Positions 1-64,000 of a stretch of DNA of 64,000 nt are shown here, in pieces. The notes under the pieces are model-generated. The model did not search any database. It was given only the letters and a program-made list of their open reading frames with translations, and had not been told where the DNA came from. How positions within the stretch are numbered: the first letter of the stretch is position 1; every line of letters begins with the position of its first letter. The position numbers and the translations under genes were made by a program. Origin of the DNA: Candidatus Tagabacteria bacterium (GTDB taxonomy: Bacteria > Patescibacteriota > Minisyncoccia > GCA-002779875); assembly GCA_963820595.1 (NCBI GenBank), contig CAWGAO010000007.1, positions 49,071 to 113,070 on the forward strand, in the 5' to 3' direction.

Positions 1-1126
1 CCAAATTGAGATCAGTACCTTCTTCACTATGATACGAAAAACAAAGGTTATTTGCTTGAATGTGACGCCATTCTAACGGCAATACATGATTTGTAAAACT
101 TTCAGCTTTGAATTCTTTTGAAAGTTCCTCGGCATTCATAACTTTGGCCTTGCGTAAAAGAATTTCTCCATACATGCCGGTGAATTTGAAAAATAATTCG
201 CTGATATTATTGAGGTATTTGACCAACAAATACACGCTGCCAATCAATACGCCTTGCGGCGTTGCGATATTCTGCCAAAAGTACACACCCAATACCACGA
301 TAGCCATTATGGTGCAGCATATACTGGTCAGAAACCACTTTATTTCGCTGATAACGTTATTTTTCCTGAAAAGCGCGAAAGGTCTTTCTATTTTTCCGGC
401 AATTGTGTTAAACACCAATCGCTCGACTCTAAGAATAATTACCGTAGTAATATTACTTATCGCGTCAAATACGCTCTCCGAAATGTGATTTTCGGCATGA
501 TTAAGCTCTTTATACTGGCCTATCAGGACTTTATCAAACCGAGTGGTAATCCACGCACTGACAAGAATCATCGCGAAAACGATATACGCGGCTGGCTGGC
601 TGAAATACGCGAGCATAATATAACTTATAACAAGTTTAATTAAAGCCGATATCACTTCAAAAGACTCTCCTGAGAATAAATACAAAGCGTTTGTGCCTTT
701 TTCAACTTTGTCGATGGTATCACCCGAATGATGGTCGGTATGCCATTCCATCGGCAGCGTCATTACGCCCTTGAGCAAATGTTTACGGTAATTTGCCCTG
801 ACCTTGAATGCGTTTATGTTCTCAATTAATCGAGCCGGACCGTGGAAAATCCAGAAAAATATTTCAATCGCAAGCGTAAGCATCAGAAATCCCAGCAGAA
901 ATTTAATATTTTCGCTGGTTATGCCCTCTTTCTGAATAGTGTTAATAATCTTTGCCATTACGAGTGGCTCAAAAAGGTATTCAATCGTATTGGCAACAAT
1001 AAACATGAACCAATACAGCACGATATTTTTCCGATTGCCCGCCGAGTAATGCCATGTTTTTCCGAATAAATAGAAAAGCGGATTATTTTTTTCTTTTCTC
1101 GCTTTTAATATCTCCTCCGTAGCCAT
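1..1126 (-). CDS. ABC exporter, fused permease/ATPase (transmembrane domain plus first residues of the ATPase; C-terminus runs off the window)
   Basis: Absent from the ORF track because it is open to the window edge. My minus-strand translation from the ATG at 1126 (GGAGG 5 nt upstream) reads MATEEILKARKEKNNPLFYLFGKTWHY... It has multiple hydrophobic helices and ends ...LEWRHIQANNLCFSYHSEEG, a typical start of an ABC nucleotide-binding domain. Confidence 0.8.
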   Translation of the reverse strand, partial: MATEEILKARKEKNNPLFYLFGKTWHYSAGNRKNIVLYWFMFIVANTIEYLFEPLVMAKIINTIQKEGITSENIKFLLGFLMLTLAIEIFFWIFHGPARLIENINAFKVRANYRKHLLKGVMTLPMEWHTDHHSGDTIDKVEKGTNALYLFSGESFEVISALIKLVISYIMLAYFSQPAAYIVFAMILVSAWITTRFDKVLIGQYKELNHAENHISESVFDAISNITTVIILRVERLVFNTIAGKIERPFALFRKNNVISEIKWFLTSICCTIMAIVVLGVYFWQNIATPQGVLIGSVYLLVKYLNNISELFFKFTGMYGEILLRKAKVMNAEELSKEFKAESFTNHVLPLEWRHIQANNLCFSYHSEEGTDLNL

Positions 1127-1150
1127 AACTGCCTCCTTTTTTTAGATTTT

Positions 1151-1190
1151 CCCGACGTAAAGTCGGGATCCCTGCCTGCCGGCAGGCAGG
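1151..1190. repeat. GC-rich palindromes (CCCGACgtaaaGTCGGG and CCTGCCTGCCGGCAGGCAGG)
   Basis: Perfect 20-bp palindrome at 1171-1190. The same CCTGCCTGC/GCAGGCAGG core recurs at 14662, 47237 and 57223, and in degenerate form at 49372. Confidence 0.85.
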
Positions 1191-1237
1191 CCGACTTCCT
1201 TATTTTAAAAGAACTATAATGAAGCGTCGGGACAAAG

Positions 1238-1270
1238 AACAAAAATGCCTTGCTCTTTCTTTGAGCAAGA
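1238..1270 (-). terminator. putative intrinsic terminator
   Basis: Minus-strand stem CTTGCTC/GAGCAAG followed by GCATTTTTG, downstream of the dac gene. Confidence 0.55.
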
Positions 1271-1537
1271 CATTATAAAAACCCAGTGTAAATTTTACTC
1301 AAGTTTCTAGCACATCTTGCTCAAAGATTAAAGAATTAACTAATTTAAGGGAATTAACTCCCGCATTGACTAAAATAAGACGAGAAATAGGAGAAAAACC
1401 CGCATTAGAAATTCGGGTATTAACAAACCAAATGTTTTTTAATTTGTTTTCCATAATCCTTTTATTTTTCCGCCTCAAAATCATAGACAGGCGGATGTTT
1501 TATACGTAGCATAAAAGAAAATTTCTGTCAACTATAT

Positions 1538-2506
1538 TTAGGGTATCGAATTATAGATAGTTTTGACATCATTGAAACGGCCGTCGGGCGTGGAGCCGAG
1601 AACAACGATAATAAACGGATGAGCGTATCCTTTGTCCGCAACAACCGCGAGATTGCCTCCAGCCAAATCGGTGAAGCCCGTTTTACCGGCTATAAAACCC
1701 GCCAAATCGGTGATAATTTTATCAGTATTTTTAAATTCCCGTAAATTAATTTCGATTTTTTCAAAGCGAGTAATTTCCATCAGTGACGGATAATTTTTGA
1801 TGACGTATAAAATAAGATTGACAATGTCTTTGGCTGAACCGTACGCCCCGGCGGTATTTTTTGAAAAATCAAGCCCGGTTGGATTAACAAAATAAGTTTG
1901 CATTAAATTAAGTTCCTCGGCTTTTTTATTCATCAGCAAGACAAAATCCTTACCGAGATCTTTATTTAATTCGGAAGCGAGCGCAAACGCCGCATCGTTT
2001 GAAGAGGATATCATCATAGCATCCATTAAATCGGCAAGGGGCCATTGCTCTCCCGTTTTAAATCCCTCGTCTCCTTCCTGTAAAACTGCTTCTTTTGATA
2101 TTGTCACGAGAAGATGAGACGGCAGATTTTCCTGCGCAACGAGAGCGGTCATGATTTTGGTAAGACTCGCAAGCGGCAGCTGTATTTCCGAATTCAATTC
2201 AAAAACAGGTTTGTTTTCGACTATATCAAAAACATATGCAGCTTTTGCCTCCAGTTTTATATTTGAAAAAAGAGATGCTTCTTCGTTTTGTTTTTTCAGG
2301 CGCTCAAATTTTTTAACACTGGATTGGGAATTTTCTAACTTGGCATTTTTTGCGTAGGGTGAAAAAAAGGAAAGCCAAATAAAAAAACCGACAACCCCGA
2401 TAACGATGAGATATGAGATACTACTCTGTCCCCTCTTTTTTCGAAGCTGGCTCTCCCTCTTTTGAGCTTTCCATAAATTGGTCAATTGTTTTCTTGAAAT
2501 TTTCAT
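1538..2506 (-). CDS. D-alanyl-D-alanine carboxypeptidase (peptidase S11, low-MW PBP)
   Basis: N-terminal TM helix, then the SxxK (ASLTK), SxN (SSSND) and KTG (GKTGFT) motifs in the expected order. The 5' end overlaps scpB by 86 nt, so the true start is uncertain. Confidence 0.85.
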   Translation of the reverse strand: MKISRKQLTNLWKAQKRESQLRKKRGQSSISYLIVIGVVGFFIWLSFFSPYAKNAKLENSQSSVKKFERLKKQNEEASLFSNIKLEAKAAYVFDIVENKPVFELNSEIQLPLASLTKIMTALVAQENLPSHLLVTISKEAVLQEGDEGFKTGEQWPLADLMDAMMISSSNDAAFALASELNKDLGKDFVLLMNKKAEELNLMQTYFVNPTGLDFSKNTAGAYGSAKDIVNLILYVIKNYPSLMEITRFEKIEINLREFKNTDKIITDLAGFIAGKTGFTDLAGGNLAVVADKGYAHPFIIVVLGSTPDGRFNDVKTIYNSIP

Positions 2507-2987
2507 ATTCAGGTAGCTTGTTTATATCGGTTACGCCTAAAAACTGCATGAAGCGGAATGATGGGCTGTATAAATAGCTGCGGTTGTCTTTAGGGTTTAT
2601 TTTCCTTTCGACTACACCCCTTACTAAAAGATTGCGGAGAGTAAAACTTGAATTTACTCCCCGGATATAATCGATATCGGCGCGGTTCACTTGTTCTCGA
2701 TAGACAATTATGCTTAAGACTTCCAGTCCCGCTTTGCCGATATCTTTATTAAATTCCTCTTTGCTGACGGCTTCACATATTTTTGATGCTTCGGCTGCCG
2801 TGACCAGCATCATCGCGTTATCCTTTTTCGCCAGCCTGATTCCCCGCTCCTCAAGCTTTTGTTCTAAAATTGCGATAGCGTCATTTATTTCCTTTTCCGG
2901 TCTGTCCAAAATTTCCGCCAGCCGCTTGATTTTCATCGGCTCACCTTCCAAAAACAATATTGCCTCAATGTAAGAATCTAGGTTCAT
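2421..2987 (-). CDS. scpB: segregation and condensation protein B
   Basis: N-terminus MNLDSYIEAILFLEGEPMKIKRLAEIL and two winged-helix repeats typical of ScpB; lies directly downstream of scpA. Confidence 0.85.
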   Translation of the reverse strand: MNLDSYIEAILFLEGEPMKIKRLAEILDRPEKEINDAIAILEQKLEERGIRLAKKDNAMMLVTAAEASKICEAVSKEEFNKDIGKAGLEVLSIIVYREQVNRADIDYIRGVNSSFTLRNLLVRGVVERKINPKDNRSYLYSPSFRFMQFLGVTDINKLPEYENFKKTIDQFMESSKEGEPASKKEGTE

Positions 2988-3094
2988 GATTGATTTTCTT
3001 AATGAGCGAAGCGAGTTTTAGAAAATCATCACCCGCCCAAGTTTTTGCTTCGCAAAAATTTAGGCGGGTTAGAAAAATATAGTCGCTTCGCTCC
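2988..3094. repeat. nested-hairpin intercistronic element, short form (copy A1)
   Basis: Outer arms GAGCGAAGCGA (3004-3014) and TCGCTTCGCTC (3083-3093). Inner arms CACCCGCCC and GGCGGGT(T). It fills the whole scpA-scpB gap. Confidence 0.85.
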
Positions 3095-3865
3095 TTATTT
3101 TCCATAATTTTTCTTTATCTTGATATTATCAAATACCGCGGCTTGTTCAACTATTATAAAGCCGCGTTTTATCAGCTCCAATACGGCCAGAAAGCTGACT
3201 ATAATTTCAATTTTTTCATGTTTGCCATCCGAGGCATCGGAAAAAGACATTTCGATTTTCTGCTGTATCCGGGAAACTATTTCCGACATTTTCTTTTCCA
3301 GACTGACGACTTTTTTGACCAAAGCTCTTGGTAAAATTTCTTTTTGGGGCAGGTTCGCAGCTATTTGCTTTAAGACGGAATATAATTTTTCTTTAGTCGT
3401 GCCTTTCGGTTCGAGAAAATTGAAACTAAAACCCAGAAATGCCTCCCGTTCAAACATCAGATTTCCGCCGAAAGTTTTTCCGAGGACCATAGCCGCGTTT
3501 TTAATACAGCTGTAAATCCGGAGACGGCGCTCAAGATCTTTGATGTCTCCAGTCTCTTCTTCAGAAAGTTCAAAACTCGGAATAAGCGAGGAAGATTTGA
3601 TAAGAAGAAGCGTTGAGGCAATTGCGATAAAAGCCGCCACCTCTTCCATCGGAAATCCTTCAAGTGATTTTAAGTATTCAACATACTGGTCCGTAACGTC
3701 TGCCAAAGAAACCTCATTAATAGAAAGTTTGCGCTTTTCTATTAATTCCAAAAGCAACGCCAGCGGCCCTTCGAATTGTTGGAGTTTCACTTGATACACG
3801 TTCTCAATTATATTCTTTTTTAGCTTTTTGACGAGGGCTTCAATAAAAAATTTAAACCTTGACAA
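3095..3865 (-). CDS. scpA: segregation and condensation protein A (TTG start)
   Basis: LQQFEGPLALLLELIEKRKLSINEVSLADVTDQY is the conserved ScpA N-terminal signature. Confidence 0.85.
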   Translation of the reverse strand: MSRFKFFIEALVKKLKKNIIENVYQVKLQQFEGPLALLLELIEKRKLSINEVSLADVTDQYVEYLKSLEGFPMEEVAAFIAIASTLLLIKSSSLIPSFELSEEETGDIKDLERRLRIYSCIKNAAMVLGKTFGGNLMFEREAFLGFSFNFLEPKGTTKEKLYSVLKQIAANLPQKEILPRALVKKVVSLEKKMSEIVSRIQQKIEMSFSDASDGKHEKIEIIVSFLAVLELIKRGFIIVEQAAVFDNIKIKKNYGK

Positions 3866-3980
3866 GATTTAAAAGGAATGGTAAGAATTAGGCGATGCGA
3901 TACAGTAAGGCCCATTGTGGGCAAAAAGAGTATTTAGCAGCTCTTTGAAAATTTAACAAAAAAGTCAGGAGGAAAAAGTA

Positions 3981-5299
3981 ATGAAGATCAAAAGCCGGTT
4001 TTTGGGATTATTAATTGCAATTGCTGTAATTTGTGGCAGTTTCGCAGTAGTTTCTTCATCTTTTGCTGTAGTTGTGAAATCGAAACCGATTACCATTACA
4101 GCATCGGTTACGCCAAAGGCGGGCGGCACCATTATGCCATCCGGCAAAGTCCCGGTCGACTACGGGACGAATTTCACGTTTGATATAGCGCCAAGCGATG
4201 ATTACGAAATCGCAGGTGTGACGGTGGATGGAAAATCGCAGGGAGCGATTAGTCAATATACATTCACTAATGTAACGGCTAAACATTCCATAACAGCAAA
4301 ATTCAGGATTGTCACTCATACTATTACTGTCACAACCGGAGAAAACGTCCAGATTTCACCTTCAGGAATAATAAAAGCTAAACGCGGGAAGAAAATAAAT
4401 TTCATCATTAAGCCTCTTAGCAAAGACGTTGAGCCGATGCTATTAGTCGATGGCGCAAAAATAGATCTGACCAAAACAAAAAGCAGTTATAAATTTACGC
4501 TTACGGTAACAGGCAATCACGCCGTCTTGGCTACAATTACCAACCCACGATCAACGCTATGGTTGCTAGCCCGGCTGCAGTTTCTCCTGGCGGCACTTCC
4601 ACAATTTCTGTTTATGCCTCGGATCCCGAAGGCGATCCCTTGACTTATAGTTGGTCAGCTAACGGAGGAAATCTTTCCGCTACCAGTGGCACAGGACCGA
4701 TAATCTGGACTGCTCCAAACACTCCGGGAACTTACACGGTAACCGTAAGCGTGACAGACGGAAAAGATAGACACAATCCGGTTTCTCAATCGATAAACAT
4801 AACTGTGATTTCAAACTCGCCACACGGCCAGCTAAGTCTGAGTTTTGACCCAAATCCCGCTCCACGGTCGTCATCGTCATGCGCAGGACATACACCGACC
4901 TGGCAATTCACGGCTTATCTTGCCGAGACAGGAGGGGTGGGAGTAACTATTGCCAAATTTACCGTTAACTTTTATGATGCCAATGGCAAATACATATCAA
5001 CGGTGACAAAGACGGCCACAGATTTCGCCAACTGGTTCGGCCCCAGACCGGGAAGTTCGCATATTCGCGCAAACGCCAAGATTTACGGAAAGTTATGCGT
5101 ATGGTTTCACAACCACAGCAGCGGATCTGTTGTCATAACTTTTTATGGAACGGATGATAATGGTCATAATATTTCAGTATCCCTTAGAGAAGTTTTAAGC
5201 GGACTACCAAGCAGTTCGCAAAGCCTGACAGAAGAGGAAGAAAACAGCATGAACTTTATAGTTCCTGAAGTAGGAATTGGAGCAGGCGCATGTCAATAA
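3981..5299 (+). pseudogene. secreted Ig/PKD-like repeat protein, two frames (3981-4643 and 4559-5299) joined by an apparent 1-nt frameshift near 4540-4555
   Basis: Signal peptide MKIKSRFLGLLIAIAVICGSFAVVSS. The second frame has no signal peptide and stays open upstream of its ATG. Joining the frames gives ...ATITNP/PTINAMVASPAAVSPGG...DPEGDPLTYSWSA, a PKD-like motif. Confidence 0.6.
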
Positions 5300-5322
5300 A
5301 ACTTGATGAGCCTGATTGATAT

Positions 5323-5357
5323 AAAAAAAGCCCGACAGAATGTCGGGCTTTTTTTTT
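5323..5357. terminator. bidirectional intrinsic terminator
   Basis: AAAAAAA-GCCCGACA-gaa-TGTCGGGC-TTTTTTTTT, between convergent genes. Confidence 0.85.
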
Positions 5358-5365
5358 AGTCTGCA

Positions 5366-6046
5366 TTATTTACAGCAATGGGCATTTTTTCCGTTTATTA
5401 CTGCATTCGGCATGAAGCCTAAATCAGTCTCATTCGACCTGCAGGCATTGCCATTTTTCATCACTGCTGCGACGTAACCATTTTCGTTTCCGCATTCAAT
5501 GTAATCTATGCTTTTGGCATTATTCGCCGGAAGATATTGGAACGTTGAAGAAGCCGGAAACTGTTGCGGAAATTGCTGTTTTAGGTAATCAACATAGGAA
5601 CCTCGGCAATATTTTACAAGTAAATCGCTGCCTAAATTATTGCCAAGGTTTTCGAAAAAATTCTTGAGCTCTTCCGCCGGTATTTGACAGTTTTCTTGTT
5701 GCTGCGGTAGTTTCGATTGCGAGGGAAAATCAATGGTATTTTCTAAATAACAAACATTCCCTTGAAATCCCTTTATCGTCGTGTTTATTTTCAACCCTAG
5801 AAAATCGACGCTGTATTTCATTGGCGTGCAAGATTCTTCTTTTTCTAAAACGCATTTTTCATCAGATTTACAGATTTCTTCCGATGTTGGGATTGCCGGC
5901 GTCGAAGTAGATGTTTTGGATAATTTTAATTTTTGTATTTGTGTCCGATAATAATAAACTCCTCCGCCTGCCGCCAGAACTCCAATGATTATTAAAATTA
6001 TTACTACTATTTGTATAATGCCTTTTTGGTTCATTCTTTGGTTCAT
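5366..6046 (-). CDS. hypothetical membrane-anchored Cys-rich extracytoplasmic protein
   Basis: Long ORF with an N-terminal TM helix (IIQIVVIILIIIGVLAAGGGVYYY). I recognise no family. Confidence 0.55.
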   Translation of the reverse strand: MNQRMNQKGIIQIVVIILIIIGVLAAGGGVYYYRTQIQKLKLSKTSTSTPAIPTSEEICKSDEKCVLEKEESCTPMKYSVDFLGLKINTTIKGFQGNVCYLENTIDFPSQSKLPQQQENCQIPAEELKNFFENLGNNLGSDLLVKYCRGSYVDYLKQQFPQQFPASSTFQYLPANNAKSIDYIECGNENGYVAAVMKNGNACRSNETDLGFMPNAVINGKNAHCCK

Positions 6047-6104
6047 AATTAATTTTAAAATTTAATTATTACAATATACTATTATACTATAACTTCTCTA
6101 AATT

Positions 6105-7511
6105 TCATTTCGGTTTTTTGCCTCCTTCAATTTTCAGATGGAGGTCTTTGAGCTGATCTTTGCTGATGTCGGATGGAGCGTCCATCATTAGGTCCCGGCC
6201 GTCGCCGGTTTTCGGGAAAGCGATTACCTCGCGGATATTCGGCTCGTTTTGAAGAATCATAACTATTCTATCTATGCCTGGAGCAAAACCGCCATGCGGA
6301 GGCGCACCATATTTAAATGCCTCTAGCATATGCCCGAATCTCAATTTTTGTTCCTCTTTGGAAATATTGAGATATTCGAAAACTTTCTGTTGAACTTCCG
6401 ACTTATGAATTCTGATACTGCCAGAACTCAATTCATAACCATTTAGTATTAGGTCGTATGAATTGGCGCGGATTGAAAACAAATCTTCACCCTTCATAAA
6501 TTTTTCCATATCTTCGTCTTTTATTGCGCAAAACGGGTGATGAGTCGCTTGAATGTTTCCTTTTTCGTCTTTTTCAAACATTGGAAAGTCAACAATCCAG
6601 ACAAAACTGAGTTCGTCCGGATTATTTCTATCCTTTCTTAAGTCCGGCTTGTTGCTACTGTATTTTTCCATTGATTCTTTGTAAATAAGGCGCGGGAAAG
6701 GAGTTTCGGTTATTTTTTTGTTTGGGTATAAAGTTTTAATCAACTTAATAAACATTTCTTCGGTGTATTGCAAAACGTCTTCCTGTGTTATAAAAGACAT
6801 CTCAAAATCAAGCTGGGTGAATTCCGGCTGCCTGTCCCCTCTCGTGTCTTCATCGCGAAAACATCTGGCTATTTGGAAATATTTTTCAAATCCGGCAACC
6901 ATGCAAAGTTGTTTAAACTGCTGTGGAGATTGCGGTAGAACATAAAATTTACCCTGATGCAGACGTGATGGCACAACGTATTCGCGTGAACCTTCGGGTG
7001 TTCCCTTCATCAAAATTGGCGTCTCGATTTCCACAAAACCGTTTTTATGCATGTGATTACGGAAAAAATTGATTACATTGTCACGCATTCTTAGATTTTT
7101 CTGCAGTCTATCTCTGCGCAAATCAATGTAGCGGTATTTTAATCTGTTTTCTTCGTTAATTTCATAGCCGTCCGTATCGGGAAGAAAGGGAGGCGTTTCG
7201 GCCGGGTTTAATATTTCGATTTTTTCGGCAGCCATTTCAATAAGGCCTGTTTTTAGGGCAGGATTTTGCATTCCTTGGGGTCGGGCATTTATTTTTCCTT
7301 CAATAGAAACTACCCACTCGGAACGCAAAGAGCCGGCTTTCTCATACGCTTCGCCGAGCTGGGGCGCAAAAACAACCTGCAGGATGCCGGAGCGGTCTCT
7401 CAAGTCGATAAAAATAATTTTTCCGTGGTCTCTCCGTGAATGGACCCAACCCGACACCTTGACGCTTTTACCTTCGTAATCGGGAGTTTTCTCAATAAAA
7501 ATCCGTTCCAT
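6105..7511 (-). CDS. aspS: aspartyl-tRNA synthetase, bacterial type but lacking the GAD insertion domain
   Basis: Class II motifs FRDEDTRGDRQPEFTQLDFEMSF and GGFAPGIDRIVM. It is only 468 aa, and SNKPDLRKDRNNPDELSFVWIVDFPMFE joins directly where the roughly 130-aa GAD domain normally sits. Confidence 0.9.
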   Translation of the reverse strand: MERIFIEKTPDYEGKSVKVSGWVHSRRDHGKIIFIDLRDRSGILQVVFAPQLGEAYEKAGSLRSEWVVSIEGKINARPQGMQNPALKTGLIEMAAEKIEILNPAETPPFLPDTDGYEINEENRLKYRYIDLRRDRLQKNLRMRDNVINFFRNHMHKNGFVEIETPILMKGTPEGSREYVVPSRLHQGKFYVLPQSPQQFKQLCMVAGFEKYFQIARCFRDEDTRGDRQPEFTQLDFEMSFITQEDVLQYTEEMFIKLIKTLYPNKKITETPFPRLIYKESMEKYSSNKPDLRKDRNNPDELSFVWIVDFPMFEKDEKGNIQATHHPFCAIKDEDMEKFMKGEDLFSIRANSYDLILNGYELSSGSIRIHKSEVQQKVFEYLNISKEEQKLRFGHMLEAFKYGAPPHGGFAPGIDRIVMILQNEPNIREVIAFPKTGDGRDLMMDAPSDISKDQLKDLHLKIEGGKKPK

Positions 7512-7699
7512 ATGATAAATTTTCTTAACGAGCGAAGCGAGTTTTAAAAAATCATCACCCCGCCCTCTATGCTGTAATGATAACTCTATAAACGATATCG
7601 TTCAAATAGTATTTAGAATCGTCTACTTGCTTTTTAATCGTATGCTTAGAGGGCGGGGTTAAGAAAATATAGTCGCTACGCTCTTTATTTTCTTTAAAA
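7512..7699. repeat. nested-hairpin intercistronic element, short form (copy A2)
   Basis: Same outer GAGCGAAGCGA.../...TCGCTACGCTC arms and inner CCCCGCCCTCTA/TAGAGGGCGGGG arms as A1, with a larger AT-rich loop. It abuts the aspS start. Confidence 0.85.
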
Positions 7700-7818
7700 T
7701 TGACAAACCCCGTTAGAAGTTCAGCCACGGATAGAGATTTAATAATATTAAAAAGTGATTCCGCCTTGCGGCTTTGTTTTGCTGCCTAAAATAGTTTAGT
7801 TGAAAACTTCTAACGGGG
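7700..7818. repeat. TTGACA + CCCCGTTAGAAGTT ... AACTTCTAACGGGG inverted repeat (copy 1)
   Basis: 14-bp arms at 7708-7721 and 7805-7818. A near-identical element lies at 47910-48023. Confidence 0.8.
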
Positions 7819-7819
7819 C

Positions 7820-7857
7820 AAATAAAAAGGCCCTTGGCGTGTATTTGCCAAAGGTCT
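7820..7857 (-). terminator. intrinsic terminator of the CDF transporter gene
   Basis: Minus-strand stem CCTTTGGC/GCCAAGGG followed by CCTTTTTATTT, immediately after the stop. Confidence 0.7.
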
Positions 7858-7861
7858 TTAA

Positions 7862-8737
7862 TTAATTCGGTTCGGGCGGTTCGGGATGAACCATTATGTC
7901 TTTTATCGCGGGTATTTCTTTTTGAATTTCATCGTCTACCCGATGACATATTTCATGGGCTTTTTCAAGGGAAAGGTTTGGATTAAGAATAATGTGGATG
8001 TCTAAAAAAATGTGGCTTTCATCTCCGCGGGTTCGGATCTGATGGCAAGATTTGATTCCCTCTACCGATTCGATGATTTTTTTTATCTTTTCTTTATCCA
8101 CGAGCGATTTATCCGACAAAACTCCCGCCGTCTCTTTGAATATCTCCAAAGCCATTTTCCCGATAAACACGACAACAAAGGAAGCGAAAATTGGGTCAAC
8201 GATGTGCGGCGCGCCGATTTCTATTAATGCCGTTCCCAAAATCACGGCGCTCGTCGTGGCATAATGGCTTTTGGTGTGCATTGAATCCGCTTTGAGGATT
8301 GTGCTTTTCAATTCGATGCCTTTTTTGAATTCATAACGGGCAACAAGAATGTCGATAATTAGGCATCCAATCAAAATTCCCAACGAGAGCGGAAGCCAGG
8401 TGATGTCCGGATGAATAGCCGAAGACGCGGAAAATTTCATGTAGATTTTTCTAATTAGTTCCCACCCGACGATTACGAGGAAAACTAAAATAACCTGTGA
8501 AGCGATTGCTTCGTATTTCCGGTGGCCGTAGGGATGGCTTTCGTCGGCCGGTTTTTCAGCAATCTTTATTCCGAAAATCCCCACAATGTTTGTGGCTCCG
8601 TCAAACAGAGAATGGATGCCATCGCTTAAAATACATAACGTTCCGGAAAAAATTCCTAAAGCGATTTTTGCAAAAGCTACAACCCAATTCAGAAAGAAGA
8701 TTACCAAAAGAATCCTTTTAATTTCGCGGTAATTCAC
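7862..8737 (-). CDS. cation diffusion facilitator family metal efflux transporter (GTG start)
   Basis: Six TM helices, HSLFDGATN...HPYGHRKYE motifs, and a C-terminal cytoplasmic domain. GGAGG lies 8 nt upstream of the GTG. Confidence 0.85.
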   Translation of the reverse strand: MNYREIKRILLVIFFLNWVVAFAKIALGIFSGTLCILSDGIHSLFDGATNIVGIFGIKIAEKPADESHPYGHRKYEAIASQVILVFLVIVGWELIRKIYMKFSASSAIHPDITWLPLSLGILIGCLIIDILVARYEFKKGIELKSTILKADSMHTKSHYATTSAVILGTALIEIGAPHIVDPIFASFVVVFIGKMALEIFKETAGVLSDKSLVDKEKIKKIIESVEGIKSCHQIRTRGDESHIFLDIHIILNPNLSLEKAHEICHRVDDEIQKEIPAIKDIMVHPEPPEPN

Positions 8738-8986
8738 TCGAAAATCCTCCGTTTTTCATTTTTCAAAATGCGATTTCTTTGGGATAACTATAGAGATTCC
8801 GCTAAAAAAATCAAGCCTTTCACGTGCTTGATTCCTAGCGGAAAAAATAGATTTTTAATTTTGTCCGCCCTATTGGACGAAGTTAGAACTTCTTTGATGA
8901 CGATAATCGGTATTTCACCGTTTGCGATTGTGAAGAATTGGTAAGCTTCATATTACGCTGAGCGTTGTAAGTATCATTACAAAGCC

Positions 8987-9015
8987 TTGACAAATCTCAG
9001 AAGAAGTAGTATCTT
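8987..9015 (+). promoter_or_regulatory. possible sigma70-type promoter for the rSAM module
   Basis: TTGACA, 17 nt, TATCTT, about 58 nt upstream of the 9073 start. Confidence 0.4.
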
Positions 9016-9072
9016 TAACACAAACGATATCCTTGAAAATATCACAAAAAAGGCCAAAAATCCTGAAAGGAA

Positions 9073-10227
9073 ATGAAGATGAGAAAAAAAGTCATATTGA
9101 CTTCACCTTTACCGATTATGCTACCTATAATCAAAATTGTGGGAAATTTCTGCAATCTCAAATGCGATTATTGCTTTTATCACGCGAGAAATCAGGAAGA
9201 CAAAACGATAATGAGCACCGATCTTCTGGAAAAGTTTATCAAAGAATATCTAGAACTTTTTAAAGGTAATCTCCGCTTTACGTGGCATGGAGGCGAACCG
9301 CTTTTAGCGGGTTTGGACTTTTTCGAAAAAATTGTTGAATTCCAACGCAGATATTCGACAAAACGACACATGATTCTTAATACCGTGCAAACCAATGGCA
9401 CGTTAATCGATAACCAATGGGCACACTTCTTTAAGAATCATGATTTTAGAATAGGCGTGAGCCTTGATGGCGTCCAAAAATGCCATGACCGTTTCAGGAA
9501 AAATCGAGCCGGACATGGATCTTTTGAACGCGTCTTAAAGGGCATTAAGACTCTCCAGAAATACAAGGTGCCGGTTTCGATTTTGTCTACTCTAACGCGT
9601 CCTGGTCTAAAATATGCTGAAGATAATTTTAGTTTCTTTACGGAAAATCTTGGCATAAAGACCCTAGGAAATTGCGTTTATTGTTCGAGGTGTAAAATAA
9701 GAGGTCAAAATCTCAATATTCGCCCCGAAGATTTAACCGTATATCTAAAAAAGATAATTGACCTGTGGTTAGAAAAAAATGATGCAAGTATTAGGGTAAG
9801 AGAAATCGAAAATCATCTCGCGGGATTATTTGGTAAAGAAGCAGCCCTCTGTTTATTTAATGGATGGTGTACGGCCTTTTTTTGCCTTGAATCTGATGGC
9901 AAAATCTATCCCTGCGACAGAATGTCCGGAAATGAAAAACTTCTTTTCGGTAATTTATCTAAAAATTCTCTTATTTCAATTCTAAATAGTCCGATAAGAC
10001 TTCGTTATGCTCAAAAAGCAAATTTTCTCCATAACGATTGCTTATCCTGCAACTGGAAAAATTCTTGTAATAATGGTTGTATAGATTACAGAGACCAAAA
10101 TGGTAAGTTTTATTTCTGTAAGAGCCGCCAAGAAATCTTTCGCTATTTGAAATCAAAGCTGGAAGATGAAGGCGTGTCCTTGAATCTAGGAAAGGAGGTA
10201 AAAAAAAATGGCCAAACCCAAGAATAA
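9073..10227 (+). CDS. radical SAM enzyme with C-terminal SPASM domain (anSME-like peptide-modifying maturase)
   Basis: CNLKCDYC at residues 27-34 and GGEPLL. SPASM signature: CLESDGKIYPC, CLSCNWKNSCNNGC (CX2CX5CX3C), then FYFC. Confidence 0.9.
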   Translation: MKMRKKVILTSPLPIMLPIIKIVGNFCNLKCDYCFYHARNQEDKTIMSTDLLEKFIKEYLELFKGNLRFTWHGGEPLLAGLDFFEKIVEFQRRYSTKRHMILNTVQTNGTLIDNQWAHFFKNHDFRIGVSLDGVQKCHDRFRKNRAGHGSFERVLKGIKTLQKYKVPVSILSTLTRPGLKYAEDNFSFFTENLGIKTLGNCVYCSRCKIRGQNLNIRPEDLTVYLKKIIDLWLEKNDASIRVREIENHLAGLFGKEAALCLFNGWCTAFFCLESDGKIYPCDRMSGNEKLLFGNLSKNSLISILNSPIRLRYAQKANFLHNDCLSCNWKNSCNNGCIDYRDQNGKFYFCKSRQEIFRYLKSKLEDEGVSLNLGKEVKKNGQTQE

Positions 10228-10369
10228 GGCTATACAGGGTTCGATGAAGCGCTTATCAAAACACCCGCCTCAGGGTCTTTCAAGCGGTACCCTGCGTTCC
10301 CTTTTCGAAAAGGGACAGTACAGATCCTTCACATGGTCCAACAGCACAATAAGCTGGCCGGACGATTAA
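10208..10369 (+). CDS. 53-aa candidate RiPP precursor peptide (not in the ORF track)
   Basis: The ATG at 10208 overlaps the rSAM 3' end and is preceded by AAGGAGGT. Product: MAKPKNKAIQGSMKRLSKHPPQGLSSGTLRSLFEKGQYRSFTWSNSTISWPDD. Confidence 0.6.
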   Translation: MAKPKNKAIQGSMKRLSKHPPQGLSSGTLRSLFEKGQYRSFTWSNSTISWPDD

Positions 10370-10388
10370 CCAAAGAGGTCTCATTGGA

Positions 10389-11360
10389 CTACTTTGACAA
10401 CAAAGTAGTCCATTTTTTTTGTCGAGAAAGTATCTTTATAAACTCTTTAATATAGATGCGGTCAAATTTTTTCTTTTTTTGAATATAAGAATCAGTCAAC
10501 TTTATGATTTCTTCAGTTTGCCCTGAATCAATTTCGGGTAATGCGCTTTTAGAAAATGGGTTAAGACTTAAAGGCCGCGGCGCATTGAGAAACCGAACGC
10601 TCAAAATTCCAATAGGTAAAAGCGCGCGTATTATAACTTCGTTAAGAAAACTGACCGCTTGTTTTTTTTTAAATATGCTTGCAAGTATTTTTTGCAAAAA
10701 AATATCATCTTGAATATAGTGATGCGTGATTTCATGTAATATTACTCCTGTAATATAATCAACTTTCTTAAATGGACATTTCATATGCATCTCTAAAAGA
10801 ATATTTCCCTCTTTAAGTCCTCTTCCCCTTTCGCCGCCGGCGCCGGCGGCATATTTTTTGAAAGAATTTTCCTTAGCGTTACCAAGTAATAAGAAGATAT
10901 TGAATGTTCGATGGTTTAAATCGGCGCGAAAAAGACTATTTAAACTTTTTATTATATTTTTACTTGGCTGATGCTTGACGCTCGCGGCTAATTTCGTGCT
11001 CCATTCTTTTAAAAACGCTTCTTTTTCGAAGAAAATAATTTCGAATTTTTTCTCAAAGACTGAAAAAATTTTTTCTAACTCTTTTATATCTTTTGGCGAG
11101 ATTTTCTTTTTCAAGGCTTTCCATGGATTTTTTTCTTCAAAGAATGGTTTCCCAAGATAAAACTTTAAAAAATAACGATGGTAGATTTTTTTGAATCGCT
11201 TGAGAGTGACCCGTTCTTCTCTACTGAATTTACCAAACCTTTTTTCCCAAATAGTAATAGGCCCGGAAGGACGATAAGGCCATGGCCATTCGCACTGCGA
11301 AAAATTATGCAGGAAATAGTAAGAATTAGCCCATCTATTAATTAGAACGCGAAATTTCAT
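10389..11360 (-). CDS. HExxH-motif protein (putative zinc metallopeptidase), paralog of 41742-42762
   Basis: VILHEITHHY motif. Colinear similarity to the 41742-42762 product: LGKPFFEEKNPW vs MGKPFFFSDENRIW; GAGGERGRG vs LGGGANLGRN; HEITH vs HEIAH. Confidence 0.6.
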   Translation of the reverse strand: MKFRVLINRWANSYYFLHNFSQCEWPWPYRPSGPITIWEKRFGKFSREERVTLKRFKKIYHRYFLKFYLGKPFFEEKNPWKALKKKISPKDIKELEKIFSVFEKKFEIIFFEKEAFLKEWSTKLAASVKHQPSKNIIKSLNSLFRADLNHRTFNIFLLLGNAKENSFKKYAAGAGGERGRGLKEGNILLEMHMKCPFKKVDYITGVILHEITHHYIQDDIFLQKILASIFKKKQAVSFLNEVIIRALLPIGILSVRFLNAPRPLSLNPFSKSALPEIDSGQTEEIIKLTDSYIQKKKKFDRIYIKEFIKILSRQKKWTTLLSK

Positions 11361-11384
11361 AACAGTTCAATCTTACCTTAAATT

Positions 11385-11414
11385 TATAAAAATAAAAGGC
11401 GCAGAAAGCGCCTC
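11385..11414 (-). terminator. intrinsic terminator
   Basis: Minus-strand AGGCGC-tttct-GCGCCT followed by TTTTATTTTTATA. Confidence 0.7.
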
Positions 11415-11425
11415 TTGGTAAAAAT

Positions 11426-12121
11426 TTAAAAACTAATCTTTATGGCTTTATCTAGGGTCTTGCGAAAATTTCTGGTTTTTAGCCATTCTTTTTCAATTAT
11501 TTTTCGCAACTGCGCATGCTCTGGATAGCCATTATCTTTTTCGAGACGAAGATCTTCAAATTCTAGATTAAGCAGCACGGTAAAAGCTTCTTTTATATCC
11601 CAGATTTGTTTTTTCGATAGCCCCTTGCCAGTACAATATTCCCAGTAGTAAGGAATAAACATGAAATGCATAAGTTCGTGCATAGCCGTTCCAGCGATAG
11701 AATATTTATTTTTAAACATCGGAGCGGCAAACCAGGGATTTTTTTGAGTGTTATAGCCGAACCTGCTGGCCGTAGATAGAACTCCTTTGACTGATTTATA
11801 AGGAAACGGGTTTTCGTGTATTTTTTCTAGCCGCCTTAAAACCTCTTTTTCTATTTTTGCCCAAACGGTATTACTATCTTTTATTAGGTTAATTAAAAAT
11901 CTTCTCTTTCCCGGGCTATAATAATCATTTATTTCATTTGAAATAAACTTTTTTCTTCCCGATTCAGAAAGCTTAAGTAATTTTTCATACCTCTCATTTT
12001 TATCCTGTGTATAAGAATGCAGTTTTCGCCGATAAGTATCCACGCCAATAAGATGATTTTGGATGTCTAGTTTTTTATCAATAACAAATTTAATTTTTTG
12101 CTTCATAGATTTATTTGCCAT
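11426..12121 (-). CDS. HExxH-motif protein (second putative metallopeptidase)
   Basis: 231-aa ORF with AMHELMHFMF. No other family is recognisable. Confidence 0.5.
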   Translation of the reverse strand: MANKSMKQKIKFVIDKKLDIQNHLIGVDTYRRKLHSYTQDKNERYEKLLKLSESGRKKFISNEINDYYSPGKRRFLINLIKDSNTVWAKIEKEVLRRLEKIHENPFPYKSVKGVLSTASRFGYNTQKNPWFAAPMFKNKYSIAGTAMHELMHFMFIPYYWEYCTGKGLSKKQIWDIKEAFTVLLNLEFEDLRLEKDNGYPEHAQLRKIIEKEWLKTRNFRKTLDKAIKISF

Positions 12122-12205
12122 GGTTTGTTTTTCCTCCTATTTGCTTTCAATGGGCAATTTTTAGTCTAAAAACAGAATAGCACATTGCGTGCTATCTGTC
12201 AAATG

Positions 12206-12245
12206 TCCGCCCACTAGGAATCGAACCTAGAACCTTCTCTCCCGC
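12206..12245 (-). other. orphan tRNA 3' fragment (T-arm plus acceptor 3' strand)
   Basis: The minus strand reads ...GGGAGAGAAGGTT-CTAGG-TTCGATT-CCTAG-TGGGCGG-A. No matching 5' half is adjacent. Confidence 0.6.
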
Positions 12246-12300
12246 AAAATAAGGAACGTCAGTGACTATATTTTGCGTGGATCCCGTTGTGCGCCCCTGC

Positions 12301-12375
12301 TCCGCCCATCAGGAATCGAACCTGAAACCTTCTCCTTAAAAGGGAGCTGTCCGCCAACTGGCGGACTATGGGCTT
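12301..12375 (-). tRNA. tRNA-Lys(UUU)-like gene with a mismatched acceptor 5' end
   Basis: Hand-folded: AAGCCCA TA GTCC-GCCAGTTGGC-GGAC A GCTCC-CTTTTAA-GGAGA AGGTT TCAGG-TTCGATT-CCTGA TGGGCGG A. Only 5 of 7 acceptor pairs form. Confidence 0.55.
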
Positions 12376-12380
12376 AAATA

Positions 12381-12453
12381 TCCGCCTGGAAGGACTCGAA
12401 CCTTCAACTTTCTCCTTAAAAGGGAGCTACTCTACCAATTGAGTTACAGGCGG
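12381..12453 (-). tRNA. tRNA-Lys (anticodon UUU)
   Basis: Hand-folded cloverleaf: CCGCCTG TA ACTC-AATTGGTA-GAGT A GCTCC-CTTTTAA-GGAGA AAGTT GAAGG-TTCGAGT-CCTTC CAGGCGG A. Acceptor pairing is 7 of 7. Confidence 0.85.
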
Positions 12454-12707
12454 TTAATTGATATTATGTTTTTAATAAATTCTCTGCCTCTGAAACTTTT
12501 CAACTCTTTTTCCCTTCTCAGCGCGTTGTGCTTATCATTTAATTTTTCTTTATACACGACAATCCATGGTCCTGCATTTTTCCTTGTAAAATGTGCTATA
12601 TTTTGTCGAAAGTTATTATGCTCTGCGCTTCTCCTTTCTAAATTATTTGTCGAACCGATATAGATTTTACCACTACTCTGACTTTTTAGGACATAAACAT
12701 AGTACAT
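12444..12707 (-). CDS. small GIY-YIG nuclease family protein
   Basis: YYVYVLKS...GKIYIGSTNNLERRSAEHN matches the GIY-X10-YIG, R and E core. Its stop codon lies inside tRNA-Lys positions 8-10. Confidence 0.8.
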   Translation of the reverse strand: MYYVYVLKSQSSGKIYIGSTNNLERRSAEHNNFRQNIAHFTRKNAGPWIVVYKEKLNDKHNALRREKELKSFRGREFIKNIISINRL

Positions 12708-12711
12708 ATTT

Positions 12712-12748
12712 ATCGGGAACTGTCCGCCAGCTGGCGGACTATGGGCGG
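12712..12748 (-). other. orphan tRNA 5' fragment (acceptor 5' strand through the anticodon stem)
   Basis: CCGCCCATAGTCCGCCAGCTGGCGGACAGTTCCC matches the 5' part of the 12301-12375 tRNA at 30/34. Its CCGCCCA is perfectly complementary to the TGGGCGG 3' strands at 12302 and 12207. Confidence 0.6.
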
Positions 12749-12767
12749 TTATAAAATGAGCGCTAAA

Positions 12768-13274
12768 CTAGCGCTTCTTTATTGTAACGAATAATGCGAC
12801 CAATGGCAAGATTAGCCACCAGAAAAAGGCTGTTGGTGTCGTGAAAAAAATTTGAACCAGTGGCGAAAGCGTGAAAATTCCTTTTGTAGGCAAAAGTCTA
12901 AAAACAAGACTTATTAAAAGTCCTGTTTCGAGGAAACTTAACAAAAATACCTGCCACCACACTCTTGTTCCCGAAATATTATCGTGGCGCAGGAGCCGAT
13001 TGAAAATAAAAGCCAAAAGAAGAATAAGTATCGCGAATGACGCGCCGCGAATTAAAAAAGCGTCAAGTGGCGGGCGGCTTTTGGTGAGATAATCGAGATA
13101 AGAAAGATTTTCGAATATAAGTCCCGAAACATAAAGCGAAATCAATGCGGCAATAAGCTTGGTTTTTCCCGTCGACAGGCCGTAAAAAAATCCCGCGGCA
13201 ATAAAAAAGAAAACAACAACTACCTCCCAAGTGGGATGATTTATTATTTTTGAGATAATTTCGAGATTTGCCAA
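12768..13274 (-). CDS. integral membrane protein (start uncertain; TTG at 13274 proposed)
   Basis: Five predicted TM helices. The track's extension to 13388 (MRFAHKGCAYSAPAHCEIEH...) is a read-through of the repeat element. Confidence 0.55.
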   Translation of the reverse strand: MANLEIISKIINHPTWEVVVVFFFIAAGFFYGLSTGKTKLIAALISLYVSGLIFENLSYLDYLTKSRPPLDAFLIRGASFAILILLLAFIFNRLLRHDNISGTRVWWQVFLLSFLETGLLISLVFRLLPTKGIFTLSPLVQIFFTTPTAFFWWLILPLVALFVTIKKR

Positions 13275-13525
13275 AATTATATGAACACTAGCGAATAATA
13301 ATTTTGAGCACCCCGCCCTTTTGGCGCCGTGTTCAATTTCGCAATGCGCGGGCGCCGAATAGGCGCATCCTTTATGCGCGAAGCGCATTGCTGTAATTTA
13401 ATCATCTGATTTAATTTATTCATAATATTTTATATATCTCGCGTCCAAAAGGGCGGGGTTAAGATTCTGTAAATCTACAACCACGATTTGTCGCTAATAA
13501 TATTCCAAATCGCGGGCAAATTCCT
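13275..13525. repeat. nested-hairpin intercistronic element, long form (copy B1)
   Basis: TTGAGCA-CCCCGCCCTTTTGG (13311-13324) ... CCAAAAGGGCGGGG (13445-13458). A second hairpin follows: CACGATTTG/CAAATCGCG, then GGCAAATTCC. The loop holds the sub-module GCGGGCGCCGAATAGGCGCATCC. Confidence 0.85.
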
Positions 13526-14596
13526 TTAAATTCCTTCTTTTCGCAGTTCTTCGATGGCTTTTTTCGCCTTGTTCGATAACCTTTTAGGGGTTTTTATCGT
13601 GATTTTAATCAGCAAGTCTCCCCTGCCCCGATGTTCGCTTGGAATACCTTTTCCTCGCACCCGTAAAATTTCTCCCGAATCGATTCCGACGGGAATTTTT
13701 AAAGTGATTAAGCCGTCAAGCGTTTTAATCTCTTTTTCTCCGCCCAGAAGAGCATCGGATAACCTTAAATCAAGGTTCATTACGAGATTATTTCCTTCCC
13801 GCCTGAATAACGGATGAGGCCTAACATGGATTTTTACGTATAAATCGCCCGGTACGCCGCCGGAAATTGCCTCTCCTTGTCCCGACAATTTTATCATTTG
13901 GCCGTCTTCAATGCCGGATGGAATTTTTATTTTTACTTCCTCGCGTTTAGGTATTGCTTCTTCTCCCCTACACGCGGAACATTTTTTCTCGGGGATTTTC
14001 CCGCGACCATGACAATTACTGCATCCGACAAGAGAAGTCATCGTGCCGAAAAATGAACGCCTTGTTTCGTGTATTTGACCCGAGCCTCGGCAAATGGGAC
14101 AGGTTTTTAATTCAACTCCTTCCTCCGCTCCCCTGCCTTTGCACTTTTCGCAAACGCCTAATTTGGTCAAAATCACTTTACGTTCAGCTCCAAAAGCCGC
14201 ATCTTCAAAACTCAATTCTAAATCAATAGAAATATCGCGTCCCCGTTTGACGCGGGTTCGCCCTCCCGAAGAAAATCCGAAAATGTCCCCAAAAATATCT
14301 CCGAGGTCGAAATCGCCAAAACCACCCATGCCTTCAGCAAAGCCGTTAAAATCAAATCCGGGGCCGCCTGCGCTGCCCGGCGCGCCACTGAACACTCTGC
14401 CGTATCTGTCGTATTCGGCTCTTTTCGCGTCGTCTATAAGAATATGGTAAGCCTCATTTATCTCTTTGAATTTTTCTTCATCTCCGCCGGACTTATCCGG
14501 ATGATATTTGTGCGCCAAATGGCGATATGCTTTCTTGATATCTTCTTTTGAGGCATTTCTCGGAACGCCCAATGTTTGGTAGTAATCTTTTGCCAT
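13526..14596 (-). CDS. dnaJ: chaperone DnaJ
   Basis: J domain with HPD, a G/F region, and four zinc-finger repeats: three CxxCxGxG ([24 protein letters not shown]) and one degenerate (CSACRGEE). Confidence 0.95.
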
Positions 14597-14706
14597 AATT
14601 TCCTAAATTTTAGAGCAAAGCGAATAAAATTTAACTGAAATTGTGAGCATCCCGCCAAAGCCCTGCCTGCGGCAGGCAGGTTCAGCGGAGGCGGGGTATT
14701 CATAAT
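14597..14706. repeat. nested-hairpin element (copy B2, degenerate) carrying a CCTGCCTGC palindrome in its loop
   Basis: GAGCA-TCCCGCC...CCTGCCTGCgGCAGGCAGG...GGCGGGG-TA, between dnaK and dnaJ. Confidence 0.75.
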
Positions 14707-16593
<1,887 letters not shown>

Positions 16594-16614
16594 AATTTTG
16601 TTATTCGTTTTTTG

Positions 16615-17241
16615 TTATTCGTTTTTATTTTTACTTACTTTGACTCTGGCTGGCCTTATAACCTTGCCATAAAGCAAATATCCTTTTTGTAATTCCTCAA
16701 CAATAACTCCTCCTTCTTTTTCCGATTCGATCTCACCGATTATCTCGTGCATTTGGAGATTAACTTTCTCTCCAACGCTCTTTATGGTCTCAAGGCCATA
16801 TTTTCTTAAAACATCCTCTAACTGCATTCTAATCAAAATAACCCCTTTTGAAAATTTCGAATCTTTTTCGCTTTCGGCGGCAAAAGCTAAATCAAAACTG
16901 TCCAGAACCGGCAAAATATCCGAAATCAGGACGGAATTGGCGAATTTTAAGAACTCCTGATTACGTCTTTCGTCTTCCTTTCTGGCATTAATCAAATCCG
17001 CCTTAGCTCTTTGCCAGCCGTTCAAGTATTCTTCTTTGAGCTCCTGGCATTTTTTCAGCTTTTCCTGAAGTTGTTTTACTTTTTCCTGAAACGACGAATC
17101 TCCTTCATCGATTACTTCCTCGACGACAATTTCTTCCTTGTCCTCCGACTTGTCCGCCAAAGTTTCAGCGTCGGCGGAAGCCTTGGCGGAGGAGAAGCCA
17201 TCCTCGCCATTATTTTTTTCGTTTTTTTTATTATCGCTCAT
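16615..17241 (-). CDS. grpE: nucleotide exchange factor GrpE
   Basis: Acidic N-terminus, a coiled coil, and a conserved C-terminal beta domain (...GYLLYGKVIRPARV). Sits directly upstream of dnaK. Confidence 0.9.
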   Translation of the reverse strand: MSDNKKNEKNNGEDGFSSAKASADAETLADKSEDKEEIVVEEVIDEGDSSFQEKVKQLQEKLKKCQELKEEYLNGWQRAKADLINARKEDERRNQEFLKFANSVLISDILPVLDSFDLAFAAESEKDSKFSKGVILIRMQLEDVLRKYGLETIKSVGEKVNLQMHEIIGEIESEKEGGVIVEELQKGYLLYGKVIRPARVKVSKNKNE

Positions 17242-17310
17242 ATCTAAAGTTGCGAAATTACCTTAGTTTAATCCGCTAAATTCTCTCTGTCAAGTTTGAT
17301 TTTCCATATT

Positions 17311-17742
17311 TTACCTCTTGCTCCACTGCGGGGCCTTCCTTGCTTTCTTTAAGCCAAATTTTCTCCGTTCTTTCATTCGCGGATCGCGTTTCAGAAAACC
17401 CAAATGCTTTAAGGGTTTGTGTAAATCCGGCTGGAATTTTTGCAATGCGCGGGCAATTCCGTGCTGCAAGGCTCCGGACTGGGAACTGATACCGCCACCG
17501 GTTATTTTGGCTTCTATCCTGATTCTCGAAAGAAGCTGGGTTTCTTTTAGAGGTTTCTGAGCCGTTATTCGAAGGCCGATGGTCGGGAAATATGCCAAGA
17601 AATCTTTGCCATTAATAATAATCCCGCCCTTTCCCGCCTCGTCATCGAATAGCCGCACTCGAGCAATAGACGTCTTACGGCGTCCTACCGCTTCAATATA
17701 ACGAGATTCTTTTTCCTTAATTTTTAGTGTCTTCGCCGCCAT
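17311..17742 (-). CDS. rpsI: 30S ribosomal protein S9
   Basis: GGGISSQSGALQHGIARAL and a C-terminal ...KKARKAPQWSKR. Confidence 0.93.
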   Translation of the reverse strand: MAAKTLKIKEKESRYIEAVGRRKTSIARVRLFDDEAGKGGIIINGKDFLAYFPTIGLRITAQKPLKETQLLSRIRIEAKITGGGISSQSGALQHGIARALQKFQPDLHKPLKHLGFLKRDPRMKERRKFGLKKARKAPQWSKR

Positions 17743-17753
17743 TTTATTTTTTA

Positions 17754-18098
17754 TTATTCGATTATAAGATTTTTTAAAATTCCTTTTCTGAGCCTGTTTT
17801 TTGGAAGCATACCCCGAACGATTTTTTTAAAAGTCATATCGGGATTTTTTTCCCAAAACTTTTTTACGGGTAAATATTTAAGGCTTCCAGGGTATCCCGA
17901 ATATTTTTTATACATAGTCTGGCTAATCTTTTTTTCGAATATTTTTGCCTTTGAAATATTTACGACTTTGACGCGTATTTTCGGCGCCGTATTCGGCGAA
18001 TAGCCGACGTCTGTTTTTGCCATAAGATTATGCGCCGCTTCCGTCGCTATTCTGCCCAAAGTTCTATCTTTTGCATCAATAATGATTTCCTTTGCCAT
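17754..18098 (-). CDS. rplM: 50S ribosomal protein L13 (short, 114 aa)
   Basis: MAKEIIIDAKDRTLGRIATEAAHNL... The track's start at 18143 reads into the repeat; the ATG at 18098 is the conserved start. Confidence 0.85.
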   Translation of the reverse strand: MAKEIIIDAKDRTLGRIATEAAHNLMAKTDVGYSPNTAPKIRVKVVNISKAKIFEKKISQTMYKKYSGYPGSLKYLPVKKFWEKNPDMTFKKIVRGMLPKNRLRKGILKNLIIE

Positions 18099-18336
18099 AA
18101 AATTAAGGAATGAAATGACTATAATTTTTGAGCACCCCCTCACTCATTTTACTAAGAAAACGCCGCCGCAGGGCGAGGGCGAATAGCCCTGCCTTATTCA
18201 GGCAAGCCCTGCGGGATATATTCATATTAATTTGTTTTATTACCTCTGGCATACTTTTGTTTCGTAAAATGAGTGAAGGGGTAAAGGTTTGCCAACGAAA
18301 TTTTTCTTCGCTATTGCTCGAAAAATTTCGGGCAAT
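18099..18336. repeat. nested-hairpin intercistronic element, long form (copy B3)
   Basis: TTGAGCA-CCCCCTCACTCATTTTAC ... GTAAAATGAGTGAAGGGG-TAAAGGTTTGCCAAC, then CGAAATTTTTC/GAAAAATTTCG, then GGCAATTCAC. Confidence 0.85.
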
Positions 18337-18690
18337 TCACTTTACAAGCTCAATAATCGCCATTAACCCCGCGTCACCGATTTTTCGTCTGCCTAATTTG
18401 ATAATTCGCGTATAGCCTCCTTTTTTCTCGGCATAACGAGGCGCAATTTCTCCGAATAATTTTTTAACTTGAATGGGGGCAAGAGTCCTGGCGACCAAAC
18501 GACGGTTAGAAACGGTATCCTTTTTGGCTCGCGTTATCAGTTTTTCAACTAAAGGTTGGATTTCTTTCGCTTTTGCCTTGGTCGTGGTAATTTTTTCCGC
18601 CTTTATAAAATTATTCAAAAGAGAACGAATTAAACTTCGCCTTACTTTTTTTTCTCTTCCGAATTTTCGTCCTCTTTTAAGATGCCTCAT
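18337..18690 (-). CDS. rplQ: 50S ribosomal protein L17
   Basis: MRHLKRGRKFGR... and GGYTRI motifs; follows rpoA. Confidence 0.92.
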   Translation of the reverse strand: MRHLKRGRKFGREKKVRRSLIRSLLNNFIKAEKITTTKAKAKEIQPLVEKLITRAKKDTVSNRRLVARTLAPIQVKKLFGEIAPRYAEKKGGYTRIIKLGRRKIGDAGLMAIIELVK

Positions 18691-18802
18691 GCCAAAAATT
18701 AATGAGCGAAGCGATTATAATTTTTGAGCACCCCGCCGCAGGCGGGGTAAAGGTTTTGCAACCGCGATTTGTCGCTTCGTTCCAAATCGCGGGCAAATTC
18801 CT
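18691..18802. repeat. nested-hairpin intercistronic element, long form, minimal loop (copy B4)
   Basis: GAGCGAAGCGA...TTGAGCA-CCCCGCC-gca-GGCGGGG-TAAAGGTTTTGCAAC-CCGCGATTTG-tcgcttcgttc-CAAATCGCGG-GCAAATTCC. Confidence 0.9.
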
Positions 18803-19798
18803 TTATTTAAGCGATAATTCTAACTTTGCGAGTGCTTCTTTAATTTGATCCACGGCCTTTTTGCCGATACCCTCGATTTCCAAAAGGTCACCTTCTTTTT
18901 TTCTTGTTAACCCTCCGATTGTCCGTATTCCGGCACCCGATAAAGCGCTTGAAACGCGGGCAGGAAGATTCAAATCCTCAATACGGGTTTTAAGAGTTTC
19001 GGCTTCGGGCATGCCCTCTTCTTTCTTTTCGACCTCTGCTTCGGTTACTTCCTCGGCCGAAACTTTCTCGGCCTCCTTTTCCTTGGAAGACATTATTTCT
19101 TCGGATTTTTCTTCGATTCCAGCAATCGCTCCCAATTGTTTTATAATAGTTTTGATTGCCTGTTCTAAAGCTTCGGCTGGGGATATACTCCCATCGGTTT
19201 CAATTACAAAACGAAGACGGTTGTAGTCCGTTCGATCGCCAACACGCATATTTTCAACTTCGTAATTCACTCTTCTTATGGGCGTAAAAATGGCATCTAA
19301 AATCAGGGTTCCAATGTCAACTTTTTCTTTTTGCAAAACTTCGCGTGGAACGTAACCCAATCCCTTTTCAACCGTTAATTCGAGTTTTAATTTTGCATCT
19401 TTGGTTGTCAAAGTTGCAATCGGCAGATCTTTATTTAAAATTTCCACCTGGCTGGGCGCGACAAGGTCCTTTGCGGTAATTTTTTTCGGCCCTTTCGCGG
19501 AAAGCATAACCGTCTGAGGTTCGTCGGTGTGTATTTTAAATCTGAGTTGCTTCAAGTTCAAAAGAATAAGAATAATATCTTCTTTTACGCCCGGAATAGT
19601 TGAGAATTCATGATTAATCCCTTCGATTTTAACGGCAGTGGCGGCGGCGCCCGGTAAAGACGATAAAATCACCCTTCTTAAGGCATTGCCGACGGTGTAG
19701 CCGTAACCGGCATAAAGACCGTCAATCTCATATATGCCCTTATTACCTTCTTCTGAAACAACTCTGGGCTTTGATGGTAAAATGATATCGTATTGCAT
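18803..19798 (-). CDS. rpoA: DNA-directed RNA polymerase subunit alpha
   Basis: The N-terminal domain (GNALRRVLLSSLPG-like: GNALRRVILSSLPGAA) and the C-terminal HhH domain (IEDLNLPARVSSAL) are both present. Confidence 0.95.
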   Translation of the reverse strand: MQYDIILPSKPRVVSEEGNKGIYEIDGLYAGYGYTVGNALRRVILSSLPGAAATAVKIEGINHEFSTIPGVKEDIILILLNLKQLRFKIHTDEPQTVMLSAKGPKKITAKDLVAPSQVEILNKDLPIATLTTKDAKLKLELTVEKGLGYVPREVLQKEKVDIGTLILDAIFTPIRRVNYEVENMRVGDRTDYNRLRFVIETDGSISPAEALEQAIKTIIKQLGAIAGIEEKSEEIMSSKEKEAEKVSAEEVTEAEVEKKEEGMPEAETLKTRIEDLNLPARVSSALSGAGIRTIGGLTRKKEGDLLEIEGIGKKAVDQIKEALAKLELSLK

Positions 19799-19836
19799 AT
19801 TCTTGTTATTTATTATTAGTTATAAGTTATTTATTT

Positions 19837-20472
19837 TTACCTTGAATAAAACTCAATAATGGCGTTTAAATTAGTTTTTACATCCATATCCTGCACGCTC
19901 GGTTTTCCGACAACTTTTCCTTCCCTTTTTTCCTTATCCAATTCCAACCAGACCGGCGGATTGTACTTTTTCAAATAAATATCCAGATCCTGAAAAACTT
20001 TTTTCGAAGCACTTTGCAACCGAATGGCGACTTTGTCTCCGGTTTTCAGTCGATAAGAAGGAATGTTTATCCTTTTGCCGTTGACAATAATGTGACCGTG
20101 GCCTACCAGCTGTTTTGCAACGCTTCTCGATTTGCCGAATCCAAGCCGGTAAACAGCGTTATCAAGTCTCGATTCCAAAATTTCGGCAAGCCGGGAGGTT
20201 ATATCAACCCCTTTTCCTTTCAGCGCTTCCTGAATGTAATTTTTAAACTGGCGTTCGCGCAAAAGATAAAGGAATTTTAGTTTCTGTTTTTCGCGTAATT
20301 GAAATCCGTATTCGGACATTGACCTTCTTGGTCTTTTGGCAGTCTGGCTTTTTTGGACTCCGGGCGGATAAGATTTCCGGATAACGGGACATTTGGGACT
20401 ATAACATTTCTCCTCTTTCAAAAAGAGTTTTTCTCCAGCCCTACGGCATGTTCTACATTTTAAATTTATCAT
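19837..20472 (-). CDS. rpsD: 30S ribosomal protein S4 (Cys4 N-terminus)
   Basis: S4 domain (LDNAVYRLGFGKSRSVAKQLVGHGHIIVNGK) and an N-terminal CRTC...CPKC zinc ribbon. Confidence 0.93.
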   Translation of the reverse strand: MINLKCRTCRRAGEKLFLKEEKCYSPKCPVIRKSYPPGVQKSQTAKRPRRSMSEYGFQLREKQKLKFLYLLRERQFKNYIQEALKGKGVDITSRLAEILESRLDNAVYRLGFGKSRSVAKQLVGHGHIIVNGKRINIPSYRLKTGDKVAIRLQSASKKVFQDLDIYLKKYNPPVWLELDKEKREGKVVGKPSVQDMDVKTNLNAIIEFYSR

Positions 20473-20675
20473 GCCAAAATTATATGAGCGTTAGCGAATA
20501 AATAATTTTGAGCACCCCCTCACTCGAAATCACAAACAAGTTTTTTCGAAAAAGGAAGTGTTGTTTGAATAATTTTTTCTTAAACATATTCATAATCTTT
20601 TTTATTTCGAGTGAGGGGGTAAAGGTTTGGCAACAGAATTTTTCGCCTACGGCTCAAAATTCTGGCCAATTTGCT
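20473..20675. repeat. nested-hairpin intercistronic element, long form (copy B5, 'filled')
   Basis: Hairpin 1: CCCCCTCACTCGAAA (20515-20529) / TTTCGAGTGAGGGGG (20605-20619). Hairpin 2: CAGAATTTT/AAAATTCTG. The reverse complement of TATAAT lies at 20479-20484, 6 nt from the rpsD ATG. Confidence 0.9.
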
Positions 20676-21110
20676 TTATACTCGTCTTGGTTTTGGCGGA
20701 CGTGGTCCGTTATGCGGTATAGGGGTAACGTCGCGAATAGAATTGAAATCGACGCCTTTTGCGGCAAACGAACGTATTGCCGCTTCTCTGCCAGCCCCTA
20801 CGCCTTTTACTCTGATACCCACGTCTTTAATGCCTATCATTTTTGCTTTGTCGGCCATAAGTTCGGCGACCTTGGAGGCAGCAAACGGTGTGCCTTTTTT
20901 GGCGCCCTTAAATCCCAAAGCTCCGGCCGAAGCAGAAATTATAACATTACCTTTTTCATCGGTTAAAGACAGGATAGTATTGTTATAAGTGGATTGGATA
21001 TGTAAAATGCCGCTTACTAACTTTGTCTTAGGCAAGCGCCCCATCGAACGGGCAGCAAGACTCTGATCAACCGTTCCTCCCGCTTTTTTGATAATTCTTT
21101 TTTTACCCAT
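20676..21110 (-). CDS. rpsK: 30S ribosomal protein S11
   Basis: ...GFKGAKKGTPFAA...GVGAGREAAIR... and a C-terminal PHNGPRPPKPRRV. Confidence 0.93.
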   Translation of the reverse strand: MGKKRIIKKAGGTVDQSLAARSMGRLPKTKLVSGILHIQSTYNNTILSLTDEKGNVIISASAGALGFKGAKKGTPFAASKVAELMADKAKMIGIKDVGIRVKGVGAGREAAIRSFAAKGVDFNSIRDVTPIPHNGPRPPKPRRV

Positions 21111-21211
21111 GTGCCAAAATTATATGAGCGTTAGCGAATAAATAATTTAAAGATTCTGCAGTTTGGCAACAGAATTTTTCGCCTACGGCTCAAAATTCTG
21201 GCCAATTCGCT
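21111..21211. repeat. intercistronic element lacking hairpin 1 (copy B6, 'empty')
   Basis: Flanks are identical to B5 (CCAAAATTATATGAGCGTTAGCGAATAAATAATTT ... TTTGGCAACAGAATTTTTCGCCTACGGCTCAAAATTCTGGCCAATT). The TGAGCA-CCCCC...GGGGG block is absent. Confidence 0.85.
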
Positions 21212-21592
21212 TTATGTCTTTTCCAATTTTCTTCTTCCGCTTGTAGCTGTCCTTCTTATGTTTCCTCTTCGGGTTCTGGAATTTGTTTTTGTACGCTGTC
21301 CTCTCGACGGCAAGCCTTTCATGTGTCGCATTCCCCGATAACTTTTTATGTCGCGCAGGCGTTTGATGTTCAGCATTATTTCTCGACGGAGCTCCCCTTC
21401 AACGCGATGTTTTTCAACTTCCTCTCTAAGGCGGGCCGCTTCGGCCGGGGTTAAGTCTTTAGTTTTTTTATCTTTGGGAATGCCAATTTTCTCAAGAATT
21501 TTTTGCGCCAAAGGAACGCCAATCCCATAGAGATAGCTAAGGGCCACGTCCAAATGTTTGTTATCCGGTATATTCGCTCCTGCGATACGCAT
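21212..21592 (-). CDS. rpsM: 30S ribosomal protein S13
   Basis: [25 protein letters not shown]... and a basic C-terminus. Confidence 0.93.
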
Positions 21593-21672
21593 AATCTTGT
21601 TAGTTATCTTTTATCCTTAAACCAAATAAAATTTTTATTCGATCGGGTAATCAATCCACCGCGCGGATTTTT

Positions 21673-21789
21673 TTATCCTTGCCTTTGTTTGTGCTTGGGA
21701 TTTTTTCTGCAAATAACATAAACTCGACCTTTTCGTCGAATCATTTTGCAATCTTTACATCTCGTTTTTACTGAAGCGCGTACTTTCAT
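21673..21789 (-). CDS. rpmJ: 50S ribosomal protein L36 (38 aa, not in the ORF track)
   Basis: My translation is [38 protein letters not shown]. Its ATG overlaps the infA TGA as ATGA. Confidence 0.9.
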
Positions 21790-22007
21790 AGACGTTGTAT
21801 TATTCTCCCCTTATCTTCGCCGTAGGGACTTAGTTCTATTTTTACTTTATTGCCTACGAAGACTCTAATGTGATATAACCGCATTCTGCCCGCCAAATTA
21901 GCCAAAATTTCGCGGCCATCTTCAAGAAGCACTCGAAATGTCGTATTCGGCAAAGCCTCAATTACCGTTCCCAGAACAATTTTCCCTTTTTCTTTACTTT
22001 CCGGCAT
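21786..22007 (-). CDS. infA: translation initiation factor IF-1
   Basis: S1-like fold sequence [31 protein letters not shown]; 73 aa; ends with TGA. Confidence 0.93.
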
Positions 22008-22101
22008 TATTTAAACTACAGATATAATATTAGCAGAATAAATATTAATAAGTCAAGCCCAGCCCCAGTTTTTCGAAAAACTGGGGTTGGGCTCAAAAAA
22101 T

Positions 22102-23433
22102 CTATTTGATAATCAGTAAAATATTGATTTTTGCGGGGTTTTGGGGAATTTGTCGCCACCAACCGGGTTTAAAAACAATTTTTGCCTTTTCTATCGCTGG
22201 GTATTTCTGAAACGCGCCATTCGGATTCCCTTTTTCCTTTATCAACTCATTTTTAACGTCGGGTTCGTCAATTTTCCATGCGAAATTGGCCCGCCCTTTA
22301 AGACTGAACGTAATGCTGGTTGAAGCAAAATTCTTCAATTCAAAAGAAAGTTTTTCTGGATTAATAATTTCTATTTGCGGGGCGATATCCGGGCTGAAAT
22401 ATTTCTCGGCGAGCGTTTGATTTATATCTGATTTTTTTAAAAGAAAACCGAAAAGAGTGGCGCTTTCTTCCAATCCGAGCTGGTCCGTTGCCTCGCCGGG
22501 TTTCGGTTTATTTTTAGGTTCGTCAAAAACGATTTGTCTGGCGTTATTGTAAAGCAAAAAGTTATCGGCTTTTGGATTTCCGCTTATTTTCAAAAGATAA
22601 TCTTTGACCTTTTCTTTTAGCGACGATTCCAGGCTGTTTACGTCATTTTCAGTCACAACCGGAGCTTCGCCCACGAATCCGCCCTCGATTTTGGTTTTGG
22701 AACGGCCGTAAATTTTTTCGCGTTTCACCGGGTCTTGAAAACCAGGAATAGTAAAATCGGTAAGGTCGCTATTGTATTCCTCGCCCGGCTTATCCGCGTA
22801 TATGGTTGCATCAATCTCGCTTGCCGTAATTTTACCGCCATCGACATTCGCGCCCGGCACGATAATCGTTTTGTCTATACGATAAATTTTCCCGTCAGGC
22901 GTTTGAAAACGGGTGCCGCCTATTAATTTTTGGGATTGCGAACTGTAAACGTTGTAAATCGCTATTTGGCCGCTAGCTTTCCGGCTAATCTGTTTTTTGC
23001 CTGAAGGTTGCATAACGCCAGTTTCTTTCCGGCTCGATTGCATTACTTCAAGCGGCAGTTCGTCTTTTTGAGGTTCTACGGAAGCCTGTAAAGTTACGTC
23101 AACGTCAGCGGATTCTTGATGCGGCGTTATTTCTACGGTAATCGAAGACAATTTATTTAAAATAACAATCCCGCCGATTACCAAGACAGCCAGGATTAAA
23201 AATCCCGAAATAAATTTTAATTTGCGTTTTGAACGGTGAAATTCGAGGCGAGGCAATTTAAAGCGCGGAAAACTTATTTCTGCTTCCCTTTTCGGTTTTT
23301 CTTCCGGCTTCTTCTCTTTTGATTTGTCGGGTTTTTTATCCTCTTTACTTTTATCCCGCGGCTGTTGTCTTGGCAAAGATTGAGGAGGCTGCTTTCGGGA
23401 AACGACAATATCCTGAATTATTCTTTTTGCCAT
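22102..23433 (-). CDS. hypothetical membrane-anchored protein with a Lys/Pro-rich N-terminus
   Basis: 443-aa ORF with a single TM helix (FISGFLILAVLVIGGIVIL). No family is recognisable. Confidence 0.55.
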   Translation of the reverse strand: MAKRIIQDIVVSRKQPPQSLPRQQPRDKSKEDKKPDKSKEKKPEEKPKREAEISFPRFKLPRLEFHRSKRKLKFISGFLILAVLVIGGIVILNKLSSITVEITPHQESADVDVTLQASVEPQKDELPLEVMQSSRKETGVMQPSGKKQISRKASGQIAIYNVYSSQSQKLIGGTRFQTPDGKIYRIDKTIIVPGANVDGGKITASEIDATIYADKPGEEYNSDLTDFTIPGFQDPVKREKIYGRSKTKIEGGFVGEAPVVTENDVNSLESSLKEKVKDYLLKISGNPKADNFLLYNNARQIVFDEPKNKPKPGEATDQLGLEESATLFGFLLKKSDINQTLAEKYFSPDIAPQIEIINPEKLSFELKNFASTSITFSLKGRANFAWKIDEPDVKNELIKEKGNPNGAFQKYPAIEKAKIVFKPGWWRQIPQNPAKINILLIIK

Positions 23434-23597
23434 GATTGATTTTTAAGGAGTGAAACGACTATAAAAATCGTCACCCGCCCAAATTTTTTAATTATTCTTA
23501 ATAATATCATCAAATTTAGTTTTCTTGATAAAATTTACTTAATCCGTTTAAACGTTATACTTCAAAAATTTAGGCGGGTTAAGAAAAACATAGTCGC
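23434..23597. repeat. nested-hairpin intercistronic element, short form (copy A3)
   Basis: GAAACGACTATAAAAATCGT-CACCCGCCCAAATTTTT...AAAAATTTAGGCGGGTT-AAGAAAAACATAGTCGCTTACGCTCC. Confidence 0.8.
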
Positions 23598-24785
23598 TTA
23601 CGCTCCTTGTTTTTCTAAAAATAATTTATCTGCGAATAAAGCTTCAAGCATTAATAAAATATCTTTATCTTCACTAAATCCTTTTCTAAAAACAAAGTGG
23701 TTCTTAAAAGCTTCGGGTAAAAGAAATTGGTTCGTAAACGGCTGCTCCGCGGTGCACGGCGCAAATTCTTTTAAAACTAGGGCTCCTTTACCGCCGATAA
23801 AAAGGAAATTTTTCGGAAGAAAAGAAAATTCTTTTGCGCCTTCCAAAGCTTCTTTGAAAAAATCGCACCATTTTGCGACGGCATCCGTAATAATCTTTCG
23901 CACTTTTTCGCTAGTGTCGACGTGCAAATCTCCTCTTGCATATTGACTCAAAAGGGAGACAGATTCTTCCGGCGAAAAACGGAAAAAGTTCGCGATTCTC
24001 CGTACCAAAAAATTCTCTCCCAAAGGAAACGAAATCGACTCTTCCAGAATTCCGTTTCTAATAAGAAGCAAATCTGTTATTTCTCCTCCAACATCAATCA
24101 GAAGCAATCCTTTACCGATATCGAGAACGTCTTTTAGCGCGTTAAATGCAACGAAAGGAAAACTTTGGAAGCGAACAGGCATTTCGCCGAAACTATGGGA
24201 AACGCATTCCCGAAGCACGTCTTGAACGGCTTTGATTCCAAGGCTCACATAAAAAGAAAGTTCAAAGTTATGGACGCGTTTTCCCGCCAGATTTTTTACG
24301 GAATAGCCGTTTAAGCTGGTTTGCATTATTTCTTGTTCGATAACCTCCACGGCGTTACTGCTTTTTATTTGTCGGGAATTTCCTTTTTGCCATTGCTTTT
24401 CAAAAGACGCTGCTTCTTCATTGATGACACCGTTTAGAAAACGTTCGGTAATTTTAAAAGGTTTTGATTTTCTGAATCTGATAATCTTGGTTTGAGAAAC
24501 ATAATAAGGCGAGGAAAAAGTAATTATTACCGAGTCGGGCTTTTTCTTTCCTTCCGGCATTTTTTTGCGTAAAGCGGCGATTACTCTTTCAAATGTCTTA
24601 TGAATGGACCTCTTGGCTTTCTGAAAATTCAATTCGGGTAAAATTTCCGTTGGGAATCTCGAAGTGGTCAAAACCTCGGGGAGCCTGTCCGGATGATGTA
24701 TAAACAAAATTCCTCCCACCGAAGAACTGGTTATATCGAATGACGCGATTAAAACTTCTTTTTTGGGGCGGCTGAAAATACCCAT
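23598..24785 (-). CDS. actin-like ATPase (FtsA/PilM family)
   Basis: FDITSSSVGG (phosphate 1) and LLIDVGGEITDLLLI (phosphate 2) motifs. Confidence 0.6.
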   Translation of the reverse strand: MGIFSRPKKEVLIASFDITSSSVGGILFIHHPDRLPEVLTTSRFPTEILPELNFQKAKRSIHKTFERVIAALRKKMPEGKKKPDSVIITFSSPYYVSQTKIIRFRKSKPFKITERFLNGVINEEAASFEKQWQKGNSRQIKSSNAVEVIEQEIMQTSLNGYSVKNLAGKRVHNFELSFYVSLGIKAVQDVLRECVSHSFGEMPVRFQSFPFVAFNALKDVLDIGKGLLLIDVGGEITDLLLIRNGILEESISFPLGENFLVRRIANFFRFSPEESVSLLSQYARGDLHVDTSEKVRKIITDAVAKWCDFFKEALEGAKEFSFLPKNFLFIGGKGALVLKEFAPCTAEQPFTNQFLLPEAFKNHFVFRKGFSEDKDILLMLEALFADKLFLEKQGA

Positions 24786-24937
24786 ATTGTTATTATACTA
24801 CATATTAAAAAGCAAAAAATGGGTTAATCCACAAAATAAAATCGGCGGGAATGTAGTTCCCGCCGAGGATTAATTGAGCCGGTAGAGACGTATCTTTACC
24901 GGGGTTTGATTTGATCAGATTTTTTCCAAAACGGATT

Positions 24938-26365
24938 TTAAAAATTTGGCGATTTGGAATGTTTAAAGATAATCGTCCGTTCCTGGGACCATGTCTGGAT
25001 AATTCCTTTGGACGTTCCGATTATTGCTCCTCCGGGATGCCCGCAAGGCCCGAAATGGTGCCATTCCGGCGCTCCGGTTGTCGGGGCTAATATGCCCGCA
25101 TACGTTGTCCCGTTTACCGTGCGACCGATGACGTAATTAAGAAAAGCGGGGTCGTCGTCCACTACGGCCGCTGTCAGATGGTTTCCCATTCTGTCACACA
25201 GTTTTAGAATGAGGTCAAGGTCTTCTTTCGTCGACCAAGACGTTATTACCTGCACCGGACCGAAAACTTCCGTGGTAACAAGTTTGAAATTCGGCATTAT
25301 TTCCGAAAGAGGCACAAATACGGCCGTGGGCTCAAACGCACCATAACAAAACGGTATTTTATGTCCGGTTAACGGCTTACCGCCGAAAAGTAAATGGGCG
25401 CCATTAATTTTCAGCAACTTCGCGATATGCGCTTGAATCTGTTCGTTTGTCCAAGTAAGCACCGGGCCGATAGATAAATCCGCAAGATTTCTTTCCCGTG
25501 CCAATAAACGTAATTTTCGAACAACAAATTGAACAGATTCTGATTCCCAATTTCCATGAATAAAAAGAATGCTCTGGGCACTGCATTTTTGCCCAGAGGC
25601 CGCGTAAGCATCCTTATCGCAAATTATCGCCACTTCATCGGATAAATAAACATGCGGTCCCAAAATTTTCCAGTCAAAACCGGCGTCTTCTATCTTCACC
25701 CGACCTTCTGTAATTTTCAGAAGTTTTCTGGCAACATCGCTCCCGCCCGTGAACTGGGTAAGTTGAACGATAAACTGCTTATCTTTATTTTTGGCAGAAA
25801 CCAATTTTTCCATCACGGAACCGGAACAATGGATAAGAAGCATATCGTCTTTCGGCATGCCGCAGTGAAGCAGAAGCCGGACAAAAGCTTCTCCGACAAT
25901 TGAAGTGATACTGGCTGTCTTTAAAATGGGCTTGTTGCCCATAAATAAGGCACCCATCAATTGGAGAGCCATGATTTCCAGAGGAAAATTAAAAGGCGTG
26001 ATTATGGCGACCGGACCGAACGGCCAACGGTAATCCCGCGGCTCATCTCCGGAATAATTTCCGGGCGTTGTCTGGCCAATAGCAAGATTGCGGACACCGT
26101 TTCCCGAAAACGTTTCAAGAAAATTGGCTACGCAATCCACTTCGCCCTTGCACTGGTCCCAGCCCTTCGGGAAAACGATATTAATCAATTTTGTGAAAAA
26201 TCGGTTGCCCTCGTCGCTCCTCAAAACTTGCGCCGCGTTGCGACACATATCGCCATACGTCCTGTATCTTTCGGGATTATAATACGGATTATGCAGTCCG
26301 TATTTCGGGCATTCCGCTAGTTCTTCCAGAAAAGGCTTTAGTTCGTTTTCCTGCGTATCAGGCAT
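24938..26365 (-). CDS. aldehyde dehydrogenase family protein (P5C-dehydrogenase-like)
   Basis: FTGGSDVARKL, catalytic-Cys region ASGQKCSAQS, and EVFGPV. Confidence 0.8.
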   Translation of the reverse strand: MPDTQENELKPFLEELAECPKYGLHNPYYNPERYRTYGDMCRNAAQVLRSDEGNRFFTKLINIVFPKGWDQCKGEVDCVANFLETFSGNGVRNLAIGQTTPGNYSGDEPRDYRWPFGPVAIITPFNFPLEIMALQLMGALFMGNKPILKTASITSIVGEAFVRLLLHCGMPKDDMLLIHCSGSVMEKLVSAKNKDKQFIVQLTQFTGGSDVARKLLKITEGRVKIEDAGFDWKILGPHVYLSDEVAIICDKDAYAASGQKCSAQSILFIHGNWESESVQFVVRKLRLLARERNLADLSIGPVLTWTNEQIQAHIAKLLKINGAHLLFGGKPLTGHKIPFCYGAFEPTAVFVPLSEIMPNFKLVTTEVFGPVQVITSWSTKEDLDLILKLCDRMGNHLTAAVVDDDPAFLNYVIGRTVNGTTYAGILAPTTGAPEWHHFGPCGHPGGAIIGTSKGIIQTWSQERTIIFKHSKSPNF

Positions 26366-26542
26366 AAGATAAACGGACTACCATTCAATGGATTGATAAT
26401 ATCTTTAAATTGCTCAAGGCTCTCCATTTCCCGTTAACATAATTTCGCAGAGTAATGCAGGCTTTTCGCAGGAAATTGTATCCGGATTCCAAGGAAAAAT
26501 TTCGTTCGGTTTTAGCATTTTCTTACCTCCCTTCCTTAATGA

Positions 26543-26695
26543 TTAAGCCCGAGTAAAACACAAATTACCGCGAACAAAAAAAACAAACCCGATGCATATA
26601 GCAATGCCTGATGCAATGCCAAGGATAAAACCTAGCCCTTTAAAAAACCAGCTGAAAAACACGGGCTCAAACTCATTCTCAAACTCATTCTTCAT
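26543..26695 (-). CDS. possible 50-aa membrane peptide (not in the ORF track)
   Basis: AAAGGAGG lies 7 nt upstream of the ATG. Product MKNEFENEFEPVFFSWFFKGLGFILGIASGIAICIGFVFFVRGNLCFTRA has one clear TM helix. Confidence 0.4.
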   Translation of the reverse strand: MKNEFENEFEPVFFSWFFKGLGFILGIASGIAICIGFVFFVRGNLCFTRA

Positions 26696-26844
26696 CGTTT
26701 TGCCTCCTTTGGGTTTTCAAAATACACCAAATTCCAATGATATTCCTATCACTTCTTTCTTTTTTGTCAATAGCAATTTGCATTTGCGCAACATAAAAAG
26801 CGTGGCTCATTTTAGCCACGCTTTTAAGTTTACTTTGAGATAAA

Positions 26845-28359
26845 TTAATCTCCGAATTGAATTCCTTGTGCCAACGGCAATTCCTTTGACCAATTAATGG
26901 TGCAAGTTTGCCTTCTCATATATGCTTTCCAGGAGTCGCTTCCGGCTTCGCGGCCACCGCCAGTTTCTTTTTCTCCGCCGAATGCCAATCCTATCTCGGC
27001 GCCGCTTGTGCCGATATTAACGTTGGCGATTCCGCAATCGCTTCCGCGATGACTCAAGAATGTTTCCGCAGTCATCAAATCGTTTGTGAATATTGCAGAA
27101 GAAAGCCCCTGTGACACTTCATTATTCAGTTGAATCGCTTCTTCTATATCTTCTATTCCGAGAAGATATAGAATGGGGGCAAATGTTTCTTCTTTGATGA
27201 TAGCCATATTTTTATGGCCTACTACCAATGTCGGCTCTACAAAAAATCCAGGGCGTACTATTCTCCCGCCGCCGTGAATTATTTGGCCGCCTTGCCTCTT
27301 TATTTCTTCTATCGCCGCCATCATATTTTTAACAGCTTTTTCATTAACCAGCGGCCCCATCAAGGTTTTTGGGTCAAGAGGATCGCCGATTTTAATTTGC
27401 CCATACGCTTTTAGCAAGCGTTGAATTAATTGAGAGATAATTCCTTTTTGCGCCAAGACGCGGCGCGTGGTAGTGCAGCGTTGACCGGCAGTTCCTACGG
27501 CGCCAAAAAGAATCGCGCGGGTTGCCAAATCAAGATTAGCATCATTCATAACGATTACGGCATTATTGCCGCCAAGTTCCAGAAGAACTCTTCCCAGGCG
27601 TTTACTCACCGCTCTGGCAACATGGTAACCCATCTTGCAAGAACCTGTCGCGCTGATTAGCGCGATGCGTTTATCCGAAATCAAGCGTTCGCCAATGGAT
27701 TCTCCTTCGCCGATAACAAGGTTAAAAATATCCCGCAGGTCGTGGCGCCTTAAAACGCGATTGCATATATTTTGAACCGCGATAGCGGTAAGCGGAGTTT
27801 CTGAAGAAGGTTTCCAAATCGTTGTGTTACCGCAAATAGCGGCAATAGCTGCATTCCAAGCCCATACGGCAACAGGAAAATTGAATGCAGTGATAATTCC
27901 CACTATGCCTAAAGAATGCCATTGCTCGTACATGCGATGGGAAGGACGTTCGCTGTGTGTCATAATCCCATAAAGCTGTCTAGAGAGGCCGACCGCATAA
28001 TCGCAAATATCTATCATTTCCTGAACCTCGCCTTCCCCTTCGGCGATAATCTTTCCCATCTCCATGGACACCAATGTGCCAAGTTCCTATTTATAAATTC
28101 GCAGTTCTTCGCCAATTTGGCGGACAATTTCTCCGCGTTTTGGAGCTGGCAGCATTCGCCAGCTTTTAAAAGATTCCTGGGCTGCCAAAACTACTTCTTC
28201 GTAACTTTCAGGAACGGCTTTCAGAACCCGGGCAATTTCTTCGCCAGTTGCCGGATTAATTGAAACTAATTCCTCGCCGACTGGATTTTTAATCCACTCG
28301 CCGCTACAAACGCCAAAATTGGTTTTTTGGATTTTTAACTCTTCCAGAATGCCTTTCAT
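26845..28359 (-). pseudogene. ALDH7/antiquitin-like aldehyde dehydrogenase interrupted by an in-frame TAG (28087-28089)
   Basis: 28087-28359 and 26845-28074 are in the same frame: ...[52 protein letters not shown]. The alignment is continuous with the ALDH7 pattern (IVRQIG..LR....LG.LVSLEMGKI..EG.GEVQE). Confidence 0.8.
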
Positions 28360-28482
28360 ATTGTCTCTTTTGTCTCCTTTTTTGATTTTTCAAAGAAAAA
28401 TGACTAGAAACTATTCCTAGCCATTCGTAGTATTATTTGGAATTTCCGTCAAGTTTTTGTAGAGAACGCCAATTCCCAAAGA

Positions 28483-29038
28483 TTAAAATTTTGCCACCAA
28501 AGAACCGGCAAAATAAGAAAGAATTACGATAAATATTGCCAGTCCCACAGTGGTTAAAACGGCTTTATACGGATTTTTCTGATTTACAACCGCTTGTTCC
28601 GCGCTTAAAAGCGCCAAAACAATTCCGCCCCATATAAGATCAATCCAAACTCCAGCATTCAAGTGGAAAAAATAATATGGGAATAATAAAAGTCAAAGGC
28701 AGGAAAAATTTTCCCAACAAAGTCATAAACGCATGCCTTAATGCCACTGCTTTACTTTCTCCCCTTTCTGCGCATTTAGACATAAACATGCCGAACGCAT
28801 CGGAACAGCTGTCAGCAACCGCAATCGCGGCAACGGCCGCAACAACGGACAATCGCGAGGAAGTGGCGGAGTTAACGCCGACTAGAACGCCGACTGTCGT
28901 TAAAACGCCCGACGTGATACCAAAAGCCAATTCTCCGACTTTTTTATGGAAGCGAAGGACCGAACGGAGCCAGCCGGGCAAATTCCGGGCTATCATCATA
29001 TCCAAATAGCTCTCGCTTAAATACTTCCTTTTCGCCAA
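28483..29038 (-). pseudogene. VIT1/CCC1-like membrane protein (tentative) with a frameshift near 28640
   Basis: The frame continues after ...FFPL as AGVWIDLIWGGIVLALLSAEQAVVNQKNPYKAVLTTVGLAIFIVILSYFAGSLVAKF in the +1 frame. The true start is probably MMIARNLPGWLRS near 29000. Confidence 0.4.
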
Positions 29039-29450
29039 GGCCTAAAATTTTAAGCATTTCAAAAAGGCCGTTTTCGCTGGTTGAACGGATTTCCGTAAAT
29101 TCTCCCAAAAATTCCACTTCATCTATGGCGATAACGGATTCGCGAAAACGAAACAAAATTCTTTTTTTGAAAACCGTAACCAAAATTCCCCTTTCTTTTA
29201 TCAGACGGTTCGCTTCGGATTTGGAAATTATTCTTTCGGATACGTCTTTAATCATCGCCCGCTCGCCTACGTCATTTTCTTTTTGGGCGAATATGTATTG
29301 TCCGCCTTCTTCGCGGATACGCCAAGTTATTTCTCCGGAAAGATAAATGTCGTTCTGCGTAACCTGGCCCAATGGTTCGGCGCCGAGCCCTAAAAGCACG
29401 GAAAGATCCAATCCGCCTTTTATTTTTATCTGATATTCTTTTCTCGGCAT
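28944..29450 (-). CDS. CYTH-domain protein (class IV adenylate cyclase / triphosphatase-like), tentative
   Basis: N-terminal EYQIKIK (ExExK-like), a length of about 168 aa, and alternating beta-strand pattern. The C-terminus overlaps the next gene. Confidence 0.45.
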   Translation of the reverse strand: MPRKEYQIKIKGGLDLSVLLGLGAEPLGQVTQNDIYLSGEITWRIREEGGQYIFAQKENDVGERAMIKDVSERIISKSEANRLIKERGILVTVFKKRILFRFRESVIAIDEVEFLGEFTEIRSTSENGLFEMLKILGLGEKEVFKRELFGYDDSPEFARLAPFGPSLP

Positions 29451-29460
29451 TGTTTATGTA

Positions 29461-29967
29461 TTATTGCTCTAAAACCGCTTTTATGCGCCGCACGCCCGCG
29501 CTTGAAGCTTCTTCTTTGATGATTTTAAATTTTCCCAAAACTCCTGTGCGTTCTACGTGAGGTCCTCCGCAAATTTCTTTCGAGAAGTCGCCGATAGAGT
29601 AAACTTTCACCTTATCTCCGTATTTTTGCTCGAAAACTCCCGTCGCGCCCTGTTTCTTCGCTTCCTCCAAACTCATTTCCTCCATTTTCACGGGCAAATC
29701 TTCTTTGATTTTTTGGTTTACTAAATTTTCTGTCTGTTTTACCTGTTCCGGTGTCATTTTTTCGGGATGAGAAAAATCAAATCTCATCCGTTCGGTCGTG
29801 ATATTCGAACCTTTCTGAGTAACATGTCCGCCTAAAATTTTTCGCAAAGCCGCCAGCAATAAATGAGTTGCGGTGTGATATTTTGTCACCATTTCCGAAT
29901 GGTCTGCCAAGCCGGATTTGAAAATGCCGGCGCGCTGCAGTGCGGGAAAGCTCTTGGTGTTGTTCAA
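29461..29967 (-). CDS. AlaX-S-like / AlaRS editing-core protein (TTG start)
   Basis: HTATHLLLAALRKILGGHVTQKGS...RFDFSH...CGGPHV...GVRRIKAV are the AlaRS second-additional-domain motifs. 214 nt of non-coding sequence, including its own AAGGAGGG, separates it from the alaS fragments. Confidence 0.75.
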   Translation of the reverse strand: MNNTKSFPALQRAGIFKSGLADHSEMVTKYHTATHLLLAALRKILGGHVTQKGSNITTERMRFDFSHPEKMTPEQVKQTENLVNQKIKEDLPVKMEEMSLEEAKKQGATGVFEQKYGDKVKVYSIGDFSKEICGGPHVERTGVLGKFKIIKEEASSAGVRRIKAVLEQ

Positions 29968-30181
29968 ATGCCTTTTGAAATTCTACTTTATCATTTTCGA
30001 ATTTTAGTAATTATCCCTCCTTTCTTCTTGCTCTATTTTTTATCTCTTCAATACTCATTTCTATGGGAAATCCATAGAGTTTGAGATAAAAATATCAAAC
30101 GCTGCCTAATCGCTCTTCCGTCCAAAATCACGAGTTAATTTCTTGGACTTGCAAATTTTTTATTTCACTTTTCAAGGTCGT

Positions 30182-31382
30182 TTAATCCCTTTCCAAAGCT
30201 TTTAAATTTTCCTCTCTCACTAATTGTTCTTCGATAAAATTTTTATGTTCTTTTAGTTCAGGATAATCATTTTTATAAATATCAATAACAACTTTGGCGA
30301 TTTTGAAAGTAAAAATATCGTTTATTCCTATTTGTTTTCCGTATCTGACGCTACGGCGGATAAGCCGGCTCAAAACATAGCCGCGTTCAACGTTGGACGG
30401 TTCAACTCCTTCGGCCAAAATAAACGCTAGCGGCTTTGATATGGTCGCTGATTATCCTAATCGCTCTTTCTTTTTCGGCTTTTTTTTCGAGTCCGGCAAT
30501 CTGCTTATTTATGGCATGGCCGGGGTCGTAAAGCGCGTCAAAAGAATCGGTCGGCTCGGCGGAAATTCCGGCGATTTTTCTGATTTCTGAAACAATCGGT
30601 TTGAATAATTCCGTTTCGTAAACGCTGTTCTGCCCGTTTAAAACGGCGATTATCCTCTCCAAGCCCATTCCGGTATCCACGTTTTTTTGTTTCAGGGGTT
30701 CGAATTCTCCGGCGGAGTTTTTGTTGTACTGCATGAAAACATCGTTCCAAAATTCAAGCCACAGAGGATTAGCGGCATCGAAAATTTCCGGAGGTTTTTC
30801 CGACTCCCCCATCCAATAAAACATTTCGGTATCAGGACCGCACGGTCCTGTTTCTCCCGCCGGGCCCCACCAGTTATTTTCTTTGGGGAGTTTGGCGATT
30901 CTTTTTTCGGAAACCCCCAAACTTTTCCATATCTCAAAAGCTTCCTTGTCGAAAGGCGCATCGTTGTCGCCGGCAAAAACTGAAACTGCGATCCGGTTTT
31001 TATCTAAAGCCAGCCATTTTTTCGAGGTTAAAAATTCCCAGCTCCATTCTATCGTTTCTTTTTTCCAATAACCTGCCCCGATTCCATCAGGGCTGGCGGG
31101 GTCTCCCAAAGACCAATTGCCCAGCATTTCAAGAAAAGTCACGTGCCAATCGTCGCCCACCTCGTCTATATCGCTCGTTCTGATGCATTTTTGAACGTCG
31201 GCCAGGCGTTTTCCGGCCGGATGTTTCTCTCCCAAAAGATACGGCACCAAAGGATGCATTCCGGCAGTGGTAAAAAGCACTGTCGGGTCGTGTTCGGGAA
31301 TCAAAGGCGCGCCGGGGATAATCACATGTCCTTTCGATTTAAAAAATTCCAGATATTTTTTCTTTAACTCGATTGAATTCAT
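30182..31382 (-). pseudogene. alaS: alanyl-tRNA synthetase catalytic and tRNA-recognition part, frameshifted at about 30410
   Basis: N-terminal FFKSKGHVIIPGAPLIP...FTTAGM. Fragment 1 ends ...RIISDHIKAASVYFGRRS* while the +1 frame gives FILAEGVEPSNVERGYVLSRLIRR, the conserved AlaRS continuation. Confidence 0.8.
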
Positions 31383-31392
31383 AATTTGATTA

Positions 31393-32127
31393 TTACTTTA
31401 CGCATTTTATCGCCATAAATGGTGGCTTACTTAAATATTGTTTCCAAAAATCGCGCCCAAATTTCTTAAATCCTTCTTTGGAAACAATCGGCTTGTACCA
31501 TTTTATAACCTTGAAACCCGCTTGCCGCAAGGCCTTGTTATAAGTTTCTTTCTTCCAAAAATAATTTTTAAAACTGCAGACCTCACTCCCATTCTTATAA
31601 AGAGAAATCATCAATATATTACCTTCTTTTAAAGGTTTTTTAGCTTTTACGCTAAGATCGTATTTTTTATCAAATTTTAATGGAATCAAGGGATTATTAT
31701 TTATAGCCACGAACTTTCCTCCTTTTTTAAGATTCTTGTAAATATTTTTGCATATGGCTGTAAGGCCTTTTCCAGTTTTTGCGAAGTCAAGCAAATGTGT
31801 AGTTATAACTAAGTCAAATTGTCTTATTTTGGAAAGGTTTTTGACATCACAAACGAAAAATTTTATTCCAAGCGGTTTCGTCTTTTCTTCCTGCCGGGCC
31901 AAGGCTATCATTTTTGAAGAAACATCCACTCCTAAAACTTTTGCCGCGCCTTGTTGTTTAAGAAACCGCGAATAAAAACCTTCTCCGCAAGCTAATACTA
32001 AAACTTTACTCCCTTTAATTTTTTTAAAAAGACGAAGAAAAGTAGGTATGAAGCTGTAATGACGAAGGATGTTATCCGTAGCACCCTTTTTATATTGCTG
32101 GGCAATTTTGTTAAATTCAACTTGCAT
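31393..32127 (-). CDS. class I SAM-dependent methyltransferase
   Basis: Motif I VLVLACGEGFYS and post-I VLGVDVSSKMI. Confidence 0.8.
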   Translation of the reverse strand: MQVEFNKIAQQYKKGATDNILRHYSFIPTFLRLFKKIKGSKVLVLACGEGFYSRFLKQQGAAKVLGVDVSSKMIALARQEEKTKPLGIKFFVCDVKNLSKIRQFDLVITTHLLDFAKTGKGLTAICKNIYKNLKKGGKFVAINNNPLIPLKFDKKYDLSVKAKKPLKEGNILMISLYKNGSEVCSFKNYFWKKETYNKALRQAGFKVIKWYKPIVSKEGFKKFGRDFWKQYLSKPPFMAIKCVK

Positions 32128-32275
32128 ATTATCTAATAAGTAAGTATATACTACGTTTAATTACGTCGTTCGAACGTAATTAAAATAAATTTTCATTACG
32201 TTCTCTCTAGTAATTATAGAAAAATCGGCTGTTTTGGCAATAAAAAAAACGCCCGGATTAAAGCCGGGCGTTCCA

Positions 32276-32713
32276 TTATTTTTTCTTATGACATTCTTTG
32301 CAGGCTGTCGGGCCAGTTGGCTTGCCTTCTTTTTTACGGTCTTCATGGCAACCCTTACAACTTTTATGGAATGCATCTTTTTTAGAAGGAGTATTTCCTT
32401 CCGCCTTCTTTTTATGGCAATCCCTGCAGAGATCTCCACTTTTTTGATTTTTGTCTTTGTCCCACGTATGGTGACACTTGGAATCATAACAATCAATTTT
32501 GTATTCGACATTGTGCTTTTTATGGGTGAATGTCACATCGCCATAAGAACATTCAAACGTAATCACGTCTTTGGTAATACCGTTTCCAGACGTATCAGCT
32601 TGCGCTACTCCTTGAGTAAAAGGTATTCTTGATAAGATAATGGCGCCGCTCCAAAAGCAAAGAAGTACGACCACAATAATTAATTCTGAAATTTCAATTT
32701 CTTTTCTTCTCAT
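32276..32713 (-). CDS. tetraheme cytochrome c (c3/c7 family-like), membrane-anchored or secreted
   Basis: Four heme-binding sites: CYDSKCH (CX4CH), CRDCH, CKGCH and CKECH. His-rich spacing resembles Geobacter PpcA / Desulfovibrio c3 (GDVTFTHKKH...). N-terminal hydrophobic helix. Confidence 0.75.
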   Translation of the reverse strand: MRRKEIEISELIIVVVLLCFWSGAIILSRIPFTQGVAQADTSGNGITKDVITFECSYGDVTFTHKKHNVEYKIDCYDSKCHHTWDKDKNQKSGDLCRDCHKKKAEGNTPSKKDAFHKSCKGCHEDRKKEGKPTGPTACKECHKKK

Positions 32714-32726
32714 TTTTTCTCCTTTT

Positions 32727-33110
32727 TTATTCTTCCGGTTTTTTTACCAAAGTCGCGGCGAATGTTATTCTGCAAATCGTTTTTGACACTTTCCGCAATA
32801 TCGTAATTTTTATCCTGTCGCCGGGCCTGTTCCTGGTTATCAATTTGGCCACGTCGGCTTGAGTGATTGCCGTAACGCCATTTATGGAAACTATCCTGTC
32901 GCCGGCTGTCAACCCCGCATTTTCCGCGGGAGAATTCGGAAGAACCTCCGTGATAATCAGACAATTGTCGTACCCGATGCCAAGAAAACCTTTGGGCCCG
33001 AATGATCTGTCAAGATTGTCGCCCACCAGATACACGAACGAAGCGATGCCAATGAACACAACGAAACAAAACGCGTAAATGGCCAAATTCCTGCGAGTCG
33101 GTTTTTTCAT
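32727..33110 (-). CDS. membrane-anchored PDZ-domain protein
   Basis: TM helix followed by GIGYDNCLIITEVLPNSPAENAGLTAGDRIVSINGV, the PDZ carboxylate-binding loop and core. Confidence 0.75.
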   Translation of the reverse strand: MKKPTRRNLAIYAFCFVVFIGIASFVYLVGDNLDRSFGPKGFLGIGYDNCLIITEVLPNSPAENAGLTAGDRIVSINGVTAITQADVAKLITRNRPGDRIKITILRKVSKTICRITFAATLVKKPEE

Positions 33111-33228
33111 CTTCTCTCCTTATTTATTTTCAAAGATTTATATGCCGTATTCTGAATTAGATTCTATCAAAACGGAAAATGGCCGTCAAATAATAATCCC
33201 TCCGCCGAGCATTTCCTGCCCTGTACTT

Positions 33229-34266
33229 TTATGATTTCCTGGAAGCAAAGATAAATTTGAAATATTTATTAGTGCAGGGGTTACCGTTCGCGACATTAAA
33301 ACTTAGCTTCTTCAAATCTATTATCACGCTAGCCAATGTTGCCGATGATTCAAGGTCGTCATTTTTCGGATGCCGACAAATACTCATCGGTTTTTTATAG
33401 TGGTCGGATAAAACATTCTTAACGTTTTCAAAAGACGGCTTTCCCAACTTCTTCATCAATACATCGGCTCTTTTGACCTTAAACGCGGAGATGGGGTTGA
33501 AATCTTGAGGAATTTTTTTGAAAGGATTTAAAAGGTAATGCACGGCATGTGCATAACTGTCTTCCAGCGGTTTTTCCGATAATCTCTTGTGATAAGTTTC
33601 CAAAGTAATGCCTCTGTTTTCCTTTTGCGAAAATATTAAAAAGTGCAAACCGGAGAAATTAGGAAACTTACGAAGTATTTTTCGCGATTGCCCGATAGAT
33701 CGCGATTCCAGTAAAGCCCTGCCGATGAAGCTTCGGGCGAATCCGGCTTTGTGCATTTTCTTGGGATATACCGTATCCAAAGCGTGCACCATGCGAAAAG
33801 AATTGATGGATATGCTGTCTCCGCAAAGCAAGCCCGGGTAATTTAAAGTGATAAAAGATATTTTTTTATTCAGACCCGCTTCCACGAGGAGAAGTTTGCC
33901 GTAATTGGCGGCAAATTCTTCTTCGTTATGCCCGATAAACGCATTTCGGCTGTTTTTCCAGAAAATTGTTGTGCATTTGCCTTCAAAATTTTTAAAACCA
34001 CATTCATCTTCAAAGCAGTTATAGGCGAATAAATCGACAAAAGGAATATTCGCGCCGTCAGCCATACCTTTCAATTCGGCGACAAAATCAGGAAAAAATT
34101 TTTCATGCCGAGGCAAAGCTTTTTTGGCGGCCTTCAGAAGTTTGGTTTTTAAAATCAGCTTATTGAAAAGATAGTTTATTTCCTTTTTCTGCTTTCTGCC
34201 GATAACTTTTCCGATATCGTAATTCCTGCCCTTTATTTCAAGAAATCTTATTTTACTTAATTTCAT
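33229..34266 (-). CDS. Ntn-hydrolase, peptidase C45 / acyl-CoA:6-APA acyltransferase-like (tentative)
   Basis: FEGKCTTIFW (candidate nucleophile Cys) followed by IGHNEE; about 345 aa. Confidence 0.5.
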   Translation of the reverse strand: MKLSKIRFLEIKGRNYDIGKVIGRKQKKEINYLFNKLILKTKLLKAAKKALPRHEKFFPDFVAELKGMADGANIPFVDLFAYNCFEDECGFKNFEGKCTTIFWKNSRNAFIGHNEEEFAANYGKLLLVEAGLNKKISFITLNYPGLLCGDSISINSFRMVHALDTVYPKKMHKAGFARSFIGRALLESRSIGQSRKILRKFPNFSGLHFLIFSQKENRGITLETYHKRLSEKPLEDSYAHAVHYLLNPFKKIPQDFNPISAFKVKRADVLMKKLGKPSFENVKNVLSDHYKKPMSICRHPKNDDLESSATLASVIIDLKKLSFNVANGNPCTNKYFKFIFASRKS

Positions 34267-34351
34267 AAAAATATTTTAAATTTTTTATTCAGGACTACGG
34301 TTGATACTATTTATTTTAGTATATAGAAAAAAACCGTGTTGGCAATCAGTT

Positions 34352-34399
34352 AAAACAAAAAACCCTGGCCGATTAAACTGGTCAGGGTTGTTTTTGTTT
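34352..34399. terminator. bidirectional intrinsic terminator
   Basis: AAAACAAAAAA-CCCTGGCC-gattaaact-GGTCAGGG-TTGTTTTTGTTT. Confidence 0.75.
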
Positions 34400-34407
34400 A
34401 GTTTTAT

Positions 34408-34647
34408 TCATTTCAAGAACGAAATATAAAAACCGATAATAAGAACGTCAACAACAAGAGAAGCCACAAACATCAGCGCTCCAAATAAAATGGCTATTAT
34501 GCCGCGGGAAATAAAATTTGAAAAGAACCAATCCCCTTTTGTTTTGGAGCTAACCCAGGCATAACATATTCCTGCGCCAGTAAAAATTATTGAGATAATA
34601 TCACAAATTATCTCGACCCCTAAAGTCATCTGTATTCCATTCAGCAT
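34408..34647 (-). CDS. small two/three-TM membrane protein
   Basis: 79-aa hydrophobic ORF with AAAAGGAGGAAG upstream of the ATG. Confidence 0.5.
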   Translation of the reverse strand: MLNGIQMTLGVEIICDIISIIFTGAGICYAWVSSKTKGDWFFSNFISRGIIAILFGALMFVASLVVDVLIIGFYISFLK

Positions 34648-34680
34648 TTTTCTTCCTCCTTTTCGGTTCGGTTTGAATTA

Positions 34681-34708
34681 TCGCTTTTCTTTTCAAAGAA
34701 AAGCGATA
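34681..34708 (-). terminator. perfect 12-bp-arm palindrome downstream of mnmA
   Basis: ATCGCTTTTCTT-ttca-AAGAAAAGCGAT. Confidence 0.55.
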
Positions 34709-34754
34709 CGATTTAAACCAATTATATCATATCCGCATTTCTTGTCAAGCCTTG

Positions 34755-35972
34755 TCAAATAATAATGCCGCCACCGAGCATTTCGGCGCCACGATATAAA
34801 ACTAAAGATTGGCCGGAAGTTACGGCTCGCTGGGGTTTTTTAAAATGAATGGTTGCGGAATCTCCGCTTAATGACACAATTTTGCATTTTTGGAGCGGCT
34901 GCCGGTATCTGATGCGCGCCGCATATTCCTCTTTTAAATTTGGGGCGCCATTAATCCAGTTTGCGCCGCCGATAACTACCTCCTTTTTATAAAATTCTTT
35001 TTCTTCTTTTTCTTTGGCAACAACCAAAACGTTATTTTTCAAATCTTTGGCAACAATGTAATAAGGACCGCCGGGAATATTGAGGCCGTGGCGCTGGCCA
35101 ATCGTGTAAAAATGCGCGCCGTCGTGCTTGCCGATTGTTTTTCCGTCCGCTGCACGGATTTCTCCTTCTTTCTTCGGCAGTATGTTTCTTAGAAATAATG
35201 AAAAATTAATATCTCCCACAAAACACAAACCCTGGCTGTCTTTTTTCTCGGCGGTCGGAAGTCCAAATTTTCTCGCGAGCTTTCGCACTTCGGGTTTTTT
35301 ATAATCCCCTATCGGAAACAAACAGTATTTCAATTGTTCCTGCGTCAAAGTCCAAAGAAAATAACTCTGGTCCTTATTTTTATCTACGGCAATTTTGAGA
35401 TTTGAGATTTGAGATTTGAGATTGCGACGTAGTCGCACATAATGGCCGGTGGCGATATAATCAGCGCCCATTTTAAGAGCATTTTCCAAAAACAAACCGA
35501 ATTTGATGTATTTATTGCACATCACGTCCGGATTGGGAGTTCGTCCTGCCGCGTATTCTTTCTTCATGTATTCCACTACTTTTTCTTCATAATCTTTTGA
35601 AAAATCAAAAGTCAAAAAAGGAATGCCGAGCTTGGCGGCTGCTCTCACCGCGTCCCGCCTTTCTTCTTTCCAGCCGCAAACCATTCCTTCGGGCTGCCAA
35701 CCTTTGGCAAAAGCCCCGACAATATCAAATCCCCTAAACCCCTTCGGGGTCGGGCGTCCTGTGAGTTTTTCAAACTCACGAGGATTAGCCTGCTTTTTGA
35801 GCAAGGCTGCGGCGACTGAACTGTCTACGCCGCCGGACATAGCTACGAATACTTTTTGGCGTTTTATTTTTTTCACAGATTTCACTTCAAATATTGATTC
35901 TTTTTCTGGACGTGTTCCGCGAAAGTTTTGCTGTAGTAAATATTGCCGCTTTTGTCCGACAGATAGTACCAA
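34755..35972 (-). CDS. mnmA: tRNA 2-thiouridine(34) synthase MnmA, with a 20-aa palindrome-encoded insert and a heptamer repeat
   Basis: PP-loop AMSGGVDSSVAA, ATGHY and KDQSYFL. The extra ANPREFEKLTGRPTPKGFRG sits right after the PP-loop helix. Confidence 0.9.
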   Translation of the reverse strand: MVLSVGQKRQYLLQQNFRGTRPEKESIFEVKSVKKIKRQKVFVAMSGGVDSSVAAALLKKQANPREFEKLTGRPTPKGFRGFDIVGAFAKGWQPEGMVCGWKEERRDAVRAAAKLGIPFLTFDFSKDYEEKVVEYMKKEYAAGRTPNPDVMCNKYIKFGLFLENALKMGADYIATGHYVRLRRNLKSQISNLKIAVDKNKDQSYFLWTLTQEQLKYCLFPIGDYKKPEVRKLARKFGLPTAEKKDSQGLCFVGDINFSLFLRNILPKKEGEIRAADGKTIGKHDGAHFYTIGQRHGLNIPGGPYYIVAKDLKNNVLVVAKEKEEKEFYKKEVVIGGANWINGAPNLKEEYAARIRYRQPLQKCKIVSLSGDSATIHFKKPQRAVTSGQSLVLYRGAEMLGGGIII

Positions 35973-36797
35973 TAAGGTGTTTTTTCCGGGAAAATCGCGG
36001 CTTGGATTGCATCAAGCCCGGGATTATCAATGGGAGTCGGCGGCAAGCCGCGGTGAATATAAGTATTGTAGGGAGAATCGATTTTAAGGTCGGCAGTAGT
36101 CAATTCATAAGTATTTTTGCCGAGTGCATAAACGAAGGCGGCATCAACCTGAAGCGGCATTTTTTGGTCAAAACGTTTCCATAAAACTCCGGAAATGATT
36201 CTCCTATCTTCGGGATTTGCCGCCTCTTTTTCTATCAGCGACGCCATCGTCAGAATCTGGTGAAAACTTCTTTTGCTCTTCGCAATCGCATCCTCTAAAT
36301 CCGCTGTCTTGTTTTTGAGATTCTCGTTCATTTTAGCCACGACTTTTTCAGGCGTATCATTAATCAGGAAAAAATAAGTATCGGGAAAAAGATAACCCTC
36401 AAATTCTTTGTCTTTTATTTCAAAATTTTTAAATCCCGCGTCGTTAAAAATCCGGTTGATATCGGCAATTGTCAATCCTTCCGGAATCGTGATTTTAACG
36501 GCTGGGAATGCCGTATTCGCCTTTTATTAAGCGCTGCATCAAACCGATAATGGAGAGGCGTTCGTTAAACATATATTCGCCGGCTTTGATGTCTTTTTCG
36601 TGACCGGAATATCGAATCAACGAATCAAATAATGCGGGGTAACGGACAAGCCCTTCTTTTTGAAAATCCGCGGCTACTTGTTTCAGGGTCGCGCCTTTCT
36701 CAATCGTAATGATTTTGTTTACCGGAAAATCGGACGGAGCGGAAATAACAAAAAGAAACGCCAGAAAAAATACGCCGGCCAGCCGATAGGACGATTT
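35882..36797 (-). pseudogene. mltG: endolytic transglycosylase MltG/YceG, frameshifted near 36495 and lacking an obvious start
   Basis: C-terminal LQVDAAFVYALGK...SPYNTYIHRGLPPTPIDNPG. The upstream frame reads RLAGVFFLAFLFVISAP...KAGEYMFNERLSIIGLMQRLIKGEYGIPSR*, and the shifted frame continues IPAVKITIPEGLTIADI. Confidence 0.7.
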
Positions 36798-36802
36798 TTA
36801 AA

Positions 36803-36837
36803 CCCTCCCACCTAAAATTAAATTTTAGGTGGGAGGG
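36803..36837 (-). terminator. perfect 16-bp-arm hairpin between pcm and mltG
   Basis: CCCTCCCACCTAAAAT-taa-ATTTTAGGTGGGAGGG. Confidence 0.55.
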
Positions 36838-36863
36838 TAAAATTTTTTCTAATTTATCGCTAT

Positions 36864-37538
36864 TCATTTGGTTTGATGATGGTCCTCCACGAACGGCACA
36901 AAAACAAAACCCGGATATTCTTTAGTCTCTAAAAAATCCTTATCTTTTTTCGTAAACATCCAAATTGATTGTCCGATGGGAACCACTATTCTGCCGCCGA
37001 TTTTTAACTGGTCTTTCCATGCCTGCGGCACTTCTCCGCCCAAAGCGGCGGCGGCGATAATCTTGTCAAACGGCGCTTCTTTTGCGAGGCCCTCCGATGC
37101 GTCCTGGCAAAAACACCGCACCACCCCCGTTTTTATAAAATCGAATTTTTCGATATTCTTTTTTCCGAATTTACACAACTCGGGAATTATTTCCAGCGAA
37201 AATACTTCGCCGCCTTTTTTCTGACTTACTATATGCGCAAGAAGTGCGCTTTGCCAGCCCGAACCCGCGCCGACATCCATAATTTTTTCGCCCGGTTGAG
37301 GTTCCAAAAGTTCCAGCATAAAAGCCACGGTATAGGGCTGGGATATGGTCTGGCCGCCGGGAATTTGCAGGGCCTCGTCGACATAGGCGAAACAATTCAT
37401 ATCTTCGGACACGAACTTCGCACGGTCAACGTTTCTGAAAGCATCGATAATGACAGGTGTTTTTAAAACACCGCTTTCTATGAGATGATTGACTAATGAA
37501 TTTAAATCTCCGGACGGCATTATCATATATTTAATCAT
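36864..37538 (-). CDS. pcm: protein-L-isoaspartate O-methyltransferase
   Basis: GQTISQPYTVAFMLELL and DVGAGSGWQSALLA motifs. Confidence 0.9.
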   Translation of the reverse strand: MIKYMIMPSGDLNSLVNHLIESGVLKTPVIIDAFRNVDRAKFVSEDMNCFAYVDEALQIPGGQTISQPYTVAFMLELLEPQPGEKIMDVGAGSGWQSALLAHIVSQKKGGEVFSLEIIPELCKFGKKNIEKFDFIKTGVVRCFCQDASEGLAKEAPFDKIIAAAALGGEVPQAWKDQLKIGGRIVVPIGQSIWMFTKKDKDFLETKEYPGFVFVPFVEDHHQTK

Positions 37539-37587
37539 TTTTAGAACAAAAGGAAAAGACCCCGCTTTTCAGCGGGGTCTTTAGAGA

Positions 37588-39915
37588 CTATTCTTGTTTG
37601 GAGATTTTTTCTCCTTTAGCCTGATAAACTTGACGCTTTTTTACAGGCTCGAAAGGAATATATTTAGGGACAATTTTGGTAATGTTTTCGTGTTCATCCA
37701 TATTCACTTCAACTACCCAGATTCCCACCCAAGGAGTATAGCCTTTAGCTTCTATATACTTTGTCTTATCCTGAAGACAAGGCACCATAAAGCCGGCAAT
37801 TCCTTTGTAAAGCATAAACAGGGAAACATGGAGATGGCCGCACAAAATGACTTTTGCCTCCCCGAACAATTCCATATCGGAAACCATATTTTCAATCAGT
37901 TTTTGCGGACGATAGGAACGGCCGTAAGGGATGCCGCCGCTTGGATGGTCAAGGCAGAATTTTATTCCGTTGATGTCAACGATACCTCGGCTTCCACTGA
38001 TTCCATCCAATGTCTCAAGGACGACCAGATTCAAACCTTTCTCGGCGTTGCCAAGCCGGACAAAATTACTGACTATGTCATAACCGCACTTATCAAGAAA
38101 AATTTTCTCATGGGAACTTCCCATAATGAGAAAAGTGGGGATTTTTGACTTGGGCCATATTTCAAGTCCGTGATCTCTTTGGGCGTCAGCTCCTATATAA
38201 GCAAGTTCGCGCACTTGCCCTTTGTAAGAATCTTCTCCTTCAAAGACATCACCGGAATGCAAAATGGCATCAGCTTGTTCTTTATCAGCTTCATCATACG
38301 CTGCTCTGATCAAGTCGGGCCTTTCATATTTATGGCCAAGATGCGTATCAGATATATTGATTGTTTTTGCTTTTTTGGTTTTGGGTTTTTCCGCGACAGA
38401 TTTTCCCGGGAAAAACTGAGATACATATGCATCTAGCGGTTTAAATTCTTCCTGAAGTTTCCTTTGCCAATGGTATGACTTGGAAGCTTCATCAAAGATA
38501 ACCTTAATTCCCTTCTCATCCAGTTTTTTGACAATTTCCTGAACATGCTCTTCGCCAATTTTCAGTCGACGGGAAAGAGAACCTTTTCTGCGCGGCTTAT
38601 CGGCAAGCAAGTTTAAAAAATCCTGCTCTTCTTGATCCAAGGATTTATCGGCCAATTCGCCAGTCGGATTAAGCAGATAGTCGTTTTCCTTGAAATAGGC
38701 GGTCATATTGTAAAATGAGCAAAGCGGTGGATTTTTCAAATATCCCTCATCATTAAATTCGAAAGAAACAACGACGCACCCTAAAACATGGGAGCCGCCG
38801 CGTTTTTTACTCACCGCTTGTGATGAAGGGATGCGATGAAGCGCGGGAATAGCGACTTTATCAAAATCGTTAATCCTCGTTCCTTTAAGAGGAAAGCGCC
38901 GCGGGTCAAGAATTGCCGTATGCGTTCCGCCCATAAGAATCATCTGCAAAGGATCGGAATGTTCAAAAACGTAATATTCCGCTTCCTGGAGATTTTCGCT
39001 GATTCCCTGCAAGGTATAACTTTTCGTGTAGGGATCGCTTCCGCTAACGCACATTACGCCAATTTTCACTTTTTCTTTCTTGCCGATTGAAAGAGTCGTT
39101 TTCAGGTCATCCTTACAACTCAAATCTTTTCTTTCCTTGTTTTTAGCAAGCGCTTCTCCGATATTGATGCCGTCTTCGCCGGCTTCCCAACTCAAGTCTC
39201 TAGGCCCATTTATAAAAGTAGTCTTGAAAGAGGCTTTTGGAATATGCTTAATCGCATAATCCAGTTGTTCTTCGGCCGTCAAAAGGAAATAATCTTTTTC
39301 CTTCGCCTTTTGAGGTTTTCCGGCAACAATATTTCCGGCGATTACCGCGAAAAATACTCCTTCTTCCTCGCCGATTTTATAAGCGGTTTCAAGAAGAGTT
39401 GGCTGCTGCGTTTTAAGACCGAAACAAATGTCGGAGACAAACAGCACCTTTATAACATTGCTTGTAATTTTGTCGGGCTTTTCCTCTTTTTCTTTACCGG
39501 GAGACGGTTCGGAAACCAAAGAAACCATAGTTTCTTTTGCTCCCTTTTTTATTTCGATGTTGTAACCAAGTTCGGCGAATTTATCCCTTATAGGGAAAAC
39601 TTCCTCCTTGGGAACATCCAGCGCATTGGAAACTTCCTTCAACGTTTTCGGTCCGTCTTTTAAGATTTTCGGCAGCTTTCTTTCTTTGGCGCTTAAAACC
39701 AAAGGGGATTTGTGTTCGAAATGCTTTATCCAATCTTTATGTTGGTAGGCTTGGCTCTGGACCGAATTCCATGATCTTTTTGGGAAAATTCTCTTCGTCT
39801 TTTTCTCTAATTCGGCAAATGATTTGCAAACTTTGCATAACTCTTCAAGTTTTTCTTTCTCTTTAATGCCCCATATTTTTTTGCTATTTCCCCTTTTTGC
39901 CTTTTCCATCATCAA
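37588..39915 (-). CDS. 775-aa protein with two tandem [winged-helix + calcineurin-like metallophosphoesterase] modules; the first is degenerate, the second intact
   Basis: Module 2: INISDTHLGH (DxH), LHSGDVFEG (GD), IMGSSHE, LCGHLHV (GHxH). Module 1 at equivalent spacing: VLFVSDICFG, VIAGNIVAG, INGPRD, LMGGTHTA. Confidence 0.65.
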   Translation of the reverse strand: MMMEKAKRGNSKKIWGIKEKEKLEELCKVCKSFAELEKKTKRIFPKRSWNSVQSQAYQHKDWIKHFEHKSPLVLSAKERKLPKILKDGPKTLKEVSNALDVPKEEVFPIRDKFAELGYNIEIKKGAKETMVSLVSEPSPGKEKEEKPDKITSNVIKVLFVSDICFGLKTQQPTLLETAYKIGEEEGVFFAVIAGNIVAGKPQKAKEKDYFLLTAEEQLDYAIKHIPKASFKTTFINGPRDLSWEAGEDGINIGEALAKNKERKDLSCKDDLKTTLSIGKKEKVKIGVMCVSGSDPYTKSYTLQGISENLQEAEYYVFEHSDPLQMILMGGTHTAILDPRRFPLKGTRINDFDKVAIPALHRIPSSQAVSKKRGGSHVLGCVVVSFEFNDEGYLKNPPLCSFYNMTAYFKENDYLLNPTGELADKSLDQEEQDFLNLLADKPRRKGSLSRRLKIGEEHVQEIVKKLDEKGIKVIFDEASKSYHWQRKLQEEFKPLDAYVSQFFPGKSVAEKPKTKKAKTINISDTHLGHKYERPDLIRAAYDEADKEQADAILHSGDVFEGEDSYKGQVRELAYIGADAQRDHGLEIWPKSKIPTFLIMGSSHEKIFLDKCGYDIVSNFVRLGNAEKGLNLVVLETLDGISGSRGIVDINGIKFCLDHPSGGIPYGRSYRPQKLIENMVSDMELFGEAKVILCGHLHVSLFMLYKGIAGFMVPCLQDKTKYIEAKGYTPWVGIWVVEVNMDEHENITKIVPKYIPFEPVKKRQVYQAKGEKISKQE

Positions 39916-40015
39916 CCTCCTATTGCCTTTATGGTCTTTTCAAAGATCTTTTTTCCTTTTCCTTTATAGTAAATATAAAATATTTTGCAAAGAAAAGATA
40001 TAAAAAATCAGGTTG

Positions 40016-40042
40016 ACAAAAACCCAGGTTTTAAGCCTGGAT
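40016..40042 (-). terminator. intrinsic terminator
   Basis: Minus-strand CCAGG-cttaaaa-CCTGG followed by GTTTTTG. Confidence 0.6.
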
Positions 40043-40084
40043 TTATCGTGCTATTACTTTTTGGATTTATATAAACGGCCGGGC

Positions 40085-40516
40085 TCACTTGGCGGGAACT
40101 TTTTCAATAGGTTTGCCGTTTTCGTCGCAATTGGTCGTGGATGCGGTTGTGGAAGTAGTGGTGGGCGATATTAATTGATTGATAACGCAGTTTTGCGGTT
40201 GTTCCGGCGTACACGAACCGTATTTGGCGTAAAGGTAAATGCTCCGGGCGGCATACAAACCGCTGATTGTAAATATTATCACGAAAATCCAGCTCAAAAT
40301 TTCGAATCGGCGAAAAACAAAGCCGCCGATTTTTTCGTTTCTTTTCAAAAACCATGAAGTAACCACTGCCTTGACCTTTTGATTGAAACCGGTATTGCAG
40401 GGCCGCAAAGTGATACGCCGAAAAACGCAGTCAAACGCCTCTTTGGCAAGAATGCGGTATTTAACGCTAAAGATACTCAAAAATACAAGAACAACGAAAG
40501 CGATTATGCAGGGCAT
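40085..40516 (-). CDS. hypothetical membrane protein
   Basis: 143-aa ORF with two TM helices and a Thr/Ser-rich tail. Confidence 0.5.
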   Translation of the reverse strand: MPCIIAFVVLVFLSIFSVKYRILAKEAFDCVFRRITLRPCNTGFNQKVKAVVTSWFLKRNEKIGGFVFRRFEILSWIFVIIFTISGLYAARSIYLYAKYGSCTPEQPQNCVINQLISPTTTSTTASTTNCDENGKPIEKVPAK

Positions 40517-40523
40517 TTTAAAT

Positions 40524-41740
40524 TTAAGATAATTTAATAATTTTCTTTAACGACAGTGCGAAATATTCGGCTTCGGCTTCGGTGTTATAAAAATAAACAG
40601 AGGCGCGGACCGAATCTTTGATTCCGCGGCTTATTGTACCATGAATGAACGCAATGCCGTCCCGAACGAACCATTATATGATAAGTTTTATCGAGCAGAA
40701 GAGAAATTTCATGAGAAAACATTTGCGGATGGTAGAAATTAATAATACCGCTCCGCTCTTCGGGATTTTCCGGGCCGATGATTTTCAGTTGCGGGAAATT
40801 CTTTACGCCATCGGTGATAATTCGATTCAGTTTTACTTCTTGCGATTTTATATTCTCAAACCCAATATTTTTGACGATATTTCACGGCCTCTCCCAAACC
40901 AATGATTCCCGCGAAATCAATGAGGCCGGCTTCAAAGCGTTCCGGCCCGTTCAGAAATTTATGATTTTCATAAGTTGAATCTTCCACTGTTCCCCCGCCG
41001 ACAATAAACGGACGTAATTTTTCCATCAGGTTTTTTTTGACATAAAGCACGCCCGTGCCTGTCGGTCCGAGTATTTTGTGTCCGGAAAACGCCAAAAAAT
41101 CGCAATCCAAATCATGAACGTCGATTTTCTGATGTCCTGCCGCTTGCGCCGCATCAACCAAAACCGCAGAACCGTTCTGATGAGCCGATTCTACGATTTC
41201 TTTTATCGGATTGGTGACGCCGTCGAGATTCGAAGTAAAAACAACGGAAATTAATTTTACTTTTGGAGAAAGTTTCTTTTTTAATTCATCTAATGTCGAA
41301 AGTATTGTCGGATTTTGATTTTATGATGCCTAGCTTGATTCCTTTTTCTTCTCCAAAATCTGCCACGGAATAAGATTCGAATTGTGCTCTTTATCGGAAA
41401 TTAAAACCTCATCGCCTTTTTCCAGCGCAAAACTTCTGGCGATCAAGTTGATGCCCTCCGTCGTATTGCGCGTGAAAATGATTTCTTCCGGTTTGGCGTT
41501 TATGAAATCGGCGACAATTTTTCTGGCTTCGGCTATTTTCCGGTTAACCATTTCCCCCATCGTGTGGTTGCTTCTTCCGCCGCAGGCCGGATATTCGCGG
41601 TAATAGTTGTCCATCGCCTCGATGACCGGCTCCGGTTTTAGCGTCATACAGGCATTATCGAAATAAACCGGTCCGCCAGCTGGCGGAGTAAATATCGGAA
41701 AATCCTTTCTGATTTTATCAACGTCAAAAATTTTACTCAT
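40524..41740 (-). pseudogene. class V aminotransferase / cysteine desulfurase (SufS/NifS-like) broken by at least 3 frameshifts
   Basis: N-terminal fragment FDNACMTLKPEPVIEAM...FTRNTTEGINL; middle fragment FLAFSGHKILGPTGTGVLYV. The C-terminus is read in two further frames (...MVRSGRHCVHSW / TISRGIKDSVRASVYFYNTEAEAE). Confidence 0.8.
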
Positions 41741-41741
41741 T

Positions 41742-42762
41742 TTATTTAATTAAATTGCAATACTCGCCCCATATATTTAAAATCTTTTTCAAAAATTCTT
41801 GGTCAATTGAGCGATTACTTTTAATATATCCATTCGTTATACTATAAATCTTATATGCGGCAAAGAGCGGCCATATACGAAAATTGCCTAGTATCGGTTT
41901 ACTGAATTTTTCTTTTGCGATGTGTTCAAACTCCTTTTCTCTATTATTAATATACTTATTTTCTAAATAGCCAAATGAGCTAAACAAACAATAAGTCGTA
42001 GCCTCGCGCAGGACACTGTCAACGGTGTAAGATAATTTGGGCCATTTTATCGGCCGCTGAATATGACACCTATTTCGGTCTATCAGGTTTTTACAATATT
42101 TTTGCTGAAAAATATGTGCGATTTCATGCCATATCACACCCGCAAATCTTCCGTAGTTTAACGGTTGTGCTGCGGAACACTCAAGAGTAATGTTTCGGCC
42201 TAAATTCGCCCCTCCGCCCAATGAACCAAAAGAACTGCTTATTAATAAAAAAATATTTATTTCTTTGGGAATTGAATCGGTTTTATAAAAAATTTTAAGT
42301 TTTCTTTGTAAAAGTTTAAAATAGATATTTGATTCAAATTTGGCGTTCAGGAATGCCTGCCTGGAAAATAATTTTCCTTTTTCTGCTCGCCATATTTTTT
42401 TAAATCTCCCATCAAATAAGGCGAAGGTTTTTTTAATTTCTTCAACTTCTTCTCTCGCTGCCCAATTTTCCAATCCTTTCCAAATTCTATTTTCGTCAGA
42501 GAAAAAAAATGGTTTTCCCAAAAAATGAACCTTTGGTCAGCGAGGGCTCGCTGTCAAAACTATGCTTTTTTAAAATTTTGGCGAACCTTGCAAGGGCTTT
42601 TTTTTCTTTACTACTCAACTTGCCTGTTTTTTTAATCCAATTTTCTCTGTCCCAGATTCTTATAGAGTGATGCCACCCCGCAAGCGTTTGTATAAAATGA
42701 AATTTATTGCCCAATCGCGAGATCTTAAAATTAACTTTCATAAACTTGACTTTTTTTGACAT
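41742..42762 (-). pseudogene. HExxH-motif protein, paralog of 10389-11360, split by a 1-nt shift in a homopolymer (about 42510-42520)
   Basis: The track ORFs 42496-42762 and 41742-42521 overlap. ...SFFGKTIFFL* versus (L)GKPFFFSDENRIW differ by one T in a T6/T8 run. Carries VIWHEIAHIF. Confidence 0.65.
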
Positions 42763-42820
42763 TTAATATATTATCTTTGCAGATAGCAACTTTGAAAAAT
42801 ACCGAATAAAAAGGAGAATA

Positions 42821-43915
42821 ATGATGGATTTAGGTTATTTTCTTATTATAAAGCCAGTTGGTACTCTTTGCAATCTCAGATGCAGTTATTGTTATTACAA
42901 ACATCTGGATCAGGGCGCAAAAACGCTGATGTCTTATGAGACATTAGAGAAGATTATTGAAAGAGCATTGTTGAGTAACGCGAAAACAGTTCATTTCTGC
43001 TGGCACGGCGGAGAGCCGACCTTAAGAGGGCTCGATTTTTACCGAAAGGCAATGGAATTTCAGCAATCGAAAAATGTTCAACAAAAAACAATTATTAATC
43101 TTATCCAGACAAACGGTGTCCTTATTAATAAGAATTGGATAGATTTTTTCCGAAAGGAAAAATTTGATGTCGGCATTAGCCTCGACGGTACAAAAGAACT
43201 GCATGACAGCAACCGCAAATTAAGCAATGGAAAAGGATTTTTTGATAGAACTTTCAATGCTTTACAGTTGCTTCAAAAAGTAAATATTCCCCATGGCGTT
43301 ATACACACCGTTACGAAAAATACTCTAAAATTAGCCGCAGAAAGCGCACAGTTTTTTATCAATTCGGGATTAAAAAAATGGTCGTATAATGAATATTTTG
43401 AACTCGATCAAAACGGAAAGAAAACACCTAATTCTTTATCTGGAAAGGAATGGACGAATTTTTTAATCTCTGTTTTCAAAACTTGGCTGAATAGCGGAAA
43501 GGATGAAATAAAAATTCGCGAAATACAGAATTTAATTTTTTGGTCATTAGGCTTCAAGCCAAATAACTGCACCCATAGTGGAAATTGTCATAAATTTCTG
43601 ACTATAAATTACAATGGTGACATCTATCCCTGCGAGAGATTGATGGATTACGGCCAGTTTGGAAATATTAAAGATATTGCCATCAGCGAAATTGAAAATC
43701 TTCCCTCATATCAGAAACTAAAAACTGCTGTTTCTGACTATCCCGAGAAATGCAGAACCTGCAGATTTTTTCAAAATTGCCATAATGGCTGCACAAGCCA
43801 TAGAATTAGTGGTTTAAATGGTAAATATTATTTCTGCGAATCACGAAAATATCTTTTCAGATATTTCGCTGAAATGATAAAATCCGCCAAAGAAAGCTCG
43901 AAAGGAGGTGAATAA
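42821..43915 (+). CDS. radical SAM enzyme with C-terminal SPASM domain, paralog of 9073-10227
   Basis: CNLRCSYC and WHGGEPTL. SPASM: CHKFLTINYNGDIYPC, CRTCRFFQNCHNGC (CX2CX5CX3C), YYFC. Colinear with the 9073 enzyme throughout. Confidence 0.9.
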   Translation: MMDLGYFLIIKPVGTLCNLRCSYCYYKHLDQGAKTLMSYETLEKIIERALLSNAKTVHFCWHGGEPTLRGLDFYRKAMEFQQSKNVQQKTIINLIQTNGVLINKNWIDFFRKEKFDVGISLDGTKELHDSNRKLSNGKGFFDRTFNALQLLQKVNIPHGVIHTVTKNTLKLAAESAQFFINSGLKKWSYNEYFELDQNGKKTPNSLSGKEWTNFLISVFKTWLNSGKDEIKIREIQNLIFWSLGFKPNNCTHSGNCHKFLTINYNGDIYPCERLMDYGQFGNIKDIAISEIENLPSYQKLKTAVSDYPEKCRTCRFFQNCHNGCTSHRISGLNGKYYFCESRKYLFRYFAEMIKSAKESSKGGE

Positions 43916-43917
43916 AA

Positions 43918-44100
43918 ATGACTAAGAACGGAAAGTCGGTTTTCTGCTCTCATCTGCCGCAACGCGAAAAAGACTGCCTCCTAAGAGCTGTTGAAAACAC
44001 ACAGCAACAATCTCTCCAACTTGCCAGTTGGGGAGATAATTGGAACGACGCTAACGAAAGCGGCTGGAGCGACTCCGGCATCTGGAAACAAAAGGATTAA
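43918..44100 (+). CDS. 60-aa candidate RiPP precursor peptide
   Basis: Starts 2 nt after the rSAM stop, behind AAAGGAGGTG. Product: MTKNGKSVFCSHLPQREKDCLLRAVENTQQQSLQLASWGDNWNDANESGWSDSGIWKQKD. Confidence 0.65.
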   Translation: MTKNGKSVFCSHLPQREKDCLLRAVENTQQQSLQLASWGDNWNDANESGWSDSGIWKQKD

Positions 44101-44121
44101 AGCGTCGCTCACTGCTAACAA

Positions 44122-44163
44122 AAGCCTGGATTTCTCACCGAATCCAGGCTTTATTTCTTTTTT
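44122..44163 (+). terminator. intrinsic terminator after the peptide gene
   Basis: AAGCCTGGATT-tctcaccg-AATCCAGGCTT followed by TATTTCTTTTTT. Confidence 0.8.
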
Positions 44164-44176
44164 CACTCTTTCAAGT

Positions 44177-44818
44177 TCAAGATTTTGATTCTACCGTGAC
44201 TTTTTCCATAACTACGGGCTTCACCGGTTTGTCGTTGGCGCCGGTTTGAATATTTCCGATCGCATCAACAACTTCCTGTCCCTTCACGACTTTTCCGAAA
44301 ATAGTGTAACTATTCGGCAAAGAGTAATCTTCAAGCATGATGAAAAATTGGCTGCCGTTCGTATTCGAACCGGCGTTTGCCATCGCGACAACGCCTTTTT
44401 TATAACCCGCTTTGTACGATTCCGTGTTGGGGTTGAGTTCGTCTTCGAAGGTATAACCCGGTCCGCCCGTGCCATTTCCGTTCGGGTCCCCGCCCTGAAT
44501 CATAAATCCTTTTATGACGCGATGGAACATTAAACCGTCGTAAAAACCTTTTCCAGCGAGAGTAATGAAATTATTGACCGTTTTTGGCGCATCCGCGTCA
44601 TAGGTTTCGAATTGGATTTCCCCATAATTAGTTTCGATTGTGATAATATGCATTTTATTTTTAAAGTTAGCTGGCGATTCGACCGATTGCTTTACGGAAC
44701 TTAAATTTAAATTAATGCTCTCTTTATTATCCTGATATTTGTATCTTGAAAAATAACCAACAACTATTACCGCTATCACGATTGCAATAATGGCCCCGAT
44801 TAAATAAGGATTTTTCAT
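44177..44818 (-). CDS. cyclophilin-type peptidyl-prolyl isomerase with an N-terminal membrane anchor
   Basis: FHRVIKGFMIQGGDP and SMANAG-like VAMANAGSNTNGSQFFI. Confidence 0.9.
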   Translation of the reverse strand: MKNPYLIGAIIAIVIAVIVVGYFSRYKYQDNKESINLNLSSVKQSVESPANFKNKMHIITIETNYGEIQFETYDADAPKTVNNFITLAGKGFYDGLMFHRVIKGFMIQGGDPNGNGTGGPGYTFEDELNPNTESYKAGYKKGVVAMANAGSNTNGSQFFIMLEDYSLPNSYTIFGKVVKGQEVVDAIGNIQTGANDKPVKPVVMEKVTVESKS

Positions 44819-44833
44819 ATCAATAATTTTTTA

Positions 44834-45391
44834 TTATTTAAGATTTATCGCAAATTCGAAAGTTTTTTGAATCAGTTCCCGAAGCAACTCACGAGTCTTT
44901 TCGTCTTTTAGCGAACCATTGGCATCAAATACTTCGGCGCACTGGCCGATAAATACCTCAGGCTGGGGCAAAACAAAAGCATTGAGCGCCGTAAAAACCT
45001 GGCGCAGATGGCATTGTCCGTGCGCCGTTCCGAAGCGGCCGGGAGAAGCTCCGAAAATCGCCACGACTTTTTTATCGAATGAATTTCCGCCGCGCGAAAG
45101 CCAATCAATGGCGTTTTTTAATCCGCCGGGGATCGAATAATTGTATTCGGGAGAAGCAATAAGTATAACGTCGGACAATTCAACTATCACTTTCAATTTT
45201 TGAACCGGTTTCGGAAAACTCTTGGCTTCGATATCGCCGTCATAAATCGGCAGGTTAAATTCTTTTAAATCCGCTTCCGACACTTCTGCGTCCAAATCAA
45301 CCGCGATTCTTTTGGCAAGATGCAATAATTTGCGATTATACGAATCGGCTCTTAAACTTCCGCAAATTCCCAATACTTTGAGTTTTACCAT
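44834..45391 (-). CDS. NAD(P)H-dependent FMN reductase family oxidoreductase
   Basis: ICGSLRADSYNRKL and SPEYNYSIPGGLKNAIDWLS motifs. Confidence 0.85.
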   Translation of the reverse strand: MVKLKVLGICGSLRADSYNRKLLHLAKRIAVDLDAEVSEADLKEFNLPIYDGDIEAKSFPKPVQKLKVIVELSDVILIASPEYNYSIPGGLKNAIDWLSRGGNSFDKKVVAIFGASPGRFGTAHGQCHLRQVFTALNAFVLPQPEVFIGQCAEVFDANGSLKDEKTRELLRELIQKTFEFAINLK

Positions 45392-45433
45392 ATTTTAATT
45401 ATATTTATTTTTGATTTTTAGGCAAAATAAATG

Positions 45434-45470
45434 CCCCCACCGTTTCGATTCTGAGGGGGTCTTTTATTTC
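45434..45470. terminator. hairpin with T-runs on both strands
   Basis: CCCCCAC-cgtttcgattc-TGAGGGGG followed by TCTTTTATTT. On the minus strand it is followed by CATTTATTTT. Confidence 0.5.
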
Positions 45471-45659
45471 TGTTGCGTTCTCTTATTTGCCCCGGATTAG
45501 GCACGCCGGAAGAGGCATCCGGGTAAATCCCTCTTTTACTGAGTCGGGCACTGAGAAACCCCTGTCTAATTTCTAAGGCCGGGGAACGCTATCGTAAGGA
45601 CCCTAGCTGTCATGAACCCCTCGGTAATCTCCGCTAGGCGAGACTGCCGGAATTTACGA

Positions 45660-46352
45660 TCATTTTGCCCGGAGGATACGCTCCCAGCGGTTGCCGAAAA
45701 TCGCTTTACCGAGTCGAGACGCAGGCTTGTCACTATTATGATTGTTGTGGCGACTCTGTTCCCATTGGGCTTTGCTAATCAGTTTGGCTTTGGCCCGAGA
45801 GGAAATCGGCAATTTGTCCAAACTGTACGGTAAATTGCCACCGCCATTAGAATCCACTTCATTCGAACCCACTTCCTTTCTCGCCTGCGTTATGATGTCC
45901 GTCATTACTCTTTTCGACATCCGCGGCTGAAACTGGAACATCTTCCGGCAGAATTCGAGGACGTCTTCGGCAATTTTCGAATCATAACGATTGTCGAAGT
46001 AGTACGCGATTACCCCATCCATCCGCTCTCGCAGATAAATGGCAATAATCGGATTCGAGGATTCGAATTCTTCCATCGAGACCGACTCATCTGTCGCTCC
46101 GTAGACTATACGAAGCAAATTCTTAGCGGCCTTAAGCATTGCTTTGGGTTCCTGCCGCTTCTCCTCGCGTTCCTCTTGGTCTGCGATTCCTTCGGAACCG
46201 TCGCGATCGGGATAAATATCCTCCTCGCAAAGGTTCTCGAGGTCGACGTGCTTCCGTGCCGGATCATGAAGAGGAATTCCTGTGTCCATTTCCTCTACCT
46301 CTTCGCCGTCATGCACAAATGCCTCCGGAGGTACTGGGCTATCATTCCCCAC
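45660..46352 (-). CDS. hypothetical acidic protein in a locally GC-rich segment (start uncertain: GTG 46352 or ATG 46289)
   Basis: 230-aa ORF. GC is visibly higher than in the flanks, and no family is recognisable. Confidence 0.5.
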   Translation of the reverse strand: MGNDSPVPPEAFVHDGEEVEEMDTGIPLHDPARKHVDLENLCEEDIYPDRDGSEGIADQEEREEKRQEPKAMLKAAKNLLRIVYGATDESVSMEEFESSNPIIAIYLRERMDGVIAYYFDNRYDSKIAEDVLEFCRKMFQFQPRMSKRVMTDIITQARKEVGSNEVDSNGGGNLPYSLDKLPISSRAKAKLISKAQWEQSRHNNHNSDKPASRLGKAIFGNRWERILRAK

Positions 46353-46714
46353 GAGCTCACTGCACAGCGTCCGTGTCGGCTCACCGATAAATCCGCGACC
46401 CGTTCCTGGGTGAAGGAGTTTTTTAGGTTTTAGGTTTATCTTAATCCCTCCAACGCTTTCAAAATCATCATCCGTCTTTCTGTTCCTCTAAAGCTTTTTC
46501 CTGCATTTTCCATCTTCTTAGTCCTCCCTTTCTTTTTTTATTTTTGTTTCAAGGGGCTATATGATTTGCCCCGCTAGAAGTCTTGGCACAAGTCGAAATT
46601 CTGCCAAGGCCTCTAACGGGGATTTGCTTAAAATAAAGCCTAAATTCAACCCTTTTTCAATTCTGCCTCAATTATACACCTTACCGCTTTTTTTGTCAAT
46701 ACCGAGTTTTGGAG

Positions 46715-47880
46715 CTAAATTTTCCCGTCCTTTATTTTCTTTCTGATATTCTCTACGAAAGTATTGAAAAAGTAAAGATTATGGAAAGTAAGAAGTTTTA
46801 AGGCCGTAATTTCTTTGGCGCGGAAAAGATGAGCGATGTAATTTCGCCGGTAGTTTTGACAGACAAAACAGTCGCATTTTTTATCAAGCGGATTTTTGTC
46901 CGCGAGAAACTTAGATTTCGCCATATCAAGCTTGCCTGCCGAAGTAAAAGCGACGCCGTGCCGGGCATAGTGAGTCGGCACAATACAATCAAAAGTATCA
47001 ACGCCCTTTTTAATAACTTCGGGAATGTCTTCCAGATAGCCAATACCCAAAAGATGCCTCGGTTTTTTTTCCGGCAATTTCGGATTAACCCAGCCGAGCA
47101 TTTTAAGCATCGCTTTTCTGTCATCGCCCACGTCTCCTCCGATTCCGAAACCGTCGAACGGCAATTTGCCGATAAATTTCGCACTCTTCAATTCTTAAAT
47201 CTTTGAATTTTCCGCCCTGAATAATTCCATAAAGCGCCTGCCTACCGGCAGGCAGGCCTGTCTTTGTATTTTTCGCATCCAAACAAATTTTTGCCCAGCG
47301 ATGCGTTCTTTCCAGAGATTTTTTTACGTATTTATAATCGGCAACTGGCGGAGTGCATTCGTCAAAAGCAAACATTATATCCGCTCCCAAATCTTCCTGA
47401 ATTTTAATCGATTCTTTCGGCCCGATAAAAAATTGCTTGCCGTCGAGATAAGAAGTGAAAAAGCACCCTTGGTCGGTAATTTTTAACTGCTTGGGCTGAT
47501 GGCCGCATTTAACGACTATCCTGATGCTGCTGTTTGCCTTTTAAAGTTTTTTCTATCCCGTAATCTTTTCCGAAGCCCAAACTGAAAACCTGAAACCCGC
47601 CGGAGTCGGTCATAAGCGGTTTTTGCCAATTCATAAATTTATGAAGTCCGCCGGCCGATTTTATTATTTTTTCGCCCGGCTTCAGGTGTAAGTGATACGT
47701 ATTACAGATAAGAAGCTGGCACTTCGCGTTAAACGCTTCTTCGCTGGTCAGGGTTTTGACAACCGCTTGCGTCGCCACAGGCACCAAAGACGGCGTTTCT
47801 ATTATGCCGTGTTCCGTTTCTATAATTCCCAATCTCGCCTTGCTTTTTTTCGATTTTTTGAGAATTTTGAACTTAATCAT
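46715..47880 (-). pseudogene. tgt: queuine tRNA-ribosyltransferase broken by at least 2 frameshifts, with an in-frame CCTGCC palindrome
   Basis: Fragments: ...LMTDSGGFQVFSL; ...LGADIMFAFDECTP...YGIIQGG; ...FDGFGIGG...PRHLLGIGYLEDI...CDCFVCQNY. Junctions lie near 47510-47530 and 47190. Confidence 0.85.
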
Positions 47881-47909
47881 GAAAACGATAATAACATATT
47901 AAGCAGGCC

Positions 47910-48023
47910 TTGACCCCGTTAGAAATTCAGCCGAGCGCTATCGGCATAAAACCGATAGAAGCGAATTCGCCTATCGGCTTTCATTAGTAATAATACATAT
48001 TATGATGAAAATTTCTAACGGGG
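47910..48023. repeat. TTGAC + CCCCGTTAGAAATT ... AATTTCTAACGGGG inverted repeat (copy 2)
   Basis: Arms at 47914-47927 and 48010-48023. The first about 25 nt (CCCCGTTAGAA-TTCAGCC) are shared with the copy at 7708. Confidence 0.8.
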
Positions 48024-48052
48024 TTGACAAATTTTATCTATTTTGCTAGAAT
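48024..48052 (+). promoter_or_regulatory. near-consensus sigma70 promoter
   Basis: TTGACA, 17 nt, TAGAAT. It sits 36 nt upstream of the ATG at 48089, which is preceded by AAAGGAGA. Confidence 0.7.
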
Positions 48053-48088
48053 TGGAGAGGAAAATTCAGAGCCGAAAGGAGACCAAAA

Positions 48089-48337
48089 ATGAAGCTCTTT
48101 AAGAAAATTAAGGGTTGGATTCCGATAGCATTGCTGTGCAGTGCCGTTGCTTCTCTAATAGCACTCGGTCCAACAATGGAAAAAAATTTCAGCACCACCT
48201 GGATTGTCGTTCAAGTAGGAATAACCGTTATCGTTTTTGTTTCTGTTTTGATAACAGGTCCGATTTTGGACCGGAAGCTTGGAAAGCGCTTTCGGAAAGA
48301 ATTGGAAAAAAGATTGAAAGGAGGTTGGAAAGAATGA
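48089..48337 (+). CDS. small membrane protein (82 aa)
   Basis: Two TM helices, a good SD, and promoter 48024-48052 upstream. Confidence 0.65.
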   Translation: MKLFKKIKGWIPIALLCSAVASLIALGPTMEKNFSTTWIVVQVGITVIVFVSVLITGPILDRKLGKRFRKELEKRLKGGWKE

Positions 48338-48633
48338 AACCCATTATAAAAATAAAAAATCCGGTATTAAGGTGGTTGGCCGGGCTAGTGATTATCGCCG
48401 CAATGGTTGTAGTCACGGCAATGATTTGCTACGCAGTTGGAGAAGGTATCGTCAAAAAAATTCCTTTCTCATTTTTTCCTTTTAATATGTGCAGAGATAT
48501 TGCAAACACAGGGTGGCTCGGAGCTATTTTTTCCGGTCCCTTTTTATCATGCTACCTTTTTGTAGTTATAATGATAATATACGGCCTCATTGAAGGAATA
48601 AAAGGCCTGGGCGAAAAATTTTTCGACCCGTAA
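48334..48633 (+). CDS. small membrane protein (99 aa), ATGA-coupled to the preceding gene
   Basis: MKPIIKIKNPVLRWLAGLVIIAAMVVV... with GGAGG 9 nt upstream. The track's 48115 start is a frame artefact overlapping the preceding gene. Confidence 0.65.
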   Translation: MKPIIKIKNPVLRWLAGLVIIAAMVVVTAMICYAVGEGIVKKIPFSFFPFNMCRDIANTGWLGAIFSGPFLSCYLFVVIMIIYGLIEGIKGLGEKFFDP

Positions 48634-48645
48634 AAATTTCGGAAG

Positions 48646-48672
48646 GCGCGGAGAAATCCGCGCTTTTTATTT
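48646..48672 (+). terminator. intrinsic terminator (overlaps the uvrC stop)
   Basis: GCGCGGA-gaaa-TCCGCGC followed by TTTTTATTT. Confidence 0.8.
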
Positions 48673-49890
48673 TGCCGATAATTTACGCTGGCGACGGCTC
48701 GTTTTTAGGGCGAAACGATGCGCCTCTTCTCTTACTTTCAGGAGAACGCCTTTCTCGGTTTGAATCAGCTCTTTCAGCGAAGATTTTACTTTCGGCTGAA
48801 AGACTAATTTGTCGCCGCCGAATTTTGAAATGCCTACGATAGGAATGGATATGTTCAGTTTTTTAAAAGTTTTTGATATGAAAGATATCTGCGGTTTGCC
48901 GCCATCAATCATTATCAAGTCGGGATAATGCCATTCCGGATGGCGGAATCTGCGCGTTATCATTTCTTCCAACGCGCGCAAATCGTCGTTGGCCGGCGCC
49001 TCTTTGATATTGAACAAGCGATACTGGCTATTGTCGGCTTTGCCATCAATAAATACCACCATTGAACCGACGGTTTCTTTGCCCGTTAAATGAGAAATAT
49101 CATATCCCTCAATTCTGTTGAATTTAGCGGTTCCTTGCGATAAATCTTCCCGTGAAATCAAGGCAACGTCCTGTATGTGCTTCAAACTTTGAATCGCCAT
49201 CTGATTTTCGTTTTTCAGCTTTTTAAAAAGTTTCTTTTTTTCGCCTCTTAAAAATAAAATCAAGTTATCAATATTTTTTTGGTATTCTTCCTTACTGATT
49301 TTATTCACGCACGCGCCCGGACACAACCCGATTTGATAATCAAAACATGGCTTGCCGGAATTTTTTGCAGGCTTGCCTGCCGCTAGGCAGGTGCTGTACG
49401 GAAAAATTTTTCTGATGATGCGCAAGCCGTTTTTAATCGCGGACAAGCTCTGATAAGGCCCGAAAACTCTATCTTGAGGAAATTTTTCCAGCTCCCTTTG
49501 TCTTACTATAAACGGCCGGGGAAAACCTGCAGTGAGCGAAGTCGAACCGTCGGCTCTCGGGAACTTGTCCCGAGCTTGTCGAGGGATAACAATATAAATG
49601 AATGAGCGATTATCCTTTTCCTTAACGTTATATTTCGGCCAATATTTTTTAATGAGATTAGCTTCCAGAACAAGCGCTTCCAGCACGCTATCGGTTTTGT
49701 AATATTTTATTTTTACCGCCGAATCAATCATCTCCGCCAAACGCGGGTCCTGTTGTTTTTGAAAATAACTGATAACCCTCCTCCGCAAAGAAGTGGCTTT
49801 GCCGACATATAGCGGTTTTTTGTTTTTATTTAAAAATAAATAAACTCCCGGGCTTAGTGGTAATTTTTTAACTTGTTCCAATAAATTCAT
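48667..49890 (-). CDS. uvrC: excinuclease ABC subunit C, short form (GIY-YIG, Cys region and endonuclease domain; no C-terminal HhH)
   Basis: [24 protein letters not shown] (GIY-YIG), [14 protein letters not shown] and IEGYDISH. Two palindrome-encoded inserts are present. Confidence 0.88.
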
Positions 49891-52424
49891 AAATATTTCT
49901 TTAAATACGCACCTGTATAAGAATGTTTATTATGGGCCACGTCTTCGGGCGTGCCTTTGGCAACCACTTTGCCGCCTTTTTCTCCGCCTTCCGGCCCCAA
50001 ATCAATAACATAATCCGCGCATTTAATTACATGCATATTGTGCTCGATGATTATTACCGTATTTCCCTTCTCCACTAATTTATTCAAAACTTCAAGCAAG
50101 CATTTTAACGTCGTGATAGTGCAAACCTACAGTTGGCTCGTCCAGCAAATACAAAACCCGCTTTCCCAAAGGATGAGTCAACTCTCGGCCAAGTTTTACT
50201 CTCTGCGCTTCTCCGCCTGATAAAGTCGTGGCCGACTGTCCCAACTGCAAATATCCCAAACCGACTTCTTTCAAAACTTTCAGTTTATCGGCAATCGTGT
50301 AAATATCTTTGAAAAAATGTTAGCCGCTTCGTCTATGGTTAAATTCAAAACATCGCTGATGTTTTTCTTTTTGTAGTGCACCTGCAAGGTTTCGCGGTTG
50401 AATCTTTTGCCCTGGCAAACTTCGCATTTTACCAGAACCGGCGGCAGAAAATGCATTTCAATCAGATTAAATCCTGCGCCTTCGCACGCCTCGCACCTTC
50501 CGCCGCCTTTTGCGGACGACACGTTAAAAGAAAAACGCGAAGCTTTGTATCCCTTTTCCCGCGCTTCGGGAAGCTCGGCAAAAAAATCGCGAATCGGGGT
50601 AAAAATGCCGGTATAAGTGGCCGGGTTCGAGCGCGGAGTGCGGCCAATCGGCGACTGGTCAACGACAATCGCTTTATCAATATATTCAATGCCAAAAAGT
50701 TTTGATACTTTTTCAAGATTGCTTTCCATGCGCGCTTTTACTGTGGCCTATATTCGTATATAAAACATCATAAAGCAAACTTGATTTTCCGCTTCCGGAA
50801 ACGCCGGTCAAACAAATGAATTTCCGCAAAGGAATCGCCACATCAATATTTTTTAAATTATTGGCGCGGGCTCCGATAATTTTTATTTCTTCGGTTGTTT
50901 TTGTTCTCCGATATTTCGGCAAAGAAATTTCCAAATCTCCTTTGAGATATTTCAAAGTCAGGGAATTTTCGTATTTTGCGGCATGTTTCAAAAGTTCGTC
51001 TATCGGACCGTTGGCAACGACTTCCCCGCCATGCTTGCCCGCTAAAGGCCCTAAATCAAGCAAGATGGTCGGACGAACGGATTGTTTTTTCGTCGTGCTC
51101 GACGATGATAACCGTATTATTCTGGTCTCTCAAAGCCTTTAAAGTTTTTATCAGTCTGTCGCTGTCTCTTTCGTGAAGACCGATTGTCGGCTCGTCTAAA
51201 ACATAAAGGGTTCCGGATAATCCCGAGCCGATTTGCGAAGCCAAACGAATTCTTTGCGCTTCGCCGCCCGAGAGAGTTTCCGCTTCGCTGATTCAAAGTC
51301 AGATAATCAAGCCCCACTTCCAATAAAAATCCCAACCGATTTATTATTTCTTTCAAAAGATTTTCGGCAATGAGTTTATGGCGCGCATTCAATTTATCTT
51401 CATAGTTGGTAAAGAATTCGTAAGCGTCGTCGATTGTGAGTGAGCTTGCTTCCCAGATGTTTTTTTTGTTTATTCTCACCGAAAGGGCTTCGGGCTTTAA
51501 CCTTTTTCCTTCGCAGTCCGGACAAATCGTATCCAGAAACAAATCGATTTTTCCCAAACCGTGGCAGGTCGGGCAGGCGCCGTGCGGGCTGTTGAAAGAA
51601 AAAAGTCGGGGCTCCACTTCAGGAAACGCGAAATTATCGTCCGGACAGGTACGCAAGCATGAAAGCAAAAGTTCCACTGGTTCTGATGCATTTAGAGTGG
51701 TCTGCTTTAGAAAACAACTTTAACCAAGCCTTGACTGTAATGAATCGCATTTTCAACAGCCTCAAACAAACGGCTTTCGTCATCCAGCATCACTCTATCC
51801 ATCACGATATCAATGTCGTGTTCTTTATAACGCGGCATTGTTATTTTTTCATGAAGAGACTTCAGTTCGCCGTCAATTCGCGCCTGGCCGAATCCTTCCG
51901 ATAAGAAAATCGTATAAAAGCTGATAATATTCTCCTTTTCTGCCGCGGACCACGGGCGCAAGAACGAGCGCATGCTTTTCCTTTAATTCCCTGCCTCGGC
52001 CGATAATAATATCCACCATTTCTTCAATGGAAAGTTTTTCTATTTTGGTTCCGCAAACGGGACAAAAAACTTCGCCCAAGCGAGCGTATAAAACGCGCAG
52101 ATAATCGTAAATTTCCGTCAGAGTGCCGACGATGGAGCGCGGATTGTGGGATAAAGCGCGCTGGTCAATGGCGATTGCCGGCGAAAGGCCCGTGATTTCA
52201 TCAACGTCGGGCCGGTCCATCTGCCCCAAAAATTGCCGCGCGTAAGGCGACAAAGATTCGATGTATCGCCGCTGGCCTTCGGCAAAAATAGTGTCAAAAG
52301 CCAAAGACGATTTCCCGCTTCCGGAAACCCCGCTGAACACTATCAGCTTATTTTTCGGCAATTCCACAGAAATATTTTTGAGATTGTGTACTCTAGCTCC
52401 TTTTATTATTATTTTATCTTTCAT
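49887..52424 (-). pseudogene. uvrA: excinuclease ABC subunit A fragmented into at least 8 reading-frame pieces
   Basis: Track ORFs 51873-52424, 51707-51973, 51117-51677, 51056-51244, 50713-51063, 50280-50729, 50092-50274 and 49887-50099 give consecutive UvrA segments ([23 protein letters not shown] ... LSGGEAQR ... [11 protein letters not shown] ... [10 protein letters not shown] ... [11 protein letters not shown] ... [10 protein letters not shown]). Confidence 0.9.
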
Positions 52425-52815
52425 ATTTTTCAGATTACCTGCCCCGTACTAAAGCGAAGCTTTTAGTGCGAGGTGCACACGCGCGCCTTTGATTATAATT
52501 TTATCTGCCATAATTTTCTAAAATTTTAGAACGAAGTGAATAAAATTTTGTTGAAAATTTGAGCACCCCGCCCTTTTGATGCCATGGATAATCTCGCAAT
52601 GCGCGGGCGCCGAATCCCGCACTATACAAGCAAGTACGGGACAAGTAGTCGCACCCCCAAAAGAAACAGGATAAGAGCGACTTGCCCCGTAGTTCCGCCA
52701 AAGGCGGATACTTCGGGGAGCGCATTGCCATAATCATTCTTGATAAATTAAGTTTGTTCATAAATGGATATTTAATATTCTGCGTCAAAAGGGCTGGGGT
52801 TAGACATATTTTAAA
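52425..52815. repeat. composite nested-hairpin repeat region upstream of uvrA (copy B7)
   Basis: TTTGAGCA-CCCCGCCCTTTTGA ... TCAAAAGGGCTGGGG encloses GCGGGCGCCGAAT and GCCCCGTAGTTCCGCCAAAGGCGGATACTTCGGGG sub-modules. Confidence 0.8.
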
Positions 52816-52819
52816 ACTA

Positions 52820-52848
52820 TTGACAATATTTTATTTTTATGCTAAGCT
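52820..52848 (+). promoter_or_regulatory. possible sigma70 promoter
   Basis: TTGACA, 17 nt, TAAGCT. Confidence 0.5.
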
Positions 52849-52898
52849 GATAGATAACTTGAAAAATCAATAAAATCCAATATAAAAGGGGGTTTATT

Positions 52899-53171
52899 AT
52901 GAAAGTAGAATTTGTGGTAGATTTTGTACAAGCTGATGCATATGTTTTTACCTCAAAAATCTTTTCGATAAAGGAGTGCAAGGATATTCAACGAAGTAAT
53001 TAAGAAAATGGAAACGCACGGAAAAAATTAACCTATCTCTTAAATCAATATGCGGAAAAGGGATTAGAATTCATAAGTGCTGAAAATATTGGAGATAGAT
53101 CATTAGCCTCTTTTTTTATGGGTCCCAGTCTCTGGATGGGCAATCTCATCTTCCGCAAAATCCAAGATTGA
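52899..53171 (+). pseudogene. small gene (about 90 aa) broken into frames; DUF4177-like impression only
   Basis: AAAAGGGGG SD, then MKVEFVVDFVQADAYVFTSKIFSIKECKDIQRSN*. Another frame then reads ...RKKLTYLLNQYAEKGLEFISAENIGDRS...GNLIFRKIQD*. Confidence 0.35.
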
Positions 53172-53181
53172 TTTTCAATCT

Positions 53182-53224
53182 GTTTTATACCATCGGACTT
53201 CGGTTCGATGGTATTTTTATTTTT
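53182..53224. terminator. bidirectional intrinsic terminator
   Basis: TGTTTTAT-ACCATCG-gacttcggtt-CGATGGT-ATTTTTATTTTT. Confidence 0.75.
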
Positions 53225-55076
53225 CTAAATCCAATAAACTTTCGACCTTTTTAATTATCGATTTCGGCGTAATGCCGTGTTTTTTATTGTAAGCCGCCTG
53301 AAGCTTTCTTCTTCTCTCAACCTCCCCCATCGCTCTTTTTAACGAACCCGTTATGTTGTCGGCGTATAAAATTACCTTACCGTCCACATTGCGGGCGCAT
53401 CTTCCCATTGTCTGGATTAAAGAAGTATCGCTCCGCAAAAATCCTTCCCGGTCGGCGTCTAAAATCGCAACGAGAGTTACTTCGGGTAAATCCAATCCTT
53501 CGCGGAGCAAATTTACTCCAACCAAAACATCAAATTCGCCCTTTCTGAAATTCGTCAAAATTTCCGCCCTTTCCAAAGTTTTGGTTCCGGAATGCATCCA
53601 GTGCACTTTAAAACCGGCTTTATCCAAAAAATCGCTGAAATCCTCGGCCATCTTTTTCGTCAAAACATTTACTATCGCGCGTTCTTTTCTTTTCGCGATT
53701 CCTTTCAGTTCTTCAATCAAATCATCCACTTGGCTCCTGTTTGTTTTTTTATCGAAAACCGGCCGTATCTCTGTCGGCGGGTCAATCAACCCCGTGGGCC
53801 TGATAATTTGTTCCGCCACCTGCGACGAATGGTTTATTTCAAAATAGCTGGGCGTGGCGGAAGTAAAAATAACCTGGCCGGTCCGTTTTTCGAACTCATC
53901 GAATTTCAAAGGCCGGTTATCGAGAGCCGAAGGAAGACGCCAGCCGTATTGCACTAAAATATCTTTGCGCGCCCTGTCGCCTTGATACATGCCGCGAATT
54001 TGCGGCACGCTGATGTGCGATTCGTCTATAATCGTCAAAAAATCGGGTTTTCCGTTTTTCTGGGCCTGCCCTGAGCCTGTCGAATGGGGAAAATAAGAAA
54101 GAAGCGTGTCGGGCGGATCCCCCGCCAGCTTTCCCGCCAAATGACGCGAATAATTTTCAACGCCGTGGCAATAACCGATTGTTTTAAGCATTTCCATATC
54201 ATATTTGGTCCTGCGTCCCAGTCTCTCCGCTTCAAGATATAATTTTTTCTTTTCAAAAAACTTCAAGCGTTCTTTTAATTCCTTTTTGATTTCCTTAATC
54301 GCCTGCTCTCTTTGCGGTTCCGTTGAAATAAAATGTTTGGGCGGGAAAATAACGATTTCTTTCAATTTTTCCTTAACGTGGCGCGTGAGCGGATCGGCCA
54401 AAGCGATTTCTTTGATTTTCTGGTCTTCAAGTTCAATTCGAAGCACATTTTCTCCGGAAGCCGGCATGATTTCGAAAACGTCTCCGCGCAAACGAAAATA
54501 TCCGCGCTTCAATTCGCCGCTTGTTCTTATAAATTGCATCTTAATCAATTGCCGCAGAAGGTCTCCTCGGGTCATGAATTTTTCCGTTTCCAGATGCAAT
54601 GCACTGCCAAAATATTCCGTCGGCACACCGAGGTTGTAAATGCAGGAAACCGAAGCCACAATGATAACGTCCCTTCTAGAAAGCAAAGCGCTTGTCGCCC
54701 GATGCCTCAACCGGTCTATCTCGTCGTTTATCATCGCCTCTTTTTCAATGTAGGTATCAGTAATGGGCATATAAGCCTCGGGCTGATAATAATCGTAATA
54801 AGAAACGAAATAATTCACCGAATTTTCGGGAAAGAAATTTTTGTACTCGCGGTAAAGCTGGGCGGCCAAAGCTTTGTTCGGCGCAATGACCAAAACCGGC
54901 ATATCAAAACGGCTGATAACGTTCGCCACCGTAAAAGTTTTACCCGAGCCGGTAACGCCCAAAAGCGTCTGATATCTGTTATCGGCTTTTATGCCTTCGA
55001 CCAGCTTTTCAATCGCTTGTGGTTGATCTCCTGATGGCTGATAATTGGATTTTAATTTGAATATTCGTTTTGACAT
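53217..55076 (-). CDS. uvrB: excinuclease ABC subunit B (intact, no C-terminal UVR extension visible)
   Basis: [16 protein letters not shown], helicase motifs and the beta-hairpin region; 619 aa. The insert [14 protein letters not shown] lies before IIDESH. Confidence 0.95.
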
Positions 55077-55470
55077 AAAAATTTAAGGCTGGCCTGCCCC
55101 GTAGCTCCCGCCTTGGCGGGATGCTTCGGGGTCTCCGCTTGGTTTAAATAAAGAATGTAATTTAAACATATTTATTTGTCCCGACGCCGGCATGAAATGC
55201 CGGGTCGAGGATCCTCGATTTTATAACAAAATTACAATTTTGATAAAATCGGGAATTTCAGTTTAAAGATTGCCATATTGAATTATTTATTCGCACACCC
55301 CAGCACCAATTTTGCGAAGTATCACAAAGGCAGACTACTTCACTCAAAGCGGGATGCGCCTATTCGGCGCCCGCAGTCTGCAAAACAAACTCAAGTTTTA
55401 CTTTTATAAAAAGTCTTAAAATTATTCACGGCAAAATTGATGCGGGGTTCTCGTTTTTTACAAGCAAAAA
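55077..55470. repeat. composite palindromic repeat region upstream of uvrB
   Basis: GCCCCGTAGCTCCCGCCTTGGCGGGATGCTTCGGGG (compare 52690); CCCGACGCCGGCATgaaATGCCGGGTCGAGG; GGATGCGCCTATTCGGCGCCCGC (the reverse complement of the 13340 module); CACCCCAGCACCAATTTTG...CAAAATTGATGCGGGG. Confidence 0.8.
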
Positions 55471-55578
55471 ACGGAAAAACTGCCACTCCCGTGGCTGTAT
55501 ACCCCTATACATCTAATTGTATATCTACAATACCTTAAAATTTTAAATCTTGGCAAGCCCCCGGCCGGTAAAAACAAA

Positions 55579-55600
55579 GGCCCGCAGATGAACTGCGGGC
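55579..55600 (-). terminator. GGCCCGCAG hairpin (copy 1)
   Basis: Minus-strand GCCCGCAG-ttcat-CTGCGGGCC followed by TTTGTTTTT. Confidence 0.6.
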
Positions 55601-55934
55601 AGAAAATTTTCGGAGCTACTCTTACGAGCTAGTCTCCTTTTAGTTTGGGCTCGCCGCAGAGAGGCTATATATAAGTCGAGCTGACTAAATCCGTAAATAG
55701 GATTTATAGCGAATTACTTCGCCGCTCTGGTTAAAATCCTCCCCGGATCCTTTTGGAATCCTGGCCATAAGCCACCCCCTTTCTCTTTGGTTTTCGGTTC
55801 AATTAAAGAACCATCCATTAAACCAGTAACTAAACCAACTACTTGAATTGAGCTTTCAGTTTATCATAACGGCTAATATTGTCAAGCCCCTGTAATGTTT
55901 CTTATATAGAATAATTATTCCCTTAAAACAATTC

Positions 55935-55959
55935 GGCCCGCAGAGTTCGTCTACGGGCC
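55935..55959 (-). terminator. GGCCCGCAGA hairpin (copy 2)
   Basis: GGCCCGTAGA-cgaac-TCTGCGGGCC followed by GAATTGTTTT. Confidence 0.45.
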
Positions 55960-56117
55960 TTGGGCCTGATAGTGGTCTCTACTTTTTAGTCAGCTTTTGT
56001 CTCTGACACATAGAGCACATCACCTCCTTTTAGGAAAATCTACTTCGTGATAGAACCAAAGAACTAATCACCACCTTCTAACGATGCTTTTGCAGTATAG
56101 TATGGTGGTTTTTATTG

Positions 56118-56759
56118 TCAATATTTGTAGATATCCTGAAGCTTAATTTCTTTTAATCGGTCTTTAGAAATAGAAACGCCAAATCTTTCAAGAATTTCTA
56201 AAACTCGCAATATAGGAAACCCGACAACATTGAAAAAACTACCGTCAATTGATTCTACCCAATCCCTGTCCTGAATCGCAAAAGCTCCGGCGAATTCAAG
56301 CGGCCTTCCGGTAGAGACATATTCCTCAATCGCGTCATCGCCGTAATCGCGCATTTTTACTTTTGTGGAATCGACGAATGTTTTCATCTTGCCGCTTTTT
56401 GCGTCAATTATCGCCACGCCCGTTAAAATGTCGCAAATTCCGTTGCGGCATAATTTCAAAATTTCCTCGGCTTCTTTTTCATTTTTGGGCTTGCCCAAAA
56501 TTTTATTTTTACAAACCACTATCGTATCCGCGCCGATAACGATAGCATCGATTCTCCGGCGAACGAATTTAACCACCACTCCTTCGGCTTTCCGTAAAGC
56601 CATCTCCTCCGCATATTTTGAAGGCAACAAATTCAAAGGCATCGAGTCCTCGTTAAAAAAACTCGGCGATACTTTAAATTTCAAGCCGGTCATGCTCATT
56701 ATTTCCTTCCTTCTGGGCGAAGACGAAGCTAAAATTATTTTTCTGGATTTTTTATTCAT
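56118..56759 (-). CDS. maf: Maf-like nucleoside triphosphate pyrophosphatase
   Basis: MNKKSRKIILASSSPRRKEIM... and GADTIVV. The track's start at 56810 reads through the hairpin at 56768-56792. Confidence 0.85.
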   Translation of the reverse strand: MNKKSRKIILASSSPRRKEIMSMTGLKFKVSPSFFNEDSMPLNLLPSKYAEEMALRKAEGVVVKFVRRRIDAIVIGADTIVVCKNKILGKPKNEKEAEEILKLCRNGICDILTGVAIIDAKSGKMKTFVDSTKVKMRDYGDDAIEEYVSTGRPLEFAGAFAIQDRDWVESIDGSFFNVVGFPILRVLEILERFGVSISKDRLKEIKLQDIYKY

Positions 56760-56767
56760 AAAATAGT

Positions 56768-56792
56768 GGCCCGCAGAACGCTTCTGCGGGCC
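56768..56792 (-). terminator. GGCCCGCAGAA hairpin (copy 3), abutting the maf start
   Basis: GGCCCGCAGAA-gcg-TTCTGCGGGCC followed by ACTATTTTATG, where the ATG is the maf start. Confidence 0.5.
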
Positions 56793-57111
56793 AACTCGAG
56801 GTTTTCGCAAAAATTATTGCGAAAGTAAGTAAAAAATGCTTAAACAAAACCGGAATTATGGACTATTACCATTGAACCTCCTTTCTTATTCGAATTCGAA
56901 GGGGTAAAAATAAAAAATTGGATTAATCTTGAGGGCCACCTAATCAGATGCCCATCCCCTGCCGATAGATCTCTCCTTTTTTCATGCCTGCGGTCTTTTT
57001 AAGACCCTGGCCATTTAAACCACCTCCTTTCTTAGTTTTAAAACCCCGCAAAGAACTATTAAAATGACCACTTGGTCCAGAATTTTTAATATAGCATACC
57101 CATAAAAACTG

Positions 57112-57762
57112 TCAAGTATAATGCCTTAGATTGAAACGGTAAGGTTTATTTGCCCATTCGCTGGCGTAGGCTACGCCAATTCTTTTGCTGGCTTTAATCA
57201 TTGAGGGTTTAATTTTAACGCCCCTGCCTGCGCAGGCAGGCCTGTCTTCAATCCATAAGCCGGTTTTTTTATTCGCCGGTTTAGCATTGAACTTTTTATT
57301 AATTTTTAAATATTTGGTAATTCGGGCGGGGCCGGTGATTCTATCGGTTTCCCGCACCAAATCGCTTTTCATCCACATTAATTTATTTTTTTTATTTTTC
57401 AGTTTTGCCTTGTTTTTTCTAGAATAATTTGTTCGTGGCGATTGGTACGGGACTACGCCTCTTATTAAAACCGCCGCGGGATAACCTTTTGACCCTGTTA
57501 CAATATTCAGCATCCAGTGCATTCCGTAAGTGAAATAAATATACCAATTCCCCGCTTCGCCGAACATTACTTTATTCCTTTCGGTCTTGCCGCAGTGCGC
57601 ATGCGACGCCTTGTCTTTCGGACCGTCATATGCCTCGACTTCGGTAATCATTAATTTTATTTCTTTTTTGCCGATTCGGCGCACCAAAAATTTACCCAGC
57701 ATGTCTTTCGCGACGGATAGAGTCGAACGGTTAAAAAATTGAGAGGTTAAAATTTTACGCAT
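57112..57762 (-). CDS. mpg: DNA-3-methyladenine glycosylase (Mpg/AAG family) with palindrome-encoded and Lys-rich inserts
   Basis: ITEVEAYDGPKDKASHA...TERNKVMFGEAGNWYIYFTYGMHWMLN. The DRPACAGRG segment is encoded by CCTGCCTGCGCAGGCAGG. Confidence 0.85.
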   Translation of the reverse strand: MRKILTSQFFNRSTLSVAKDMLGKFLVRRIGKKEIKLMITEVEAYDGPKDKASHAHCGKTERNKVMFGEAGNWYIYFTYGMHWMLNIVTGSKGYPAAVLIRGVVPYQSPRTNYSRKNKAKLKNKKNKLMWMKSDLVRETDRITGPARITKYLKINKKFNAKPANKKTGLWIEDRPACAGRGVKIKPSMIKASKRIGVAYASEWANKPYRFNLRHYT

Positions 57763-57775
57763 ACGGCAAATTCAT

Positions 57776-58231
57776 TTATTTCTTTCCGGATAAAAACCGA
57801 TTGGCTTTTTCCAGCACTGCCTGAAGATTTTTATATCCTTTCAGTTTTTCTAATGCGTCCTTGAAGGGCAACCACGCATACCCTTCATGCTCACATGACA
57901 ATTTAATTTTTCTATCTTCGGATTTCATCAAAAAATACGTAACGAATTTTAAAACGTTTTCCCCCGCTTTAAATCCTCTCTCAAGCTGGTAAGGATATTT
58001 TACTTTGAAAAACATTTTTATGGTTTCTTTAAATCCTTCAATTATTATTAAGTTTTCCAAGCCTGTTTCTTCTCCAACTTCTCGTAAAGCGGTTTCTTCC
58101 AATTTTTCGCCATCTTCAATAAGCCCCTTGGGAAACCCCCATTTTTTATCATGCTGGAGCAATAAATATTCAATTTTCCCCCGCGGAGCTCGATAAAAAA
58201 TCACCGCTCCGGCTGATTTTTCTAACGCCAT
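57776..58231 (-). CDS. Nudix hydrolase
   Basis: Nudix box GFPKGLIEDGEKLEETALREVGEETGL. Confidence 0.85.
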   Translation of the reverse strand: MALEKSAGAVIFYRAPRGKIEYLLLQHDKKWGFPKGLIEDGEKLEETALREVGEETGLENLIIIEGFKETIKMFFKVKYPYQLERGFKAGENVLKFVTYFLMKSEDRKIKLSCEHEGYAWLPFKDALEKLKGYKNLQAVLEKANRFLSGKK

Positions 58232-58369
58232 ATATAGCTGGTTATATTTTATCAGACGCGAAGCAAAAAGACAGCTTCACGCTGTCTTTTGGAGTATTAT
58301 TTACTGATTCGATTTTACTTTTTCCAATTAAAGTTAATCGAAAGAATATCTTTGCCAAATCGTAAAAAT

Positions 58370-59269
58370 TTAAGGCTGCAAAATATCTTCGGTACGGCCA
58401 TTGATTGAAATTATAACCTCTTTAATTGTTGGAAATTGTTTTAAAGTCTGGATAATTTGCTGGCTAATTGCTGCTACGCGGCAAGATCCGCCGACCTGGA
58501 ATTCCAACTGCTCGTCAAAATCAACCTTGGCAACGCCGTTCTCTATCGTTAATTTTTGAATTTTAACGCCGGGGTTAATGTTCGTAAAAAATTCTTCCGA
58601 CTTTTCAGAATCTGTCGGACCTTTTAATAATTCCTCAAGCGCCGCTCGCGCAACGGCCTGGGTTTTTATTATTTCTCTTACGACCGGAAACACTTTATTG
58701 CAGGAAAATTCGGGATCCATTTTGCTGTTGTTAAAATAAATATTAATTTTTGTCGTTCCTGCCGATGGACTGATAATTACCGGAACGCGAAACTCTTTGC
58801 TTTTTTCAGGCAAACCCGAAGGATTGTCATTATTAAAAACAAGTACCCCGCTGGTGGTAGCTGAAACGCTAAACTTCAGTTCGGCTTTAAACGGCACGTA
58901 ATCGGTCGTCATCCAGTCGCTAAGCGCGTCTATATGAGTAGATGCCAATTCTTGCCCTTTATCGTTTAAAAGTCTGACCGGAGCCACCGCCTCAAAAAAC
59001 CAGTTTCCTTTCGCTTTCCCTTCTACGGTAACTGGACTCGTAATGACTTCGTTCGGCTGAGGCGAAATTACAACAACGTCGCTTTCTTTTTGGGTCTCGC
59101 CGCAGCCCTCGGTCGGCTTGGCCGCACTCGGATTACCATGCTTTATCCATTCGCCGTTTACGCAAAGCCAAGTGTCTTCATCTCCGCCAACAAAAAATCT
59201 CAAAACAAAAACCGCAAGAATACCCATCAAAATTAAAATACCAATAATTATCAGTTTTCGCTTCGCCAT
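58370..59269 (-). CDS. membrane-anchored GerMN-domain protein (with an Ig-like Gmad2-type N-terminal domain, tentative)
   Basis: C-terminal ...ALEELLKGPT...GVAKVDF...GGSCRVAAISQQIIQTLKQFPTIKEVIISINGR is a GerMN-like pattern. Confidence 0.6.
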   Translation of the reverse strand: MAKRKLIIIGILILMGILAVFVLRFFVGGDEDTWLCVNGEWIKHGNPSAAKPTEGCGETQKESDVVVISPQPNEVITSPVTVEGKAKGNWFFEAVAPVRLLNDKGQELASTHIDALSDWMTTDYVPFKAELKFSVSATTSGVLVFNNDNPSGLPEKSKEFRVPVIISPSAGTTKINIYFNNSKMDPEFSCNKVFPVVREIIKTQAVARAALEELLKGPTDSEKSEEFFTNINPGVKIQKLTIENGVAKVDFDEQLEFQVGGSCRVAAISQQIIQTLKQFPTIKEVIISINGRTEDILQP

Positions 59270-59475
59270 ATGGCTTTATTATACCAAAAAACGAAATCTC
59301 GAAAAAATCAGCGTAAAATAAAATCGGTCAACTCCGACCACGAACGAACGAGTGTAAAAAATATTTCTCTAAAAATGTTCTCGTAATTCTCTCTAAAATA
59401 TACCGAATAAAAATAAGAAGAGGCTAATCAGCCTCTTCTTATTTTTATATAATCTGAAATCTTACATAGCTGTTA

Positions 59476-60709
59476 CTATTGCGTTGGTTTCGAAGACGAA
59501 GGAATGTTTTTAATAACCTGGATCTGGATGCTCGACGGGTCAATTTTTACAACAGACAAATTGAAAGGTAAATTTATATCTTTTTCGTTAATAGGCATCC
59601 GGTGCCAGCCCGGTTTTAAAATATTGGGAATTTCCCCGACATTAACCAGCACTCTTAAGCTCTCGGGCTTGAAAACATCGAAGTCGGAACCTCGACCCTG
59701 AAACGTCACTATCACATCTTGAGGCACAACGTCATTAATGAGAATTTCGGCCGGTATATTCCCGAACTCGGGAGTAACGACGAAATTGCGCTGGACCAAT
59801 GCGAATCTGGAGTGGGCAAAAGAAAAAATCCCCAACGCTATCAGAAAAGAAATCGCCAAAAGAAAGATATTTTTCGCAAACCAGCGGGAAAAAATATTAA
59901 ATTGACGCCGCGGGAATTTTTTGGCGTAAAAATCAACCAATCTTCCCTCTAATTCCTCTTCGCTTTTTATTTCCCTAAGATTCCCGCTTCGGGCAACGCT
60001 GATGGTCCCCCTTTCTTCCGAAACAACTATAATCAGCGCGTCGGAACGCTCCGACAAGCCCAACGCCGCCCGGTGACGCAAGCCGAATCTTCTAACTTCT
60101 TCCATTCGCTCGGCCAAAGGCAAATGAACGGCAAATTTTTTAACTTTATTTCCTTCAATAATAGTAGCGCCGTCATGGCCCGGTGATGTCTTGTCAAAAA
60201 TACTGAAAAGCAAAGGCTCTGAAACTTCGCCATGCAGTCGGTAGCCTCCCTCGAGCTGCCGTTCAATCGATTCGCGGCCCGGAAAAACTATCAAAGCGCC
60301 GGTCTTATCGTGGGCCAATTGATTGACTGCGTGGCTGACTATTCCGATAGTCATATCCGAAGGCGGCGTAAACCGCCGGGCAAACCCTAAAAATCCGAAT
60401 GTAGAAAAGAAATCTGCGCAGCTCTCGTTGAAAAACAATGGCAATAATAATCAGAAATACGCCGAAAAACGAACGGAGAACCAAACTGGTAAGCGGCAGA
60501 TCAAAAAGAACGGCAACGCCGTAAAAACCCAGTAACGTTAAAACACCAGCGACAACGGAAATGGAGTGAGTTTCGCGAAGAATTCTTATGGCGATATAAA
60601 TCAAAAAAGCGATGATAAGAATGTCGAAAAAATCGCGGCTTCCCATTCCGATAATGCTTTTGTATAGGGGCCCTAAAAAATCGTTGAAAAAATCTATTTT
60701 TGCCAGCAT
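59476..60709 (-). pseudogene. cdaA: diadenylate cyclase CdaA fused to a YbbR-like domain, frameshifted in a T-run near 60415-60425
   Basis: The TM domain ends ...IVFQRELRRFLFYIRIF*, while the other frame continues ...DFFSTFGFLGF...TGALIVF...GHDGATII...HRAALGLSE...VSEERGTISV (DAC domain). Confidence 0.8.
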
Positions 60710-60965
60710 GCCAAAATTATATGAACATTAGTGAATAACCCGCCTGCCCGACTTCGTCCATGCGAAGTCGGGCAGGAGTCGGGCGCGGTAATTTTGAGCA
60801 CCCCCTCTTTTACACACAAACAACTTTTTGATTAAGATTTCGGAATTTGTTTTCATAAAATGATTTTCATTTTAAACTTTACTAAATTTTAGTGTTAAAA
60901 GAGGGGGTAAAGGTTTGACACCAGAATTTTTACTGCAAGTAAAAATTCTGGTCAACTCCTTTATT
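60710..60965. repeat. nested-hairpin element, long form (copy B8), at the head of the cdaA transcription unit
   Basis: CCTGCCCGACTTCG-tccat-GCGAAGTCGGGCAGG; TTGAGCA-CCCCCTCTTTTA...TAAAAGAGGGGG-TAAAGGTTTGACAC; CCAGAATTTTTAC/GTAAAAATTCTGG. Confidence 0.85.
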
Positions 60966-61072
60966 TTAACCTAAAAATATAAATTTTCCTACTACCTTGA
61001 AACGGCATCTCGATCCTATTGCATTTTCTAAAAAATATGGTAGGATCCAGGTATATGAATAAAGGAGAAAAA

Positions 61073-61459
61073 ATGCCGCAGGATGCGGAGATGCCGCCGG
61101 AACCAAAATATACTCCCGAAGATTATGAGACTACGGGCCGCGAACTTTTAAAAGCTGACCCGGCACTGGCGCGAGCTTATTTGCGGGCTTCGAATCTTTC
61201 GAAAGCGGAAATTAATAACCTGGTTGATGAGGCCCAGCGGGCTAAGCCTGCCAAAGAAGCGAAAAAGATGAATCCCGAAGAAAAAAAAGACCTTTGGGAA
61301 AAAATGGCCAAAGAATTTGAGGAAAAAGCTAAAAAAATCGAAGAACTGCCCGAAAGCGAAAGAAATGAAAAAACGGAGAAAAGCAAAAAAGAATATCAAA
61401 AACTGGCTCGAGCCTACCGCCGCGAGATCGAAAAAATGGAAAAAAATAAAAAAGAATAA
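61073..61459 (+). CDS. hypothetical Lys/Glu-rich protein
   Basis: AAAGGAGAAAAA precedes the ATG at 61073, which is in frame with the track ORF at 61019. Low-complexity charged sequence. Confidence 0.45.
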   Translation: MPQDAEMPPEPKYTPEDYETTGRELLKADPALARAYLRASNLSKAEINNLVDEAQRAKPAKEAKKMNPEEKKDLWEKMAKEFEEKAKKIEELPESERNEKTEKSKKEYQKLARAYRREIEKMEKNKKE

Positions 61460-61611
61460 ACTTTTGCAATTTAAGCGGAAAATCAAAAAAATCCTTGTCG
61501 ACAGCGACGGGATTTTTTTGATTATGTAATAAATATCAAATCTTGCTTAACGACAGAAAAACGGTGTATATTTGTAATAGAAAAGTTGTTTGAAAAAAGG
61601 AGAAATCTAAT

Positions 61612-63375
61612 ATGAATCTTAAAAACTTGTTTCTGCATTTAGTGTCCTTTGTTTGGACAAAAAAAGGAAGGAAAATAAGCGGTTTATCGACAAAAACTAT
61701 CGGCGCGATATTGGAAGAAAACGCTGAAAAATACGGCAATCAAACCGCAGTGGTGTATTTCGACGAAAATATCCGCTATAGCTGGCGGCAGTTAAACCAT
61801 TTAGTAGACGAAGCGGCAAAAGGATTTCTTGCCATAGGCGTCAAGCGCGGAGACCATATTGCAATTTGGGGCACGAACAGACCCGAATGGCTGATAACGC
61901 AATTTGCGGCGGCGAAAATCGGTGCGGCTTTGGTTGCCATGAATCCCGAATGGAAAACTGAAGACCTGGAATATGCCCTGAAGCAATCCGATTCAAAAAT
62001 TCTCGTAATGCAGAGAGGATTTACAAAAGAAAGCGGCGGGAAAAATTTCAGTTATGATTATATTGCAACTTTACAAAAAATTGCATTAGAAATAAAAAAA
62101 GCTGACCTGGAAAATCTTAAATTGAAAAAACTGCCGGCGCTCAAATGCGTAGTTTTAGTTTCTAAAGAAAAAGAAAGAGGAATGCTTAAATGGGATGTTT
62201 TGCTGTCAAAAGCCGATTCCGTGAATGAAAAGGATTACATCAGACATAAAAAATCGGTAAACCCTTACGGCGTGGCTTTGATCCAATACACTTCCGGCAC
62301 GACCGGTTTTCCCAAAGGCGCGATGCTTTCGCAATACGGCATCGTCAATAACGCCTTTTCCTGCGCTAAAAACATAAAACTGACGAGTAAAGACCGGCTC
62401 TGCGGACCGATTCCCTATTGCCACATTTTTTGCTCAGCCACGCTTAATATCTGTTGCCTGGTAACCGGCGCAGCAATGGTTATTCCGGCGGAACATTTTA
62501 ATGCCAGAAAAACCCTTGAAGCGATTGAAAAAGAAAGATGTACTGTTATTTACGGCGTGCCGACAATGTTCATTTCCCAACTGGCTGACTCCGAATTTTC
62601 GCGGTTTAACCTAGGCTCACTCAGGACCGGCATTATGGCCGGCGCGCCCTGCCCTATCGAACTGATGAAAGACGTGGTTTGCAGAATGGGAGTGAAAAAA
62701 ATGACTATCGCCTACGGCCTGACCGAAGCCTCTCCCATGACTCACCAAACGGACACGGATGACCTGATCGAAAGAAGAACTTCGACGGTAGGCAAACCTC
62801 TTCAAAATACGGAAGCAAAAATTGTCGACCCGCAGACTTTCAAAGAACTCGGCGCAAATGAAACCGGAGAAATTTGGATTCGAGGATACCACGTTATGCT
62901 CGGCTATTACAATAATCCGGGCGAAACGGAAAAAACAATAATTGACGGATGGCTGAGAACCGGCGATTTGGGGATAAAAGACGCCAATGGCTACTATAAA
63001 ATCGTTGGGAGATTGAAAGAAATGTTCATTGTGGGCGGCCATAATGTCTATCCTGCCGAAGTTGAACAAGCTTTGCGTTCGAATTTTGAAAATGAAATCG
63101 AAGATGTCTATGTTTTTGGCGTGCCTCATCAAACTTTGCAGGAAATCGGCGCTGCCGCTATCAAATTGAAATCCGGCAAATCCCTGACCGAAAAGGAAAT
63201 AAAAACAAAGTGCGCGGGTTTGCTTGAATGGCCGAAAGTCCCAAAATATATTAAGTTCGTAAACGACTTTACGAACGTTATGACTCCAACCGGAAAAATC
63301 CAAAAGAAAAAACTGAAAGAAATCCTTGTCAAAGAATTGGGATTGGAAGAACTGGAAAAAATCAAAACGGCGTAA
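61612..63375 (+). CDS. AMP-dependent acyl-CoA synthetase/ligase
   Basis: YTSGTTGFPKGAMLS (AMP-binding motif), GLTEASP, GWLRTGDLG and a C-terminal PTGKIQKKKL. Confidence 0.9.
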   Translation: MNLKNLFLHLVSFVWTKKGRKISGLSTKTIGAILEENAEKYGNQTAVVYFDENIRYSWRQLNHLVDEAAKGFLAIGVKRGDHIAIWGTNRPEWLITQFAAAKIGAALVAMNPEWKTEDLEYALKQSDSKILVMQRGFTKESGGKNFSYDYIATLQKIALEIKKADLENLKLKKLPALKCVVLVSKEKERGMLKWDVLLSKADSVNEKDYIRHKKSVNPYGVALIQYTSGTTGFPKGAMLSQYGIVNNAFSCAKNIKLTSKDRLCGPIPYCHIFCSATLNICCLVTGAAMVIPAEHFNARKTLEAIEKERCTVIYGVPTMFISQLADSEFSRFNLGSLRTGIMAGAPCPIELMKDVVCRMGVKKMTIAYGLTEASPMTHQTDTDDLIERRTSTVGKPLQNTEAKIVDPQTFKELGANETGEIWIRGYHVMLGYYNNPGETEKTIIDGWLRTGDLGIKDANGYYKIVGRLKEMFIVGGHNVYPAEVEQALRSNFENEIEDVYVFGVPHQTLQEIGAAAIKLKSGKSLTEKEIKTKCAGLLEWPKVPKYIKFVNDFTNVMTPTGKIQKKKLKEILVKELGLEELEKIKTA

Positions 63376-63389
63376 ATTAAAATAAAAAA

Positions 63390-63427
63390 GCCGCTCATCC
63401 AAAAGGATAGAACGGTTTTTTTGTTTT
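63390..63427. terminator. imperfect hairpin plus T7 between convergent genes
   Basis: AAAAAAG-CCGCTCATCC-aaaa-GGATAGAACGG-TTTTTTTGTTTT. Confidence 0.65.
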
Positions 63428-63444
63428 AAACGATTTTAAAATTT

Positions 63445-64000
63445 TTATAGGCTATGAATGACTTTTTTATAAAAAATTCTTTTCACCGCCTCCGCCAGAA
63501 AAAGATAAGTTATCATAATTCCGGCAATAGCCAAAAGAGCTCCGGCCGGCAAAGGCTTGAATCGAAATAATTCTCCAAGCGGAGTAAGAGGAGTAATCCA
63601 GGCAATAAAAACTACGAATAAAGTATTTAAAAAAAGAAGGAGCGAAGGCCAGCTCTCGAGAAATGGTATTTTTTTCGTACGGATTACGTATATGACGAAA
63701 ACCTGCGTGGCGATAGATTCCAAAAACCAGCCGGTTTGAAATTCCGATTCCGAAAATCGGAAAACATAAAAAAGAGTTCCAAACGTCAAAAAATCAAAAA
63801 TAGAACTAACCGACCCCAGAATCAGCATAAATTTTCTGATAAATGACATATTCCAGCGAGGCGGTTTTTTAACGTCATCATCGTCAACGTCATCCGTGGA
63901 AAGCGAAAGCTGGGAAACGTCGTAAAGAAAATTATTAAAAAGAACCTGCGAAGGAAGCATGGGCAGATACGGCAGGATAAGAGAGGCGCCCATCATCGAA
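63445..64000 (-). CDS. mgtA: P-type ATPase, MgtA-like, C-terminal part (N-terminus beyond the window end)
   Basis: LPMLPSQVLFNNFLYDVSQLSLSTDDVDDDDVKKPPRWN...FDFLTF matches the MgtA TM6-TM10 region pattern. Confidence 0.8.
   Translation of the reverse strand, partial: SMMGASLILPYLPMLPSQVLFNNFLYDVSQLSLSTDDVDDDDVKKPPRWNMSFIRKFMLILGSVSSIFDFLTFGTLFYVFRFSESEFQTGWFLESIATQVFVIYVIRTKKIPFLESWPSLLLFLNTLFVVFIAWITPLTPLGELFRFKPLPAGALLAIAGIMITYLFLAEAVKRIFYKKVIHSL

Follow-up and report, generated by a model that had tools for sequence, protein, structure and literature searches.

Free-standing GIY-YIG nucleases that target tRNA genes were previously known from T-even phages, and ORFs that duplicate the end of their host gene were known from mitochondria. 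SegB of phages T4 and T6 is a free-standing GIY-YIG homing endonuclease encoded in a tRNA gene cluster (PMC2330249, PMC13096335). SegB homes, and its recognition site includes the conserved TpsiC-arm motif of tRNA genes (PMC2330249). The enzyme also cuts tRNA genes in its own phage genome, its nuclease activity drives homing as well as recombination-dependent tandem amplification of tRNA/truncated-segB segments, and a C-terminally truncated variant is non-toxic on overexpression (PMC13096335). In fungal mitochondria, mobile ORFs bring a substitute for one end of the host gene, and the native end persists as a non-functional duplicate, with examples in atp6 of Allomyces and in atp6, atp9, cox2 and nad3 of Glomus (PMC3630166). 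CPR rRNA genes, finally, hold GIY-YIG-encoding insertions that are neither group I nor group II introns (PMC11270868).

Here we analyze a tRNA-Lys locus in a stretch of 64,000 nucleotides from Candidatus Tagabacteria bacterium (the window) and compare it with these systems. As with SegB, a GIY-YIG gene lies between or beside tRNA genes, and SegB-type repeat structure is also present in six members of the family studied here (L004, L044, L046, L047, L060 and L270). SegB is about 220 aa long and has a C-terminal region past its nuclease domain, whereas the window protein is a bare UPF0213/Slx1-like domain of 87 aa. SegB is phage-borne and without isotype preference; in contrast, the elements here are chromosomal, occur in Patescibacteria and other bacteria, and are lineage-specific for Lys, Asn, Ser or other isotypes. 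Hairpin-marked pseudo-tRNAs and a stop codon within the tRNA belong to the family here and were not found in the text consulted on SegB (PMC2330249, PMC13096335).

The locus resembles the mitochondrial mobile ORFs in that an endonuclease ORF sits in an essential gene, a supplied end restores function, and the ORF may be in phase or fused with the host gene. It differs in having a tRNA gene as host where the mitochondrial hosts are protein genes, in a duplication that usually concerns the 5' end, in the conserved GC hairpin of the displaced copy, and in its setting on a bacterial chromosome. Compared by description, the CPR rRNA insertions also place GIY-YIG genes inside structural-RNA genes of Patescibacteria; they target rRNA and not tRNA genes, and PMC11270868 makes no mention of tRNA. 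The best sequence and fold matches to the window protein are the UPF0213/COG2827 proteins (BH0048, EF2693), which share its size and single-domain build, and the nuclease domain of Slx1. Structures of UPF0213 proteins have been solved since 2005, and we know of no role assigned to them. Slx1 has an additional zinc-finger domain and requires Slx4.

With moderate confidence, we interpret the locus as occupied by a GIY-YIG element of tRNA genes that is free-standing and of the homing type. It would represent a candidate for an unnoticed class of mobile elements, in which a known logic operates on a much reduced scale in chromosomes of bacteria, with an ORF of about 85 aa. Its distinctive traits are an ORF fused to an essential tRNA gene, a lineage-specific isotype preference and hairpin-marked dead copies. 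The nuclease-tRNA-hairpin family is apparently undescribed, as no account of it was found in open-access literature text.

Structure of the tRNA-Lys locus

The repeats of the locus all lie within 543 bp (Table 1). The ORFs within 9-16 kb comprise DnaK, DnaJ, a membrane protein, an HExxH protein and a large Cys-rich ORF. The initial annotation had placed five pieces on the minus strand, and their positions held to within a few bases: a tRNA-Lys 5' fragment (F5'), the nuclease ORF, an intact tRNA-Lys (K1), a tRNA-Lys-like copy (K2) and a decayed 3' part (F3'). It had also taken K1 to be intact and the ORF to stop inside it. Both ARAGORN and Rfam agree on the former, the minimum-free-energy fold of K1 being a cloverleaf, and the TAA stop codon indeed coincides with positions 8-10 (U8-A9-A10) of K1.

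Table 1. Features of the tRNA-Lys locus, in minus-strand order
Feature	Position	Strand	Basis and remarks
Candidate promoter, TTGCCA-17 nt-TACAAT	12781..12809	-	10/12 consensus matches; consensus scan alone
F5', tRNA-Lys 5' fragment	12716..12748	-	Sequence CCGCCCATAGTCCGCCAGCTGGCGGACAGTTCC; repeat comparison
Hairpin copy 1, GTCCGCCAGCTGGCGGAC	12722..12739	-	7-bp stem, 4-nt loop
GIY-YIG nuclease ORF, 87 aa	12444..12707	-	Pfam PF01541, E=2e-16
K1, intact tRNA-Lys(UUU)	12381..12453	-	ARAGORN call; Rfam tRNA 68.8 bits
K2, pseudo-tRNA-Lys	12301..12375	-	Rfam 38.2 bits, 2 acceptor mismatches
Hairpin copy 2, GTCCGCCAGTTGGCGGAC	12349..12366	-	Within K2; repeat analysis
Spacer with imperfect hairpin, CGCAAAATA...TATTTTGCG	12258..12300	-	
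F3', decayed tRNA-Lys 3' part	12206..12257	-	Pattern and repeat comparison
Intrinsic-terminator-like hairpin, ATAGCACGCAATGTGCTAT + T-run	12166..12196	-	Sequence scan; kept in L002

F5' consists of the acceptor strand CCGCCCA, U8-A9 and the anticodon-stem 5' strand GTTCC, with a hairpin in place of the D-arm. It forms a 32-nt direct repeat of 94% identity with the 5' part of K2, in line with the duplication noticed at the outset. K2 likewise has the hairpin in place of its D-arm, followed by intact anticodon and T arms. Its acceptor 5' strand begins with AA instead of CC, so that A1 and A2 do not pair with G72 and G71, as had been pointed out. K2 had been described as a second tRNA-Lys-like gene; its position and an Rfam score above the gathering score of 29 bits agree with this, whereas ARAGORN at its default setting does not call it, even with the two acceptor bases repaired. 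K2 is a near full-length copy of the resident type killed by the same hairpin as F5', and illustrates that tRNA pseudogenes (here at 38 bits) pass covariance-model thresholds. In L002, the T-loop of its orthologue is interrupted by an additional hairpin of 42 nt, and this orthologue does not reach the Rfam tRNA threshold. The spacer hairpin downstream of K2 in the window is homologous to this insert, but diverged.

F3' comprises GTTCC, a 9-nt 'anticodon loop', GGGAG, an intact T-arm (CTAGG/CCTAG) and the acceptor strand TGGGCGG-A. The 3' boundary first assigned to this orphan fragment stands, while its 5' boundary moves outward to include the GTTCC strand. The window contains three matches to the T-arm plus acceptor pattern, compared with 0 expected from shuffles, and the 3' flank of F3' is also found 3' of K2 in L002. 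By inspection, CCGCCCA of F5' is complementary at 7 of 7 positions to the TGGGCGG 3' strands of both K2 and F3', as originally claimed. Between the T-stem of K2 (TCAGG/CCTGA) and that of F3' (CTAGG/CCTAG), the changes are compensatory.

The promoter-like site lies within the 3' end of the upstream membrane-protein gene and is a possible promoter of the tRNA/ORF unit, which the predicted terminator hairpin closes. F5', ORF, K1, K2, F3' and terminator likely form a single minus-strand transcript.

The nuclease and its occupied and empty sites

The window ORF matches PF01541 at 60.4 bits (cut-off 22.6) over residues 1-71, and residues Y5, Y16, G18, R26, H30 and E66 are invariant among 15-32 relatives. 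A profile search with the ORF retrieved the UPF0213 structures 1zg2 (E=2e-6) and 1ywl, followed by I-TevI and Slx1 (E=1e-4). Its AlphaFold model (pLDDT 86) has elements in the order E-E-H-E-H-H, conforming to the GIY-YIG fold of a three-stranded sheet with flanking helices, and its nearest structures are UPF0213 1zg2 and Slx1 (Foldseek ranks 1-12). Sequence and model together assign the protein to a single-domain, UPF0213/Slx1-like class, that is, a bare catalytic domain without a DNA-binding domain for a long target. The family may also hint at what some UPF0213 proteins do. The window protein shows no full-length similarity to seg-type endonucleases of phages; PHROG homing-endonuclease families and TIGR01453 (NCBIfam) gave weak matches to residues 1-33 (E 1e-4 to 3e-5), far under the curated cut-off. 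An exact look-up of the window protein found no record of it. Relatives listed in a separate search are mostly about 80-125 aa long.

Judging from dN/dS values of 0.07-0.28, the ORF is under purifying selection. Because these values are accompanied by invariant catalytic residues, the GIY-YIG protein looks active.

We compared the chromosomal site, DnaK-DnaJ-membrane protein-tRNA-Lys, among relatives. It is filled by the ORF in the window and in L001-L003, and it is ORF-less in L085, L086 and L088-L091, two of which carry scars. L088, L089 and L090 have a clean tRNA-Lys. L085 has a tRNA plus a decayed remnant, the end of which is CCTAGTGGGCGGA. The uninterrupted CCGCCCA...TGGGCGG tRNA that had been proposed as a thing to look for in relatives is present at the same locus in L086, intact and with a normal D-arm, and CCCGCCCATAGTCCGC 5' of it corresponds to F5' cut within the hairpin. 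Syntenic ORF-less loci thus exist, and the earlier view of the arrangement as the footprint of insertion and duplication events in a tRNA-Lys gene, tied to the GIY-YIG gene, is supported. Filled and empty loci are interleaved on a tree of the flanking genes, and presence or absence at one conserved chromosomal site is what is seen for free-standing homing endonucleases.

The roughly 35 nt of F5' are nearly invariant among the window and L001-L003 (0-4 pairwise differences; 1-3 relative to the window), whereas ORF synonymous sites differ by 20-66% among the same loci. Between the window and L002 synonymous sites are near saturation, with synteny retained. The element thus looks old and vertically inherited in the window's clade, properties that suit a gene that is resident or domesticated no less than an active parasite.

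Linkage of nuclease, tRNA and hairpin across genomes

A genome scan with a 15-sequence alignment provided a sample of 80 loci from other genomes, with nucleases 43-58% identical. A same-strand tRNA abuts the ORF in 65 of the 80: it starts at -45 to +75 nt from the ORF stop in 57 and ends no more than 130 nt 5' of the ORF in a further 8. Nearly all of these abutting tRNAs (61/65) are Lys(UUU or CUU) or Asn(GUU). Of the 57 loci with a downstream tRNA, 35 have an ORF that runs into it, overlaps of 9, 20 and 37 nt being recurrent; in the loci that were read, the stop codon comes from tRNA positions 8-10, from positions ~19-21 or from an anticodon-loop TAA. Gene callers extend ORFs into tRNAs at such loci, and nuclease-tRNA loci break assemblies. 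An exact repeat of the local tRNA's first 12 nt lies 5' of the ORF in 36/60 loci, compared with 7/1468 control pairs, indicating that the fragments were copied from the tRNA of their own locus.

Also recurrent is the palindrome GTCCGCCAG(C/T)TGGCGGAC, found in the window at 12739-12722 and 12366-12349 with 0.04 matches expected by chance. It had been reported as a palindromic D-arm; the palindrome is real, but it is a conserved hairpin that is the hallmark of the family, present at most of its loci, and not a D-arm. As TCCGCC-N4-GGCGGA it adjoins the ORF in 64/80 related loci; the CCGCC/GGCGG hairpin count near the ORF, outside any called tRNA, is likewise 64/80, with a background of 0.045 per kb. 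In the loci read, the hairpin is confined to dead tRNA-derived copies, at several tRNA coordinates. Hairpin-bearing copies at other loci either have no acceptor 5' strand or are truncated, and score below the Rfam threshold. The stem covaries across family loci. Its mismatches (6 G.T versus 5 A.C) do not tell RNA and DNA apart, and the strand asymmetry of the loops (AGCC 8 versus GGCT 2; AACT 6 versus AGTT 4) is a weak signal among loci that share ancestry.

Nuclease clades track both tRNA isotype and hairpin coordinate. By analogy, this would mirror homing endonuclease lineages, each of which is faithful to a particular insertion site. The same architecture recurs among small GIY-YIG proteins that are more distant, with tRNA-Ser, tRNA-Arg and other GC hairpins, and includes tandem [fragment+hairpin]-ORF units. 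Tandem ORF copies and dead-copy arrays are found in L044, L046, L047, L060 and L270, and arrays of 84-nt hairpin units lie 3' of the ORF in L060 and L016. At 50% identity the family comprises 1,470 clusters at E<=1e-10 and 11,740 at E<=1e-3. It is concentrated in Patescibacteria, whose structural-RNA genes are already known as insert-rich, and the same hairpin is shared by scattered phyla. Near-identical elements in genomic contexts unrelated to each other, which would prove recent movement, were not found.

Several ordinary identities of the hairpin were rejected. An intrinsic terminator would have a U-run, which is present in the Lys(UUU) context only. A Shine-Dalgarno or operator element does not fit a hairpin-ATG distance that ranges from 11 to about 60 nt, nor a hairpin that lies 3' of the ORF in some lineages. 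The ORF is flanked by full palindromes and not half-sites, unlike an excision footprint of terminal inverted repeats, and the hairpin sequence is constant and unrelated to its flanks, unlike a palindromic P-nucleotide scar.

Proposed homing and competing explanations

The order F5'-ORF-K1 has the anatomy of the mitochondrial mobile ORFs, in which a gene end is present twice, once as the part that completes the gene and once as a displaced copy. K1 differs from the resident type in its acceptor and D-arm; a foreign completing piece of this kind is seen only at the window locus. In the homing reading that we favor, the nuclease would break the DNA of a tRNA gene, and recombinational repair against an occupied locus would copy the ORF together with adjacent tRNA sequence. 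This step would amount to homing plus segmental duplication, as demonstrated by experiment for phage SegB, and the displaced end of the resident gene would stay, as it does where a mitochondrial mobile ORF brings a replacement gene end. The hairpin, whose coordinate is specific to each nuclease lineage and which is found in non-functional copies only, would represent the target site in a disrupted form immune to cleavage, and gene conversion would have spread it among linked copies. A nuclease that lacks a DNA-binding domain may, in addition, use it as a structural handle. As the stop codon lies inside K1, RNase P processing of K1 would yield a non-stop mRNA and might thereby keep nuclease expression low.

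Several points speak against homing. The intact tRNA beside the ORF holds every tRNA-internal site and so should be cut too by a nuclease aimed at tRNA-gene DNA, a difficulty for immunity of the occupied allele, although SegB does cut tRNA genes of its own phage (PMC13096335); the protein is a bare catalytic domain without the DNA-binding domain that gives SegB and I-TevI their specificity; and a constant 16-nt palindrome sits inside sequence that is local tRNA on both sides.

We weighed other explanations. The first holds that the GIY-YIG protein and the hairpin-bearing pieces are a domesticated module that serves the host or its tRNA operon, for example in tRNA gene maintenance, copy correction or RNA processing, and that inheritance is vertical and the duplications are by-products. 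The low dN/dS, maintained across divergences at which synonymous sites near saturation, would be expected of such a module. So would its same place 3' of DnaK-DnaJ-membrane protein in four genomes, the conservation of F5' and the hairpin stem far above that of synonymous sites, and the very large size of the family at the looser threshold. By contrast, close relatives lack the ORF and bear scars of its loss, the same hairpin turns up in scattered phyla, and the tandem ORFs and dead-copy arrays resemble selfish amplification. To our knowledge, no host function of UPF0213 proteins has been reported, which we also count against domestication. We consider it an unlikely explanation.

Another idea is that the hairpin is an active partner and not a scar, which we hold to be improbable. 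In one version, a 16-nt palindromic mini-insert would be spread in trans into tRNA-gene copies by the linked nuclease, making it the smallest possible 'intron' of a homing system. In another, a DNA cruciform or RNA hairpin with tRNA-matching flanks would target the 87-aa Slx1-like domain as a specificity-giving structural handle. If true, either version would reveal a novel route by which a nuclease that lacks a DNA-binding domain locates a gene; the family is a testable system for how such an enzyme reaches a specific gene.

It is quite improbable that the hairpin and the adjoining tRNA-derived sequence are the functional partner of the nuclease, and more than a disrupted target, in the sense of an RNA or DNA structure that recruits or guides it to tRNA genes, or of a substrate-mimic inhibitor resembling a type III antitoxin RNA. 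The enzyme does lack a DNA-binding domain and has the structure-specific Slx1 among its nearest solved relatives, and the hairpin has a conserved, covarying stem, flanks that match the local tRNA, and unit arrays adjoining the ORF (L060, L016). However, the hairpin sequence differs in more distant family members, its stem mismatches carry no RNA-specific signal, and its position varies between either side of the ORF. With regard to a ToxIN-like arrangement, in which short RNA repeats lie upstream of the toxin gene that they inhibit, the window has no hairpin array, the arrays of L060 and L016 lie downstream of the ORF, and PADLOC gave no significant match. We know of no GIY-YIG enzyme that is nucleic-acid-guided or acts on RNA, and this too weighs against a functional partner.

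Could K2, or F5' joined to F3', be a functional unusual tRNA, with a long D-hairpin, split or intron-containing? The Rfam score of K2 and the 7/7 pairing of F5' with both 3' strands would permit it, and GTTCC/GGGAG pairing is feasible with one G.U pair. The compensatory T-stem changes imply, moreover, that K2 and F3' were both once under selection. We nevertheless regard this as very unlikely: ARAGORN rejects K2 even when repaired, the L002 orthologue has its T-loop interrupted, hairpin copies elsewhere are incomplete and sub-threshold, F3' has a 9-nt loop without Lys anticodon context, and the array already contains an ordinary tRNA-Lys(UUU).

The intron-like, integrative and spliced or trans-assembled origins suggested by the initial annotation were not supported. 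A search of 11500-13500 gave no RF00028 match up to E=10, whereas the related loci L068, L083 and L084 each yield a group I intron to the same search method, at 51-86 bits. An integrase island is rejected on the short span of the repeats, and no integrase domain was found in the four neighboring proteins scanned (DnaK, DnaJ, the membrane protein and the HExxH protein). A split, permuted or trans-spliced tRNA of the archaeal type is not supported, because the palindrome is self-complementary within each piece and not between pieces, and joined F5'+F3' is not called tRNA-Lys. Ordinary tandem duplication and decay beside a coincidental GIY-YIG neighbor, which the window alone could not exclude given that tRNA genes do duplicate in tandem, is scarcely credible against the recurrence of ORF-tRNA juxtaposition and hairpin at independent loci and of ORFs that extend into their tRNA.

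The hairpin was also sought outside the family. Its 16-mer has 55 matches in viral contigs, mostly in GC-rich phage coding sequence or longer terminator-like palindromes, and none has a tRNA or GIY-YIG gene nearby. We judge them to be chance or unrelated matches and see in them no sign of a phage-borne element. A metagenome scan with the 15-mer CCCATARTCCGCCAG, too short to be selective, gave at least 120 loci; those listed were chance matches, and among them none had the full palindrome. As a separate observation, GCTGGCGG resembles Chi (GCTGGTGG).

Anatomy of the window locus and readings that fail

Read along the minus strand, the stretch between 12810 and 12160 shows a nuclease gene (ORF) set among whole and partial copies of tRNA-Lys. 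The repeats are far above chance expectation, so every element that the initial annotation had described is real. The D-arm of F5', the 5' fragment, was found to be swapped for an 18-nt perfect palindrome. The same palindrome replaces the D-arm of the pseudo-tRNA K2, which possesses normal anticodon and T arms and an acceptor 5' strand starting with AA, not CC. ARAGORN at its default setting gave no call for K2, even with CC restored. The stop codon of the ORF (TAA) is formed by positions 8-10 of the intact tRNA, K1. One more near-copy of the palindrome, the third (GTCCGCCAGCTGGCGGAG, window 41671-41688), seems to fall within a coding region of the minus strand; no tRNA gene was found nearby, and it is probably due to chance.

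Features of the tRNA-Lys locus in the window
Feature	Position	Strand	Description
Promoter-like site (candidate)	12809-12781	-	Inside end of upstream membrane-protein gene; sequence scan
Small hairpin		-	End of upstream membrane-protein gene, beside promoter-like site
F5'	12748-12716	-	tRNA-Lys 5' part, CCGCCCA-TA-GTCCGCCAGCTGGCGGAC-A-GTTCC
GIY-YIG ORF	12707-12444	-	87 codons; starts eight bases past F5'; Pfam E=2e-16
K1	12453-12381	-	Canonical tRNA-Lys(UUU); ARAGORN call; Rfam 68.8 bits
K2	12375-12301	-	tRNA-like gene, five bases past K1; Rfam 38.2 bits
Spacer		-	43 nt, between K2 and F3'
F3'	12257-12206	-	Decayed anticodon arm with 9-nt loop, then intact T-arm and acceptor strand TGGGCGG-A
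Terminator-like hairpin and T-run (candidate)	12196-12166	-	Sequence scan

The earlier proposals of an insertion footprint at a tRNA-Lys locus and of its tie to the GIY-YIG gene both hold, and the origins suggested with them do not. An intron was rejected because a permissive Rfam search of window 11500-13500 returned two tRNA matches only, with group I introns giving no hit up to E=10. The search would have detected one, since this library picks up group I introns at three related loci. A split, trans-assembled tRNA was also rejected: the palindrome is self-complementary inside each piece and not from piece to piece, the joined halves are not recognised as tRNA-Lys, and a complete tRNA-Lys is already present in the array. 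An integrative element fails because no recombinase was found among the neighbouring genes (DnaK, DnaJ, a 171-aa membrane protein and a HExxH protein). The three group I introns (RF00028, 51-86 bits) lie downstream of a GIY-YIG ORF at L068 2348-2562, L083 2563-2839 and L084 2300-2513, and split the anticodon loop of tRNA-Asn in the two that were read (L068, L084), so that tRNA-Asn genes of Patescibacteria harbour two unrelated types of insert together.

Linkage of nuclease gene, tRNA and GC hairpin across genomes

The four closest homologues of the nuclease (79-88% identity) are all on short contigs, and the three contigs fetched (L001-L003) share with the window the order membrane-protein gene, F5', ORF and tRNA-Lys. 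In a 59%-identical homologue (L004), the ORF stop codon again falls within tRNA-Lys. Here, a duplicate of the last 50 nt of the ORF, with a tRNA 5' part and palindrome, precedes the ORF, and a second tRNA copy bearing two palindromic inserts follows it. We sampled 80 loci from species-representative genomes encoding relatives of 43-58% identity, mostly Patescibacteria, with others labelled Ignavibacteria, Nitrospirota, Verrucomicrobiota and more groups. A same-strand tRNA starts within -45 to +75 nt of the ORF stop in 57 of them, and one ends no more than 130 nt upstream of the ORF in a further 8; its isotype is Lys(UUU or CUU) or Asn(GUU) in 61/65. Overlaps of 9, 20 and 37 nt are commonest, and the borrowed stop codon, in loci that were read, comes from the anticodon loop or from conserved tRNA positions (8-10 or about 19-21). 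The layout occurs in two mirror forms, 5' fragment with hairpin, ORF and tRNA, or tRNA, ORF and 3' fragment with hairpin. Some loci contain additional dead tRNA copies and tandem ORFs, and L060 has an array of 84-nt hairpin units.

A CCGCC-N3-5-GGCGG hairpin is found near the ORF, outside ARAGORN-called tRNAs, in 64/80 loci (63 of them with the hairpin within 150 nt upstream of the ORF), the background elsewhere in the same loci being 0.045 per kb. It is a hallmark of the nuclease family. In loci that were read it lies inside a tRNA-derived pseudo-copy with both flanks matching the local tRNA, whose first 12 nt are exactly repeated upstream of the ORF in 36/60 loci versus 7/1468 control pairs. 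The palindrome noted in the initial annotation is genuine, and its reading as a D-arm gives way to that of a hairpin with varied tRNA coordinates: the D-loop, the whole D-arm (window), positions 24-31, the variable region or the T-loop. Its stem covaries (TCCGTC/GACGGA, TCCGGC/GCCGGA, TCCACC/GGTGGA and others) and its loop is variable. Clades in the nuclease tree match tRNA isotype and hairpin coordinate, mirroring homing endonucleases, of which each lineage keeps its own insertion site. One palindrome half (GCTGGCGG, window 12722-12739) matches the E. coli Chi site GCTGGTGG at 7/8 positions, and the L058 variant CCACCAGCTGGTGG, about 110-130 upstream of the ORF, contains an exact Chi on both strands; this resemblance may be coincidence. 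At L004 2570-2715, a tRNA-Cys is preceded by a duplicate of its own 5' flank and first 15 nt, then a different GC hairpin (CCCGCCTCG...CGAGGCGGG) and more GC-rich sequence; this copy adjoins no nuclease gene.

A profile search clustered at 50% identity gave 1,470 clusters at E<=1e-10, rising to 11,740 with E<=1e-3; proteins among the best 150 are almost all about 80-125 aa. The more distant small GIY-YIG proteins P0017, P0018 and P0057 follow the same plan with tRNA-Arg or tRNA-Ser and different GC hairpins. L270 770-1575 carries two tandem units (tRNA-Arg positions 1-21, CCTGCCTGCCGGCAGGCAGG and GAGCG, then ORF) before an intact tRNA-Arg(ACG). In L267 980-1550, tRNA-Ser(GGA)-ORF is flanked on both sides by hairpin-bearing tRNA-Ser fragments, and in L271 1114-1520 the ORF's ATG immediately follows tRNA-Ser(CGA). 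Contigs L001, L003, L022, L027, L056, L064, L081 and L082 end 20-400 nt past the ORF, inside or just beyond the tRNA. Repeated tRNA pieces evidently break short-read assemblies, and the family is therefore probably under-represented in binned genomes.

Constraint, scars and tRNA exchange

By sequence and predicted fold, the ORF protein groups with UPF0213 proteins (1zg2, 1ywl) and the Slx1 nuclease domain, nearer to these than to I-TevI, and its catalytic residues are invariant among relatives. Among the window and L001-L003, dN/dS is 0.07-0.28, with synonymous differences of 0.45-0.66 in all pairs except window/L001 (0.20). Across the same comparisons about 35 nt of F5' show 0-4 differences, and the hairpin stem keeps its six core base pairs without change, indicating constraint on the ORF and on the hairpin-bearing fragment alike.

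Empty loci were reached via orthologues of the flanking membrane protein, in the synteny DnaK-DnaJ-membrane protein-tRNA-Lys. L088, L089 and L090 possess a clean tRNA-Lys without the ORF. L085, also without it, has a K1-type tRNA and then a decayed remnant ending CCTAGTGGGCGGA. The uninterrupted CCGCCCA...TGGGCGG tRNA looked for in relatives is present in L086 (CCGCCCA-TA-GCTCAGTTGGTAGAGC-...-TGGGCGG-A, 71.4 bits), preceded by CCCGCCCATAGTCCGC, which is F5' cut within the hairpin. Filled and empty loci interleave on the flanking-protein tree, suggesting old acquisition of the element and later losses. L001, the closest relative, has the ORF joined to a tRNA of the resident type (CCGCCCATAGCTC...), and in the window, L002 and L003 its partner is a K1-type tRNA (CCGCC(T/C)GTAACTC...), implying that the ORF-joined tRNA has been exchanged by recombination.

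All tRNA-Lys genes at this locus, in the window and relatives, start with a C1-G72 pair (CCGCC...GGCGG-A) and do not encode CCA. In the clade bearing or formerly bearing the element, the D-arm of the ORF-fused tRNA is unusual (A10-U25 for the K1 type, D-loop AATCAGGCA in L001); the outgroup and scarred loci have canonical GCTCAGTTGGTAGAGC. These sequences hint at a difference between the working tRNA copy and the resident type at the hairpin site. In L090 (3150-3280), as in L091, the clean tRNA-Lys is followed by about 130 nt of GC-rich sequence (GTCCGAGGCGGAGCC...GCGAGTACTTAGTCCGCGCAG...) in an otherwise AT-rich spacer.

A proposed break-and-repair scheme and its precedents

We count as shown the anatomy, the ORF-tRNA-hairpin linkage over many genomes, the local origin of fragments, presence and absence with scars, selection on the ORF, and lineage-specific isotype and hairpin site. 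For these, a homing-type scheme appears most likely. The nuclease would break tRNA-gene DNA, and repair from an occupied locus would copy the ORF and adjacent tRNA sequence into the broken gene, leaving a single complete tRNA together with displaced pieces of the resident one; further breaks would yield tandem partial duplications. The hairpin may represent the lineage's target site in a disrupted, immune form, carried by non-essential copies and passed among them via gene conversion. It would also interrupt the fragment/tRNA direct repeat, which in unbroken form would permit precise ORF loss. Against this scheme, the intact tRNA beside the ORF should be a target too, the element looks anciently resident in the window clade, and the enzyme lacks a DNA-binding domain, by which classical homing endonucleases are defined.

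SegB of T-even phages has a target containing the tRNA TpsiC motif; the enzyme homes, and through its nuclease activity tRNA and segB undergo segmental amplification that is recA-like-dependent (PMC2330249, PMC13096335). The repair-driven copying and tandem duplication proposed here would work similarly. By sequence, the window nuclease does not belong to the SegB family. A duplicated gene end of the same kind is left by mitochondrial mobile ORFs (PMC3630166). A full-text search of open-access literature turned up no account of small GIY-YIG genes fused to tRNA genes, nor of tRNA fragments marked by a hairpin; the nearest report concerns GIY-YIG inserts in CPR rRNA genes, with tRNA unmentioned (PMC11270868).

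The overlap with K1 may also affect expression. Given how RNase P and non-stop mRNA surveillance are known to act, RNase P cutting at K1 position 1 would take away the ORF stop codon, so that full-length translation would come from unprocessed transcripts only. At L085 3035-3160, the empty-site tRNA-Lys sits between the arms of a 16-nt inverted repeat (CCCGCACCAAAATTTAT ... ATAAATTTGGTGCGGG) that could form a long processing stem around it.

Follow-up and report, generated by a model that had tools for sequence, protein, structure and literature searches.

Three-hairpin repeats at operon junctions of a Candidatus Tagabacteria genome, probable ORF-less copies of a mobile GIY-YIG cassette

The ribosomal-protein operon of this Candidatus Tagabacteria genome has the order rpsM–rpsK–rpsD–rpoA–rplQ–rplM and lies in the window, the whole 64,000-nt stretch of DNA that was analysed. 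Gene names given in the initial annotation are borne out by colinearity with a relative (locus L001; rpoA 95% identical in amino acids, about 90% nucleotide identity), whose genes belong to the Pfam families S13, S11, S4, RpoA, L17, L13, S9, GrpE, HSP70, and DnaJ. Long spacers lie where they had been reported, at rplM–rplQ (18099-18336), rplQ–rpoA (18691-18802), rpsD–rpsK (20473-20675), and rpsK–rpsM (21111-21211). These four junctions hold repeats of 100–300 nt on one template, which recurs at seven or more other window sites (Table 1). The template is present at every further site that had been named, in full at 13275-13525 and 60710-60965 and without hairpin 2 at 14597-14706 and 52425-52815; three second-subtype copies and a solo hairpin 1 had been overlooked. 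The window repeats are more than chance. Counted against shuffles, TAAAGGTTTGSCAAC has 4 matches (0.46 expected) and AATTTTGAGCACCCC has 7 (0.44 expected), and neither count was reached in any of 100 shuffles. Split genes in the window (uvrA, tgt, and alaS) could indicate poor assembly, but a chimeric artefact is hardly credible as the source of the repeats, given that assemblies made independently (NCBI, ENA, JGI, and Logan) contain these elements too, in every case with intact flanking reading frames.

The element consists of three tandem hairpins, which on the gene strand follow in the order hp2, (TAA)AGG…CCTTTA; hp1, CCCC…GGGG; and hp3, TGCTCAAA…TTTGGC(ATG). It fills the spacer exactly, beginning with a TAA that is usually the stop codon of the preceding gene and extending to the start codon of the next one, and its orientation is always that of the genes. 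The sequences first described as conserved single-stranded linkers are in fact paired, and form the third hairpin and the base of hp2. In the third hairpin, TGCTCAAAWWT pairs with AWWTTTGGCA, the last A of which is the A of the start codon and an invariant closing pair. At the hp2 base, TAAAGG..TTTG pairs with CAAA.CCTTTA, and the first TAA is the upstream stop codon. The arms of hp1 vary from copy to copy. In 12 copies or more, the 5' TAA closes an upstream ORF of at least 147 codons. At the other end, about 29 of 33 copies adjoin the start codon of a long downstream ORF, and the covariance model (CM) found 13 extra right units, every one of which abuts ATG.

Table 1 Elements and related features in the window, with the corresponding spacers of the relative L001
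Feature	Position	Strand	Remarks	L001 spacer
Full element, rplQ–rplM	18093..18344	-	CM match 63 bits	<=14 nt; element absent
hp2 of rplQ–rplM copy	18282-18344	-		
hp1 of rplQ–rplM copy	18135-18281	-	Arms 18264-18281 and 18135-18152; 111-nt loop, nested GC-rich submodule	
hp3 of rplQ–rplM copy	18093-18134	-	Includes rplM start ATGGCA	
Minimal full element, rpoA–rplQ	18690..18805	-	CM match 68 bits	1 nt
hp2 of rpoA–rplQ copy	18748-18805	-	First TAA (18803-18805) is rpoA stop	
hp1 of rpoA–rplQ copy	18731-18747	-		
hp3 of rpoA–rplQ copy	18690-18730	-	Last A (18690) is A of rplQ ATG	
Full element, rpsK–rpsD	20472..20678	-	CM match 67 bits	41 nt, unrelated
hp2 of rpsK–rpsD copy	20620-20678	-	TAA is rpsK stop	
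hp1 of rpsK–rpsD copy	20515-20619	-		
hp3 of rpsK–rpsD copy	20472-20514	-	Last A is A of rpsD ATG	
Truncated element, rpsM–rpsK	21112..21214	-	hp1 and 5' arm of hp3 missing	10 nt
hp2 of rpsM–rpsK copy	21161-21214	-	TAA is rpsM stop	
hp3 remnant of rpsM–rpsK copy	21112-21148	-	Followed by rpsK ATG at 21108-21110	
Full element, dnaJ–membrane gene	13269..13528	-	TAA is dnaJ stop	Shorter copy, 15868-15999
Partial element, dnaK–dnaJ	14591..14709	-	hp1 and long-form hp3, without hp2	13 nt
Partial element upstream of uvrA	52506..52802	-	hp1 with 209-nt loop and long-form hp3	
Full element upstream of DAC-domain (cdaA-like) gene	60709..60963	-	Divergent intergenic region	
Second-subtype element downstream of scpA	2987..3097	-	Repeat families D5, D17	
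Second-subtype element upstream of aspartyl/asparaginyl-tRNA synthetase gene	7513..7687	-		
Solo hp1-type hairpin adjoining the 7513..7687 copy	7708-7818			
Second-subtype element between two genes of unknown function	23433..23617	-		11 nt
Intact 87-aa GIY-YIG nuclease gene, membrane gene/tRNA-Lys interval	12444..12707	-	Pfam PF01541, E = 2e-16	

The hp3 model also matches left units, but on the opposite strand, which makes the element a foldback. Left unit (hp2) and right unit (hp3) are thus related in inverted orientation, as terminal inverted repeats, though the extreme termini are unlike (TAAAGG on the left, TTGGCA on the right). Palindromic units alternate in orientation and are joined by conserved linker motifs. 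The copy downstream of scpA has the left unit AGAAAATA..TATTTTTCT, hp1 CCCGCC..GGCGGG, and the right unit TGATGATTTTCT..AGAAAATCAATCA followed by TG, and the CM match to its left unit falls on the opposite strand. At the dnaJ–membrane gene junction, the hp1 loop measures 124 nt with a nested GC-rich submodule, and TTGGCA at the end of hp3 supplies a TTG start. The copy before the cdaA-like gene keeps the TAAAGG start and the GGC-ATG end despite the divergent intergenic region. Over 55 nt, the rpsM–rpsK copy and the 20.6 kb copy share 98% identity (repeat family D11). Small ORFs in the hp1 loops are neither universal nor conserved in frame. Of 50 copies, 28 have an open stretch of 20 codons or more in the frame GGG-GTG-CTC (17 and 14 for the other two frames), and in about 22 this frame stops 7-8 nt short of the ATG, which is not universal.

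Comparison with L001 revealed that the elements are gained and lost, as spacers at six of seven occupied junctions are short in that relative (1–41 nt, versus 101-253 nt in the window). Copies at other junctions are found in loci L004 and L002. No consistent direct repeat, as expected of a target-site duplication, was found at the seven paired window/L001 junctions, six of which are empty in L001. A clean insertion boundary is not definable in these pairs; the short spacers look replaced rather than interrupted. Beside the 52.5 kb element, the first 17 codons of uvrA occur a second time (about 52425-52511), with synonymous divergence and with a 36-nt palindromic insert (52437-52472) that interrupts them. 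This duplicate of the uvrA 5' end may be a trace of co-conversion, as suggested by its sequence.

The element is widespread in Patescibacteria, which are ultra-small bacteria. All three parts were found in 39 loci from many Patescibacteria MAGs and 14 metagenome contigs. Copies in other genomes lie upstream of ribosomal-protein genes in 8 of 26 cases (binomial p = 3e-4 for an assumed 7% background), as do four of eight copies in the window, and others precede rpoA and map. Literature searches returned no description of the element family in Patescibacteria. With regard to Rfam, only two tRNA matches reached the gathering threshold, the elements matched no family, and at E ≤ 5 nothing came anywhere near its own family's gathering score. 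The earlier remark that no described family with this architecture was known agrees with empty Rfam and literature searches, but to regard the architecture as unlike anything described was too strong.

Complementarity of the arms between copies, noted initially, is real, and covariation extends to all three stems over about 90 copies from many Patescibacteria MAGs. For hp1, 95% of cells are paired and double changes occur in 8 of 12 pairs; a matching arm within 400 nt was found for 33 copies from true loci versus one of about 40 chance loci. Double changes affect 13 of 15 pairs in hp2. Over 75 distinct copies, hp3 is 99% paired and 11 of 12 pairs covary, with basal changes from TGC:GCA to TAC:GTA and TGT:ACA. 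Predicted folds of the copies are strong (z = -2.5 to -4.9); the rpoA–rplQ copy folds as RNA into three tandem hairpins at -48.6 kcal/mol (z = -4.9).

Such stems could belong to a host cis-acting RNA that punctuates operons as an RNase processing site, an mRNA stabiliser, or a translation-coupling bridge, and that spread because it is useful. This explanation would account for the covariation, the strong folds, the strict sense orientation with exact stop-to-start placement, the start-codon A that invariantly closes hp3, and the enrichment upstream of ribosomal-protein genes. We consider it rather unlikely, since presence or absence at six junctions between 90%-identical genomes implies that the elements are not needed there, and since at rpsK, within an essential operon, the copy is missing hp1 and half of hp3. 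The lack of an Rfam family also argues against it, as does the balance of stem mismatches, in which no excess of G·U over A·C was found (10 vs 9 in hp1, 2 vs 4 in hp2).

The GC-rich hp1 looks like a terminator stem, TATAAT/TATAGT-like hexamers occur in the 5' arm of hp3, and TTGCAA/TTGCCA follows hp2, features that would suit a terminator-plus-promoter cassette giving each gene its own transcription unit. That reading is very improbable. No U-tract follows hp1, which is succeeded by UGCUCAAA in all copies, a point that also weakens the host-RNA explanation. The hexamers are spaced by 5 nt or by more than 24 nt, which is not promoter spacing, and they vary (TGTGGC, TAGAGC, TTAAGA) in covariation with their pairing partner, whereas genuine promoters in these genomes have the form TTGACT-N17-18-TAnnnT. 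Window scans gave counts only about 2 SD above shuffles (28 vs 19.9±4.2 promoters; 27 vs 17.7±4.3 terminators); none of the listed sites coincides with conserved element motifs, and the main stems of the elements were not flagged by the terminator scan. Of the two readings first offered, repeated MITE-like DNA at operon junctions is upheld by the six of seven junctions that are short in the relative, and an RNA processing or termination signal gained no positive evidence, there being neither a U-tract nor G·U enrichment.

Seven other loci (L061, L105, L109, L110, L113, L114, and L115), six of them from distinct sites, carry a 75-aa GIY-YIG nuclease gene within the hp1 loop, in the same hp2/hp1/hp3 frame, with the hp2 consensus and hp3 as in the window. 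In L027, the same arms (CCGAGCACATAA) enclose only about 77 nt. Cargo sites in relatives include T2SSE–T2SSF, ftsK–HTH_25, lepB–hisS, polA–holA, and the position before a pilB-like gene (Pfam PF01541). The nuclease family numbers 600 members or more; most of the source names given are those of Patescibacteria lineages. An insertion in 23S rRNA contains one homologue. Unlike characterised homing endonucleases, the 75-aa protein consists of the catalytic domain only, without a DNA-binding domain, and has weak similarity to UPF0213/Slx1-type structure-specific nucleases (E = 6e-4 to 0.01) rather than being I-TevI-like. A nuclease gene in the loop of relatives is a further point against a host RNA. 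GIY-YIG-bearing copies are rare: where loci had been sampled by DNA pattern, there was one among about 90 elements. No GIY-YIG ORF is present in the four focal window copies, which can therefore only be derivatives, and no GIY-YIG remnant was detectable in the hp1 loops of window copies with an HMM of the 75-aa family. The window does contain an 87-aa GIY-YIG protein (E = 6e-12 against that HMM), whose gene is absent from L001, where about 10 nt correspond to about 280 nt. This gene is related to the cargo gene, and its product is a candidate for a trans-acting enzyme.

Movement by another enzyme was also considered. The elements could be REP/REPIN- or IS200/IS605-like single-strand DNA substrates of an HUH (Y1) transposase, with GIY-YIG as occasional cargo only. 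Stems that conserve structure rather than sequence, a conserved bulge (the T in TGC-T-CAAA) that makes the strands asymmetric, alternating units as in BIMEs, strict strand orientation, and the missing target-site duplication are in keeping with this proposal. It is nevertheless unlikely, because neither Y1 nor any other transposase was found among the 40 window ORFs scanned, Y1_Tnp had no match in the 64-kb window, a GTAG-type conserved head is lacking, matches are spread over loci of many Patescibacteria lineages, and GIY-YIG is the only recurrent protein found inside elements. Nor did any of these 40 ORFs match a DDE-transposase family; the only end-sharing partner encodes the GIY-YIG nuclease.

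Since the same frame holds a GIY-YIG gene elsewhere, the window copies are best understood as ORF-less derivatives of a free-standing GIY-YIG cassette. It is likely that the long spacers are non-autonomous copies of a mobile Patescibacteria cassette whose full-length members carry the nuclease gene. The hp1 loop would serve as a cargo bay, and window copies would have lost the nuclease gene or never had one. For the insertion mechanism, and for any role at the RNA level, we infer the following. Spread may be promoted by the GIY-YIG nuclease, either through double-strand-break repair with co-conversion of flanks, as in free-standing homing endonucleases, or through structure-specific cleavage of cruciform-prone hairpins, an option raised by the weak Slx1/UPF0213 similarity. 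ORF-less copies could be mobilised in trans, or passed from strain to strain when the conserved genes on either side recombine homologously. Compact hairpins may be retained because they leave the expression of flanking cistrons intact, and hp1 may sequester the start region of the nuclease gene itself. Some points speak against this account. With GIY-YIG copies being rare, the cargo bay might carry the nuclease gene as a passenger, not as the driver; near-identical modules at non-orthologous window junctions (D11) need an ectopic copying step that is absent from classical homing; and a functional RNA would also show covariation and strict gene orientation.

Known systems share parts of this design. 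The Correia elements of Neisseria and the enterobacterial ERIC sequences are MITEs that are transcribed together with their neighbours and fold as hairpins; these imperfect palindromes measure 100-250 bp, are non-autonomous and multi-copy, and lie in intergenic DNA that is transcribed (reviewed in PMC3184786). The element has the same non-autonomous, multi-copy, imperfect-palindrome character, but no TA or other target-site duplication was found for it, its autonomous relative encodes a GIY-YIG nuclease and not a DDE transposase, and both of its ends abut codons exactly. In the accounts cited here, the REP/BIME/REPIN sequences of proteobacteria are short extragenic palindromes that form mosaics of alternating orientation with conserved junction motifs, lie co-transcribed inside operons, are strain-polymorphic, and keep their stems complementary (PMC3333891, PMC2817692, PMC3116915). 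The mosaic, orientation, operon, polymorphism, and stem features are all shared by the window element. It differs in having no GTAG head and no RAYT in the 64-kb window, AT-rich stems except for hp1, a fixed orientation and a fixed position relative to codons, and relatives with nuclease cargo. MIRUs (mycobacterial interspersed repetitive units) are mobile repeats of operons that, like the element, enter at start codons and run in the same direction as the genes, and are thought to be tolerated since expression of the downstream gene is preserved (PMC12548453, PMC3184786). MIRUs, however, form direct tandem units, and the ORF inside them shares 4 nt with the start of the downstream gene; the units of the element are hairpins, not tandem repeats.

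Free-standing GIY-YIG homing genes, such as phage T4 seg and fungal mitochondrial ORFs, are likewise small intergenic genes between conserved co-oriented genes, present or absent between relatives; their flanks have signs of co-conversion, for which the uvrA duplicate is a possible parallel here. RNA structure occludes the start region of the endonuclease gene in free-standing GIY-YIG ORFs (PMC2988022), to which the cassette can be likened. Here the host is a bacterial chromosome rather than a phage or organelle, the protein has only 75 aa and no DNA-binding domain, the fixed hairpin housing touches the stop and start codons of its neighbours, and most copies are ORF-less and multiply within the genome. 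In the element, traits known from REP/BIME mosaics, from MIRUs (PMC12548453), and from free-standing GIY-YIG homing-endonuclease cassettes (PMC2988022) come together.

More tentatively, and with considerable doubt, an "operon-safe" cassette of this kind might constitute a distinct class of bacterial mobile element, in which the housing is recognised by its cruciform or hairpin structure, not by a DNA sequence, the nuclease being a minimal Slx1/UPF0213-like GIY-YIG enzyme, and in which the ends of the housing recreate a stop and a start codon. If this is true, even the most closely packed junctions of essential operons, including those of ribosomal-protein genes, could be open to the cassette and its ORF-less offspring, with translation unbroken.

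The minus strand of the window, whose GC content is 41%, carries the genes rpsM–rpsK–rpsD–rpoA–rplQ–rplM–rpsI–grpE–dnaK–dnaJ in this order. Gene names were taken from colinearity with L001, a close relative whose genes carry Pfam assignments. The long operon spacers described in the initial annotation are real and measure 101 to 238 nt. The common template proposed for them also holds, as its motifs gave 4 matches vs 0.46 expected and 7 vs 0.44, values that no shuffle equalled, and repeat families tie the operon spacers to the further sites named there at 13.3, 14.6, 52.5, and 60.8 kb. Beyond these sites, three copies of a second subtype, which has the same plan and different stem sequences, were found at 3.0, 7.6, and 23.5 kb, together with a solo hairpin of the central (hp1) type at 7.7-7.8 kb. 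The copies sum to approximately 2.1 kb. Modules at neighbouring, non-orthologous window junctions are 98% identical over 55 nt (repeat family D11). Elements also cause spurious ORF calls, e.g., 17754-18143, 12768-13388, and 52501-52788.

On the gene strand, each full copy consists of three hairpins that fill a gene junction. The first, hp2, reads [TAA]AGG..TTTG–variable stem–loop–variable stem–CAAA.CCTTTA; the second, hp1, reads CCCC–variable arm–loop of 2 to 235 nt–arm–GGGG; and the third, hp3, reads TGC(T)CAAAWWT…core TCGCTnnCGCTC…AWWTTTGGCA, followed by TG. Because of this three-part plan, the conserved "single-stranded linkers" of the initial annotation are the basal stems of hp2 and hp3, and are thus paired. 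RNA folding of the rpoA/rplQ copy (116 nt) returned exactly three tandem hairpins (-48.6 kcal/mol, z = -4.9). The hp3 covariance model also matches left units on the opposite strand, so the left and right units are read as relatives in inverted orientation and the element as a foldback around hp1. Kissing of the hp2 loop with the hp3 loop was rejected; some copies have reverse-complementary loops (15/16 nt at locus L070), and others have diverged without compensation. Such complementarity reflects inverted ancestry rather than selection.

Several hp1 loops hold further modules. A nested GC-rich submodule has the sequence GCAATGCGC-TTCG-CGCATAAAGGAT-GCGCC-TATTC-GGCGC-C-GCGCATTGC; its closing stem covaries across genomes, and the TTCG and TATTC loops are conserved. 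Four copies of a separate palindrome lie in different settings: one is intergenic, one is in frame within tgt (…TGLPAGRQALYGIIQGG…), one is within the uvrC ORF, and one is in the hp1 loop of the dnaK/dnaJ element. Loops of about 100 nt (window copies and locus L081) usually carry TATGAA and a short K/N-rich ORF. At L081 (~1000-4800), four copies have one such loop ORF in common (MKTSTNLKAITSRLNDLYQES…), and in two window copies the loop ORF begins MNKLN, with the first five codons differing only synonymously.

Positions and lengths of the features discussed here
Feature	Location	Strand	Details
rpoA/rplQ junction			L001 1 nt; window 112 nt
rplQ/rplM junction			L001 ≤14 nt; window 238 nt
rpsM/rpsK junction			L001 10 nt; window 101 nt
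rpsK/rpsD junction			L001 41 nt, unrelated sequence; window 203 nt
dnaK/dnaJ junction			L001 13 nt; window 110 nt
23.5 kb site			L001 11 nt; window about 180 nt
dnaJ/membrane gene junction			L001 with its own copy; window 250 nt
50-nt repeat unit (ATACGAATATGCGAATTGACACGAATGCTGCGAATACACGAAATTCATAT), different from the element	rplQ/rplM spacer: L002 11347-11420; L003 4617-4740		once in L002; twice in tandem in L003
Nested GC-rich submodule in hp1 loops	window ~13330-13395, 18160-18215, 52590-52620		also L024, L032, L038, L042, L014
Separate GC-rich palindrome CCTGCCTGCCGGCAGGCAGG, 20-22 nt, four copies	window 1171-1192, 47237-47258, 49372-49393, ~14655-14675		
GIY-YIG nuclease gene, intact, 87 aa	window 12444-12707	-	Pfam E = 2e-16; family HMM E = 6e-12
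Three tandem tRNA-like repeats	window 12204-12453	-	ARAGORN one tRNA-Lys; Rfam two tRNAs
uvrA, at least 7 ORF fragments by frameshifts	window 49887-52511	-	
Duplicate of first 17 uvrA codons	window about 52425-52511	-	synonymous differences
Split or partial-looking genes: tgt, alaS, aldehyde dehydrogenase fragments	window 46715-47880, 29461-31382, 24938-28074, 61019-61459		

The covarying stems claimed in the initial annotation were borne out. Double changes affect 11/12 pairs of hp3 (99% of cells paired among 75 distinct copies), 13/15 pairs of hp2, and 8/12 pairs of hp1 (95% of cells paired). For hp3, all five measures exceeded each of 500 shuffles and all slid controls. Its basal pairs vary among TGC:GCA, TAC:GTA, and TGT:ACA, and the closing U:A is invariant; this A supplies the A of the start codon in the common GGC-ATG form and otherwise lies directly next to the start codon. 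The hp1 stem (median 14 bp) is near perfect, and its arms differ widely among copies. As these arms were located by complement search, the fair control is the success rate, and a matching arm within 400 nt was found for 33 copies from true loci vs 1 of ~40 chance loci. Mismatches in hp1 are of the G·T type in 10 cases and of the A·C type in 9, and neither hp2 (2 vs 4) nor hp3 (3 G·U and 9 non-standard of 862 cells) showed a G·U excess as an RNA signature. Because the stems are paired and covary but G·U is no commoner than A·C, the pairing is maintained, but no feature singles out the sense RNA as the molecule under selection. An RNA-level role in processing, stability, or coupling would be compatible with the fixed orientation and the stem covariation.

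More specific signals were considered and rejected. Promoter-like hexamers are incorrectly spaced and covary in the manner of paired stem bases, and hp1 lacks the following U-tract of a terminator. A split Shine-Dalgarno sequence, in which hp3 would bring GGGGUG next to AUG, was rejected because TGC changes to TAC or TGT along with its pairing partner, so that pairing is conserved and not anti-SD complementarity. For a leader peptide or uORF, the modest open-frame excess in one phase is not universal, and the frame differs among related copies. Rfam searches at gathering and permissive thresholds gave nothing relevant.

Comparison with relatives, which the initial annotation had recommended, revealed gain or loss of the element. 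Over 15 kb, L001 and the window are colinear (~90% nucleotide identity; RpoA 95% identical in amino acids), and L001 has short spacers at 6/7 of the filled window junctions compared. The short ancestral spacers appear to have been replaced. More distant relatives are mostly compact, and copies occur elsewhere in them, at rpsM/rpsK in L004 (second subtype) and scpA/scpB in L002. Candidate target-site duplications (TA, TAA, AGAAAAT, and AATTTGGC) are part of the element, because the same "duplication" recurs at unrelated sites; none could be defined at the compared window/L001 junctions.

Searching one genome per species for the element's pattern gave 83 loci, of which about half are the chance matches expected for that pattern; true copies were found at 39 loci in many Patescibacteria MAGs, including Parcubacteria/Paceibacterota, Sungii-, Brenner-, Giovannoni-, Lipton-, Jorgensenbacteria, and others. 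In metagenomes from groundwater and sediment, a stricter pattern yielded 14 full copies, and the hp3 covariance model identified 77 units across 451 kb of pattern-scan and metagenome loci. Phage carriage was rejected, as the three viral-contig matches are chance hits within a coding region. Typical copies also occur at L025 and L041 (CAZXPA010000012.1 and CAZXPA010000008.1) in a MAG labelled "uncultured Gammaproteobacteria", which is probably mislabelled or mis-binned. No description of these repeats in Patescibacteria was found in the searchable literature.

The elements reach from stop codon to start codon. In at least 12 copies, hp2 opens with a TAA that terminates an upstream ORF of 147 codons or more; the hp3 end (GGC-ATG, GGCAnATG, ATGGCA, or TTGGCA) coincides with a long-ORF start in approximately 29/33 copies, and all 13 right units found by the model alone adjoin ATG. 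Downstream ORFs of at least 60 codons were called in other genomes (n = 26), and Pfam, run on ten picked by their N-termini, assigned L14, S14, S12, L11 (twice), L10, S20, S3, RpoA, and methionine aminopeptidase. Ribosomal proteins thus follow 8/26 elements (binomial p = 3e-4 vs an assumed 7% background), as they do 4/8 first-subtype window copies, and other metagenomes have copies in infA/rpmJ and rpmJ/rpsM junctions. This enrichment is in keeping either with tolerance where co-oriented genes are tightly joined or with spread by recombination through highly conserved flanks, and does not prove a host function.

A GIY-YIG nuclease-like ORF is encoded in the 235-nt hp1 loop at locus L061, and at least 600 proteins, most of them 74-76 aa long, make up the family of its homologues; where sources are named, they are mostly Patescibacteria lineages. 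Every readable chromosomal context (L105, L109, L110, L113, L114, and L115) has one frame: stop codon–AGGGCTTTG…hp2…CAAAACCTTTA, then CCGAGCACATAATTTT, ATG–GIY-YIG–TAA, AATTATGTGCTCGG, and TGCTCAAATTT…hp3…AAATTTGGC-ATG of the next gene. These cassettes occupy T2SSE/T2SSF (L114), the junction before T2SSF (L105, and probably L109), ftsK/HTH_25–recA, lepB/hisS, and polA/holA, and two of them score E = 2e-5 with the hp3 model. The same arms enclose only ~77 nt at L027, and L081 has four ORF-less copies (no nuclease gene) with related arms and one common loop. The hp1 stem closes around the nuclease ORF and also covers the region of its start, an arrangement similar to the RNA structures that restrict translation of homing-endonuclease genes in T4 (PMC2988022).

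An 80-aa GIY-YIG homologue lies in an insertion of a 23S rRNA gene (L106-L108; gene at 1501-1743 or 214-456), and such insertions are a classical habitat of homing-endonuclease genes. The intact GIY-YIG gene of the window lies between a membrane gene and tRNA-Lys, with its stop codon within the tRNA 5' end, and has no three-hairpin housing around it. It is absent from L001, in which ~10 nt correspond to ~280 nt of the window. Among solved structures, its protein is closest to those of UPF0213 proteins and of the structure-specific nuclease Slx1, with weak similarity (E = 6e-4 to 0.01). Of the three tRNA-like repeats, the third has an hp3-like hairpin (12234-12285; covariance-model E = 3e-4) in place of its 5' half. 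The family HMM found no GIY-YIG remnants in the hp1 loops of window copies.

Of the readings considered, the one with most support takes the operon spacers as non-autonomous derivatives of a free-standing, hairpin-housed GIY-YIG cassette. The repeat family, its fold, its placement, its gain or loss, and the frame that it has in common with nuclease cassettes are established; that the nuclease drives the spread is an inference, as are the origin of ectopic copies and the cause of the housing's contact with codons. The nuclease may instead be a passenger, because GIY-YIG-bearing copies are a small minority of elements. A Y1 transposase may also be encoded elsewhere in the element-bearing genomes; no transposase was found among the 40 window ORFs scanned.

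The uvrA locus may bear a trace of co-conversion. At its end, the 52.5 kb element reads ATGGCA GAT AAA ATT ATA ATC AAA GGC GCG CGT GTG CAC, a second uvrA start, which is split by a 36-nt palindromic insert with an in-frame TAG (52437-52472), then AAT CTG AAA AAT; the real uvrA start follows directly. The differences seen between the two starts are synonymous except for the second codon. Synonymous differences would be expected if the element arrived together with another strain's uvrA 5' end, and co-conversion of flanking DNA accompanies the spread of free-standing homing endonucleases (PMC2988022). Split genes in the window may be pseudogenes or assembly frameshifts; L001 also has split HSP70 and alaS calls.

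Placement at codons would be explained most economically by selection, as a compactly folding insert that recreates TAA and ATG keeps both neighbours translatable. A like explanation has been proposed for MIRUs, repeats that insert at start codons (PMC12548453).

The elements account for unusually long spacers in otherwise conserved operons and could act as strain markers. The family joins three phenomena that are usually separate, namely palindromic repeat mosaics, start-codon-inserting repeats, and free-standing homing-endonuclease genes, and offers a testable case of how an insertion becomes harmless to a polycistronic message. Patescibacteria genomes are small and tightly packed. That approximately 3% of the window is made up of mobile hairpin cassettes, which lie in operons for ribosomal proteins, chaperones, and repair, shows that active selfish DNA is tolerated even in genomes as compact as these.

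Follow-up and report, generated by a model that had tools for sequence, protein, structure and literature searches.

How does a bacterium of reduced genome, in a lineage regarded as fermentative, come to keep a gene for a multiheme cytochrome, and what might the protein do there? The question is raised by one open reading frame in a 64-kb stretch of DNA, all of which was analyzed and is referred to here as the window. By RpoA, the named genomes that match best are those of Patescibacteria/Terrybacteria (61–64% identity), and, judged from this one marker, the host is Patescibacteria (CPR)-like. Patescibacteria are described as fermentative and as having, from their ancestor on, no electron-transport chains (PMC7507113). 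The sole published CPR exception, ‘Candidatus Parcunitrobacter nitroensis’ (Parcubacteria), provides a precedent for multiheme c-type cytochromes and carries a whole respiratory chain: its cytochromes are NapC/NrfH-type, HAO-type and bc-complex-associated, and the chain is complete on one scaffold (PMC5220378). Unlike Parcunitrobacter, the window holds a lone small cytochrome c3 among housekeeping genes. The open-access literature that we searched contained no paper tying CPR/Patescibacteria to cytochrome c3, and nothing specific on CPR with cytochrome c biogenesis or extracellular electron transfer. The locus presents a single c3 that has long been kept under very strong selection; its expression signals are conserved, and nothing else respiratory is visible nearby in this lineage.

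An intact gene for a predicted exported tetraheme cytochrome

An earlier note on this DNA placed a 145-residue product with four heme-c sites at 32276–32713. The ORF listing bears this out and assigns the gene to the minus strand, where an intact frame of 145 aa runs from ATG to a stop codon at 32276–32278; on the plus strand of 32276–32713, the same frame holds no ORF. The motifs that the note had quoted (CYDSKCH, CRDCH, CKGCH, CKECH and GDVTFTHKKH, the last spanning residues 58–67) are all present in the translation as quoted. The gene and its predicted elements are as follows:

32276..32713, minus strand: region encoding the tetraheme class III cytochrome c (ORF listing; PF02085; ten orthologues at 59–100% identity)
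32597..32713, minus strand: putative signal peptide, residues 1–39 (MRRKE...; hydrophobic core 12–26; A37-Q38-A39, then D40), from sequence reading and a hydropathy calculation
32513..32524, minus strand: N-terminal distal ligands H64-K-K-H67, invariant in 129 family members and aligned to FNHDEH of 3cao
32468..32491, minus strand: heme I site C75-Y-D-S-K-C80-H81 (CX4CH), then H82; CX4CH in 10 of 10 clade members
32414..32428, minus strand: heme II site C96-R-D-C99-H100, clade-invariant and aligned to CSDCH of 3cao
32366..32368, minus strand: H116, distal ligand, invariant in 129 of 129 aligned sequences and aligned to AYH of 3cao
32345..32359, minus strand: heme III site C119-K-G-C122-H123, with Cys and His invariant
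32288..32302, minus strand: heme IV site C138-K-E-C141-H142, then an invariant C-terminal KKK (conservation in the alignment)

The cytochrome contains exactly eight histidines (64, 67, 81, 82, 100, 116, 123 and 142). H64, H67, H82 and H116 are invariant or nearly so among the 129 aligned sequences, and in the sequence alignment they match the distal histidines of 3cao and 2cy3 in canonical order. By homology to c3 structures, H82 would be the distal ligand of heme II and H116 that of heme IV, and H64 and H67 would serve hemes I and III. Bis-His ligation of the four hemes is predicted, matching the class III pattern. Across the ten orthologues, all eight heme cysteines and seven of the eight histidines are invariant; H82 is present in nine and displaced by one position in the tenth (P0010).

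All four heme motifs lie in a mature domain of 106 residues, which is basic (pI about 8.9), has a mass of roughly 12 kDa and is Lys-rich in its C-terminal heme IV region (RKKEGKP...CKECHKKK). This is the sole ORF with at least two heme-c motifs in the window, and likewise in the about 194 kb formed by the window and related DNA. Given this uniqueness and the conservation of the ligand residues, the heme pattern is not a product of chance.

The N-terminus, described earlier as an anchor, reads instead as a cleavable-looking Sec signal peptide, with a positively charged start, a hydrophobic core and alanine at position −1. In all ten orthologues, residue −1, before D40, is alanine and residue −3 is small or aliphatic. 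According to the dN/dS comparison, the signal-peptide region evolves fast and the mature part is frozen. The cytochrome therefore looks like a protein exported via a Sec-type signal peptide with an AQA/D cleavage site.

Assignment to the class III cytochromes c3

The earlier note had likened the protein to c3 and had named a failed profile search as a possible refutation. The Pfam profile search matched PF02085 (Cytochrom_CIII) at 49.6 bits, well above the gathering cut-off of 22.9 (E 5.5e-13), with residues 57–142 falling on profile positions 18–101 of 101. The wider label ‘c3/c7-type’ can be narrowed: the c3 part stands, on four hemes and PF02085, and the c7 part falls, as heme II is present and both c7 models stay below their cut-offs (PF14522, 20.2 vs 24.8 bits; NF043011, 50.6 vs 120 bits). 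Because of the four hemes and these sub-threshold scores, we classify the protein, at the level of sequence, as a c3-type class III tetraheme cytochrome and not as a c7. The c7 proteins (PpcA–E of Geobacter sulfurreducens and Desulfuromonas c7) belong to the same fold family, resemble it in the GDV.F.HK.H start and the heme III/IV half, and give the best Foldseek E-values (PpcB, 3bxu, at 2.7e-4), but they lack heme II, for which the window protein has CRDCH and its distal histidine. Other families were rejected as well. For the type II cytochrome c3 TmcA (NF045722), whose equivalog cut-off is 114 bits, the score was 63.2, with no TmcBCD-like neighbors in any of nine contexts, and the HmcA and nine-heme families are multi-domain proteins of 9–16 hemes that scored 51 vs 400 and 13 vs 640 bits, compared with the one c3 domain found here.

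The tetraheme c3 proteins of sulfate reducers (the acidic c3 of Desulfovibrio africanus, 3cao; those of Desulfomicrobium, 2cy3/1w7o) likewise have an exported domain of about 100 residues, four hemes and eight histidines in the same order. Of the solved structures, 3cao is the best sequence match (E 3.4e-13), with all eight cysteines and all eight histidines aligned, at only about 34% identity; it is also the closest fold match among tetraheme c3 structures (TMq 0.54). The first heme site differs, being CX4CH in the window protein and CXXCH in 3cao and 2cy3. A lysine patch at heme IV is expected of Type I c3, the partner of periplasmic hydrogenase or formate dehydrogenase; the window protein has its Lys-rich region there. 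An AlphaFold model of the mature domain, built from 129 sequences without hemes, reached a pLDDT of 63.5 and a pTM of 0.52. Its top 25 PDB fold matches are all class III cytochromes, with TM-scores of only about 0.5; confidence in the structure is no more than moderate. The full-length model (34 sequences, pLDDT 56) was too poor for a fold search.

A fixed slot between mnmA and alaS

The order mnmA-(...)-c3-(...)-alaS was found in every context recovered, comprising nine distinct arrangements from independent assemblies (ENA, JGI, NCBI and Logan). In the window, the boundaries of this slot are:

34755..35972, minus strand: mnmA (tRNA 2-thiouridylase), the conserved upstream boundary (tblastn with the MnmA of L001, 70% identity; synteny)
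29461..31382, minus strand: alaS, the conserved downstream boundary, broken by two frameshifts (frames −3, −1 and −2; Pfam pieces)

The window assembly is error-prone, with tgt, a class-V aminotransferase gene and an aldehyde dehydrogenase gene frameshift-split like alaS. Three other genes in the slot, an AAT-like gene (33229–34266), a 79-aa ORF (34408–34647) and a methyltransferase gene (31393–32127), have no counterpart in the related loci and were treated as unrelated cargo. In most members, the cytochrome gene is monocistronic, with no partner gene adjoining.

The following expression signals were read from the sequence around the gene:

33161..33189, minus strand: promoter-like site TTGACG-17-TAGAAT with an extended −10 TG, then the conserved leader TCTTTGAAAA
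32719..32723, minus strand: Shine-Dalgarno sequence AGGAG, 5 nt 5' of the ATG (sequence reading)
32246..32274, minus strand: putative intrinsic terminator, an 11-bp stem with seven G-C pairs and a T-run, beginning 2 nt past the stop codon

A homologous promoter and leader lie directly 5' of the cytochrome gene in four related genomes (L001, L145, L005 and L141) and 5' of a PDZ gene in a fifth (L149), so that both elements are kept across six genomes in total. In L145 and L001, too, the orthologue is succeeded by such a hairpin, which places the terminator in three genomes. The cytochrome gene is thus predicted to carry a conserved promoter, leader and terminator of its own.

Selection on the mature domain is strong, with a dN/dS of 0.009–0.075 and synonymous sites near saturation; between the window and L145, this domain differs by 30 synonymous and two non-synonymous changes. 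Pseudogene-like evolution, which the earlier note had offered as a way in which its reading could fail, is ruled out by these low ratios (0.01–0.07). The divergence of the cytochrome (pN 0.16) is similar to that of mnmA (0.22) and alaS (0.20).

These data also bear on the suspicion that the gene is an artefact, derived from a co-assembled Thermodesulfobacteriota genome by chimera formation or mis-binning, or the remnant of a recently transferred gene in decay. The noise of the window assembly, with its four split genes, would fit such an origin, as would a GC3 that lies 2.2 SD under the mean of the window genes. Against it, the gene occupies the same slot in nine arrangements from independent assemblies and sources, its ORF is unbroken although the assembly is noisy, its promoter is conserved, purifying selection on it is strong, and its GC content of 0.38 is host-like and under the 0.47 of the Syntrophaceae locus. 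We consider an artefact or remnant highly improbable. The fixed slot, the expression signals and the low dN/dS together argue that the gene is not an artefact, a pseudogene or a recent transfer.

A small sub-family and its probable source

In profile searches, the clade comprises only 10 clusters among 5.8 billion proteins, scoring 231–269 bits; below these, scores fall to 141 bits with a group of 122-aa proteins from Thermodesulfobacteriota/Syntrophaceae. All 10 clade members have the CX4CH first site, which is found in none of the 119 other best family members. No clade-type cytochrome was found in 185,579 species-representative genomes, in which the relatives are almost all from Thermodesulfobacteriota at ≤48% identity, and among the matches listed in a metagenome scan for further clade members none exceeded 48% identity.

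The 122-aa proteins, uncharacterized and annotated ‘cytochrome c3 family protein’ in Syntrophaceae/Thermodesulfobacteriota MAGs (e.g. P0022), have 45–64% identity to the window protein over their length, and for the mature domain the figure is about 61%. They share the four hemes, the eight histidines and the C-terminal module KPTGP...C..CH, and have a pI of about 9.3. They differ in a CXXCH heme I site and in lacking the N-terminal extension DTSGxGIT of the window protein. The gene for these nearest non-CPR homologues lies immediately 5' of that for ResB (system II heme attachment), in a far larger genome of an outer-membrane-bearing organism.

The earlier note had called for a phylogeny of the cytochrome. 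In a tree of 46 taxa, the clade forms a separate, well-supported split (58/60) and stands beside the sampled 122-aa group as its sister, not within it; with this topology, the direction of transfer rests on distribution. Relatives with 77–80% RpoA identity hold only PvlArgDC in the slot, without the cytochrome. The comparison of codon usage and GC that the same note had suggested returned a host-like composition: for codon usage the gene scores inside the host range, and the GC content is 0.38 compared with 0.43 ± 0.03. The proposal of horizontal acquisition accordingly survives in part. It is made plausible by the tiny sub-family, the Thermodesulfobacteriota as nearest relatives and the absence of the gene from the slot in the related genomes; a recent transfer was rejected, as the codon score is host-like, the GC content is below that of the Thermodesulfobacteriota relatives and not nearer to it, and pN is as in the housekeeping neighbors. 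An old horizontal acquisition is therefore the plausible form of this proposal. The very small sub-family is confined to one Patescibacteria (CPR)-like lineage. An ancestor of that lineage would most probably have taken up a c3 gene of the kind that is linked to ResB in Syntrophaceae-like Thermodesulfobacteriota, and the gene would then have been inherited vertically in the mnmA–alaS accessory-gene slot with its own promoter and terminator.

A recurrent PDZ gene upstream

The earlier note had pointed to a gene for a PDZ membrane protein beside the cytochrome gene, and this neighbor lies directly upstream in the same orientation, with 13 nt between its stop codon and the cytochrome ATG:

32727..33110, minus strand: protein of 127 aa that combines an N-terminal transmembrane helix with one PDZ domain (PDZ_6 at 1.4e-14)

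Its orthologue in L149 occupies the same position and aligns without gaps at 66% identity. A window-specific insertion of the PDZ gene was rejected, as the same PDZ–c3 pair occurs in L149. In both genomes, which stand on opposite sides of the deepest split in the clade, the pair shares the promoter, and the PDZ gene is predicted to be co-transcribed with the cytochrome gene in these two divergent members. Only two representatives of the same architecture were found among 1.84 billion, which makes the PDZ protein as rare as the cytochrome clade. Since the PDZ gene occurs in just two of the nine contexts, the link is not universal; in some members, the co-transcribed PDZ protein may hold the cytochrome at the membrane.

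Heme attachment and possible roles

The statement in the earlier note that nothing else in the window relates to respiration holds for respiration and cytochrome c maturation: a Pfam/NCBIfam survey of the ~65 window ORFs and tblastn with ResB/CcsA found no other such gene. Cytoplasmic redox enzymes are present, though, namely two aldehyde dehydrogenases, an FMN reductase and two radical-SAM/SPASM proteins; 10 unannotated ORFs in the window matched nothing in NCBIfam or Pfam. The search was extended to 13 related loci, which add ~130 kb. Neither in the window nor in these loci did tblastn (ResB and CcsA-like queries), a scan for the WWD motif and Pfam surveys find a ResB, CcsA, Ccm or heme-synthesis gene, and the same DNA showed no second c-type cytochrome and no hydrogenase, formate dehydrogenase or quinone-linked complex. 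The ~194 kb surveyed spans several loci and probably amounts to <10% of one genome. Unlike the setting of c3 in sulfate reducers, the surveyed DNA, from a Patescibacteria-like host of reduced genome, is without a hydrogenase, a Tmc/Hmc/Qrc complex or sulfate-reduction genes.

The reading that we favor, as somewhat more likely than not, is that the gene encodes a functional, Sec-exported c3 of a Patescibacteria-like lineage, most probably acquired as a gene of the Thermodesulfobacteriota kind and acting as an extracytoplasmic low-potential electron carrier. Four bis-His hemes would be attached at C75/C80, C96/C99, C119/C122 and C138/C141, with H81, H100, H123 and H142 as proximal and H64, H67, H82 and H116 as distal ligands. 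After export and heme attachment, the protein would serve as a low-potential electron carrier or buffer outside the cytoplasmic membrane, passing electrons between an envelope or host-side donor and an acceptor. The analysis establishes the sequence family, the set of ligands, the export and expression signals, the conservation, the synteny and the distribution; the heme loading, the transfer direction, the cellular role and any PDZ interaction are the parts of this explanation that we infer. The lack of electron-transport chains generally reported for Patescibacteria (PMC7507113) speaks against it. So does the prospect that a cell with a single membrane would lose a soluble 12-kDa protein unless something held it in place, given that seven of the nine contexts have no PDZ gene.

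That no maturation gene was found in the surveyed DNA lends itself to a different explanation, in which the lineage has no heme-attachment system and the apo-protein is kept in a non-heme role, for example as a Cys/His/Lys-rich metal- or surface-binding peptide. No maturation or heme-synthesis gene lies in the ~194 kb of clade DNA, whereas ResB stands beside the nearest non-CPR homologues, and CPR genomes are typically cofactor auxotrophs (PMC5220378). However, the constraint sits exactly on the heme pattern (eight cysteines, and eight histidines save the one shifted in P0010; dN/dS ~0.01–0.07), which a non-heme role would not predict, the survey covers a small part of any genome, and another Parcubacterium encodes several c-type cytochromes (PMC5220378). 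We regard a non-heme role as improbable.

A heme-loaded, exported c3 might instead act as a non-energy-conserving terminal reductase, in detoxification or as an electron sink onto oxygen, Fe(III), Cr(VI), U(VI) or other oxidants. It would then shield a strict anaerobe or rid the cell of reducing power from fermentation, and not serve defined partners. The monocistronic state of the gene in most members, with no adjoining partner, fits this possibility, and cytochromes c3 of sulfate reducers reduce metals directly. Aldehyde-oxidizing enzymes (AFOR with ferredoxin, or Aldedh) are conserved just 3' of alaS and would yield reducing equivalents needing an outlet; their link to the cytochrome runs via alaS, however, in separate transcription units, and no transmembrane electron route was seen in the surveyed DNA. 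The present data favor neither this sink nor the carrier over the other, and overall we rate the sink as rather unlikely.

More speculatively, and in our estimate doubtful, CPR episymbionts without a respiratory chain or heme pathway of their own may plug a c3 that descends from the ResB-linked c3 of Syntrophia-like Thermodesulfobacteriota into the extracellular or periplasmic electron network of such a host, with the c3 PDZ-anchored in some members and matured with scavenged heme. The c3 would then drain reducing power from the host or dump that of the episymbiont, and an unrecognized system would mature it. Under any reading in which the protein is heme-loaded, including the carrier that we favor, some CPR bacteria would carry out redox reactions beyond the cytoplasm, possibly where they meet a host, and would also have to obtain and attach heme. 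Experimental handles are provided by the first heme site, with its clade-specific CX4CH spacing, and by the PDZ protein that recurs beside the cytochrome.

A c3-type tetraheme cytochrome gene

A single intact ORF of 145 codons fills 32276-32713 on the minus strand in the ORF listing, and the plus strand of this interval holds no ORF in that frame. The gene and its neighbours are arranged as follows.

29461-31382, minus strand, alaS
32276-32713, minus strand, cytochrome gene
32727-33110, minus strand, PDZ gene, 13 nt upstream of the cytochrome ATG
34755-35972, minus strand, mnmA

The product reads MRRKEIEISELIIVVVLLCFWSGAIILSRIPFTQGVAQA, followed by DTSGNG...CKECHKKK, and carries the four heme-c sites that the earlier note had described: one CX4CH (C75-YDSK-C80-H81) and three CXXCH (C96, C119 and C138). 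Its eight histidines (residues 64, 67, 81, 82, 100, 116, 123 and 142) comprise four proximal and four distal residues, so that the number of ligands is exactly that required for a bis-His tetraheme protein. An AGGAG ribosome-binding site lies 5 nt upstream of the ATG, and a terminator with an 11-bp stem begins 2 nt past the stop codon. No other ORF with at least two heme-c motifs was found in the window, or in the approximately 194 kb of window and related loci.

The N-terminus, previously taken for an anchor, looks more like a cleavable Sec signal: it combines positive charges with a hydrophobic core at residues 12-26 (hydropathy calculation), and all orthologues have Ala at -1 and a small or aliphatic residue at -3, followed by the invariant D40. 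The mature protein would have 106 residues, 22 of them Lys, a mass of ~12 kDa without heme and a pI of 8.9.

Family assignment and structural comparison

The window protein is a c3-type tetraheme cytochrome. It scores 49.6 bits against Pfam Cytochrom_CIII (PF02085; gathering score 22.9), which supports the c3/c7-type assignment made from the sequence at first reading and narrows it to c3; a c7 protein is excluded because heme II (CRDCH) and its distal His are retained. Of the solved structures, Desulfovibrio africanus acidic cytochrome c3 (PDB: 3cao; E 3.4e-13) gives the top sequence match, in an alignment that covers each heme Cys and each His. For the full-length protein, AlphaFold gave a poor model (pLDDT 56), with which a fold search came back empty. 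Modeling of the mature domain with 129 homologues gave a pLDDT of 63.5 and a pTM of 0.52, and the best 25 PDB matches of this model are class III cytochromes throughout, including PpcA-E, 3cao (TMq 0.54), Desulfomicrobium c3 and HmcA domains. Other profiles were tried and rejected, all scoring below their cut-offs: the c7 models PF14522 (20.2 against 24.8) and NF043011 (50.6 against 120), the TmcA equivalog (63 against 114), HmcA (51 against 400) and the nine-heme model (13 against 640).

The first heme site sets the protein apart. The c3 structures 3cao and 2cy3 have CXXCH at this position, whereas CX4CH occurs in all ten members of the clade (the protein clusters of orthologues that include the window protein); the other 119 top family members all lack it. 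Within this well-known family the protein is a new member, restricted to one lineage, and its host is unusual.

A conserved slot between mnmA and alaS

In all recovered contexts the cytochrome gene occupies one slot, with mnmA upstream of it and alaS downstream (related loci L001-L004; L005/L006; L141/L142, L143/L144 and L145, the closest relative; L148; and L149, which lies across the deepest split of the clade). Because this slot is repeated across assemblies of different samples (ENA, JGI, NCBI and Logan), a chimeric contig is excluded. The slot is hypervariable and elsewhere also holds PvlArgDC (L148), YjbQ (L141) or a pilin-like gene with a 245-aa gene (L149); in the window it adds a 79-aa membrane protein, an AAT-family protein and a methyltransferase, with no recurrence elsewhere. 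In two relatives (77-80% RpoA identity) PvlArgDC sits in the slot and the cytochrome is missing from it.

As an accessory hot spot, the slot spans 31383-34754 in the window and was located in L001, L005, L059, L060, L141-L145, L148 and L149; its genes are lineage-specific, the cytochrome and PDZ genes excepted. Close by on the 3' side of alaS, a small ferredoxin and a tungsten-type aldehyde:ferredoxin oxidoreductase (AFOR) are encoded in L001 (12588-14680), L141 (3552-5644) and L143 (3054-5485), and NAD(P)-type aldehyde dehydrogenases replace them in the window (24938-28359) and L145. This looks like a swap between two aldehyde-oxidation routes.

The PDZ protein and the expression unit

The earlier note also placed the cytochrome next to a PDZ membrane protein; this holds, and the pair recurs in L149. 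The PDZ protein has 127 residues, made up of an N-terminal transmembrane helix and, after it, a single PDZ domain. Its L149 orthologue is of equal length, 66% identical without gaps and in the equivalent position, beside a cytochrome of only 62% identity. Among 1.84 billion representative proteins, the full-length architecture was found only in P0254 (64% identity) and P0263 (54%). The window PDZ gene is preceded by a promoter-like site (TTGACG-17-TAGAAT) whose -10 is extended, then by the leader TCTTTGAAAA and a ribosome-binding site. In alignments, promoter and leader are homologous to the region directly 5' of the cytochrome gene in L001, L145, L005 and L141, and to that 5' of the PDZ gene in L149, so that the PDZ gene has a conserved promoter/leader on one side and the cytochrome gene on the other. 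Given the L149 orthologue at the same place, the shared promoter/leader and the rarity of the architecture, the PDZ-c3 operon is real and probably old. The PDZ gene is absent from seven of the nine contexts, and the window/L149 pair has a dN/dS of ~0.26. A role for the PDZ protein as tether or chaperone of the cytochrome would be an attractive idea.

The PDZ gene has a GC3 of 0.555, ~2.7 SD above window genes, and its pS between window and L149 (0.52) is lower than that of mnmA (0.77), alaS (0.66) or the cytochrome (0.90). Codon constraint, or later exchange of the PDZ gene inside the clade, is possible.

Evolutionary state of the cytochrome

Across six orthologues, the mature domain has a dN/dS of 0.009-0.075, with synonymous sites saturated or nearly so, and the signal peptide evolves almost freely. 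Window and L145 mature cytochromes differ by 30 synonymous and 2 non-synonymous changes. Compared with L149, the window cytochrome has a non-synonymous divergence (pN) of 0.16, on par with the values for mnmA (0.22), alaS (0.20) and the PDZ gene (0.20). The synonymous-codon score falls inside the range of window genes; GC (0.38) and GC3 (0.34) are somewhat lower than in window genes (0.43 ± 0.03 and 0.43 ± 0.04), and the Syntrophaceae locus has a GC of 0.47. The proposed codon and composition check thus came out host-like for codons and slightly off for GC. Low dN/dS, neighbour-like pN and a host-range codon score together argue that the gene is neither a pseudogene nor a recent arrival: pseudogene-like evolution, which the earlier note had raised against its own reading, is not seen, and an artefact or decaying remnant is effectively refuted. 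The cytochrome gene has co-diverged with the chromosome from before the deepest clade split.

Although the mature cytochromes of window and L145 are one residue apart, their signal peptides (window 32597-32713; L145 1578-1694) are unrelated; that of the window resembles L001 and that of L145 resembles L143, which suggests recombination or very fast turnover at the 5' end. Their terminators (window 32246-32274; L145 2008-2036) have identical stems and reverse-complementary loops (CTTTAAT versus ATTAAAG), the pattern that an inverted hairpin core would give.

Distribution and origin

Single-sequence and profile searches of 5.8 billion proteins returned the same 10 clusters (59-100% identity, 231-269 bits), followed by a sharp fall to 141 bits, where a large group of 122-aa proteins begins, assigned where named to Syntrophaceae or Thermodesulfobacteriota. 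The clade type was found in none of 185,579 species-representative genomes, in which relatives are nearly all from Thermodesulfobacteriota, at no more than 48% identity. A neighbour-joining tree supports the clade split (57/60) and the 122-aa group split (58/60). With this sampling they form sister groups, a topology that by itself carries no direction of transfer. Of the horizontal acquisition put forward earlier, a recent event does not stand. The most economical reading is an old acquisition from the direction of Thermodesulfobacteriota, given the tiny clade, its absence in close relatives and a family otherwise mostly of that phylum.

In Syntrophaceae-type loci, ResB follows within 200 nt of the 122-aa c3 gene, and 13 of the non-CPR loci fetched have a ResB-like gene within 3 kb downstream, eight of these 13 also a CcsA-like gene within 5 kb; the c3 genes of the CPR clade, in contrast, have no such neighbours. 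In the nearest non-CPR relatives (L146/L147 8001-9940; L061, L069-L088), ResB directly follows a small c3 and a CcsA-like gene is often next; this linkage to system II may mark the non-CPR c3 as a primary substrate or regulator of heme attachment.

Host lineage and possible function

Window housekeeping genes include an infA-rpsM-rpsK-rpsD-rpoA-rplQ block, grpE-dnaK-dnaJ, aspS, scpAB, uvrBC, mnmA, alaS and tgt. At 100% and 95%, RpoA has matches only on metagenome contigs; 'Patescibacteria group bacterium' and 'Candidatus Terrybacteria' (a member of the Parcubacteria) are its best named relatives, with 61-64% identity. Since RpoA is a single marker, we stop at calling a Patescibacteria/CPR host very likely.

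A survey of ~65 window ORFs turned up no genes for respiratory complexes, quinone enzymes, hydrogenases, heme synthesis or cytochrome c maturation, as the first reading of the window had anticipated for respiration and maturation, and tblastn with one ResB and nine CcsA-like queries from other loci gave no match in the window and 13 related loci. A non-heme role imposed by the absence of a maturation system is improbable, and the exact conservation of the heme-binding pattern speaks against it; the protein is likely a genuine, expressed, heme-binding c3. We propose that it would be exported via Sec and cleaved after A39, that four bis-His hemes would be loaded onto the exported protein, and that it would act as a low-potential electron carrier or buffer outside the membrane, held there in some members by the PDZ protein. 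We slightly favour this proposal as a whole; a terminal detoxifying or electron-sink reductase seems unlikely. The cytoplasmic redox enzymes of the window are two aldehyde dehydrogenases, an NADPH-FMN reductase and two radical-SAM/SPASM proteins.

Patescibacteria are reported to lack electron-transport chains ancestrally (PMC7507113), with 'Candidatus Parcunitrobacter nitroensis' a known exception that has several multiheme cytochromes within a complete respiratory chain (PMC5220378). Our literature search returned no paper joining 'Candidate Phyla Radiation' with 'cytochrome c3', and none that attributed multiheme cytochromes, cytochrome c biogenesis or extracellular electron transfer to other Patescibacteria. 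The protein as such is ordinary. What makes it interesting is the setting: a c3 that stands alone and strongly conserved in a CPR lineage, with a CX4CH site specific to the clade and a PDZ partner that recurs.

Other features of the window

The radical-SAM/SPASM pair is of peptide-maturase type (9073-10227 and 42821-43915, both plus strand), runs opposite to most genes and adjoins unannotated ORFs. An ORF at 12444-12707 that resembles GIY-YIG/T5orf172 nucleases overlaps tRNA-Lys (12381-12453) at the tRNA's 5' end. Rfam gives a second tRNA-like match at 12301-12375 (38 bits) that is absent from the ARAGORN calls. Several housekeeping genes, some essential, are split by frameshifts into two to six ORFs each: alaS (29461-31382), tgt (46715-47880), a class-V aminotransferase (40856-41740) and an aldehyde dehydrogenase (26845-28359). 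Apparent uvrA pieces (49887-52424), assigned by motif reading only and without a Pfam match, belong to this set too. The window alaS passes through frames -3, -1 and -2, and alaS of L145, a 'contig_' record, is likewise split. These splits are most likely indel errors of long-read assembly rather than gene decay.
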